From assembly GCA_964016885.1 (NCBI GenBank), contig OZ024742.1:368528001-368592000 (forward strand): 64,000 bases of DNA, in the 5' to 3' direction. Positions 1-64,000 of the stretch are shown piece by piece. The notes under the pieces are model-generated. The model was not told where the DNA came from, did not search any database, and saw only the letters and a program-made list of their open reading frames with translations. Every line of letters begins with the position of its first letter. Within the stretch, counting starts at the first letter, position 1. Position numbers and translations under genes: made by a program. This DNA comes from Eledone cirrhosa. Taxonomy: Eukaryota.

Positions 1-12157: not shown

Positions 12158-14886
12158 ATGTTGGAGAACCAGCCGTTACCCATGTCTCTCAAGTGTATCC
12201 CCTTACCCAGCAGAAAAACCTACCTTAAACTGCTTATAGACGCTACTAATTCGTTTATACGGAGAGTCAGATGGAAGGCCTACCACCTGGATAAGAACAC
12301 CCGTAACCTTCCTGAACCCAAAGAGAGGTATGGCTTCAAAACATACCGAAACCCACCGCACAACACCTTACTGGACTCCTTTGAAGAGGACCTGCTGAAA
12401 ATGATCAAAAACGTTAAGCTCAGAAAGAAACACCAATGCAGCAATCCACTCTTAACGTCCCTTGATACACTAATAACTAAGATCAAGAATGACCCGTACC
12501 TTTTTGTCACCTCCGACAAAACCAAAAAGCTGAACAAGATGGACGCGAGTGAGTATAAAAAATTCATCTATAAGGAACTACACAAAGACTACAAAAAGAC
12601 ACCCTCTAGTACCCTAAATGACATAAATAGAGTAGGGAAGGATATAGTCACCAGCTTAGAAATAGAAAAGTACACTAACCCGTACGTCCCTCTAACGCCT
12701 AAATTCTCTCTTAAGGATAACAAATATGACTTTAATGAAAGCCCCTCTATTAGACTAATATGCCCCTCTACATCAGATATAGGTAAGATTAGTAAAGTGA
12801 TCCTCGACAGAGTACTACTGGAGCTTAATAGAAAGGCTAAGGTCTGCCTCTGGGGCAACACCGACCAGGTCATAAATTGGTTCACCGAGTTGCCGGATAA
12901 AGCCACCCTGAAATTCATCCAGTTTGATATAGATAGCTACTATGCCTCTATCTCCCCCATACTCTTAAATAAGGCACTTATCTTAGCTAGATCTAACACT
13001 AGCCTCACTAAAAAAGAAATAGACATAATTCTAGCGGCACGTAGAACCATTATCCAGTTCGAAGGCTCCCACTGGACCAGAACCAACCGTCCTGATAACT
13101 TCGATGTCACGATGGGGTCCAGTGACTCAGCGCAAGCAACTGATCTGGTCGGGATATACCTCCTACATAAGCTTAGGGAAGAAATATCGGCCCTACAAGG
13201 AGGTGTATATAGGGACGACGCGCTGTTTACCGTTAGGAACCATAACCCCCGTAGGATAGAGAACCTTAACAAACATATACACAGGTTCTTTAAGTCATAC
13301 GGCCTATCCGTAACTATGGACCTCAACCACAGGGTTGTCAACTTCCTGGACGTGACCCTGGAGTTGAGTACGGGCTTATACAAGCCATACCATAAGCCTG
13401 GAGAGTGCCTCTCTTATATTAATTATGCCTCCAACCACCCTAAGCAGACTCTCAACTCCATACTCTATAGTATCTCACATAGATTCTCGAAGCTATCCGC
13501 CAATGAGGATATCTTCAACCAAGCGGCTGATTACTACAATAGGGCCCTGATAAGCGCCGGCTTTAACCGAGGAATTTCTTACATCCCTAACGCTAGCTCT
13601 AGAACCCCCCCCTCATAAAACTAACGTTATAGTAAGCCATACCTGTAACCGATCACGCGGCGACCTCGTTGAAGTCGGATATAATAGAATAGATAACCGC
13701 ACCAAAGATCACGTCCCCGGCGACGGTGAACACTGTACATTACTCAAACTATTCCCCTATTACAAAACCAACAAAGGCGACGGCCTACTACCAACGCCTT
13801 CCAACCAACATCTTCGTGTACATAAACATGGAAGAGGTAAAAAGAGTGCACCCGAGCATAAAGTGAAAGGGCACCGAACGGGCGACTGCGCATTAACACA
13901 CATAAGAGCGGTCCCTTAGATGGAACCACCCGTGGCAAAAGTACAAGGACACGTAATCGCCACCGTAACGTCCTATGGTTCCCCCCCCCCTACTCTCGGA
14001 GTGTGGCCTCCAACATACCCCGGATGTTCTTCGAAGCCTTAGAGAAGAACTTCCCGCCCAACCATAGGTATAGAAAAATTCTTAATAGGAACAATATAAA
14101 AATATCCTTCTCTACTACTCCTAACCTAGCAGACATCATAGGAACAACGAACCACAGTAAGATCACCAAGACACAGCACCTCGACACAGACGCACCTACA
14201 CCTGACAATAACTATATCGGCCTTAACAACTCCCTGGCAGCATCCAATAGTGTTGGCAACGGCATCCGCAGACGCAACCAGAATGACCGCGAAATGACTG
14301 GGGAACATGCAGGACATGACGTGCAGAATAACAATCGCACCACCCCACGTGCTGTGGGTTGTAATTGTGCTAACGACTGCTGCGGTAGCGTAGGTAACAA
14401 CGTAGGCAGCAACAATGATAGCCTTACCGTGGGAAATAGACGGAACCGCGACAGAAATTGCAACTGCCGCGACAAAGGACGCTGCCCCCTTAGAGGATAC
14501 TGCTTGACTGATAGGGTTATATATAGATGCACTATTACTAGCCACAATAGCGTTAAACATTATATAGGGGCCACCTCCGGCCCGTTCAAAATTAGGTTTC
14601 GAACACATCTCCACTCTTTCACAAATAGAAAACTAAGGCACTCCACTTCGCTCGCGGACTACATCACATCACTAAAGGACTTAAACATCAGCTTCTCCAC
14701 GCACTGGGAGATTGTCGGTAGGGCTGCACCGTACAACTTCAAGAGGAAATGCGATCTTTGCCTCATGGAGCTCTACCACATCATAACTGCACCCCACGAG
14801 CTCATCAACAGCAGAGCTGAAACAGCGATAAGTTGTACACATCGCTTAAAATATCCTTCTTCAGATGGGTTAAGGATGAAGAGTGA
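12158..14886 (+). pseudogene. PLE reverse transcriptase/GIY-YIG endonuclease ORF, frameshifted
   Basis: ORF pieces 12158-13618 (RT) and 14003-14950 (EN). Breaks lie at or near poly-C runs (~13605, ~13981) and a 1-bp A deletion near 14850 relative to the upstream copy. Confidence 0.88.
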
Positions 14887-15176
14887 AATAGTACACTGGA
14901 TCTCCCTGCAACAAGTCTTAACACCCTGGCGGGCAGGCGCTGCAAAATAACACCCAGGAAACAATCCTTGCATACCAGACCCAGCCTCAGACAAACGGAT
15001 GCGGCAAAAAAAAAAAAAAATTGTCCGGGAAAGACTGCTCTAACACCGGCCAGAGTTACCTCCCTTGACCTGCTGCAAAATCAAAACAAGATATTTTTGC
15101 GTGCAATGAACCTTGATGTGGATTTAACCCCAAAACTCTTTCCGAGCAATATAAGGAACACTTGTGATTATGTATG

Positions 15177-15213
15177 CCCTTGAGAAGCCCAACTGGGCGA
15201 AACGTACGTAGGT
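15177..15213 (+). ncRNA. Minimal hammerhead, U3-A8 core variant, second copy
   Basis: Identical to 11857-11893, 3320 bp downstream. Confidence 0.72.
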
Positions 15214-15426
15214 GATATTTTAAATAAACATGTTTTAACGGTCTATTCTCCGATTTTTTACTTTCCCACGTGCTTACGCTCTGCTAACTCTCTAGCCCAC
15301 TAAATATTAACACTTCGAATATTTAATACTGCCGGCACTAGTATCGAGCACCTTTGGCATACGCTACTTGGCAAATAACTATATGTATCACCTATCCCCC
15401 CTTTTTTTCTCTTTCTCGATACGAAA

Positions 15427-15467
<41 letters not shown>

Positions 15468-15649
15468 TATACACATATACATACACATAAATACACGCAC
15501 ACATACAGTCATACACACAACACACACACATACACACACACACACACACTTATACAAAAGAATAATCAAAAACCTATGAAGGTAAGTATACATGAGTCTG
15601 TCTGCGAATGCGCCCGCATACAGTCCTGTGTGAGAACATAAAACCTAGT

Positions 15650-17830
15650 GAGTAAGTGAGGACAAGAGGGGAGTAAAGATGAAATAAACACAATTATAAA
15701 GAGTAGGTAAGGGAGAAATATATGCGAAGAGATCTAGATAAGAGTATCTGGTTAAAGAATAAACTGAGTAAAGGATAAGGGTGGTGGGTGAATGTGTGTA
15801 AAGGGTAAGGTAGAAAGTAGGGGGGGGGGGAATATAAGTCAACAGAAAAAAAAATATATATATATATATAATAGGAAAAAAATAAATATAAGGGGATATA
15901 GGAGGAGATGAGGGACAAAAAGAATATATGGGTAAGGAATGTGAGTTCAGAGAGTAATAATAATCGTAGTGGATGGAAGGCGTAGAGTAAAGAAGAAGCT
16001 CAATGTGGTTGAGTCATCGTAGGAATGTCAATCCAGTTACACAGTAGATGCGATTTCAGGTGAGGACAACATATGAAGATCTCGGTCTTGGAGTTAAGGC
16101 AAGTGGAAGTGGCTTTCAAATTTTGGAGAATTCTAAATTTTTCCGTGGTGCACAAAGAACAATTCTTTGTGCTCCTTTGGTATTCTCTTGAATGGTCTAA
16201 AATAGACCAATCAATAGTGTACGGAATGTTTTTGTCTTTGAATTCCCACACTTTATTTGCGAGAGTCGTTGCTGTTCTTTTTTCAGGGTGTTTAAAAGAA
16301 GCGACATGTGCATAAAACCTGGTTTTGAACCTGTCCTGAGTCATGCCAACATATCGTTCACTCCTGGCTGGCTGGTTATTAATCAACGGTGTCAATTTGG
16401 CCTCATACACAATGGATTTAATATTACATTTGCCCTGTAATGGGCATTCTTACGGCTTCCTGCAACTGCATCCTGGATTTACTCTCGTACGATTAGAGTT
16501 GGTAATTTTAGTCTTCATTGATGGACAACAAGAGTAACTGATTTTGACTACATTTCTATTAAATATTTTATAATATCTATGATTAGGAGGAAAATGTTTG
16601 TCTAGGAGGTCGAGGAATTTCCTTCCTACATTAGTTTTGACAATTAGAGAGAAGGGGGTGTAAACCAAATAATTTTTCTTTTCCTGTTATTGTGTTTAGT
16701 GTTAGAGGGAGGAGTAGGTAAATATTTAATATGTTCTGTAAAGCACCTGTTATTGAGGGCCTTATTATAATAAGGGCGGCTTTGTTAAAAATGTCTAGAG
16801 ACGAAGATAAGGTAGAAATCCTACGGCTAATGTTAGGAATAAGATTTTTAAAAACTATAGGGGGTGGCAAGACTCTTTGTGTATATATCTTAGATTCTCG
16901 TTAGGTTTATGATAAGGTTTAAAAGAGGCAGTAAGTAGATCAAGATTAATATAAAGAAAGTTAGCATTAGTAAGGTTCGTATCTATAGAAATTTTAAGGT
17001 TTAGGTTAGTAAAGGTATTGATTAAATCTTTACGGAATTTATCAAGGTTATGGCCGTTGGTGGTATGAGAAACTGCCAACTCGTCGTCTCGGTATAAACC
17101 GATATTATGGGAAGGAAATTTCTCTTTAAGGGTGTGGAGAAGGAATAAACCTACTAAGTCACACACATCAGCACTATCATATGAACCCATCGCAACATCA
17201 AAAGAGTTTTCAGGGTTTGACTTTTTAACCCAAATACTTTCATTAGCAAAGAGTAGAGTTTTCCTAGCATGAAAGATAATGTCTTCTTCTAATTTAGAAA
17301 TATTAATGATAGGTCTTGCAAAATCTAAGGCTTTTGTTAATAAGGAAACGTAATAGAGGGGTAAAAATCAACAATATCAAATTGGGTAAATCTACACTTA
17401 TTTTTACCTTGTATATTATTAAACCAAGAAATAACAGAGGATGTATTTAACCATTGTGATAAATCAGTTTTAGTTCTAATTTGGAGTATTATTTTTCTTA
17501 AGATTTTTTTACTTGCAAGGCCAATTTCAGATTTAGCAGGGTTAATTAGTCTACAGCTAGGTCGATTAGTGAAGTCTGATTTATGGTCTTTAAGGGTAAA
17601 ATATTCTTTACGTTTAGCTAGGCTTTCAATCCGGTTATCTATTTTTAAAATACTAGCTAGGTCTTTAGCTTCTTTATTAATGGTATTGTAGGTATTATTG
17701 TTAGCTATTTGATATTTGGTGGTAATGCTATATGTTAAAAGTTGGTTATACAAAATATTATTTACTTCAAAGAGATTTTTAGTTTTATCAGAAAGAACAA
17801 AAGTGTTTGCAGAATGTTTAAAATTAGAAA
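15650..17830 (-). mobile_element. Penelope-like element family B, degenerate and 5'-truncated
   Basis: Minus ORFs 17337-17906 (SDKT, CRLINP, FDIVDFY), 16855-17190 (MGSYDS, LYRDD), 16450-16668 (CSCRKP) and 16000-16410 (YVG, CSLC). Confidence 0.92.
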
Positions 17831-18216
17831 TATATAAATAAATATATATAATATTTAAAGTTAGGGATAACAAACTATATTGCTCAACAACTACAGAGAA
17901 CTTCACTTAATAAGTCGTTGCGAAACAGTCTTCAACACTGTCTAGTTGTTACCAGGCATTTTTGCCCAATATAGGTCTGTTATTTTTCTTTAATTTTCTT
18001 AATTTTTCTTAATTTAATATTTAAAGTTAGGGATAACAAACTATATTGCTGTAGTTAGTATTTTTTCACCCTAGCAAATTTTGGTCCTTACGATTCGAAC
18101 ACATGTATGTTTATATTAGTGTTCATCTCTCTTGTTTATTCAATTATATTGTACGGCTCGGGAAAGCTTTTTTCTTAGAGCTATTTAATTGTAAGGGACC
18201 ACTCTGAGTTCTAACT

Positions 18217-18275
<59 letters not shown>

Positions 18276-18286
18276 TATATAGTGAT

Positions 18287-18387
<101 letters not shown>

Positions 18388-18594
18388 GAAAGTTAGAGCT
18401 AATAACTCTTACTGAAACCCTGTAATGAATAAGCTCCAAGCATAAATACTGAGCATTATAATAATAATATATATGTAGTAAGAAACACAGTAAACCGTGT
18501 CTAATATTACGAGGGTTGAAAGACCACATTTGTTTGAAAAATTTAATCATGAAGCAGACAGAATGATAATATATGATATATATATATATATAGT

Positions 18595-18810
18595 GATTTC
18601 TAGTATAGACACAAAGCCAGTAATTTGGGGGAGGGTAAGTCGATTAAATTGACCCCAGTGCATTACTGGTACTTTATTTTATCGACCCTGTAAGGATGAA
18701 AGGCAAAGTTAACCTCGACGGGATTTGAATTCAGAACGTAAAGGACTGTAACTCTATACTGCAAAGCATGGCGTTTGATGCGCTACAGATACTGCCAACC
18801 CACCGCCCTT
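18595..18810 (-). mobile_element. tRNA-derived Meta-domain-like SINE
   Basis: Minus: A box TGGCAGTATC, B-box-like ATTCAAATCC, central ACTTTGCCTTTCATCCTTAC.GGGTCGATAAAATAAAGTACCAG. Confidence 0.85.
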
Positions 18811-18814
18811 ATAT

Positions 18815-19046
18815 AGAAGAAGAAGAAGAAGAAGAAGAAGAAGAAGAAAAAGAAGAAGAAGAAGAAGAAGAAGAAGAAGAAGAAAAAGAAGAAGAAGAAG
18901 AAGAAGAAGAAGAAGAAGAAGAAGAAAAAGAAGAAGAAGAAGAAGAAGAAGAAGAAGAAGAAGAAGAAGAAGAAGAAGAAGAAGAAGAAGAAGAAGAAGA
19001 AGAAGAAGAAGAAGAAGAACAACAACAACAACAACAACAACAACAA
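18815..19046. repeat. (GAA)n + (CAA)n microsatellite
   Basis: Directly visible. Confidence 0.97.
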
Positions 19047-19197
19047 GTATTAATAAGTTTTTCATTAGTCCGGTGTGTCTAAAAGTCGGTGATCGTTAAA
19101 AGTTACGTCACTCGAGTTTAATTACAGTCGATACCCGACCAAATCATCAGAATACTGGTCTTAAACGATATCTTGTTATCTTATATATATATATATA

Positions 19198-19354
19198 TTG
19201 TTATACTTTGGGAGGGTCATGTTGCCAATAAGAAACACACGCACCAGTAACTTTCACTTCAATTTATTATAAATTTAATTTATAATAAATTGAAGTGAAA
19301 GCAACTGGTGCGTGTGTTTCTTATTGGCAACATGACCCTCCCAAAGTATAACAA
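19198..19354. repeat. Near-perfect palindrome (~75-bp arms) within (TA)n
   Basis: TTGTTATACTTTGGGAGGGTCATG...CATGACCCTCCCAAAGTATAACAA; related to 22929-23050, 44660-44961 and 46046-46300. Confidence 0.92.
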
Positions 19355-19409
19355 CATCGGTTTCAACACACGTTTTCAGATAAAGAATCTTGCTCAACAA
19401 ATTCAGAAA

Positions 19410-19444
<35 letters not shown>

Positions 19445-19628
19445 GTAGTTAAGCAAATCAGGACCACAAGCTCCTCACATAGAAAACATTAGTGGAAAAG
19501 TATGAACATTAAGTGCAGTTCAATATAAAAAATGGGGGTAATAATGTCAGTTTACAATTGTTTCACTACTCCATATAATGTTTCTGGATCAATCGATGGT
19601 AATATCGTTATTGATTTGGTGCATATAT

Positions 19629-19659
<31 letters not shown>

Positions 19660-19913
19660 GGGGGAAAGAGACAGGAGAGTGTGCTTTTCATTACAGGAAT
19701 TTCAAACCACCACCGTGAAGAGAATATAAGCTACTAGAAGCATAGGAAAAACATTAAAATTAAAAGTATAAATTGAAATGAGAATCCAACCTCACCTAAA
19801 TCATATATGTACACACTCGCCAGGAGAATGCTTCGCCATTTTAGTGGGTTCCAATACGGTGGGTCATCAGCATGTGGAAGGCCGATATTGTCCGCACTAC
19901 TAGAGAGAACTAA

Positions 19914-19972
19914 AGTAAACTACCCTTCGCACGTGTATACATTATGTCTACACGTGCGAAGGGTAGTTTACT
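19914..19972. repeat. Hairpin with ~24-bp arms
   Basis: AGTAAACTACCCTTCGCACGTGTA ... TACACGTGCGAAGGGTAGTTTACT. Confidence 0.9.
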
Positions 19973-19974
19973 AG

Positions 19975-20420
19975 TGATTTCTAGTATAGACACAAGGCGA
20001 GTAGTTTGGGGGGAGGGAAAGTCGATTAAATAGACCCCAATACGTTACTGGTACTTTATTTTATCGACCCCGTAAGGATGAAAGGCAAAGTTAACCTCGG
20101 CGGGATTTTAACTCAGACCATAAAGGACCGAAACTCTATGCTGCAAAGCATAGTGTCCGACCCTCTACCGATACTGCCAATCCACCGCCTCTCTATTTTA
20201 TAATAATTGTTTCTACTTTTTGGCACAAGGCCAGCAATTAACCTCGGCGGGATTTTAACTCAGACTATAAAGGGCTTTTTTATACTCTTTGCTGCAAAGC
20301 ATGCGTCTGACACTCTACCGATACTGCCAATCCTTCATCCTTACGGAGTCGATAAAATAAAGTACCAGTAATGCACTGGTTAATTGCTGGCCTTGTGCCA
20401 AAAGTAGAAACAATTATTAT
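19975..20420 (-). mobile_element. Cluster of Meta-domain-like SINEs: one full copy, one internally deleted copy, one inverted 3' part
   Basis: Full copy 19975-20190. Copy 20204-20334 lacks the central domain. 20334-20418 is the 3' half in the opposite orientation. Confidence 0.82.
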
Positions 20421-20674
20421 AAAATAGATATACCCTGTGGTCAAGCTTATCCCTTTCCTGACCAGAGTTACAATGACAAACATTACCTGTCATTTCAAAT
20501 AATTGTGAAAATAATCAAGAATTTGGAAAGATTTAACTTATTGCTCTATGACAAAGACTTCGATCATGTCTCCGATTTTTTCCATAGTTAAGGATATTGA
20601 TTAAGTAACACTCGGACATCTTTCATGTCACCACATGTCTCAAGACGCCAGTCCGTCGCAGGTTTAAAACCCCA

Positions 20675-20803
20675 GTATACTGGAGCAATGGGAAACGAAG
20701 TGTTTTACTCTAAAAGACAATACACAACCTAGTCCAGGAATCCGATCCCCACCATAATCATCGTAAGTTCAAGACCCTTACCACTAGGCCATGCGACTTC
20801 ACA
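20675..20803 (-). mobile_element. Degenerate CORE-type SINE head
   Basis: Homologous to 4200-4352 (CTGGAGCAA...ACCACTAGGCCATGCG). Confidence 0.6.
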
Positions 20804-20804
20804 T

Positions 20805-20998
20805 TAATTGTTTCTACTTTTGGCACAAGGCCAGCAATTAATCAGTGTATTACTGGTACTTTATTTTATCGACCCCGTAAGGATGAAAGGCAAAGTCAAC
20901 CTCGGCGGGATTTGAACTCAGACCATAAAGGGCCGTAACTCTATGCTTCAAAGCATGGCGTCCGACCCTCTACCGATACTGCCAATCCACCGCCCTTC
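20805..20998 (-). mobile_element. Meta-domain-like SINE
   Basis: Same family as 18595-18810; minus-strand B box GTTCAAATCC intact. Confidence 0.87.
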
Positions 20999-21649
20999 GC
21001 AATAATGGTGTGGCGCTAGTAATATTTTTTTCTTAATTCTTACAGGTCGAACAACCCATATTTGATGTATTTATTTAGTCAGAGCGGCACTAGTCATACT
21101 GAAGTTTAAGGGCCCCGTAGGGATTAGAGACCCGTCATTTGCCTTCTCTTTTCTTCTTTTGCCGTAATAAGGAGAAAGATTGAGTGCCAGAAGGGTCCGA
21201 AATACTTGAAAACCTAGGGGTCCACTCTTGGTTAGCACGGCCCATACATGACTGTTCTAACCGTTACGGAGAAGGCGAGGTTCACAAAGATTTGTTAGTC
21301 ACTGATGGATGAAGAGGCCAGTGAGAGAGAGAGGGGGGATGACAGGGGGAAAGGAGGAGAGAGATAAAGAAAGACAGGGAGAGAAAGAGAGAACGAGAGA
21401 GAAAAGGTAGAGAAAGGGAAAAAAAGACAGAGATGAGACGAGAGAGGAAGAGGGGTGAGAGAGACCTTAGACAATTGTAACTGCACCGAGGTCGAAATAT
21501 TAGATTCTTCGGTTGAAGAATTCATATGTTCTCTCTCTCTCTCTCTCTCTCTCTTACTCTTTCCCTCACTTTATATATTACAGAGAGAGAGAAACAGACG
21601 GACATATACAGATATATAGAGAGGGGGTGTAGATAGACAGAAGGACATA

Positions 21650-21986
21650 TGTCTGTGTGGTGTATGTATGTGTATGTATGTGTGTATGTATGTGTGTATG
21701 TATGTATGTGTGTATGTATGTGTATGTGTATGTATGTATGTGTCTGTATGTATGCATGTGTGTGTATGAGTGTGTGTATGTGTGTATGTATATATGTGTG
21801 TATGTATTTATGTATATATGTGTGTATGTGTGTGTGTGTGTATGTATGTATGCATGTGTGTATGTGTATGTATGTATGTGTGTGTATGTATGTATGTATG
21901 TATGCATGTGTATGTATGTATGTGTGTATGTATGTATGTGTGTATGTATGTGTATGTGTGTATGTATGTAAAATATATATATATAT

Positions 21987-22020
<34 letters not shown>
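21650..22020. repeat. (TATG)n/(TG)n microsatellite
   Basis: Directly visible. Confidence 0.95.
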
Positions 22021-22022
<2 letters not shown>

Positions 22023-22848
22023 CCACGTGCTTGCGACAGGTTCAGAAAAGAACACACAGCCTTCTTTAAAGGCTTCAACCTCTCTATACAGGTTGAGGCC
22101 AATCTCTCGGTCGTTAATTACCTCGACGTTACCCTCAATTTATTGAATGGGTTGTATTACCCGTATAGAAAGCCGAATAATACGCTTAATTAGATAAGTA
22201 AGCATTCCAACCATCCTGCCAGCATAACCAAGAACCTTGTAAGAAACGTTTCGTTAAGGCTTTCCCGTCTATCTACTATCGAGCATATTTTCAACGACCA
22301 TTCCACATATTACAATGAAGATCTTGCTCGGAGTGGATTTGTAGATAAGGTAGCATATACAGAGTACGAGAATAGACCTAGAATAACCCACCATATAATA
22401 TGGAGGTGGCCACACCATACCTAAGATCTTTCTCTCCCTTATTACGAAGCATTTTCCCCCTACACATAAATATAGTAAAATTTTTAATAGAAATACTATT
22501 AAAATGTCTTACTCTACGACTCCTAACCTTGCACATAACATCACAGCTTCAAATTTAGCTAAACTACCTAGCCGTAGGAACACGTGCAACCCTGTAGTTA
22601 GTACTAACTGTAATTGTAGGAATCGGGTTGATTGCCCCTATCCGGGAAATGCCTCTCTGGTAACATTGTCTACAAATGTAAGGTTGAAACACCCACGTCC
22701 CGTAGGGCCTACATAGGATTAACCAACAATAGATTCAAGCAGCGTCTTTACATGCATACCTATTCTTTTCGTTACCCTCTAAGAAGGAATATGACGTCAC
22801 TTTCAGCTTATATCTGGATTCTAAAGGACAACCACACCCAATATAAGT

Positions 22849-22851
<3 letters not shown>
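22021..22851 (+). mobile_element. Penelope-like element family C internal fragment
   Basis: Highly similar to the reverse complement of 33533-34388 (VVNYLDVTLNL, CNCRNRVDCP, AYIG), with a small internal deletion. Confidence 0.9.
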
Positions 22852-22933
<82 letters not shown>

Positions 22934-23049
22934 TTGGGGAGGGTCATATTTGCGTAATATTGCCAGAATTAATAACAGAACACACTCACTGTTTGGTTGG
23001 TTTTCGCTTCTCGCTGTCTTTTATATATATATATCTGCGATCTAACTTA

Positions 23050-23118
<69 letters not shown>

Positions 23119-23164
23119 GTTATTCCGGGTTGAATCGGAGGTAACCACAGTAAGTAAGGTACTC

Positions 23165-23211
23165 AATACTGATGATTTCTAAAGAATGAAACAGTTCTAG
23201 TCCTGTAGAAT
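23165..23211 (+). ncRNA. Hammerhead ribozyme (stem I eroded)
   Basis: CTGATGA-tttc-taaa-gaat-GAAA-CAG-ttctagtc-CTG-TA; same family as 24219-24269. Confidence 0.72.
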
Positions 23212-23242
23212 CTCATCTATATTAAAACTATATATATATATA

Positions 23243-23420
23243 TCATCATCATCATCATCATCAGCGTTTAACGTCCGTGTTCCACGCTTGCATGGGTTTG
23301 GACGGGGGTAGTCCCACTTGAGGCAAGAGTGATTGTCTTGCTCGCATAGGACTGTCTGGCAGGTTTTCTACAGTTGGATGCCCTTCCTAACACCAACCAC
23401 ATTTACAGTGTGGGGCTGGG
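23243..23420 (-). mobile_element. RTE-related LINE/SINE 3' end with (ATG)n tail
   Basis: (CAT)n followed by CGTTTAACGTCCG..GCATGGGTTTGGACGG and GGATGCCCTTCCTAAC, which resemble RTE-type 3' UTRs. Confidence 0.55.
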
Positions 23421-23811
23421 AGGTTTTTACCGTGTTGCCTACACGGCCACATTACAGCGTGGACTGTGTGTTTTTTTGTCGTGACACCTACACGATCTCA
23501 TTTGTTTCGGCCTCGATGGCGCGGCACCAACATAACTTTACTGGGTATTTACTCCACTTACCTGTTGAGTGCTTTAAATCAGTTATAAAAATGTTTAAGC
23601 TTGTTGAATCCCAACAAATTAAATATAACCTCTGCATATATATATATGTATGTATTAAGGATACTATTTATGGTTATGTTTATACTAAAACTGTTTATAG
23701 TTATATATATTTTAAACCCTAAACAGTGAAGGTCAGTAATTTATTACTACCTTATTACCAGTAAGATAAATAGCTCAATGTAATAACATCAGTTGTTCTA
23801 CAGAGCAGTTA

Positions 23812-24098
23812 TATAGAATTCACAAGAATCAAATCTATGTTCAAAGCATTTATTCACTTACAATTGTTTCATCCAAACCTAAACTTTGAATTGCTATACA
23901 GAAATAATATAATATATGTCACTCCACTGTACATCAATATATATATATGTATCTGTATGTCTCTTGCGTTGGAAAGGAGGTCAATTATGTGTACAAACAT
24001 TGAAAAATAGTCCGAAGACACCAAGCCTAGGTTTGGATGAAACAATTGTAAGTGAATAAATGCTTTGAACATAGCTTTGATTCTTGTGAATTCTATAT
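23812..24098 (+). repeat. Fold-back cassette (~70-bp inverted arms) with degenerate hammerhead at 24008-24054
   Basis: 23812-23881 is the reverse complement of 24028-24098. Motif CCGAAGA-caccaagcc-ta-ggtttggat-GAAA-CAATTG-TA. Confidence 0.78.
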
Positions 24099-24119
24099 AT
24101 GTATGTATGTATACATATA

Positions 24120-24151
<32 letters not shown>

Positions 24152-24166
24152 CATATATATATATAC

Positions 24167-24202
<36 letters not shown>

Positions 24203-24218
24203 TTTATTTTATAGAAGG

Positions 24219-24269
24219 AGCTTCTACAGGACTAGTACTGTTTCATTCAGATGAAATCTTCAGGAAGCT
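24219..24269 (-). ncRNA. Type I hammerhead ribozyme
   Basis: Minus: AGCTTC-CTGAAGA-tttca-tc-tgaat-GAAA-CAG-tactagtc-CTG-TA-GAAGCT. Perfect 6-bp stem I. Confidence 0.88.
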
Positions 24270-24692
24270 GGGTGTCATATTAAGTTCTGGTATTTATACA
24301 TTTAGGTAGTGGTAAGGGAGGGGTGGTGGCGGGGGGGGGGGAGTAGGATGGTATTTAGATACACAGGACCACAACATGGCATAGGTCGTTTTTTCTTTGG
24401 AGAGTGCTTTTTTGAAATAAATAAATAAATAAATAAATGAATAAATAGATAAATGAATAAATAAATAAATAAAATAAATAGAAAAAAAATAGAAAAAAAT
24501 AGAAAAAAAATAAGTAAAAACCCCAAGAATAGTAATTCAACAGATATATAGTAGGGAAATTTTTTTAGGTGGGTTGGTAATAGAAGATAAACAAGACCGA
24601 ATCATGGCACAGACTGAGGTAAGTGGTCAAGTTAACATACAAGCCACAGGTGGCCAGAGTGTTTTTGTAGAATGGAAACAATAAAATATATT

Positions 24693-24733
<41 letters not shown>

Positions 24734-25313
24734 ATATGGGTGAGAAGAATACTGCTGGTTGCACATGGATAGCATGTTATAAAATGAGTCCCTCATCAGT
24801 GATTTACCAAACGATCATGGGTATTTCATCGCATTAAAAATCATATACCTCACGTTGGAGCGATAATAACTAAAATAAGTTATTAGGACAATAGAAACGC
24901 GTAAAGCGAGTGAGACAAGTAAACAACACAGGGGGAAGCTAACCGAAGATGGAAATAAACACAAGCAACATAGTTATTATTTCAGCATAAGCTGTGTGAA
25001 TATATGAGCGAGTCAGAAAACAGAACTTTCGCTAGTGAATCCGGTGTTAGAAAGAATGAAAACCGTTTTCCCAGCGAACGGGAGGAAGAAAGAAGGGGAG
25101 AAACAGAGACTGAGTGAGTGGGAGTGCGAGGAAGAGGTCAGTAGAGAGAAAGAGTTAACTGACATGGCAGAGGGGACGAAAGAAAGTAAGAGAAACAGAG
25201 AGAACGAGGGAGCAGTAAGAGAGAAAGAGAGAAACACAGAATTGCACAAGGTTTAGCAAATAAGTAAAAGTTACAAAATAAATTTCAAAAAATTCACTGT
25301 ACTTACTATTGTT

Positions 25314-25400
25314 ACCTTTACCGAATCGGTTTCGAGTCTCAAAAATAAATGGACAGTGCTTGCGGCCTTCCATTGGAAAGATAAACTCTCGTCAGAAGGT
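25314..25400 (-). ncRNA. Type I hammerhead ribozyme with ~45-nt insertion in stem/loop II
   Basis: Minus: ACCTT-CTGACGA-GAGT...ACTC-GAAA-CCGATTCGG-TA-AAGGT. Confidence 0.87.
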
Positions 25401-25529
25401 TCTTTTCACTCGGAGAATATAAAATTCCCGAGTTCAAATTACGAACTGGCGCTATACAAAATTGTTCCCGAGATGAGAGTGAATGATGTGGAAGCAATTC
25501 TGTCCAGTGCCGTGTGTAAAGATAGAAGC

Positions 25530-25562
<33 letters not shown>

Positions 25563-25606
25563 TATACATATATGAAGTTGTTGTTTTTCGCTAATTTATA
25601 TTTGTA

Positions 25607-25733
<127 letters not shown>

Positions 25734-25784
25734 AAGTATGTATGTATACGTACATACATATATGTATACAGACGTACAGTAGCA

Positions 25785-25859
<75 letters not shown>

Positions 25860-26022
25860 TTGCATACAGGTACACATACATATATGCACGCATCAGTTTA
25901 GCCGACGTTTATTATAACGCCGCTTTGTTCGTTTGTTTGTCAACAAACCGAACAGCCTGAATTTATGCCATACGGTGTTAAGGCAACCACGTCACCTTTT
26001 TGTTCAACACTGACACAGGAAC

Positions 26023-26061
26023 GATGTACTAGTTTCAAGCTTGTTAGCTATCATCAGCACC
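26023..26061 (-). ncRNA. Minimal hammerhead ribozyme
   Basis: GGTG-CTGATGA-tagct-aaca-agctt-GAAA-CTAG-TA-CATC. Confidence 0.85.
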
Positions 26062-26298
26062 GTTTACCCATCTGCCAGATAGTTGAACTTTCGAAAGTAT
26101 ATACTTTCCTTATGATTATTAACGGCTGAGCAGCCTAATTTGCATATTGAGTGAGTTAAATCGGTCAGGCATACCGAAAACGATAAGTTGAAAAAAATGA
26201 AAACGAAATTTCATTTCTCACTCTTAGTATGGCACTTACTTAAATGTAAGTATGTATGTATACGTACATACATATATGTATACAGACGTACAGTAGCA

Positions 26299-26353
<55 letters not shown>

Positions 26354-26589
26354 GCATACAGGTACACATACATATATGCACGCATCAGTTTAGCCGACGT
26401 TTATTATAACGCCGCTTTGTTCGTTTGTTTGTCAACAAACCGAACAGCCTGAATTTTTTTCAACTTATCGTTTTCGGTATGCCTGACCGATTTAACTCAC
26501 TCAATATGCAAATTAGGCTGCTCAGCCGTTAATTTTCATAAGGAAAATATATACTTTCGAACGTTCAACTATCTGGCAGATGGGTAAAC

Positions 26590-26628
26590 GGTGCTGATGA
26601 TAGCTAACAAGCTTGAAACTAGTACATC
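26590..26628 (+). ncRNA. Minimal hammerhead ribozyme
   Basis: Same motif on the + strand. Confidence 0.85.
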
Positions 26629-26792
26629 GTTCCTGTGTCAGTGTTGAACAAAAAGGTGACGTGGTTGCGTTAACACCGTATGGCATAAATTCAGGCTGTT
26701 CGGTTTGTTGACAAACAAACGAACAAAGCGGCGTTATTATAATAAACGTCGGCTAAACTGATGCGTGCATATATGTATGTGTACCTGTATGC

Positions 26793-26836
<44 letters not shown>

Positions 26837-26970
26837 ATATATATATATATATATGCATGCTACTGTACGTCTGTATACATATATGTATGTACGTATACAT
26901 ACATACTTACATTTAAGTAAGAGCCATACTAAGAGTGAGAAATGAAATTTCGTTTTCATTTTTTTCAACT

Positions 26971-27044
<74 letters not shown>

Positions 27045-27266
27045 CATATGTGTATATATTATCCAATTGCCAACACAACGAGAGGTTCAAATCCATAATA
27101 TCGCCCCTAAAGGCGGTTCAAACGGGAACAACTCTGGCTTTCTTTCAAACTCTCCACACAAATATCTCAACTTCAATATCTCTGATCATTAATTATTCAC
27201 CTCTTTTCTATCCTCCTCCTTCTTCTCATTATCTCCTCTTTTTCACTTCTTTTAATCCTCTCTCTC

Positions 27267-27297
<31 letters not shown>

Positions 27298-27327
27298 CTC
27301 TCTATCTATCTATCTATCTATCTATCT

Positions 27328-30160
27328 GTCTCGATAGAATTTAGTAAGGTTCTAGCTGCGGATAGGAATAGGAAGGAAAGGGAGCTAATAGATAGAGTAG
27401 AAGAGGCAATTAGAAGCGGCGACGTGGCCAGAGTGCTAGCGTCGAGAACGGCTTTGAGCCAGTTTTTCGACGCGAAGCACGAAGGCTGCGTTGTCCGAAG
27501 TAAAATACGTGCTCTAGGGAACGAGGGGACCAAAGCTGTTAGCTGGGCCCGCGTGACAGAGGCCAACAGTGGAACTAAATCCACCATCCGGTCTTTGCGA
27601 GACCTGGATGGACGGGCGATTCTTGAGCCTAAGCAGATGTGTGAGGCCTTTCAAAGGCACTTTGCCCGACTGTTCGGGAGGGGCGGGGAACCGGTTGGGA
27701 ACGTGGACTTCGGTCCATACCTCGACGGCCTGCCGCGCCTCTCGGACAGGGAGGCGAAGTCCTGCGAGGAGCCGATTTCGGCCGCTGAGATAGAGGACGT
27801 GCTGAGCCAATGCGGCAAACGCAAATCCCCGGGTCTCGATGGTCTTCCTTACGAATTATATCTAGCTATGCCGGACTTGTTCCCCGATCTCCTCGAGGCG
27901 GTCTACTGCAACTGGCAACAGAACGGGAGAATTCCCTGCACTGTGACCAAGGGCGTAGTCACGCTAGTGAGGAAGGACGAGAACAAGGGGGACGAAATAA
28001 GTAACTTCAGGCCCATAACACTGCTAAATACAGAGTTACAGATTTTGGCCAAGGTGCTAGCAAAGAGGTTGGCGCTTGTCGTGGGCAACCTGGTGGGAGA
28101 TGCGCAGACATGCGCTATCCCGTCCAGGTCCATCCATGACAACCTCCACCTCATGCGATACATCATAGAGAGGGTTGGGAACGAACCCGGCTTTGGTGGG
28201 GCTCTGATCAACTTGGATCAATCTAAGGCGTTCGATAGGGTCGACCATGGTTACCTGGATGCGGTGCTAGCGGCGGCAGGCTTCGGACCCGTTTTCAGGG
28301 GCTGGATCACTGCTATGCACAGCAGCCGCATCTGCTCTAGGGTCAAGGTGAACGGCTACCTCTCGGAGCCGTTCAAAATCGCGCGGTCCATCCGACAAGG
28401 GTGCCCTCTCTCCTCCCTTCTGTATGTGTTGACTCTCGAGCCACTACTGCGGAAGTTGGAGTTGTTGCAGGGCATCCCTTTGGAACCGGGATTGCGGAAA
28501 GCGGTGTCGGCCTACGCCGACGACGTGACAGTAATGGTGTCGACGGCCTCCGAAATCGAGGCGGTCGGCACTTTACTGGAGGAGTACGAAAAGTTCACAG
28601 GGGCTAAGCTGAACCGGGACAAGTCGATCGGTTTGCAACTCGGCACGTGGAGGGGCAGACCGATGCCCTCCGATGGCGTCGTCGGACGCTGGACGGAGGG
28701 CCCGGTGAAGTTACTCGGGGTCTGGTTCGGACCGGACCTCCAGGTGGAGAAAAACTGGGCGGAGGTTACGAACAGGGTGTTTGCACTGACCCAGAAGTGG
28801 GCCAGTTGCAAACTATCCCTGAAAGGTCGGGCGGAGGTGGCGAACACCTACATAGCGTCCGTCATCTACTACCGCCTGACCGTAGTGCCCTGCCCAAGGG
28901 AAACCCTCACCAAGATGGAGCGCGCGCTCTTCCAATTCCTTTGGAAGAGGCGGGCTCCTATGGTGAGGAGATCCATCTGCTGTCAACACCCTTCGAAAGG
29001 AGGGCTGGGGATGCCGTGGCTAATGATGCGTAAACACGCATTAAGGCTACGGCACCTCTACGTATTCCTCACCGGACAACCGGTGTGGGCCTCGTTTGTG
29101 AGACGAACCTTTCCCAGACTCGTCTCACTCACCGAGCTGCAATCGTGGGTCAAGCAAAGACCGAGAAAACTGGGCGCCTGGCACACTGAGTGTGCCCAGG
29201 CGCTCACCGCCCTCTGGCAGGCGGATCCGGTTATCAGTGGAGACTCCACCGCAACATTCTATAGAGGGCTGGTACGCAGCAGGTGCGACGACGCCCTCGG
29301 AGAAGCCCTAGACATGGAGGAGGACGAACTGGCCAGCCTGTTCGGTAGGACATTCAGCCCGGGACCTATGGACAACTTCCAGAAGTCCCTGGCCTGGCAG
29401 TGCTACCGAGGGGCTTTACCCGTTCGAGAAAGGCTCTACAGACACGGGCGCCCGGGTAGGGACCCCGCCAAAAAGATCTGTCCCAGATGCGTGTGCGACG
29501 AGGAAACCGTTGCACACGCATTGGTACACTGCTCGGGCGTAGCCGATCTGTGGGGCTATGTCGAACAACTGCTGTCAAGGGTGGGACCGATCCGGTTGAC
29601 CACCGAGTCTATTGTAATGATCAAGCCGCCTCCCCCCTTCAAAGATGAAGCAGAGGCGGTGTTTCTGTGCGTAATAGCCATGGCGAAAGAGGTTGTATGG
29701 TGGACGCGTCTGAAAGGACTGAGGTCAGACACCTTTCTCTCTGGCCAACAACTGGTCCGTTTCTTCCGATATCATTTCGGAAGAAGGATCAGGATGGAGA
29801 GAGAGGTGCTGCACCCCAGCCGTTTCTATGAAAGATGGGTGAAAGTGGCGAGAATGGCCCGTGTGAATGGGCCTTCACTCTACATCAGACTATAGGTGAG
29901 GAAGATGAAAGACCAAGGGAGCACCCCTTCTCTGTGCTCCTGAGGAGAAGGGTTGCACACTTTTTTCGGGGGTGTGTGCGACCCCCCAAGGCGCCTCCTC
30001 TCTATTGAGGATTTTGTTAAAAATTTTATTTTTTGTTATATCTTATTTTATTTTTATATTTTGTTATTGCCTCCTCCTTATTGAGGACGCCTTTTTGTGT
30101 AAACTCCCCCCTTTGTACTTGTCCCACTTTTGATGCCCTAGTGGCAAATAAAAGAAACTT
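27328..30160 (+). mobile_element. Tx1-clade LINE copy A, 5'-truncated, inserted in (CTAT)n
   Basis: Open RT ORF; 3' end GTGGCAAATAAAAGAAAC; (CTAT)n upstream and TATCTATC downstream. Confidence 0.93.
27424..29895 (+). CDS. LINE ORF2 (RT + C-terminal zinc finger), N-terminally truncated
   Basis: Motifs KSPGLDGLP, FRPITLLN, LDQSKAFDRVDH, IRQGCPLS, YADD, CPRC..ETVAHALVHC. Confidence 0.9.
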   Translation: MARVLASRTALSQFFDAKHEGCVVRSKIRALGNEGTKAVSWARVTEANSGTKSTIRSLRDLDGRAILEPKQMCEAFQRHFARLFGRGGEPVGNVDFGPYLDGLPRLSDREAKSCEEPISAAEIEDVLSQCGKRKSPGLDGLPYELYLAMPDLFPDLLEAVYCNWQQNGRIPCTVTKGVVTLVRKDENKGDEISNFRPITLLNTELQILAKVLAKRLALVVGNLVGDAQTCAIPSRSIHDNLHLMRYIIERVGNEPGFGGALINLDQSKAFDRVDHGYLDAVLAAAGFGPVFRGWITAMHSSRICSRVKVNGYLSEPFKIARSIRQGCPLSSLLYVLTLEPLLRKLELLQGIPLEPGLRKAVSAYADDVTVMVSTASEIEAVGTLLEEYEKFTGAKLNRDKSIGLQLGTWRGRPMPSDGVVGRWTEGPVKLLGVWFGPDLQVEKNWAEVTNRVFALTQKWASCKLSLKGRAEVANTYIASVIYYRLTVVPCPRETLTKMERALFQFLWKRRAPMVRRSICCQHPSKGGLGMPWLMMRKHALRLRHLYVFLTGQPVWASFVRRTFPRLVSLTELQSWVKQRPRKLGAWHTECAQALTALWQADPVISGDSTATFYRGLVRSRCDDALGEALDMEEDELASLFGRTFSPGPMDNFQKSLAWQCYRGALPVRERLYRHGRPGRDPAKKICPRCVCDEETVAHALVHCSGVADLWGYVEQLLSRVGPIRLTTESIVMIKPPPPFKDEAEAVFLCVIAMAKEVVWWTRLKGLRSDTFLSGQQLVRFFRYHFGRRIRMEREVLHPSRFYERWVKVARMARVNGPSLYIRL

Positions 30161-30161
30161 A

Positions 30162-30205
<44 letters not shown>

Positions 30206-30277
30206 TCTCTCCCTCTGTCACTCTCTCTCTGCCTCATACACACACTCTCTTTCAGCCACTCTCCTCCACACACTCAT

Positions 30278-30365
<88 letters not shown>

Positions 30366-30400
30366 TCTCCCTCTCTCACTCTCTCTCTCTCCCTCCCCTT
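30160..30400. repeat. (CT)n microsatellite
   Basis: Directly visible. Confidence 0.95.
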
Positions 30401-30544
30401 CATACACATTTCTATTTCTCATATTTTATTTTTCTCTTCTTTTTGCAACGTATCCAGTTCTTACAATGATTAACTCCCCTTCTCTCTATTATGTACACAC
30501 ACACATACACCTACACACATCCTTGCATACACACACATAACACG

Positions 30545-30628
<84 letters not shown>

Positions 30629-30641
30629 TAAGAGGAATTCC

Positions 30642-31841
<1,200 letters not shown>

Positions 31842-31854
31842 TATATATATAAGA

Positions 31855-32130
31855 ATATTATTCTACGACTTCATTTATACCATAAACGTGGTTTTGTCTT
31901 TGCGTGTAATTGTTCTCATCGCTCCACATAGCGACATATTATGCTAGCGTTTTTCCGCTCTTTGCCAGAGAACGTCTTCACAAACCAAAGTATCGTCTTC
32001 CTGTCTTCCTTCAGTTGCAACGTTTTTCGAAATATTTACATTTAAATATTTGCTCTACGGTTCTTATATATTTGATATATTTATCCTTATCGAGCCCTCT
32101 TTGGATTTTAGTCTTCAAATTTATTATTAT

Positions 32131-32135
<5 letters not shown>
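31855..32135 (+). mobile_element. PLE family C pLTR/3'UTR copy, inverted relative to the main element
   Basis: Reverse complement of parts of 32300-32750, fused to the sequence seen at 35506-35600. Confidence 0.78.
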
Positions 32136-32199
<64 letters not shown>

Positions 32200-32202
<3 letters not shown>

Positions 32203-35200
32203 TAAGATAACAGATTAAAGTTTAAACAAAGAATCGCTGCTTTCACCCATAACGGGATCTTCTGAAACTAACAAAGTCAATCTGTAAACGCAGGAGTGGA
32301 TATTTCAAAAAACGTTGCAACCGGAGGAAGACAGGAAGACGATACTTTGGTTCGTGGAAACGTTCCCTGGCAAAGAACGGGAAAAAACGAATATAATTGT
32401 TTCTAATTTAGGCACAAGGCCAGCAATTACTCAGTGCATTACTGGTACTTTATTTTATCGACCCCGTAAGGATGAAACGCAAAGTCAACCTCGGCGGGAT
32501 TTGAACTCAGAAAAACGAATATAATGCGTCATAAATAGGAGCGGTGAAAAACAATTACGCGCAAAGACAGAACCACGTTTATGGTATAAAAGGGGTCGTA
32601 GACTAATGTTCTCTTATGTGGTTCATAGAGGTGTTCTCTGGCAATGAACGAAAAAAACGAAGATAATAAGTCATATGTGGAGCATGGAGAACAATCGCAC
32701 GCAAAGACAAAACCACGTAAGTGGTATAGCAGAAGTCGTAGACTAAAATTCTAACTAGGAGACCGAATGAATCTCCGCTTCAGAGTTAAGAACAAAGTAA
32801 ATAAATACAATACAGCGGTAATAGAAATTAAATAAATACATACACGCATACAAATACGTACATACACAAGCATATGCGAAAACACTTACCATAGGTATAC
32901 AAAACCACGCACATATAAATATGTGTGTGTGTGTATGCGTGTATACAAATAAATAAATAATTAAATAGACGTATATAAATAAAATACGTATATAACAAGC
33001 GCACACACATACCTACATGTAAATACACAAATGTTCGGAGACGTAAGTCAACCAAAACATGAAGTACACATATACACACACCCTACATACGTACGAACCT
33101 GCATACTCACACAGACGCAAAACTCCCGTATACACATAACCAAATCATGTGTACCAGAATATATAAAATTATACGCCATAACATATACAATCAAATATAC
33201 GTACGAGAAGGTATACGTATCTTCACAAAACATACGGGTAATATATACTTACCTATGCAAATAAGTAATGGTATAAACAAAACATATACTTAGCTACCAT
33301 ATCAAGACGTAAAAAATCCACTTATAGATCGTACTATCCGTTAGGGTATAACGTGGGGCTGTAATACAGGAAAGTTTTGTGCAATTTATGTTTACAAGCC
33401 GAAATTGCCTCAGATTTTTTGTTTAAGATGTGGTCTGTGGCGTAGAGTATTTTCAGGGCCTCAGCGGCGCAGAGGTCACATGTTCTTTTATTTCCGTTAT
33501 ACTATCTAGCCCTAGCTAGGATCTCCCAGTGTAACTTATATTGGGTGTGGTTGTCTTTTAGACTCCAGATATAAGCTGAAAGTGACGCCATATTCATTCT
33601 TAGAGGGTAACGAAAAGAATGGGTATACATGTAAAGACGCTGCTTGAATCTATTAGTGGTTAACCCTATGTAGGCCCTACGGGATGTGGGTGTTTCAACC
33701 TTACATTTGTAGACAATGTTACTAGAGAGGCATTTCCCGGATAGGGGGCAATCAACCCGATTCCTACAATTACAGTTAGTACTAACTACAGGGTGGCACG
33801 TGTTCCTACGGCTAGGTAGTTTAGCTAAATTTGAAGCTGTGATGTTATGTGCAAGGTTAGGAGTCGTAGAGTAAGAAATTTTAATAGTATTTCTATTAAA
33901 AATTTTACTATATTTATGTGTAGGGGGAAAATGCTTCGTAATAAGGGAAAGAAAGATCTTAGGTAATGGTGTGGCCACCTCCATATTATATGGTGGGTTA
34001 TACCAACAAATGCGACGGGATCTATTTCTTCTAGGTCTATTTTCGTACTCTGTATATGCTACCTTATCGACAAATCTACTCCGAGCAAGAGCTTCATTGT
34101 AATAAGTCGAATGGTCGTTGAAAATATGCTCGTTAGTAGAGAGACGGGAAAGCTTCAAAGAAACGTTTCTTACCAGGTTCTTGGTTATGCTGGCAGGATG
34201 GTTGGAATGCTTACTTATGCAATTAAGCGTATCATTCGGCTTTCTATACGGGTAATACAACCCATTCAATAAATTGAGGGTAACGTCGAGGTAATTAACG
34301 ACCGAGAGATTGGCCTCAACCTGTATAGAGAGGTTGAAGCCTTTAAAGAAGGCTGTGAGTTCTTTTCTGAACCTGTCGCAAACACGAGGTCCGCACTTAG
34401 TCATGGTCAAAAGACCATCATCAATGGTACAAACCACCGCCCGCGTTGGGGAATCCGTCCTTGATAGAGAAAAGAAGGAAAAGGCCGATAAGATCAGTAA
34501 CCTCCGCAGAATCGCTGGTGCCCATACTCACGTCGAATGGGGTACTATTGGATTTTTTAATCCAAATAGAGTCGTCGAAATTAATCACCGACTTACGGGC
34601 ATTGAGGATGACATCAACTTCGAAATCCTTAACCACTGTGAGTGTTTTAGCGAAATTGATAGCTCTAAGGAGAAGTGGTAAAGTGATGGAGTAGTAGTAA
34701 TTGTTGATGTCGAATTGGATAAAACGGCAATGTTCCTTGTTGCATATGCCGTTGAACGAATCAATCACCGCGAAGGAGTTGTTCCACAGTGCAAGAGGGG
34801 CCAAACTTCTAATTTCATGTATAATTCTTTCAAGAATCGTTTTACTAAGTCTACCTAAATCGGACTTCGTAGGGTTAATAAGCCGAATAGAGGGGTTGTT
34901 CGGAAAATTGGATTTGTGATCCTTCAGGGTAAAGTGGGGAGAAATAGGGTCCAGAGGTTCGGTCCGGTCCAGGATGTTGAGATCAGATGTGATTTTAAAC
35001 CCAGCATCGTTGATTTCTTTGATGACGCACCGATTAGTTTTACGGGAATCCTTAGTTACAGAATTATGTAGTAGTTGATGGTAAGTACTGCGCTCCGCTT
35101 GATATAGGTTGCCAGTTTTGTCGGAATGGACGTGCACGGCATTAGAATCCTTAATAGAACGAATTCTATTCTTCAGGTCTTGCTGGAAGGAATTGCTCCT

Positions 35201-35711
35201 ATTCGGAAATTTGATACTCCGTATGAGTTCCAAGACATCATTTTCGAAGGGTAGTAATGCTGGGTTACACGGGGGGTTATTATAGGTTTTAAACCCAAAT
35301 TTATCCTGTTTGTTGTCTGCTTTTCGCGGATTATCGAAATAAAAGGCACGCCAAAGCAACCTTTTAATGAACGCGTCTGTTTACTGTATCAGGAGTTTTA
35401 GGTATGTTTTCCTGCTTGGTACGGTTATGTTCTTTGTAGAAATATTCAGATGTTGTTTCTGCATGATGAATATAACTCAATAGAGTGCTCAACCGAGGGA
35501 GCCAAATAGTAATAATAATAAATTTGAAGACTAAAATCCAAAGAGGGCTCGATAAGGATAAATATATATCAAATATATAAGAACCGTAGAGCAAATAATT
35601 TGCTTTACGGTTCTTACATATTTGATATATATTTGATATATATTTGATATAATATTTATCCTTATCGAGCCCTCTTTGTATTTTAGTCTTCAAATTTATT
35701 ATTATTACTAT
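32200..35711 (-). mobile_element. Penelope-like element family C, near full-length, with inverted 5' pLTR
   Basis: Minus ORF from ATG 35464 (MQKQHLNISTKNITVPSRKTYLKLL) through 34421-35359 (RT) and 33502-34437 (EN), with stops and frameshifts. Palindrome 35506-35711 at the 5' end; long 3' UTR. Confidence 0.9.
32395..32510 (-). mobile_element. 5'-truncated Meta-domain-like SINE with 15-bp TSD
   Basis: AAAAACGAATATAAT flanks both sides (~32383-32397 and 32511-32525). Confidence 0.85.
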
Positions 35712-35806
35712 ATATATATATATCTTTCACCGTATTTTTGACTAAAGGAATTTTAGCCTGATAATGGGATTTAGAACCCTCAGATAAATGGAAAAAAGAT
35801 GAGTAT

Positions 35807-35877
35807 TGACGTACATGGGAGTCGAACCCACATCGTTGGTTATCGCGACCACTGCGCTACCATTACACCAACACATC
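35807..35877 (-). tRNA. tRNA-like cloverleaf (pseudo-tRNA)
   Basis: Reverse complement of 36164-36234 with two substitutions. Confidence 0.65.
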
Positions 35878-36163
35878 ACCCATCACCCATCTCTTCCCAT
35901 TCAAATTAGAAACTACATTCTTAGCGAGTTTAAATGGCAAGTAAGTATGTTTTGAAACAGTGAGCAGGTTTGAAATTAGAAAATATATAGCTTTCAACGT
36001 AGGGTTCAAAACCCCATTATCAGGCTAAAATTCCTTTAGTCACAAATACAGTGAAAGCTATATATTTTCTAATTTCAAACCGGCTCACTGTTTCAAAACA
36101 TACTTACTTGCCATTTAAACTCGCTAAGAATGTAGTTTCTAATTTGAATGGAAGGAGATGGGT

Positions 36164-36234
36164 GATGTGTTGGTGTAATGGTAGCACAGTGGTCGCGATA
36201 ACCAAAGATGTGGGTTCGACTCCCATGTACGTCA
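36164..36234 (+). tRNA. tRNA-like cloverleaf, 71 nt (pseudo-tRNA; anticodon position CGA)
   Basis: Acceptor GATGTGT/GTACGTC (G-U rich), A box TGGTGTAATGG, anticodon arm TGGT-cgcgata-ACCA, T arm GTGGG-TTCGACT-CCCAT, and T5 terminator at 36244-36248. Confidence 0.7.
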
Positions 36235-36475
36235 ATACTCATCTTTTTCCATTTATCTGAGGGTTCTAAACCCCATTATCAGGCTAAAATTCCTTTAGTC
36301 AAAAATACGGTGAAAGCTATATATTTTCTAATTTCAAACCTGCTCACTGTTTCAAAACATACTTACTTGCCATATATATATATATATATATATAATAATA
36401 ATTATTATTATTATAAAATGTGGAGAAGGAGCACACGAGTTGGAATATATATATATATGTGTGTGTGTATCTATC

Positions 36476-36519
<44 letters not shown>

Positions 36520-36794
36520 AATATAAATTCAGCGAGAATCGTATTTCGTCGGGTAGAAATTAGCGAAACACAATTTCCGATATGTGTGGCAAGCGCTCCA
36601 TGGACCAAAAGAGACCAGAGCAATAAACATATGTTATAAAGGCCATACCAACTGAGACGGCGGATAAGAAGCTATCAACCAGCTAAGCCAAAAAAACGAA
36701 GTAAGCTAAACGGGTCGAACAAAACAAAATATGAATGAAATATTTACCCGATGAAATATTTACCCGATAAAATATTTACCCGATGAAATATATA

Positions 36795-36881
<87 letters not shown>

Positions 36882-36894
36882 GAAATTACTGTTT

Positions 36895-37245
36895 ACATAT
36901 ATGTATTTGAATTTCGTATTACGAAAGAAATACGGTATGTTTATAAATAAACGTTTAGAAAGCTGTAGCTGTGAAAAACACTGGCAGCTAACGCCACCAG
37001 GCGGAGCCCGGCAGAAATAAGGAGGACAATCCTCGATGCATTTCGAACTCGGCTGGTTCTCTTCAGGACGATCTCTCCTGCTGTTGTAACTGCTGGACTT
37101 TGAAAACAGGCGAAAATATAGTTTTTTCGTCGGTGTAAATGATGGCGTTAGCTGCCAGTGTTATTCATAGCTATGGCTTCCCAAATGCATATTTATAAAC
37201 ATACCGTATTTCTTTAGAAATATGAAATGCAAATACATATATATA
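36895..37245. repeat. Fold-back cassette (~100-bp diverged arms) with hammerhead in the spacer
   Basis: 36895-36997 is inverted at 37142-37245. Minus-strand hammerhead at 37031-37070: CTGAAGA-GAAC-cagccga-GTTC-GAAA-TGCA-TC. Confidence 0.82.
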
Positions 37246-37689
37246 TATAGAGAGAGAGAGATAGATAAAGAGAGAGAGAGAATAGATAGATAGATAGATA
37301 TTGATACATACATATAAATATATTCTCTCTCCCTTTCTCTGCATTTCTTTCTTTATCTCTCATTCTCCCTAATCTCTCCCCCTACCCATCTCTCCATCCA
37401 TCCATCTCTCTCTCTCTCACCAACTCACTCTCTCTCCCCTCTCACTCTCTCTCACTCCCTGCCACTCTCACACCTACTCTATATCTCCCTCCCTCTCTCT
37501 CATTAACTCCTTTTGTGTCTCCCTCTCTTTCCCTCCCTTTCTCACTCCCTCCCTTTCTCACTCCCTCCCTCTCGCTCACCCACTCTCTCTTATTTAACCA
37601 TATATATATAATATACATATATACACATATATATGTTTTTGTGTGCATATATCTATGTATCCATACATACATATATATATATACATATA

Positions 37690-38074
37690 TGCCGTTAATA
37701 TGCATAAGGAAAGTATATAATTTCAGACGTTCAACCATCTCGCAGGAAGGTATACGATGCTGACGATAGCTAATAAGCTTGAAACTAGTACATCGTTCCT
37801 GTGTCAGTGTTGAACAAAAAGTTGACGTGGTTGCCTAAACACTGTACGGCGTAATTCGGGCTGTTTGTTTGTTTACAAATAAACAAACCGAACATTATAA
37901 TAAATGTTCGGTAAACCGATACGTGCATATATATATGTGTGCATGTATGTATATATATACATACTACTGTACGTCTGTATACATATATGTATGTACGTAT
38001 ACATACATACATACTTACATTTAAGTAAGTGCCGTACTAAGAGTGAGAAATGAAATTTCGTTTCATTCTATTCC

Positions 38075-38078
<4 letters not shown>
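37690..38078 (+). mobile_element. Diverged third copy of the ~500-bp hammerhead element
   Basis: Homologous to 26525-26960. Hammerhead at 37754-37796: ACGATG-CTGACGA-tagct..agctt-GAAA-CTAG-TA-CATCGT. Confidence 0.87.
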
Positions 38079-38108
<30 letters not shown>

Positions 38109-38323
38109 CATATATAACAAAGGAATTGTGGTAAGGAACCAGATGGACCGTAACGCACCAGAGAAGTACTCAATACTTAAGGCAGTAGAGTAGGGAATAG
38201 GAAAAAGTATGACCCCGACGGCAGAGCTCAATAAATACATACATTTGTAATATATGTATATATATTTCCCAACTATGTTGGAAGATTTAAATTACAATAT
38301 AAACAATTTCAAATAGTTTCAAA

Positions 38324-38752
38324 TAATTGTTTCTACGTTAGGCACAAGGCCAGCAATTATCTCAGTGTATTACTGGTACCTTATTTTATCGACCCCGTAA
38401 GGATGAAAGGCAAAGTTAACCTCGGCGGGATTTGAACTCAGAATGGCAAGGGCCGTAACTCTTTGCTGCAAAGCATAGCGTCCGACCCTCTACCGATACT
38501 GCCAATCCCCCGCCAGTAAATAATTTCAAATAATGGTTTCTTATATAGGCACAAGGCCAGTAATTTGGGGGGAGGGGAAAGTCGATTAAATCGACCCCAG
38601 TGCGTGACTAGTACTTTATTTTATCGACCCCATAAGGATGAAAGGCAAAGTTAACCTCGGCGGGATTTGAGCTCAGATCATAAAGAGCCGTAACTCTATG
38701 CTGCAAAGCATGGCGTCCAACCCTCTACCGATACTGCCAATCCTCCGCCAGT
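38324..38752 (-). mobile_element. Two tandem Meta-domain-like SINEs
   Basis: Copies at ~38324-38515 and ~38530-38752. Confidence 0.87.
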
Positions 38753-39039
38753 AAATAGTCTCAAATAATAAAAGTTGTTCTGTATTGGGGCGAAATGATA
38801 TGAAAGAGGTTAAAAGTTAAGAAGGTTTCTTTTCTTTCTAAAGCTATGAGAGATTGGAAAGAAAATATCAGATGAGAATGTCAGCCATATTGGTTATATT
38901 TTAATTAGTTTTACTTCGTTGAAATTTTCTTTTAATTCCAATATCTCTCTCTCTCTCTCTCTCTTCCATTTCCCTGTATTGTTGACGGATAATAATCGAC
39001 TGGTGTCTATTTATAGTTTTATATAAACTACCTTGCAAC

Positions 39040-41510
<2,471 letters not shown>

Positions 41511-41821
41511 ATTGATTAAATAGTTTTTACTTTAACGTGTTCATGTGTTAATCGGTCGATACATTATTTACACAGTTTTCGTAGCTTTAGGCTTCTGGCT
41601 AGGGAAGTTGTATTACAATTACTCCTATGTGTATGCTCCAAAGGAATTTGTTGAGCAAACTATAAACGATGAGATCGAAAAACACATTCTAACGTCCCCT
41701 GTATCATGAGGAGAAAACAAATATGTTCGAGGAAGTTTTAAAAATGTTATTTGAAGAAGTGTTTTAATATTATCAAAAATTGTTGAGATTTTTATGCCAT
41801 CTCAAGAGCCCAGGCTCTCGC

Positions 41822-42224
41822 AATTGGCAGTTATATATATATATATATAAATTGGCAGTTATATATATATACATATAAAATGGTAGTCATATATATATAC
41901 ATATAAATTGGCAGTTATATATATATACATATAAATTGGCAGTTATATATATATATACATATAAAATGGTAGTTATATATATATACATATAAAATGGTAG
42001 TTATATATATATACATATAAAATGGTAGTTATATATATATACATATAAAATGGTAGTTATATATATATACATATAAAATGGTAGTTATATATATATACAT
42101 ATAAAATGGTAGTTATATATATATACATATAAAATGGTAGTTATATATATATACATATAAAATGGTAGTTATATATATATACATATAAAATGGTAGTTAT
42201 ATATATATACATATAAAATGGTAG
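41822..42224. repeat. Minisatellite, ~28-30-bp unit GGTAGT(TA)nCATATAAAAT, about 14 copies
   Basis: Directly visible. Confidence 0.95.
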
Positions 42225-42312
42225 ATAAACAAGATAAACAAGATGGACACAGGGATACAATAACACAAAATCTTATTTGTTTTATTAGTTTGTTGGAATA
42301 GAAAACTGGATG

Positions 42313-42348
42313 TCTCAACGTATCGGACGTTCGTTCTTCATCAGGAAA
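42313..42348 (-). ncRNA. Degenerate minimal hammerhead
   Basis: Minus: TTTC-CTGATGA-agaacg-aa-cgtcc-GATA-CG-TT-GAGA (GAAA>GATA). Confidence 0.52.
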
Positions 42349-42831
42349 GAGCAATTTTCGGAGAGTTGAAAGTTTGAAAAAGAAACAAAAAAAGGCTTTA
42401 CCAGTCGCTTAACGCTGCGGAAACCGGGCCAAATACCGCCCTAATGAGCCTCCGGGTTTTCAATACAAACATTCATTGCAGTCAGAGATGAAACGTTGGA
42501 TCAAAAACATTATATTTCTATTGGTCTCTCCAATGCTCATACTATCTGTCGGTCATAACTCCCGGCAGAAGCATAGCTAGTGCTTTTTCCGGTACAAGGA
42601 GACAGTATTTGAACACACAACGTACAGAGCTGGAACAGATACCACAAAACATACCACCAAACTCTTCAGCAATTCTACCAACCCAACATTCCTGTAACTA
42701 TATCGACCCTATAAAATGGGAATATGACGACGGCGGAATTGGAAGCAAATACTGAGGCATTTAACCCGGTCTTCTAACTCTGCCAACTACAGATAATTCC
42801 TAGTCTAGCAGTGATATTTTATTCTCGGTAT

Positions 42832-43090
42832 TTGTATGGCGTTATAGTTAGAGGAGTTCTGCTACTGGTCACAACATATTGAGTTCGATTCCTGATGATA
42901 CTTTGAGTTTTTCAGCAAGCCACTTTATTTCAATTTGCTGGCAGAAATGAGTTGTATCTGTAACTGAAAGTACCAGCCTTGTTACACATGATGACACACT
43001 GAATCTCCCCGAGAACAACGTTTCCGTGGAATACTCAACTATTGGCTAGATAATTTAACGAGCAGATAGTCCCTTGTTTGAACAGGTGAA
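42832..43090 (+). mobile_element. Degenerate CORE-type SINE
   Basis: TGGCGTTATAGTTAG, B box GTTCGATTCC, AGCAAGCCACTTTATTTC. Confidence 0.65.
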
Positions 43091-43229
43091 ATATTTGTTG
43101 AGATCTACATGCACAGACACACATGGCCACACACATAGTGACAGACACGCACACTCACACGCACGCTCACAGATATATTGTATGAATGAGGACAGCCACT
43201 GAAAGAAAGGGACGATAATGGAGAAAGGA

Positions 43230-44643
43230 AGAGGGGGAGAGTGAGACGAGATAAGTGGAGGGAGGGAGAGTGAGACGAGATAAGTGGAGGGAGGGAGAGT
43301 GAGACGAGATAAGATGGGGAGATTAGGGAGAGTAAGACGAGATAAGAGGGGTAAGTTAGGGAGAGTGAGACGAGATAAGTGGGGGAGGTTAGGGAGAGTG
43401 AGACGAGATAAGATGGGGAGATTAGGGAGAGTGAGACGAGATAAGAGGGGGAGATTAGGGAGAGTAAGACGAGATAAGAGGGGTAAGTTAGGGAGAGTGA
43501 GACGAGATAAGTGGGGGAGGTTAGGGAGAGTGAGACGAGATAAGAGGGGGAGATTAGGGAGAGTGAGACTAGATAAGAGGGGGAGGTTAGGGAGAGTAAG
43601 ACTAGATAAGAGGGGCAGGTTAGGGAGAGTAAGACGAGATAAGTGGGGGAGCTTAGGGAGAGTAAGACGAGATAAGTGGGGAGGTTAGGGAGAGTGAGAC
43701 GAGATAAATGGGGGGAGGGGAGGGAGAGTAAGACGAGATAAGTGGGGGAGCTTAGGGAGAGTAAGACGAGATAAGTGGGGAGGTTAGGGAGAGTGAGACG
43801 AGATAAATGGGGGGAGGGGAGGGAGAGTAAGACGAGATAAGAGGGGGAGGTTAGGGAGAGTGAGACGAGATAAATGGGGGAGTTAGGGAGAGTAAGACGA
43901 GATAAGTGGGGGAGGTTAGGGTGAGTGAGACGAGATAAGTGGGGGGAGGGTAGGGAGAGTAAGACGAGATAAGTGGGGGAGGTTAGGGAAAGTGAGACGA
44001 GATAAGAGGGGGAGGTTAGGGAGAGTGAGACTAGATAAGAGGGGGAGGTTAGGGAGGGTAAGACGAGATAAGTGGGGGAGGTTAGGGAGAGTAAGATGAG
44101 ATAAGTGGGGGAGGTTAGGGAGAGTGAGACGAGATAAGTGGGGGAGGTTAGGGAGAGTGAGACGAGGTAAGAGGGGGAGGTTAGGGAGAGTGAGACGAGA
44201 TAAATGGGGGAGTTAGGGAGAGTAAGACGAGATAAGTGGGGGAGGTTAGGGTGAGTGAGCCGAGATAAGTGGGGGGAGGGTAGGGAGAGTAAGACGAGAT
44301 AAGTGGGGGAGGTTAGGGTGAGTGAGACGAGATAAGTGGGGGAGGTTAGGGAGAGTGAGACGAGATAAGTGGGGGAGGTTATGGAGAGTGAGACGAGATA
44401 AGTGGGGGAGGTTAGGGAGAGTGAGACGAGATAAGTGGGGGAGGTTATGGAGAGTGAGAAGTGATAAGTGGGGGAGGTTAGGGAGAGTGAGACGAGATAA
44501 GTGGGGGAGTTTAGGGAGAGTGAGACTAGATAAGAGGGGGAGGTTAGGGAGAGTAAGACGAGGTAAGAGGGGGAGGTTAAGGAGAGTGAAACGAGATAAG
44601 TGGGGGAGGTTAGGGAAAGTTCGAAGAGATAAGAGGGGGAGGT
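43230..44643. repeat. G-rich minisatellite, ~33-bp unit containing TTAGGG
   Basis: Unit GAGACGAGATAAG(T/A)GGGGGAGGTTAGGGAGAGT, about 42 copies. Confidence 0.95.
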
Positions 44644-44960
44644 GTCTACGCCATTTTTATTCAGACTGAATAAAAATGGCGTAGACATACAATACAACAG
44701 GAGGAAAATATAGCACCACTGCGATGTTGCAGATGTGCAACGAAAGATTTATGATAAACTATATATATCTGTTTGTGTCTATATTGTATCTGTATTATTT
44801 TTGACCGCCGGACAGTCAATGGCAACATTGAGGACCGAGTATATTAGATTACCGATATAAAAGACACAGAAGCGAGAAGCGAAAACCAACCAAACAGTGA
44901 GTGTTTTCTGTTATTAATTCTGGCAATATTACACAAATATGACCCTCCCCAAGTATAACA

Positions 44961-44961
<1 letters not shown>
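44643..44961 (+). mobile_element. Unclassified short element with 5' hairpin, ending in (TA)n; inverted homologue at 46046-46300
   Basis: Perfect hairpin TGTCTACGCCATTTTTATTCAG-a-CTGAATAAAAATGGCGTAGACA; 3' end ATGACCCTCCCCAAGTATAACAA-(TA)n. Confidence 0.72.
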
Positions 44962-44992
<31 letters not shown>

Positions 44993-45118
44993 AGATAAAA
45001 GAAACTCTCTCTCGTGTGTTATCTTCTCTATATTATATTTCAAAAGCCCAGGATTCTTTTTCCTTTGAGCTCATAAATTACAGGGATTAACGTGAGTTTC
45101 TGACTCTGTTATTCATTT

Positions 45119-45209
<91 letters not shown>

Positions 45210-45472
45210 TATAAGTTTGAAGAACAATCATACAAAATATATCCAATCTTTCTTCACCCTAGTCCGTAGAAATTAACTAGATAAATGATCATTTAAACGG
45301 AGCTAAGTTTAAAATGTAACTTTGAAGACATAACAGATAAATGTCACAGACTTTCCTCTGTGAGGAACAGTCACATAAAATTTAGCTAGTCTTTACTCTT
45401 AGTCCGTAGAAATTAACTAGACAGATAATCAATTAAACGGAGCTAAGTCTAATATATATATAGATATATATA

Positions 45473-45969
45473 AGAAAATAGAAGCTTTGACCGTATTTTT
45501 TCGACTAAAGAAATTTTAGCCTGATAGTGGGGTTTAGAACCTTCAGAGAAATGGTAAAAGACGAGTATTGACGTACATGGGAGTCGAACCCACATCTTTG
45601 GTTATCCAGACCACTGTGCTACCATTACACCAACACATCACCCATCTCCTTCCATTCAAATTAGAAGCTACATTCTTAGCAAGCATGATGACAAGTAAGT
45701 ATGTTTGGAAACAGTGAGCAAGTTTGAAAGAATGTAGCTTCTAATTTGAATGGAAGGTGATGGGTGATGTGTTGGTGTAAGGGTAGCACACTGGTCTTGT
45801 CAACCAAAGATGTGGGTTCGACTCCCATGTACGTCAATATTCATCTTTTTACATTTCTCTGAGGGTTCTAAACCCCACTATCAGGCTAAATTTTCTTTAG
45901 TCAAAAAATACGCTGAAAGCTTCTATTTTCTAATTTCAAACTTTCTCACTGTTTCAAAACAAACTTACT
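45473..45969. mobile_element. tRNA-like cassette element locus 2 (inverted pair)
   Basis: Same unit as 35725-36372. Cloverleaves at 45569-45639 (-, anticodon position GGA) and 45766-45836 (+, TGT). Confidence 0.85.
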
Positions 45970-46299
45970 ATATAGTAAGTATGTTTATATATATATATAT
46001 ATGTTTTGCGAGGTTTTTAATATGAAATCGCGTGTCGAAACAAATATTGTTATACTTGGTGAGGGTCATATTGTAATAATATTGCCAGAATTAATAACAG
46101 AACACTCTCACTGTTTGGTTGGTTTTCGCTTCTGTATCTTTGATATCAGTTAATTCATTCGGTCCTCAATGTTTACCATTGACTGACCAACGGTAAAAAA
46201 TACAGATATAATATAGATATAAACACATATATTTAGTCTAACAGAGTTCTTTCGTTGCACATCTGCAACATCGTCAGATATCTACGCCATCTTTATTTT

Positions 46300-46750
46300 A
46301 TCTGGCAACTCAAGTTGGCTGTGGACAAGTGTACCACCTTGCATTTGGGAGGAAAAACCCAGCGTCCACATACTCCCTCCACAACATTAATATCAAGAAG
46401 TCTTCTGAATGTGACCTGGGCATTACGGTCAGCAGCGATTTGTGTTGGACAAAGTACATCTCTAAAATTGTCAAGAAGGCCGAGGGTGCCTTGGCATCAC
46501 TCAGCAAGACCTTTGTCATCTGCTCTCCAGCTATCTATTTAAGCTATATATAGCTATGGTGCAGCCACACTTAGAATTTGCATCACCAGTCTGGAACCCC
46601 TATCTTGCTCAGAACATTGACCTTCTGGAAATTCTTCAGGGACGTGCAACCAAATGAATACCCTCCATCAGGCATCTACCATACTCTGAACACCTTGCTT
46701 CCCTGGGCCTGGATACATTGAAGCTCCAACGTCTGGAAACTGACTTGGTA
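46300..46750 (+). mobile_element. CR1-clade LINE ORF2 C-terminal fragment
   Basis: WQLKLAVDKC..DLGITVSSDL..PHLEFASPVWNPYL..QGRATK..LGLDTLKLQRLETDLV, with frameshifts. Confidence 0.85.
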
Positions 46751-46762
46751 GATAGATAGATA

Positions 46763-49700
46763 TGTTTCTTTTATTTGCCACCAGGGCATCAAAAGTGGGA
46801 CAAGTACAAAGGGGGGAGTTTACAAAACAAGGCGTCCTCAATAAGGCGGAGGAATTAACAAAATATAAAAATAAAAGAAAATATAACAGAATAGAATTTA
46901 TAACAAAATCCTCAATAGAAAGGAGGCGCCTTGGGGGGTCGCCCCCCCCCCCCCCCGAAAAAAAGTGTGCAACCCTTTTCCTCAGGAGCACAGAGAAGGG
47001 GTGCTCCCTTGGTCTTTCATCTTCCTCACATATAGTCTGATGTAGAGTGAAGGCCCATTCACACGGGCCATTCTCGCCACTTTCACCCATTTTTCATAAA
47101 AACGGCTGGGGTGGAGCACCTCTCTCTCCATCCTGATCCTTCTTCCGAAATGATATCGGAAGAAACGGACCAGTTGTTGGCCAAAGAGAAAGGTGTCTGA
47201 CCTCAGTCCTTTCAGACGCGTCCACCATACAACCTCGTTCGCCATGGCTATTACGCACAGAAACACCGCCTCTCCTTCGTTTTTGAAGAGGGGAGGAGGC
47301 TTGATCGTTACAATAGACTCGGTGGTCAACCGGATCGGTTCCACCCTTGACAGAAGTTGTTCGACATAGCCCCACAGATCAGCAATGCCCGAGCAGTGTA
47401 CCAATGCGTATGCAACGGTTTCCTCGTCGCACACGCATCTGGGACAGATCTATTTCGAGGGGTCCCTACCCGAGCGCCCGTGTCTGTAGAGCCTTTCTCA
47501 AACGGGCAGTGCCCTTCTGTAGCACTGCCAGGCCAGGGACCTCTGGAACTTGTCCATGAGTCCCGGGCTGAATGTTCTACCGAACAGGTTGGCCAGTTCG
47601 TCTTCCTCCATGCCTAGGGCTTCTCCGAGGGCGTCGTCGCACCTGCTAACCACCAGCCCTCTATAGAATGACGAGGTGGATTCTCCACTGACAGCCGGGT
47701 CCGCCTGCCAGAGAGCCGTGAGCGCCTGGGCACACTCGGTGTGCCAGGCGCCCAGTTTTCTCGGTCTTTGCTTGACCCAGGATTGCAGCTCGGTGAGTGA
47801 GACGAGTCTGGGAAAGGCTCGCCTCACAAACGGGGCCCACACCGGTTGACCGGAGAGGAATACCTGGAGGTGCCGTAGCCTTAATGCGTGTTTACGTATC
47901 ATTAGCCACGGCATCCCCAGCCCTCCTTTCGAAGGGTGTTGACAGCAGATGGATCTCCTCACCATAGGAGATTGCTTCTTCCAAAGGAATTGGAAGAGTG
48001 CGCGCTCCATTTTGGCGAGCGTTTCCCTTGGGCAAGGTACAATTGTCAGGCGGTAGTAGATGACGGACGCTATATAAGTGTTCGCCACCTCCGCCCGACC
48101 TTTCAGGGACAGTTTGCACTCGGCCCACTTCCGGGTCAGTGCAAACACCCTGTTCGTTACCTCACCCCAGTTCTTCTCCACCTGGAGGTCTGGTCCGAAC
48201 CAGACCCCGAGCAACTTCACCGGACCCTCCGTCCAGCGCCCGACGACGCCATCGGAGGGCATCGATCTGCCCCTCCACGTGCCGAGTTGCAGACCGATCG
48301 ACTTGTCCCGGTTCAGCTTAGCCCCTGTAAACCTTTCGTACTCCTCCAGTAAGGTGCCGATCGCCTCGATTTCCGAGGCCGTAGTCACCATTACTGTCAC
48401 GTCGTCGGCGTAGGCCGACACCGCTTTCCGCAATCCCGATTCCAACGGGATGCCCTGCAACAACTCCAACTTCCGCAGCAGTGGCTCTAGAGTCACTACA
48501 TAAGGAGGGAGGAGAGAGGGCACCCCTATCGGATGGACCGCGCGATTTCGAACGGCTCCGAGAGGTAGCCGTTCACCTTGACCCTAGAGCAGATGCGGCT
48601 GCTGTGCATGGCATTGATCCAGCCCCTGAAAACGGGTCCGAAGCCTGCCGTCGCTAGCACCGCATCTAGGTAACCATGGTCGACCCTATCGAATGCCTTA
48701 GATTGATCCAAATTGATCAGGGCCCCACCAAAGCCGGGTTCGTTCCCAACCCTCTCTATGATGTATCGCATGAGGTGGAGGTTGTCGTGAATGGACCTGC
48801 ACGGGATAGCACATGTCTGCGCATCTCCCACCAGGTTGCCCACGACAAGCGCCAACCTCTTTGCTAGCACCTTGGCCAAAATCTGTAACTCTGTATTTAG
48901 CAGAGTTATGGGCCTGAAATTATTTATATCGTCCCCCTTGTTCTCGTCCTTCCTCACTAGCGTGACTACGCTCTTGGTCACAGCACAGGGAATTCTCCCG
49001 TTCTGGTGCCAGTTTCAGTAGACCGCCTCGAGGAGATCGGGGAACAAGTCCGGCATAGCTAGATATAGTTCGTTTGGAAGACCATCGAGACCCGGGGATT
49101 TGCGTTTGCCATATTTGGCTCAGCACGTCCTCTATCTCAGCGGCTGAAATCGGCTCCTCGCAGGACTTCGCCTCCCTGTCAGAGAGACGCGGCAGGCCGT
49201 CGAGGCATGGACCGAAGTCCACATCCCCAACCGGCTCCCCACCCCTTCCGAACAATCCGGCAAAGTGCTTTTGAAAAGCCTCGCACATCTGCTTAGATTC
49301 AAGGATGACCCGTCCATCCTGGTCTCGCAAAGACCGGATAGTGGATCTGCTCCCTCTTTTGGCTTCTGTCACGCGGGCCCAGCTAACAGCTTTGGTCCCC
49401 TCGTTTCCCAGAGCACGTATTTTGCTTCGGACGATGCAGCCTTCGTGTTTCGAGTCGAAGAACTGGCCCATGTCGCCGCTTCTAATTGCCTCTTCTACAC
49501 TATCTACCAACTCCCTTTCCTTCCTGTTTCTATTAGAGGCTAACTCCTTACTAAATTCTATAGAGACTACTCTAATCTCTCTTTTGAGATATCCCCACCA
49601 CCTGCTGTTGACGATGGCGCCCGTCAACCGCTCCTTAACTAAAATGCTCATCCGGTCCCTGTAAGCCTTACTTGCCGGTAAGGACAAGTTGAGCTTCCAG

Positions 49701-52394
49701 TAACCGGGTCCCTGTCTATGAGTTCTGTCAATGATGACCATGCAGGTCACTAACTTGTTGTCTGAATAGCCAACCATGCGCATTTTTGGACAACTTAAAA
49801 AGTCCTTATCCTTAATTCTAACTAAGAACCTATCTAGGTACGACCTAGATGATCCGCTACGATTTGCCCAAATCCAGGTTGGCGCAGTCAGAAAATCTAG
49901 TCGATATCTATCGGCCAGGTCAAATCGACCGATTAACCTTTTGAGGCTATTTCACCCCTCTCTATCGGGACAGGCCCCTACGTAGTCCCAGCGTGCATCT
50001 AGGATACCATTCCAGTCACCCACTAATAGAAAGGACCGGGACGTCCCTAGAAAAGTCGCACCAGATGTCGCACGTTGCTGATCCGGGCCTCGCAAATAAC
50101 CATCACATCTATACGTTGTGACCTGAGGTCATTTAGAAGCATTGCTTGCTTCCAAGTTGAGCCCAGGCCACGCGCATTTAAACAGCCTATTCTTAGCATA
50201 GTCATGTTGGCGGTGAAGAGAAAAGGCACTTACCTCTCTGCGTCCCGGGTATCGGGCTGCACAATTTCCATGAGGGTGGGGGTGGGTTGTTGGGTGAGGT
50301 GGTGGTTTCTGGCGGGGTGGGGACGGAGGTGTTTGGTGGGGAAGGGGTGTCTGGTGGGGTGGGGATGACTTGGGTGGGGGTGCCTGTGGTGGGGAGGCCT
50401 TTGTAGAGGACGCGGTTGATTGGTTTCACGCAGGAATTCCCCACGTCCTCTACAAATGTTTCTTTTAGGGATCTATAAGTTCCTATAGGGACCCTGATCA
50501 GTTTTAGGTTCATTTTTTTGTTTTTGTTGGAGCTATCCAAAGTTTTCCCTTCGGTTTTGACCAAAGGGTTGTTTCTGATGGTCTCCATCAGTGTTCTATT
50601 TTCTTCGTTTATGTAAGTGTATGTGTACTTTTCCTGTGTTGTGTTTGTTTTTGTCTGTGGTTCCTGCATGTGTTTTCTCTTTGTTGTGGGTGTTTTGTTT
50701 TCGGGAGGGGGAACTTTTGTTTGTGATTTTTGTGCTGTTTGTGCTGGTGTTCGTGTGTTTGTTTCGTTTTTGTTCATGCGGTTCTTTCTTTTTATTCTTT
50801 TCACGGGTTGGAAGGGTCCCTCCTCATCGCCACTGGGTGCCGTCGATAGGGGTTCCTCATCCGTGTTGATGGGTAGGGGTATGTTTTGGGGTTCTGTAGT
50901 GTCTGTGTGTGTTTTTGTATTTGTTTTGGGTGGGGAGGAGTTGGGTAGAATATTGTTCTCTGTTGTTTTTTCTTGTTGTCGTGGTGGTGGTGGTGGTGGT
51001 GGTTGTGTTGTTATTTGTGGTGTTGGTAAAAGTGGGAGCTTTTTTTGTCAATTGAGGACAGGCAGCCCTTAGGTGACCTCAGCTTGCGCAGTGGTAACAT
51101 GCGGACTGCCTACCCTCAACCGAAATGTTTATGTAGGTCTGTCCATCCAGAGGTACTCTCTGTGGGATTTTCATTATACGTTCTGGGCTCATCTGCACCA
51201 GAATTTCGACGCTAGTCCCACTAAATATATCTCTGGAGGATTTTCCTACTGAGATCAAAGTGTCTTGTTCAAGGTCAATTAGGCCATAAAGTATCCACCA
51301 AATATCTACTTTGGGTCTTATACATGTAATTTTTATTTTTTACGTTCTTTTTCCCATGTATGTAGAGAAAAATGTAAAATGGGTGGACACAATGGGCGCG
51401 ATGGAATATTTTTGTGCTGTTATGTTGTTTTTCATTAGCACCGAGATGCTGCCGAAAAGTTTGGCTTTCTGAATAAATAAAATGTTATCCATGTGGTTCC
51501 TTAATACTAGCTCAATCTCACTCTGAGATAGTTGAGCTGGTTTTTTTGCTGCATTTGAGATTGTCCTGAAAACCACCGTGTTCTGGGCATTTTCTCTCCT
51601 TAGTTCTTGTGGTGAATTTATGCTAAATGACCCATTGGGTCCAAAAGTCACATATTGTTTAGCATCTTCCAACTTTTGTTTCGCGTTGGTTAAATCCAAA
51701 AGTTGAAATATTTCCTTTTTTTTACGGTATCAGTAAAAGAAATTTTGCTGTTGTTGTCACTGTTGTTTGTATTTTCTTTGGTGTTTGTGTTGACATTTTT
51801 TTCCTTTTGATTGGTATTGTTGGATGTGTTTTCAATTTTTTCATTTTCTGTATTTTTTGGTGTCTGTTGTGGGCTGCTATTTTCATTTTTGTTGTGTGAT
51901 TCCTTTTCATTACGAAAGGAAGTGTTTACTACATATGTGACGTTTGTGTTGTTGTTGTTTTTGTTGTCTTTATTGTTGCTGTTGTTGTCGTTGTTGTTGT
52001 TTTCAGTTTCTTGTATAGTTGTGGCTACATCAAGTTGTCGGTCAGCGGGTGGAGAAAATTCTTCCTCTGGCTGACCTTTGCCTTTGGCATCTGCTGCTGT
52101 GACAGTGGCAGGGGGAAGCTGTGAATATGACTTCCTTTTTCTTCCTTTGAATGTTGGTGAAGATGCTTCAGCCATTTTTATCAAAATAGGATTTTTCGAA
52201 ATTTTTCGAAAGTTAAGTTTTTACAACACTATTTCGCTTAAAGGCGTAGAATATTTTGAGAGACTAACCAGATCAAAATTTGACCTTGCAGTCCCTCTAC
52301 AAAATGGTACGAAAATGAACGTTTACAGTTCACAATTTCCAGATAAATTTAAACGAAACTTACCGAGCGAGCTCAGCACATGTGTCCATCAGGC
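46763..52394 (-). mobile_element. Tx1-clade LINE copy B, full-length, degenerate, with 17-bp TSD
   Basis: ORF1 from ATG 52175 with a CCHC knuckle near 51060-51100. ORF2 from ATG 50205 has internal deletions and stops. GACTTGGTAGATAGATA at 46742-46758 and 52404-52420. Confidence 0.93.
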
Positions 52395-52684
52395 AGATAG
52401 ATAGACTTGGTAGATAGATATGTTTCTTTTATTTGCCACTAGGGCATCAAAAGTGGGACAAGTACAAAGGGGGGAGTTTACACAAAAAGGCGTCCTCAAT
52501 AAGGAGGAGGCAATAACAAAATATAAAAATAAAATAAGATATAACAAAAAATAAAATTTATAACAAAATCCTCAATAGAGAGGAGGCGCCTTGGGGGGTC
52601 GCACACACCCCCGAAAAAAGTGTGCAACCCTTTTCCTCAGGAGCACAGAGAGGGGGTGCTCCCTCGTTCCTTCCTCTTTTCCAC

Positions 52685-55600
52685 CTACAGGCTTATGTAA
52701 AGAGAAGGCCCATTCACACGGGCCATTCTCGCCACTTTCACCCACCTTTCATAAAAACGACTGGGGTGCAGCACCTCTCTCTCCATCCTGATCCTTCTTC
52801 CGAAATGATATCGGAAGAAACGGACCAGTTGTTGGCCAGAGAGAAAGGTGCCTGACCTCAGTCCTTTCAGACGCGTCCACCATACAACCTCTTTCGCCAT
52901 GGCTATTACGCACAGAAACACCGCCTCTGCTTCATCTTTGAAGGGGGGAAGCGGCTTGATCATTACAATAGACTCGGTGGTCAACCGGATCGGTCCCACC
53001 CTTGACAGCAGTTGTTCGACATAGCCCCACAGATCGGCTACGCCCGAGCAGTGTACCAATGCGTGTGCAACGGTTTCCTCGTCGCACACGCATCTGGGAC
53101 AGATCTTTTTGGCGGGGTCCCTACCCGGGCGCCCGTGTCTGTAGAGCCTTTCTCGAACGGGTAAAGCCCCTCGGTAGCACTGCCAGGCCAGGGACTTCTG
53201 GAAGTTGTCCATAGGTCCCGGGCTGAATGTCCTACCGAACAGGCTGGCCAGTTCGTCCTCCTCCATGTCTAGGGCTTCTCCGAGGGCGTCGTCGCACCTG
53301 CTGCGTACCAGCCCTCTATAGAATGTAGCGGTGGAGTCTCCACTGATAACCGGATCCGCCTGCCAGAGGGCGGTGAGCGCCTGAGCACACTCAGTGTGCC
53401 AGGCGCCCAGTTTTCTCGGTCTTTGCTTGACCCAGGATTGCAGCTCGGTGAGTGAGACGAGTCTGGGAAAGGTTCGTCTCACAAACGAGGCCCACACGGG
53501 TTGTCCGGTGAGGAATACGTAGAGGTGCCGTAGCCTTAATGCGTGTTTACGCATCATTAGCCACGGCATCCCCAGCCCTCCTTTCGAAGGGTGTTGACAG
53601 CAGATGGATCTCCTCACCATAGGAGCCCACCTCTTCCAAAGGAATTGGAAGAGCGCGCGCTCCATCTTGGTGAGGGTTTCCCTTGGGCAGGGCACTACGG
53701 TCAGGCGGTAGTAGATGACGGACGCTATGTAGGTGTTCGCCACCTCCGCCCGACCTTTCAGGGATAGTTTGCAACTGGCCCACTTCTGGGTCAGTGCAAA
53801 CACCCTGTTCGTAACCTCCGCCCAGTTTTTCTCCACCTGGAGGTCCGGTCCGAATCTGACCCCGAGCAACTTCACCGGGCCCTCCGTCCAGCGTCCGACG
53901 ACGCCATCGGAGGGCATCGGTCTGCCCCTCCACGTGCCGAGTTGCAAACCGATCGACTTGTCCCGGTTCAGCTTAGCCCCTGTGAACTTTTCGTACTCCT
54001 CCAGTAAGGTGCCGACCGCCTCGATTTCGGAGGCCGTCGACACCATTACTGTCACGTCATCGGCGTAGGCCGACACCGCTTTCCGCAATCCCGGTTCCAA
54101 CGGGATGCCCTGCAACAACTCCAACTTCCGCAGTAGTGGCTCGAGAGTCAACACATACAGAAGGGAGGAGAGAGGGCACCCTTGTCGGATGGACCGCGCG
54201 ATTTTGAACGGCTCCGAGAGGTAGCCGTTCACCTTGACCCTAGAGCAGATGCGGCTGCTGTGCATAGCAGTGATCCAGCCCCTGAAAACGGGTCCGAAGC
54301 CTGCCGCCGCTAGCACCGCATCCAGGTAGCCATGGTCGACCCTATCGAACGCCTTAGATTGATCCAAGTTGATCAGAGCCCCACCAAAGCCGGGTTCGTT
54401 CCCAACCCTCTCTATGATGTATCGCATGAGGTGGAGGTTGTCATGGATGGACCTGGACGGGATAGCGCATGTCTGCGCATCTCCCACCAGGTTGCCCACA
54501 ACAAGCGCCAACCTCTTTGCTAGCACCTTGGCCTAAATCTGTAACTCTGTATTTAGCAGAGTTATGGGCCTGAAGTTACTTATTTCGTCACCCTTGTTCT
54601 CGTCCTTCCTCACTAGCGTGACTACGCCCTTGGTCACAGTACAGGGAATTCTCCCGTTCTGTTGCCAGTTGCAGTAGACCGCCTCGAGGTGATCGGGGAA
54701 CAAGTCCGGCATAGCTAGATATAATTCGTAAGGAAGACCATCGAGACCCGGGGATTTGCGTTTGCCGCATTGGCTCAGCACGTCCTCTATCTCAGCAGCC
54801 GAAATCGGCTCCTCGCAGGACTTCGCCTCCCTGTCCGAGAGGCGCGGCAGGCCGTCGAGGTATGGACCGAAGTCCACGTTCCCAACCGGCTCCCCGCCCC
54901 TCCCGAACAGTCGGGCAAAGTGCCTTTGAAAGGCCTCACACATCTGCTTAGGCTCAAGAATCACCCGTCCATCCAGGTCTCGCAAAGACCGGATGGTGGA
55001 TTTAGTTCCACTGTTGGCCTCTGTCACGCGGGCCCAGCTAACAGCTTTGGTCCCCTCGTTCCTTAGAGCACGTATTTTACTTCGGAAAACGCAGCCTTCG
55101 TGCTTCGCGTCGAAAAACTGGCTCAAAGCCGTTCTCGACGCTAGCACTCTGGCCACGTCGCCGCTTCTAATTGCCTCTTCTACTCTATCTATTAGCTCCC
55201 TTTCCTTCCTATTCCTATCCGCAGCTAGAACCTTACTAAATTCTATCGAGACTACTCTAATCTCTCTCTTTAGAGATACCCACCACCTGCTGTTGACGAT
55301 CGATCCAGTCAACCGTTCCTTAACTAACGTACTAATCCGATTCCTGTAGGCTCTACTTGCCGGCAAGGACAAGTTGAGCTTCCAGTAACCGGGGCCCTGT
55401 CTATGCGTTCTATCAAGGTTGACCATGCAGGTCACCAACTTGTGGTCTGAATAGCCAAACATGAGCATTTCTGGACAACTTAAAAAGTCCCTGTCCTTAT
55501 TTCTAACTAAAAATCTATCTAGGTACGATCTAGATGATCCGCTGCGATTTGACCAAGACCAGGTTGGCACCGTCGGAAAATCTAGTCGAAATCTATCGGC

Positions 55601-56122
55601 CAGGTCAAATCGGCCGAGTAACCCCTTGAGGCTGTTGCACCCCTCTCTATCGGGACATGCCCCTGCATAGTCCCAACGTGCATCCAGGATACCATTCCAA
55701 TCCCCCACTAAAAGCAGGGAACGGGACGTCCCTAGAAAAGACTCCAGACGCTGGAAAAAGTCGGGCTGCTCTGTCCCAAAAGGGGCATATGCGGCTACCA
55801 GCCTAAAGGCTCCACCTTCACCACTGCCAAGGTCCAGCACCACCAGTCGACCCCCTGGGTCCAAGTGAACTATCTGTGTTGCAAGGCCCATATGTTTTTG
55901 CAGCAGAACGACAACCCCACCCCCACCTCCGGGCTGAGAGAGAGATGCGTGCATCTCAAAGTCGTCAAAGGTGGGGGCTAGCTGTCGCATGCTGCTGATC
56001 CGGGCCTCGCAGATAACCATCACATTTATAGATTGTGACCTGAGGTCATTTAGAAGCATTGCTTGCTTCCAAGATGAGCCCAGGCCACGGGAATTTAGAC
56101 ACCCTACTCTTAGCACAGCCAT
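52685..56122 (-). pseudogene. LINE ORF2 (APE endonuclease-RT-zinc finger) with a single premature stop at ~54533
   Basis: LNSRGL, CEAR, AYAP, GDWN, SYLDRF, SDH (APE), then RT motifs. TTG>TAG relative to copies A and D. Confidence 0.92.
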
Positions 56123-56146
56123 GTTGGTGGTATGGAGAAAAGGCAC

Positions 56147-57808
56147 TTACCTCTCTGCGTCCCGGGAAACGGGCCGCTCAATTTCCATGCTGGTTGGGGA
56201 TGGGTTGTTGGGTGGGTGGTGGTTTGTGGAAGTGAAGGGGCATCGGTGTGTTGTGGGGTTGGGGTGTTTGTGGTTGAGTGGGTGTCTGGGTGGGGGGGTG
56301 AATTTTTTTAGGAGGACGCGGTTGATTGGTTTGGCGCAGGGGTGGGTGGGGGGGGCACGTCCTCCGTGAAATTTATTTTCAGTGTTCTGTACAAGTGCAT
56401 TGGGACTTTTATCATTTTCAAATGAGGTAGTCCCACAGCAGTTATAAAGTTAGGCCCTTCAGTTTGGACCGAAGGGTTTGACGAAATTGTTTTCCGTAAT
56501 TCTTTGTTGTCTGTGTTCATGTATGTGTATTGTAAGGTCTTTTTTTGTGTAGCAGTTAGTGTTGTGTGACAGGGAGGGGTGGTTTGTGTGTAGTTTGTGT
56601 TCTCTTGGGGGGGGGGGGGGTTAAAGTTAACATGTGTGTCTGTGGTGCGTCTCCTCTTCTTTCTTTTTACTGTTTGGAAGGGATCTTTTTCGTCTTGCGA
56701 CGAAAGGAGTTCGTCTTCCTTGTAGGGTGGGAGGGGTATGTTTTCTGGTAGTGTTTGCGGTGTGCGTGTTTTTGTATTTGTTTTGGGTGGGGAGGGATTG
56801 GGTGGGACAGTATTCTGTGTTATTTTTTCACGTGTTTGTTGTTGCTGTTGTTGTGGTTGTGGTGGTGGGGGGTTGTTGGTTTTTGTTGTTGTTGTTGTTG
56901 TGGTTGTTTTTGTTGTTGTAGTTGGGGTGGTGTTGGTTTTGGTAGCAGTGTTTTTTTCTGTGTGAGCTGGGGACAGGCAGCCCTCAGGTGACCTCTATTG
57001 CCACAGAGGTAACAGGAGGGACGCCTACCCTCCACAATAATGTTGAGGTGGGTACGGTCATCCAGCATGACGCGCTCAGGGATTTGGGCGATGCGTTCTG
57101 GCCTTATTTGGGTCAGAACTTCGATGCTCGTTCCACTGAACGCGTCGCCGGATGCCTTCCCTATTGAAATGAGGTTTTCCTCGTCTAAATTGAGGAAACC
57201 GGTTAGTAACCACCAGTAGTTTATGTTTGGGGTGATGGTGGTTATCCATATCCTCTGGGGTTTTTTTACCCATGTAGGTGGGGAAGAAGGTGTAGTGTGT
57301 GGACCGAATTGGCGACACAGAGTATTTTTTCGCCGCCAATTCGTCTTTCATCAATATGGATAAACTCCCATAGAGTTTATCCTTTTGTATAAAAGTGATA
57401 TCTCTCATCGCGTCTTTCAAGACTAACTGAATTTTCGCTTGAGATGGTTGCGCTGGTTTTTTTGTTTTATTTAAAATTGTTCGGAATACGACAGTTCGTA
57501 ATTCCGTCTGTCTTTTTAGTTCTGGAGGTGAATGTATAGAAAACGAACCGTTTTCGCCAAAAGATACATATTTCTTGGCTTTTTCCAGCATTTCTTTTGC
57601 TTTTGAAATATCTTCCAGCACATAAGCGACTGATAATTTAGCCGTTTGTGCAAAAGATTTTTGTTTTCGCTTTGGATTTTAGTATTGTTTTGTTTCTCGT
57701 CGTTTGAGTTGTTTTCATCTTTGTTGTTGTTGTTGTTGTCTTTCTCGTTTGGTGTGTGGATACTTGTGACGTTTGTGTTGTTGTTGTTTTTGTTGTCTTT
57801 ATTGTTGC

Positions 57809-57839
<31 letters not shown>

Positions 57840-58016
57840 GTTTTCAAGTTCTTGTGTAGTTGTGGCTACATCTAGTGGTCGGTCAACAGGTGAAGACAAT
57901 TCTTCCTCTCTCTGACCTCTGTCTTTGGCATCTGCTGCTGTGACAGTGGCAGGGGGAAGCTGTGAGTATGACTTCCCCTTTCCTTCTTTGATTGATGGTG
58001 AAGATGCTTCAGCCAT
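56147..58016 (-). pseudogene. LINE ORF1 (gag-like, CCHC zinc knuckle), frameshifted
   Basis: MAEASSP.. start, N-rich low-complexity segment, CYLCGNRGHLRAAC knuckle; split over several frames. Confidence 0.85.
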
Positions 58017-58253
58017 TTTTCTCAAAATAGGGTTTTTCGAAGTTTTTCGAAAGATAAAATGTTCACAATACTATTTCGCCCAAAGGCGCAGAATATTTTG
58101 AGAGACCGACCAGATCAAAGTTTGACCTGGCAGTCCCTCTACAAAATGGTACAAAAATGAAAGTTTACAGTTTACAATTTTCGTATGAATTTAAACAAAA
58201 ACTTACCGAGCGAGCTCAGCACATGTGTCCATCGTAAAGAGATAGATAGTCGG

Positions 58254-58289
<36 letters not shown>

Positions 58290-58290
<1 letters not shown>

Positions 58291-61200
58291 GTTTCTTTTA
58301 TTTGCCACTAGGGCATCAAAAGTGGGACAAGTACAAAGGGGGGAGTTTACACAAAAAGGCGTCCTCAATAAGGAGGAGGCAATAACAAAATATAAAAATA
58401 AAATAAGATATAACAAAAATAAAATTTTTAACAAAATCCTCAATAGAGAGGAGGCGCCTTGGGGGGTCGCACACACCCCCGAAAAAAGTGTGCAACCCTT
58501 TTCCTCAGGAGCACAGAGAGGGGGTGCTCCCTCGTTCCTTCCTCTTTTCCACCTACAGGCTTATGTAAAGAGAAGGCCCATTCACACGGGCCATTCTCGC
58601 CACTTTCACCCACCTTTCATAAAAACGACTGGGGTGCTGCACCTCTCTCTCCATCCTGATCCTTCTTCCGAAATGATATCGGAAGAAACGGACCAGTTGT
58701 TGGCCAGAGAGAAAGGTGCCTGACCTCAGTCCTTTCAGACGCGTCCACCATACAACCTCTTTCGCCATGGCTATTACGCACAGAAACACCGCCTCTGCTT
58801 CATCTTTGAAGTGGGGAGGCGGCTTGATCATTACAATAGACTCGGTGGTCAACCGGATCGGTCCCACCCTTGACAGCAGTTGTTCGACATAGCCCCACAG
58901 ATCGGCTACGCCCGAGCAGTGTACCAATGCGTGTGCAACGGTTTCCTCGTCGCACACGCATCTGGGACAGATCTTTTTGGCGGGGTCCCTACCCGGGCGC
59001 CCGTGTCTGTAGAGCCTTTCTCGAACGGGTAAAGCCCCTCGGTAGCACTGCCAGGCCAGGGACTTCTGGAAGTTGTCCATAGGTCCCGGGCTGAATGTCC
59101 TACCGAACAGGCTGGCCAGTTCGTCCTCCTCCATGTCTAGGGCTTCTCCGAGGGCGTCGTCGCACCTGCTGCGTACCAGCCCTCTATAGAATGTTGCGGT
59201 GGAGTCTCCACTGATAACCGGATCCGCCTGCCAGAGGGCGGTGAGCGCCTGGGCACACTCAGTGTGCCAGGCGCCCAGTTTTCTCGGTCTTTGCTTGACC
59301 CAGGATTGCAGCTCGGTGAGTGAGACGAGTCTGGGAAAGGTTCGTCTCACAAACGAGGCCCACACCGGTTGTCCGGTGAGGAATACGTAGAGGTGCCGTA
59401 GCCTTAATGCGTGTTTACGCATCATTAGCCACGGCATCCCCAGCCCTCCTTTCGAAGGGTGTTGACAGCAGATGGATCTCCTCACCATAGGAGCCCGCCC
59501 CTTCCAAAGGAATTGGAAGAGCGCGCGCTCCATCTTGGTGAGGGTTTCCCTTGGGCAGGGCACTACGGTCAGGCGGTAGTAGATGACGGACGCTATATAA
59601 GTGTTCGCCACCTCCGCCCGACCTTTCAGGGATAGTTTGCAACTGGCCCACTTCTGGGTCAGTGCAAACACCCTGTTCGTAACCTCCGCCCAGTTTTTCT
59701 CCACCTGGAGGTCCGGTCCGAACCAGACCCCGAGCAACTTCACCGGGCCCTCCGTCCAGCGTCCGACGACGCCATCGGAGGGCATCGGTCTGCCCCTCCA
59801 CGTGCCGAGTTGCAAACCGATCGACTTGTCCCGGTTCAGCTTAGCCCCTGTGAACTTTTCGTACTCCTCCAGTAAGGTGCCGACCGCCTCGATTTCGGAG
59901 GCCGTCGACACCATTACTGTCACATCATCGGCGTAGGCCGACACCGCTTTCCGCAATCCCGGTTCCAAAGGGATGCCCTGCAACAACTCCAACTTCCGCA
60001 GTAGTGACTCGAGAGTCAACACATACAGAAGGGAGGAGAGAGGGCACCCTTGTCGGATGGACCGCGCGATTTTGAACGGCTCCGAGAGGTAGCCGTTCAC
60101 CTTGACCCTAGAGCAGATGCGGCTGCTGTGCATAGCAGTGATCCAGCCCCTGAAAACGGGTCCGAAGCCTGCCGCCGCTAGCACCGCATTCAGGTAACCA
60201 TGGTCGACCCTATCGAACGCCTTAGATTGATCCAAGTTGATCAGAGCCCCACCAAAGCCGGGTTCGTTCCCAACCCTCTCTATGATGTATCGCATGAGGT
60301 GGAGGTTGTCATGGATGGACCTGGACGGGATAGCGCATGTCTGCGCATCTCCCACCAGGTTGCCCACGACAAGCGCCAACCTCTTTGCTAGCACCTTGGC
60401 CAAAATCTGTAACTCTGTATTTAGCAGAGTTATGGGCCTGAAGTTACTTATTTCGTCCCCCTTGTTCTCGTCCTTCCTCACTAGCGTGACTACGCCCTTG
60501 GTCACAGTACAGGGAATTCTCCCGTTCTGTTGCCAGTTGCAGTAGACCGCCTCGAGGAGATCGGGGAACAAGTCCGGCATAGCTAGATATAATTCGTAAG
60601 GAAGACCATCGAGACCCGGGGATTTGCGTTTGCCGCATTGGCCCAGCACGTCCTCTATCTCAGCGGCCGAAATCGGCTCCTCGCAAGACTTCGCCTCCCT
60701 GTCCGAGAGGCGCGGCAGGCCGTCGAGGTATGGACCGAAGTCCACGTTTCCAACCGGCTCCCCGCCCCTCCCGAACAGTCGGGCAAAGTGCCTTTGAAAG
60801 GCCTCACACATCTGCTTAGGCTCAAGAATCGCCCGTCCATCCAGGTCTCGCAAAGACCGGATGGTGGATTTAGTTCCACTGTTGGCCTCTGTCACGCGGG
60901 CCCAGCTAACAGCTTTGGCCCCCTCGTTCCCTAGAGCACGTATTTTACTTCGGACAACGCAGCCTTCGTGCTTCGCGTCGAAAAACTGGCTCAAAGCCGT
61001 TCTCGACGCTAGCACTCTGGCCACGTCGCCGCTTCTAATTGCCTCTTCTACTCTATCTATTAGCTCCCTTTCCTTCCTATTCCTATCCGCAGCTAGAACC
61101 TTACTAAATTCAATCGAGACTACTCTAATCTCTCTCTTTAGAGATATCCACCACCTGCTGTTGACGATCGCTCCAGTCAACCGTTCCTTAACTAACGTAC

Positions 61201-61875
61201 TAATCCGATTCCTGTAGGCTCTCCTTGCCGGCAAGGACAAGTTGAGCTTCCAGTAACCGGGGCCCTGTCTATGCGTTCTATCAAGGTTGACCATGCAGGT
61301 CACCAACTTGTGGTCTGAATAGCCAACCATGAGCATTTCTGGACAACTTAAAAAGTCCCTGTCCTTATTTCTAACTAAGAACCTATCTGGGTACGATCTA
61401 GATGATCCGCTGCGATTTGACCAAGACCAGGTTGGCACCGTCGGAAAATCTAGTCGAAATCTATCGGCCAGGTCAAATCGGCCGAGTAACCCCTTGAGGC
61501 TGTTGCACCCCTCTCTATCGGGACATGCCCCTGCATAGTCCCAACGTGCATCCAGGATACCATTCCAATCCCCCACTAAAAGCAGGGAACGGGACGTCCC
61601 TAGAAAAGACTCCAGACGCTGGAAAAAGTCGGGCCGCTCTGTCCCAAAAGGGGCATATGCGGCTATCAGCCTAAAGGCTCTACCTTCACCACTGCCAAGG
61701 TCCAGCACCACCAGTCGACCCCCTGGGTCCAAGTGAACTATCTGTGTTGCAAGGCCCATATGTTTTTGCAGCAGAACGACAACCCCACCCCCACCTCCGG
61801 GCTGAGAGAGAGATGCGTGCATCTCAAAGTCGTCAAAGGTGGGGGCTAGCTGTCGCATGCTGCTGATCCGGGCCT
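58290..61875 (-). mobile_element. Tx1-clade LINE copy D, 5'-truncated within the APE N-terminus
   Basis: Near-identical to copy C; (GATA)n at 58240-58289 and 61876-61924. Confidence 0.95.
58553..61875 (-). CDS. Uninterrupted LINE ORF2 lacking only the first ~35-40 codons
   Basis: The 1128-aa ORF in the track, minus its repeat-derived N-terminus. APE YLD is changed to YPD. Confidence 0.88.
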
Positions 61876-61923
<48 letters not shown>

Positions 61924-61924
<1 letters not shown>

Positions 61925-62582
61925 TTCTTTATTTGCCACAGGGGCGTAGAAGACGTGACGGCGGGGTTTTTACATAAAATCTTTAACAATAATAATTGTT
62001 TCTACTTTAGGCACAAGGCCAGCAATTACCCAGTGCATTACTGGTACTTTATCTTATCGACCCCGTAAGGATGAAAGGCAAAGTCAACCTCGGCGGGATT
62101 TGAACTCAGATCGTAAAGAGACGTAACTATGCTTGAAAGCATGGCGTCCGACCCTCTACCGATACTGCCAATCCACTAATAATGGATAACAATAAACTAT
62201 ATACAAAATAAAACAATCGAAATCACCAATAGGGGTGAACGTTGCCGCGGGGTTGTTTTACACCCCGTGGATAGAACAACCCTCAACACCAGGAACACGT
62301 TTTGTAGGTTCCCGTCTTCCCTCTGTTTGTCTTCACTGGGGCCATTTTCGTCACATTTACCCACCTTTCAGCAAATTTACTGGGGTGTAGCTCCTCTCTC
62401 TCCACTCTCACATTCCTTCTGAAGTGGTACTTAAAGAAGGGGATGAGTTGTTGTCCGGAGAGAAAGGTGTTTGCCCTCAGTCCTTTTAACCTCGTCCACC
62501 ATATTACCTCTTTCGCCATAGCCACCAGACAGAGGAAAACCGCCACACCTTCATTCTTAAATGAAGGCGGTAGGGTGATCCT
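61924..62582 (-). mobile_element. Tx1-clade LINE copy E, 3' fragment of an older subfamily, interrupted by a SINE
   Basis: ORF 62283-62585 AVFLCLVAMAKEVIWWTRLKGL; 3' end GTGGCAAATAAAGAAA-(TCTA)n. Confidence 0.87.
61993..62177 (-). mobile_element. Meta-domain-like SINE nested in Tx1 copy E
   Basis: Same family as 20805-20998; AATAAT on both sides. Confidence 0.85.
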
Positions 62583-63075
62583 CATGATGGAGAGTACATG
62601 ATGAGGTCTGTGGAGCTCTCATCAAGGAGATCTTTGAGTCTCCTTTCCCACCATACCATAAAAAGGTTGGCAACGTCACCAGCTATGCTGACGCCAATGG
62701 CTGCTCCCTCACTTTGGGTGTAGATCTTCTCGTTGAATTTGAATATCTGGCCCTTTATGGTAGTTTTAATACTAACCCCTATTGCATGCGCGACCATTTT
62801 TCTCACCTGATCATTGTTTTGGGGATCCGTATGGCTTTGGTCCACCCAATCCACCTTCCCATGGGAGTCTTTTTTGCCATTGAGGTTATGGTGGGGGTCT
62901 ACCTCTTATGGGTCTACTGGGGCAGAAACGGCTAAGGTCATGGCTGTCTAGATACTCGGTGTCATAGGTAAGTCTAAGTAGGAGGCCCAGTTCATCTGTG
63001 TCGACGTCACAGAACTCCACCTCACTCTCACTGATCATCTCCACACATTTTTCCACAGCAAAATCAATGTTAATA
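62583..63075 (-). mobile_element. RT fragment of a divergent PLE clade (possibly Naiad-type)
   Basis: FKFNEKIYTQSEGAAIGVSIAGDVANLFMVWW is a PLE RT motif B' region unlike families A-C. Clade assignment is tentative. Confidence 0.7.
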
Positions 63076-63233
63076 GATTATAGAATTTAGTTTAAAATAG
63101 GTAGAAAACCCAGCAAAACATCAGACGAGATGGCACCTGGTTCATTTTGGCCAAGTTCTTTAAATATCTGAGTTCGAATCCTAGTCATCCAAGAATTGAT
63201 ATAATTAGTGTTGGTCAAAGACGGGTCATCCTA

Positions 63234-63234
<1 letters not shown>

Positions 63235-63264
<30 letters not shown>

Positions 63265-63392
63265 CTTCTTCTTCTTCTTCTTCTTCTTCTTCTTCTTCTG
63301 CCACTTATTCCCGAGGGGGTCATGGTGCCAGAGTCCTCAAACACTCCCTCTACCGGGTCCTGTCAGAAACAACCGTCTCTCAGCCTTAGCAA
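63235..63392 (-). mobile_element. LINE (RTE-like) 3' end with (AAG)n tail
   Basis: Minus translation VVSDRTR*RECL resembles the RTE C-terminal DRxxWR; (TTC)n at 63235-63299. Confidence 0.5.
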
Positions 63393-63504
63393 TGAAATGA
63401 CCAATGGAAACATTGTTTCCTTGGTCTCATCTGGTTTCTTTTCTTTTTGAAGGACCACAGACGTGTTAGAATCTGTTGGTTCAGGTGTAGCTCGGGGCAG
63501 AATA

Positions 63505-63680
63505 GTAATAACTGTTTCTCAGAGGAAAGTCGAATAAATCAACCCCAGTGTATTACTGGTACTTTATTTTATCGACCCTGTAAGGATGAAATGTAAAGCT
63601 AGCCTTGAAGGAATTTTAACTCAGAACGTAAATGGATGTAACTTTATACCGCAAAGCATGTTGTCCGACGTCCACGTCTC
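63505..63680 (-). mobile_element. Degenerate Meta-domain-like SINE
   Basis: CTGGTACTTTATTTTATCGACCCTGTAAGGATGAAA. Confidence 0.8.
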
Positions 63681-63773
63681 TTTAGATCTGAACAGCCGAT
63701 ATCTTCCAGAGAAAAAGAGAGCAAGAGAGAGTGATAGTGAAAGAGTGAGAGAGTGAGAGATAGAAAGGGTGAG

Positions 63774-63843
<70 letters not shown>

Positions 63844-64000
63844 GAAGTGATACTGGAAAGATAGACCTCGACGGAATATAAACTTAGAGTGCAAAGAGAC
63901 GGAATTATGGTGGAGAAACATCCTCTCTGATGTTCAAACAACTTCGACAAATCGTCACCTATTATATAAATATAAACACTTGAAAATAAGTAGTTTTGTA

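What the first reader, a model, noticed from the sequence alone, without database searches (positions are those of the whole stretch)
35725..36372. tRNA-cloverleaf cassette with Penelope-style architecture: candidate new non-autonomous retroelement using tRNA processing or Pol III instead of a hammerhead
Seen: a 259-bp unit occurs as repeat-tRNA-repeat (113-bp direct repeats), preceded by an inverted copy and embedded in (TA)n. The layout recurs independently at 45473-45969. The 71-nt cloverleaf keeps all arms, A/B boxes and a T5 terminator, but the anticodon position differs among copies (CGA, CGA, GGA, TGT). It sits in the middle of the unit with conserved upstream sequence, unlike an ordinary SINE, which begins at its tRNA head. 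No canonical hammerhead is visible, though the repeat folds into three small hairpins (CTGA..TCAG, GCTAAA..TTTAGT, one GAAA-capped). Established: partial tandems, inverted 5' copies and microsatellite targeting are PLE hallmarks, and RNase P/Z cut tRNA-like structures out of longer RNAs (MALAT1 mascRNA). Inference: a PLE-mobilised parasite in which the cloverleaf supplies a promoter or a host-enzyme cleavage signal that defines monomers.
Basis: partly seen in the sequence, partly recalled or inferred. Interest (0 to 1): 0.78.

Follow-up and report, generated by a model that had tools for sequence, protein, structure and literature searches.

The report
tRNA-headed passenger of Penelope retrotransposons
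This is a small repeat with thousands of copies that contains a tRNA-like stretch and inserts with the two-ended, inverted pattern of Penelope-type jumping genes, so it is likely a protein-less passenger copied by their enzyme and likely switched on by its tRNA-derived promoter, a pairing not found in the papers searched.

Summary
Observation confirmed. The 259-nt unit belongs to a young dispersed family: 3,132 hits to its tail motif and at least three subfamilies (259, 262/271 and 290 nt). Of 174 loci, 128 hold both strands. Of 123 diverging arm pairs, 105 join one long and one short 3' end about 40 nt apart. Of 348 ends, 278 abut (TA)n. This is the Penelope-like (PLE) 'tail' signature, and the genome is rich in Hydra-clade PLEs. 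Truncation points show that the tRNA-sense RNA is the template. 63 of 114 passages stop at tRNA nt 55-69 (T-arm), recurrently. A second peak lies at -9 to +8, as a Pol III start with unprocessed leader would give. tRNA nt 8-63 (bar the anticodon loop) are invariant across subfamilies. RNase P/Z excision of monomers is not supported. No hammerhead core is present. A 45-nt stretch weakly resembles the hammerhead of an abundant PLE and may be a dead remnant. Best reading: a PLE-mobilised, tRNA-headed SINE-like element that propagates from tandem copies. The partner PLE is unidentified, there are no RNA data, and Dfam/Repbase could not be searched.

The parts
35716..35996 (-). Inverted arm; ends at the short 3' end (unit position ~65) against (TA)n
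35807..35877 (-). tRNA-like cloverleaf of the inverted arm (CGA)
   Evidence: 35.2 bits
36001..36259 (+). One full 259-nt unit, subfamily A
36115..36163 (+). 49-nt spacer between one unit's long end and the next tRNA. It holds a 4-bp hairpin with a subfamily-variable loop. Inferred RT-binding region downstream of the start sites, not an upstream promoter
   Evidence: analogy to PMC11167929; function inferred
36145..36256 (+). Leader (36145-36163) pairs with trailer (36238-36256), extending the acceptor stem by about 17-19 bp
   Evidence: z -3.6, 0 of 200 shuffles as stable; present in A, B and C
36164..36234 (+). 71-nt tRNA-derived head; A box 36171-36182, B box 36213-36223
   Evidence: (41.2 bits); nt 8-63 outside the anticodon loop invariant across A, B, C
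36218..36232 (+). Position of the main family-wide 5'-truncation hot spot (tRNA nt 55-69, mode 61-63)
   Evidence: 63 stops, hazard 14.5x; recurrent on the tree
36244..36248 (+). T5 run, invariant in A, B, C; possible Pol III terminator; paired in the leader-trailer stem
36275..36318 (+). Segment weakly similar to hammerhead stem II plus GAAA of PLE family W; possible dead remnant without a catalytic 5' core
36324..36373 (+). 'Tail' between the short 3' end (36324-36332) and the long 3' end (36366-36373); inferred two RT start sites
45470..45729 (-). Second locus, inverted arm with short end; cloverleaf 45569-45639 (GGA)
45728..45969 (+). Second locus, forward arm with long end; cloverleaf 45766-45836 (TGT, decayed)

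Best explanation
It is a protein-less repeat family with Penelope-type insertion ends and a tRNA-derived head, likely transcribed by Pol III from that head and likely copied in trans by a Hydra-clade Penelope-like element. Shown: two fixed 3' ends about 40 nt apart, one on each of two diverging arms, in (TA)n; copies are truncated toward the tRNA on the tRNA-sense strand. Inferred steps: (1) Transcription starts about 9 nt upstream of a tRNA in a tandem copy and must read through T5 into the tail and the next spacer; other templates are longer multimers. (2) The PLE protein binds near the spacer, cuts both strands of (TA)n and starts two cDNAs at the two internal sites. (3) RT mostly stalls at the folded T-arm (structure and/or m1A58), the two cDNA ends join by microhomology, and a promoterless palindromic dead copy results. 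(4) Only read-through copies that keep a tRNA plus a downstream spacer can act as new sources.
For: Architecture: 105 of 123 diverging pairs are long+short, 128 of 174 loci hold both strands; 278 of 348 ends abut (TA)n; 163 of 174 loci have no non-microsatellite TSD. This matches the 30-40 nt tail, inverted copies and (TA)n bias of PLEs (PMC8557442) and the two internal RT start sites with both strands primed in vitro (PMC11167929). Autonomous families here show the same two-end pattern (Y: +28/+117; W: +20/+100) and carry the Hydra motifs RW[K/R], DKT and CxCX5C. Promoter: 36 stops at -9..+8 in 2,695 nt at risk against 4 in 2,737 at -29..-10; in the tRNA-picked set p=3e-8. No stem remains to stall RT at that point, so an RNA 5' end is implied. 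0 of 49 substitutions in tRNA nt 8-63 against 25 of 186 (A vs B) and 27 of 188 (A vs C) outside. T-arm block: 63 of 114 passages, no stop at nt 42-54 in the tail-picked set, scattered over the tree (48 changes vs 49.3 shuffled).
Against: No autonomous partner with a shared tail was found: no significant similarity to families X, Y or T; only borderline similarity to W (E 1.7 and 4.8; E 0.36-0.53); no neighbour enrichment for W (19 of 174 vs 4 of 40). Most passages that reach the tRNA head continue upstream (139 of 175 pooled; 35 of 43 in the tail-picked set), so Pol III monomers are a minority of templates, and an invariant T5 should curb Pol III multimers. No compensatory changes among 166 copies. 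No misincorporation at A58 (2 of 87). W also has a sharp truncation cluster in its hammerhead stem II (46 of 54, partly inflatable by subfamily divergence), so the stall needs no tRNA modification. The 5'-end and anticodon windows were chosen after seeing the data.
Confidence: 0.65

Rival explanations
1. It is PLE-mobilised, but the RNA is cut out of Pol II or read-through multimers by tRNA-processing enzymes and possibly ligated into unit-length circles, so the cloverleaf does the hammerhead's job.
For: Most templates continue past the tRNA head. A small sharp stop peak lies at nt 32-35 in the anticodon loop, mostly at non-palindromic joints (12 in 776 vs 41 in 10,851, p=1.6e-4, window chosen post hoc). 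Tandem units share rare alleles as often as sister arms (12% vs 14%; 1.6% between loci). A dead-hammerhead remnant is possible.
Against: RNase Z would leave 5' ends at nt 72, yet the main peak is 61-63 and nt 70-79 is only 2.9x. 16 of 37 head-proximal ends are upstream of the RNase P site. The acceptor stem is re-registered in C. A 17-19 bp leader-trailer helix is not a normal P/Z substrate (inference). Hammerhead cleavage sites are not truncation peaks in Y or W, and cleavage was dispensable in vitro.
Confidence: 0.15
2. It is an ordinary non-autonomous PLE (decayed retrozyme) transcribed passively; the tRNA is a captured SINE head without a current role.
For: Non-autonomous PLEs without hammerheads are known. 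Stem and loop mutation rates among copies are equal (2.1% vs 2.4%). T5 follows the tRNA directly.
Against: The tRNA core is invariant across three subfamilies while flanks diverge by about 14%; the 5'-end peak at -9..+8 needs an RNA end there.
Confidence: 0.12
3. It is a conventional LINE-mobilised tRNA SINE, a tRNA-bearing TRIM (Helenus type) or a tRNA gene array.
For: tRNA head with A/B boxes; 114-nt direct repeats in this copy; one long array (L069) and strand-skewed counts that hint at another.
Against: Two alternative 3' ends on diverging arms, no A-tail, no TSD in 163 of 174 loci, variable 5' ends, tRNA outside the direct repeats; a non-canonical anticodon loop.
Confidence: 0.05

Closest known systems
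Non-LTR retrozymes / non-autonomous PLEs (bioRxiv 10.64898/2026.07.22.740005; MRC1 and non-autonomous Chlamys in PMC8557442)
   Same: Short non-coding unit of similar size, tandem and dispersed copies, PLE-type ends, no protein
   Different: No hammerhead core; carries a conserved tRNA-derived Pol III-type head; partner not shown
Schistosoma Sm-alpha SINE-like elements (as reviewed in PMC6765202)
   Same: Pol III promoter inside a tandem unit; an upstream unit is needed to transcribe a competent RNA
   Different: Sm-alpha monomers are released by an active hammerhead; here there is none, and insertions show PLE tails and inverted arms
tRNA-derived SINEs (SINE2)
   Same: tRNA head with A/B boxes; one class of 5' ends at the head
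   Different: No LINE-type 3' end or TSD; RT appears to start internally at two sites; a monomer lacks the downstream spacer
Helenus / Cassandra / Ajax (TRIMp3; PMC10886601)
   Same: Small-RNA-derived Pol III promoter captured by a non-autonomous retroelement of a class other than LINE/SINE
   Different: Those are LTR elements with PBS, PPT and 4-5 bp TSDs; this would be the PLE counterpart and keeps a foldable cloverleaf
Hydra-clade PLEs (PMC8557442)
   Same: (TA)n targeting, partial tandems, inverted copies, two 3' ends; abundant in this genome (families W, X, Y)
   Different: They encode RT-EN and carry hammerheads; their tails in W and Y are 80-90 nt against about 40 nt here

Membership tests
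Non-autonomous Penelope-like element | Two alternative 3' ends 30-40 nt apart (tail), one per arm | tested here: met
   105 of 123 pairs long+short
Non-autonomous Penelope-like element | Partial tandems with an inverted 5'-truncated copy | tested here: met
   128 of 174 loci hold both strands
Non-autonomous Penelope-like element | Microsatellite targeting without clear TSD | tested here: met
   278 of 348 ends at (TA)n; 163 of 174 loci without TSD
Non-autonomous Penelope-like element | 3' sequence shared with an autonomous PLE | tested here: inconclusive
   none with X, Y, T; W z up to 7 pairwise under two of three scorings, but E 0.36-4.8 in searches; only about 0.8 Mb of flanks searched
Non-autonomous Penelope-like element | Mobilisation in trans by PLE RT-EN | not testable with these tools
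   needs an in vitro TPRT or cell assay
Non-LTR retrozyme | Type I hammerhead in each unit | tested here: not met
   the controls (W, X, window 37066) were detected
Non-LTR retrozyme | Circular monomer RNA | not testable with these tools
   needs RNA data
tRNA-derived SINE (SINE2) | tRNA-derived head with A and B boxes | tested here: met
tRNA-derived SINE (SINE2) | Pol III transcription from the head | tested here: inconclusive
   5'-end peak at -9..+8 is indirect; most passages continue upstream
tRNA-derived SINE (SINE2) | LINE-type single 3' end with TSD | tested here: not met
TRIM / Helenus | Two fixed LTRs containing the tRNA, with 4-5 bp TSD | tested here: not met
   variable 5' ends, tRNA outside the direct repeats, no TSD; PBS/PPT were not searched for separately
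Functional tRNA gene | Canonical anticodon loop (U33, purine 37) and stems under compensatory selection | tested here: not met
mascRNA-like RNase P/Z substrate | RNA ends at +1 and after nt 71 | tested here: not met
   genomic truncation proxy only; minor use cannot be excluded

The most novel reading that the evidence does not exclude
A retrozyme whose hammerhead died and was functionally replaced by a tRNA mimic: the host treats the RNA as tRNA (m1A58, anticodon-loop cutting, ligation into unit-length circles), and the genomic truncation profile is a fossil tRNA-seq map of those events written by a Penelope RT.
Probability: 0.15. Interest if true: 0.85.

Novelty: new variant of a known kind. 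Interest (0 to 1): 0.62.

Why it matters
SINEs ride LINEs and TRIMp3 elements ride LTR retrotransposons. A tRNA-headed Pol III passenger of Penelope-like elements would fill the third slot, and none turned up in searches. At 260 nt it would be a minimal natural substrate for defining what a PLE protein needs (two start sites plus a downstream spacer, no ribozyme), which bears directly on the open question of what PLE hammerheads are for. Its thousands of truncation points record where the RT stalls in vivo. Practically, such families add over a thousand false tRNA-Ser calls to genome annotation.

Tried and rejected
Rfam at E<=10 over 35450-37300: only tRNA and hairpin noise, no ribozyme family. 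By-eye motif similarity to the pLTR of the adjacent PLE Y, and to X and T: not above shuffles; the three-motif pattern was built from both families, so it is no evidence. A58 misincorporation: absent. Covariation among copies: none. A single truncated master explaining the hot spot: rejected by the tree (only 92 columns, poorly resolved). Co-insertion with W: no enrichment. Pfam did not recognise the window's PLE proteins; the clade call rests on motifs in PMC8557442. Sequencing runs: no RNA holder listed. Earlier scan findings: none. 'Twhin' (a recalled octopus SINE name) gave 0 papers. Lunse 2017 is not held. A 5'-splice-site-like motif on the minus strand at the long end was noted and not tested. 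The suspected long tandem array was not located. The parent tRNA was not identified.

Full report
OBSERVATION. The cassette is as described: an inverted arm (35716-35996), a forward arm of 1.44 units (36001-36373), (TA)n flanks, and a second locus at 45470-45969. The window lies in a 3.0-Gb genome. It is rich in microsatellites and retroelements; an octopus-like host is my guess and no call shows it.

FAMILY. An exact 28-mer of the T-arm has 1,070 genome hits, a degenerate tail motif 3,132, and a subfamily C marker 342; reversed controls gave 0. I infer roughly 3,000-4,000 loci. Subfamilies are A (259 nt), B (262/271 nt) and C (290 nt). I examined three sets: 30 similarity-picked loci, 77 loci from the first 100 listed T-arm hits, and 90 loci from the first 100 listed tail hits (73 newly fetched, 17 already held). 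After removing duplicates and the long array L069, 174 loci remained. Subfamily C was found late and is not in the truncation counts.

ARCHITECTURE. 128 of 174 loci hold both strands. Of 123 diverging arm pairs, 105 combine a long 3' end (tRNA-relative 195-210) with a short one (130-175, modes 161 and 169). 278 of 348 ends abut (TA)n, 8 abut (CA)n and 62 neither; 163 of 174 loci have no non-microsatellite TSD. Craig et al. (PMC8557442; passages; section 11) describe partial tandems, inverted 5'-truncated copies, a 30-40 bp tail at one end, and (TA)n targeting by the Hydra clade. Frangieh et al. (PMC11167929; parts 1-2 of 4) show that a PLE protein cuts and extends both strands, starts RT at two internal sites that bound the tail, needs RNA downstream of them, and does not need hammerhead cleavage. 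Autonomous PLEs in this genome have the Hydra motifs (W and X are 43% identical) and the same two-end pattern. In subfamily C the tail carries an insertion, and the long end keeps its distance to the downstream spacer (seen by eye, not counted). This suggests that the conserved 'upstream' sequence is the protein-binding region downstream of the previous unit's start site (inference).

TRUNCATION MAP. In the tail-picked set (145 arms of at least 40 nt and 85% identity), 63 arms end at tRNA nt 55-69 out of 114 passages reaching nt 70: 14.5 times the rate elsewhere, p=2e-42, mode 61-63, none at nt 42-54 although a palindrome lies at 53-56. These arms are scattered over the tree (58 of 227 rows, 48 changes vs 49.3 shuffled), so the stop recurs. 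Joints use palindromic or (TA)n microhomology. A second peak lies at the tRNA head: 33 stops in 1,680 nt at risk vs 31 in 6,573 in the tRNA-picked set; pooled, 36 in 2,695 vs 4 in 2,737 just upstream. 16 of 37 such ends lie 3-14 nt upstream of +1, which fits a Pol III start with a leader better than RNase P. A third, small peak lies at nt 32-35. Against a simple picture, 139 of 175 passages continue beyond -10, so most templates are multimeric or circular, and an invariant T5 follows the tRNA; terminator strength depends on context (PMC8466645, passages).

WHAT STOPS RT. m1A58 is widespread in eukaryotic tRNA (PMC10275265, passages) and m1A blocks RT (PMC8062790, passages); it would stop cDNA at nt 57, 4-6 nt from the observed mode, with a C-rich flap trimmed to the first microhomology. 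But read-through copies show no mismatch there (2 of 87), and PLE W has its own sharp cluster in hammerhead stem II (46 of 54 arms, possibly inflated by subfamily divergence; many close inverted pairs are visible). My odds: structure 45%, m1A58 40%, T-loop cut 15%. All three require a folded cloverleaf on the template strand.

SELECTION ON THE tRNA. Copies decay neutrally (stems 2.1%, loops 2.4%, no two-sided changes in 166 copies). Between subfamilies, nt 8-63 outside the anticodon loop show 0 of 49 changes vs 25 of 186 and 27 of 188 outside (p 0.003 and 0.002, not independent). The base of the acceptor stem differs in C. A leader-trailer helix extends the acceptor stem.

HAMMERHEAD. No core is present on the sense strand of A, B or C, while the same search finds the variant cores of W and X and a strict core at window 37066. 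A profile of the non-tRNA body searched against 778 kb of masked flanks gave five hits at E<=5: one diverged family copy, one unrelated stretch (E 0.12) and three in the hammerhead stem II of W (E 1.7-4.8); the reversed control gave none. Pairwise z was 2-7 in most comparisons under two scorings and mostly under 3 under a third, sense strand only; the reciprocal search gave E 0.36-0.53. I put a dead-hammerhead remnant at about 55%. W has 55,036 exact hits and is not enriched beside the family. The partner remains unnamed.

COMPARISON. It works like a non-autonomous PLE and, at RNA level, likely like a tRNA SINE. It fails retrozyme, SINE2, TRIM and tRNA-gene membership on defining features. Nearest published systems: retrozymes as PLE derivatives (bioRxiv 10.64898/2026.07.22.740005, parts 1-3 of 5), Sm-alpha (PMC6765202, passages) and Helenus (PMC10886601, part 1 of 6). 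Searches listed no PLE-mobilised tRNA-headed element; passages of PMC12477816 and PMC11722881 and part 1 of 3 of PMC13282606 added none. Dfam, Repbase, subscription journals and these papers' supplements were not seen; a library entry, perhaps as an unclassified SINE, may exist (about 35%).

VERDICT. A real and coherent family; new variant of a known kind; interest 0.62.

Noticed in passing
window 10183-15420 (+): Partial tandem of Hydra-type PLE X; its pLTR holds a minimal hammerhead with a U3-A8 core variant at about 15170-15215.
   Followed up: partly
window 33502-35711 (-); L117-L145, L219-L258: PLE Y, very abundant (most of 20,217 hits), with a hammerhead whose core has A at position 4, two 3' ends 89 nt apart, and a modest truncation cluster at the hammerhead's 5' edge.
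   Followed up: partly
L281, L190, L215; window 9481-9564: PLE W, 55,036 exact hits; hammerhead with a long stem II holding an internal hairpin; most copies appear truncated or inverted inside stem II.
   Followed up: partly
L069 (G000:C1 about 131.459-131.466 Mb): Head-to-tail array of 12 or more diverged units (82-91%). Strand-skewed counts (409 vs 1,142; 1,094 vs 1,604) suggest a further array of several hundred units, a possible source locus.
   Followed up: no
window 36890-37240: Small inverted element with a strict hammerhead core at 37066 (-); probably another PLE end or retrozyme.
   Followed up: no
window 45210-45452: Short partial tandem (63-nt direct repeat, internal hairpin) between (TA)n tracts, directly beside locus 2; unclassified.
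   Followed up: no
window 36358-36373 (-): The long end reads as a near-consensus 5' splice site on the minus strand; it is altered in subfamily B.
   Followed up: no
window 27256-30168, 46953-52220, 52412-57678, 58415-61969: Several young copies of an L1/Tx1-type LINE (label from my recall of the ORF2 pattern), 93-99% identical, next to (GATA)n-like repeats.
   Followed up: no
L157, L174, L178: Older diverged relatives of the family (76-86% identity), also truncated near the T-arm in L157 and L174.
   Followed up: no
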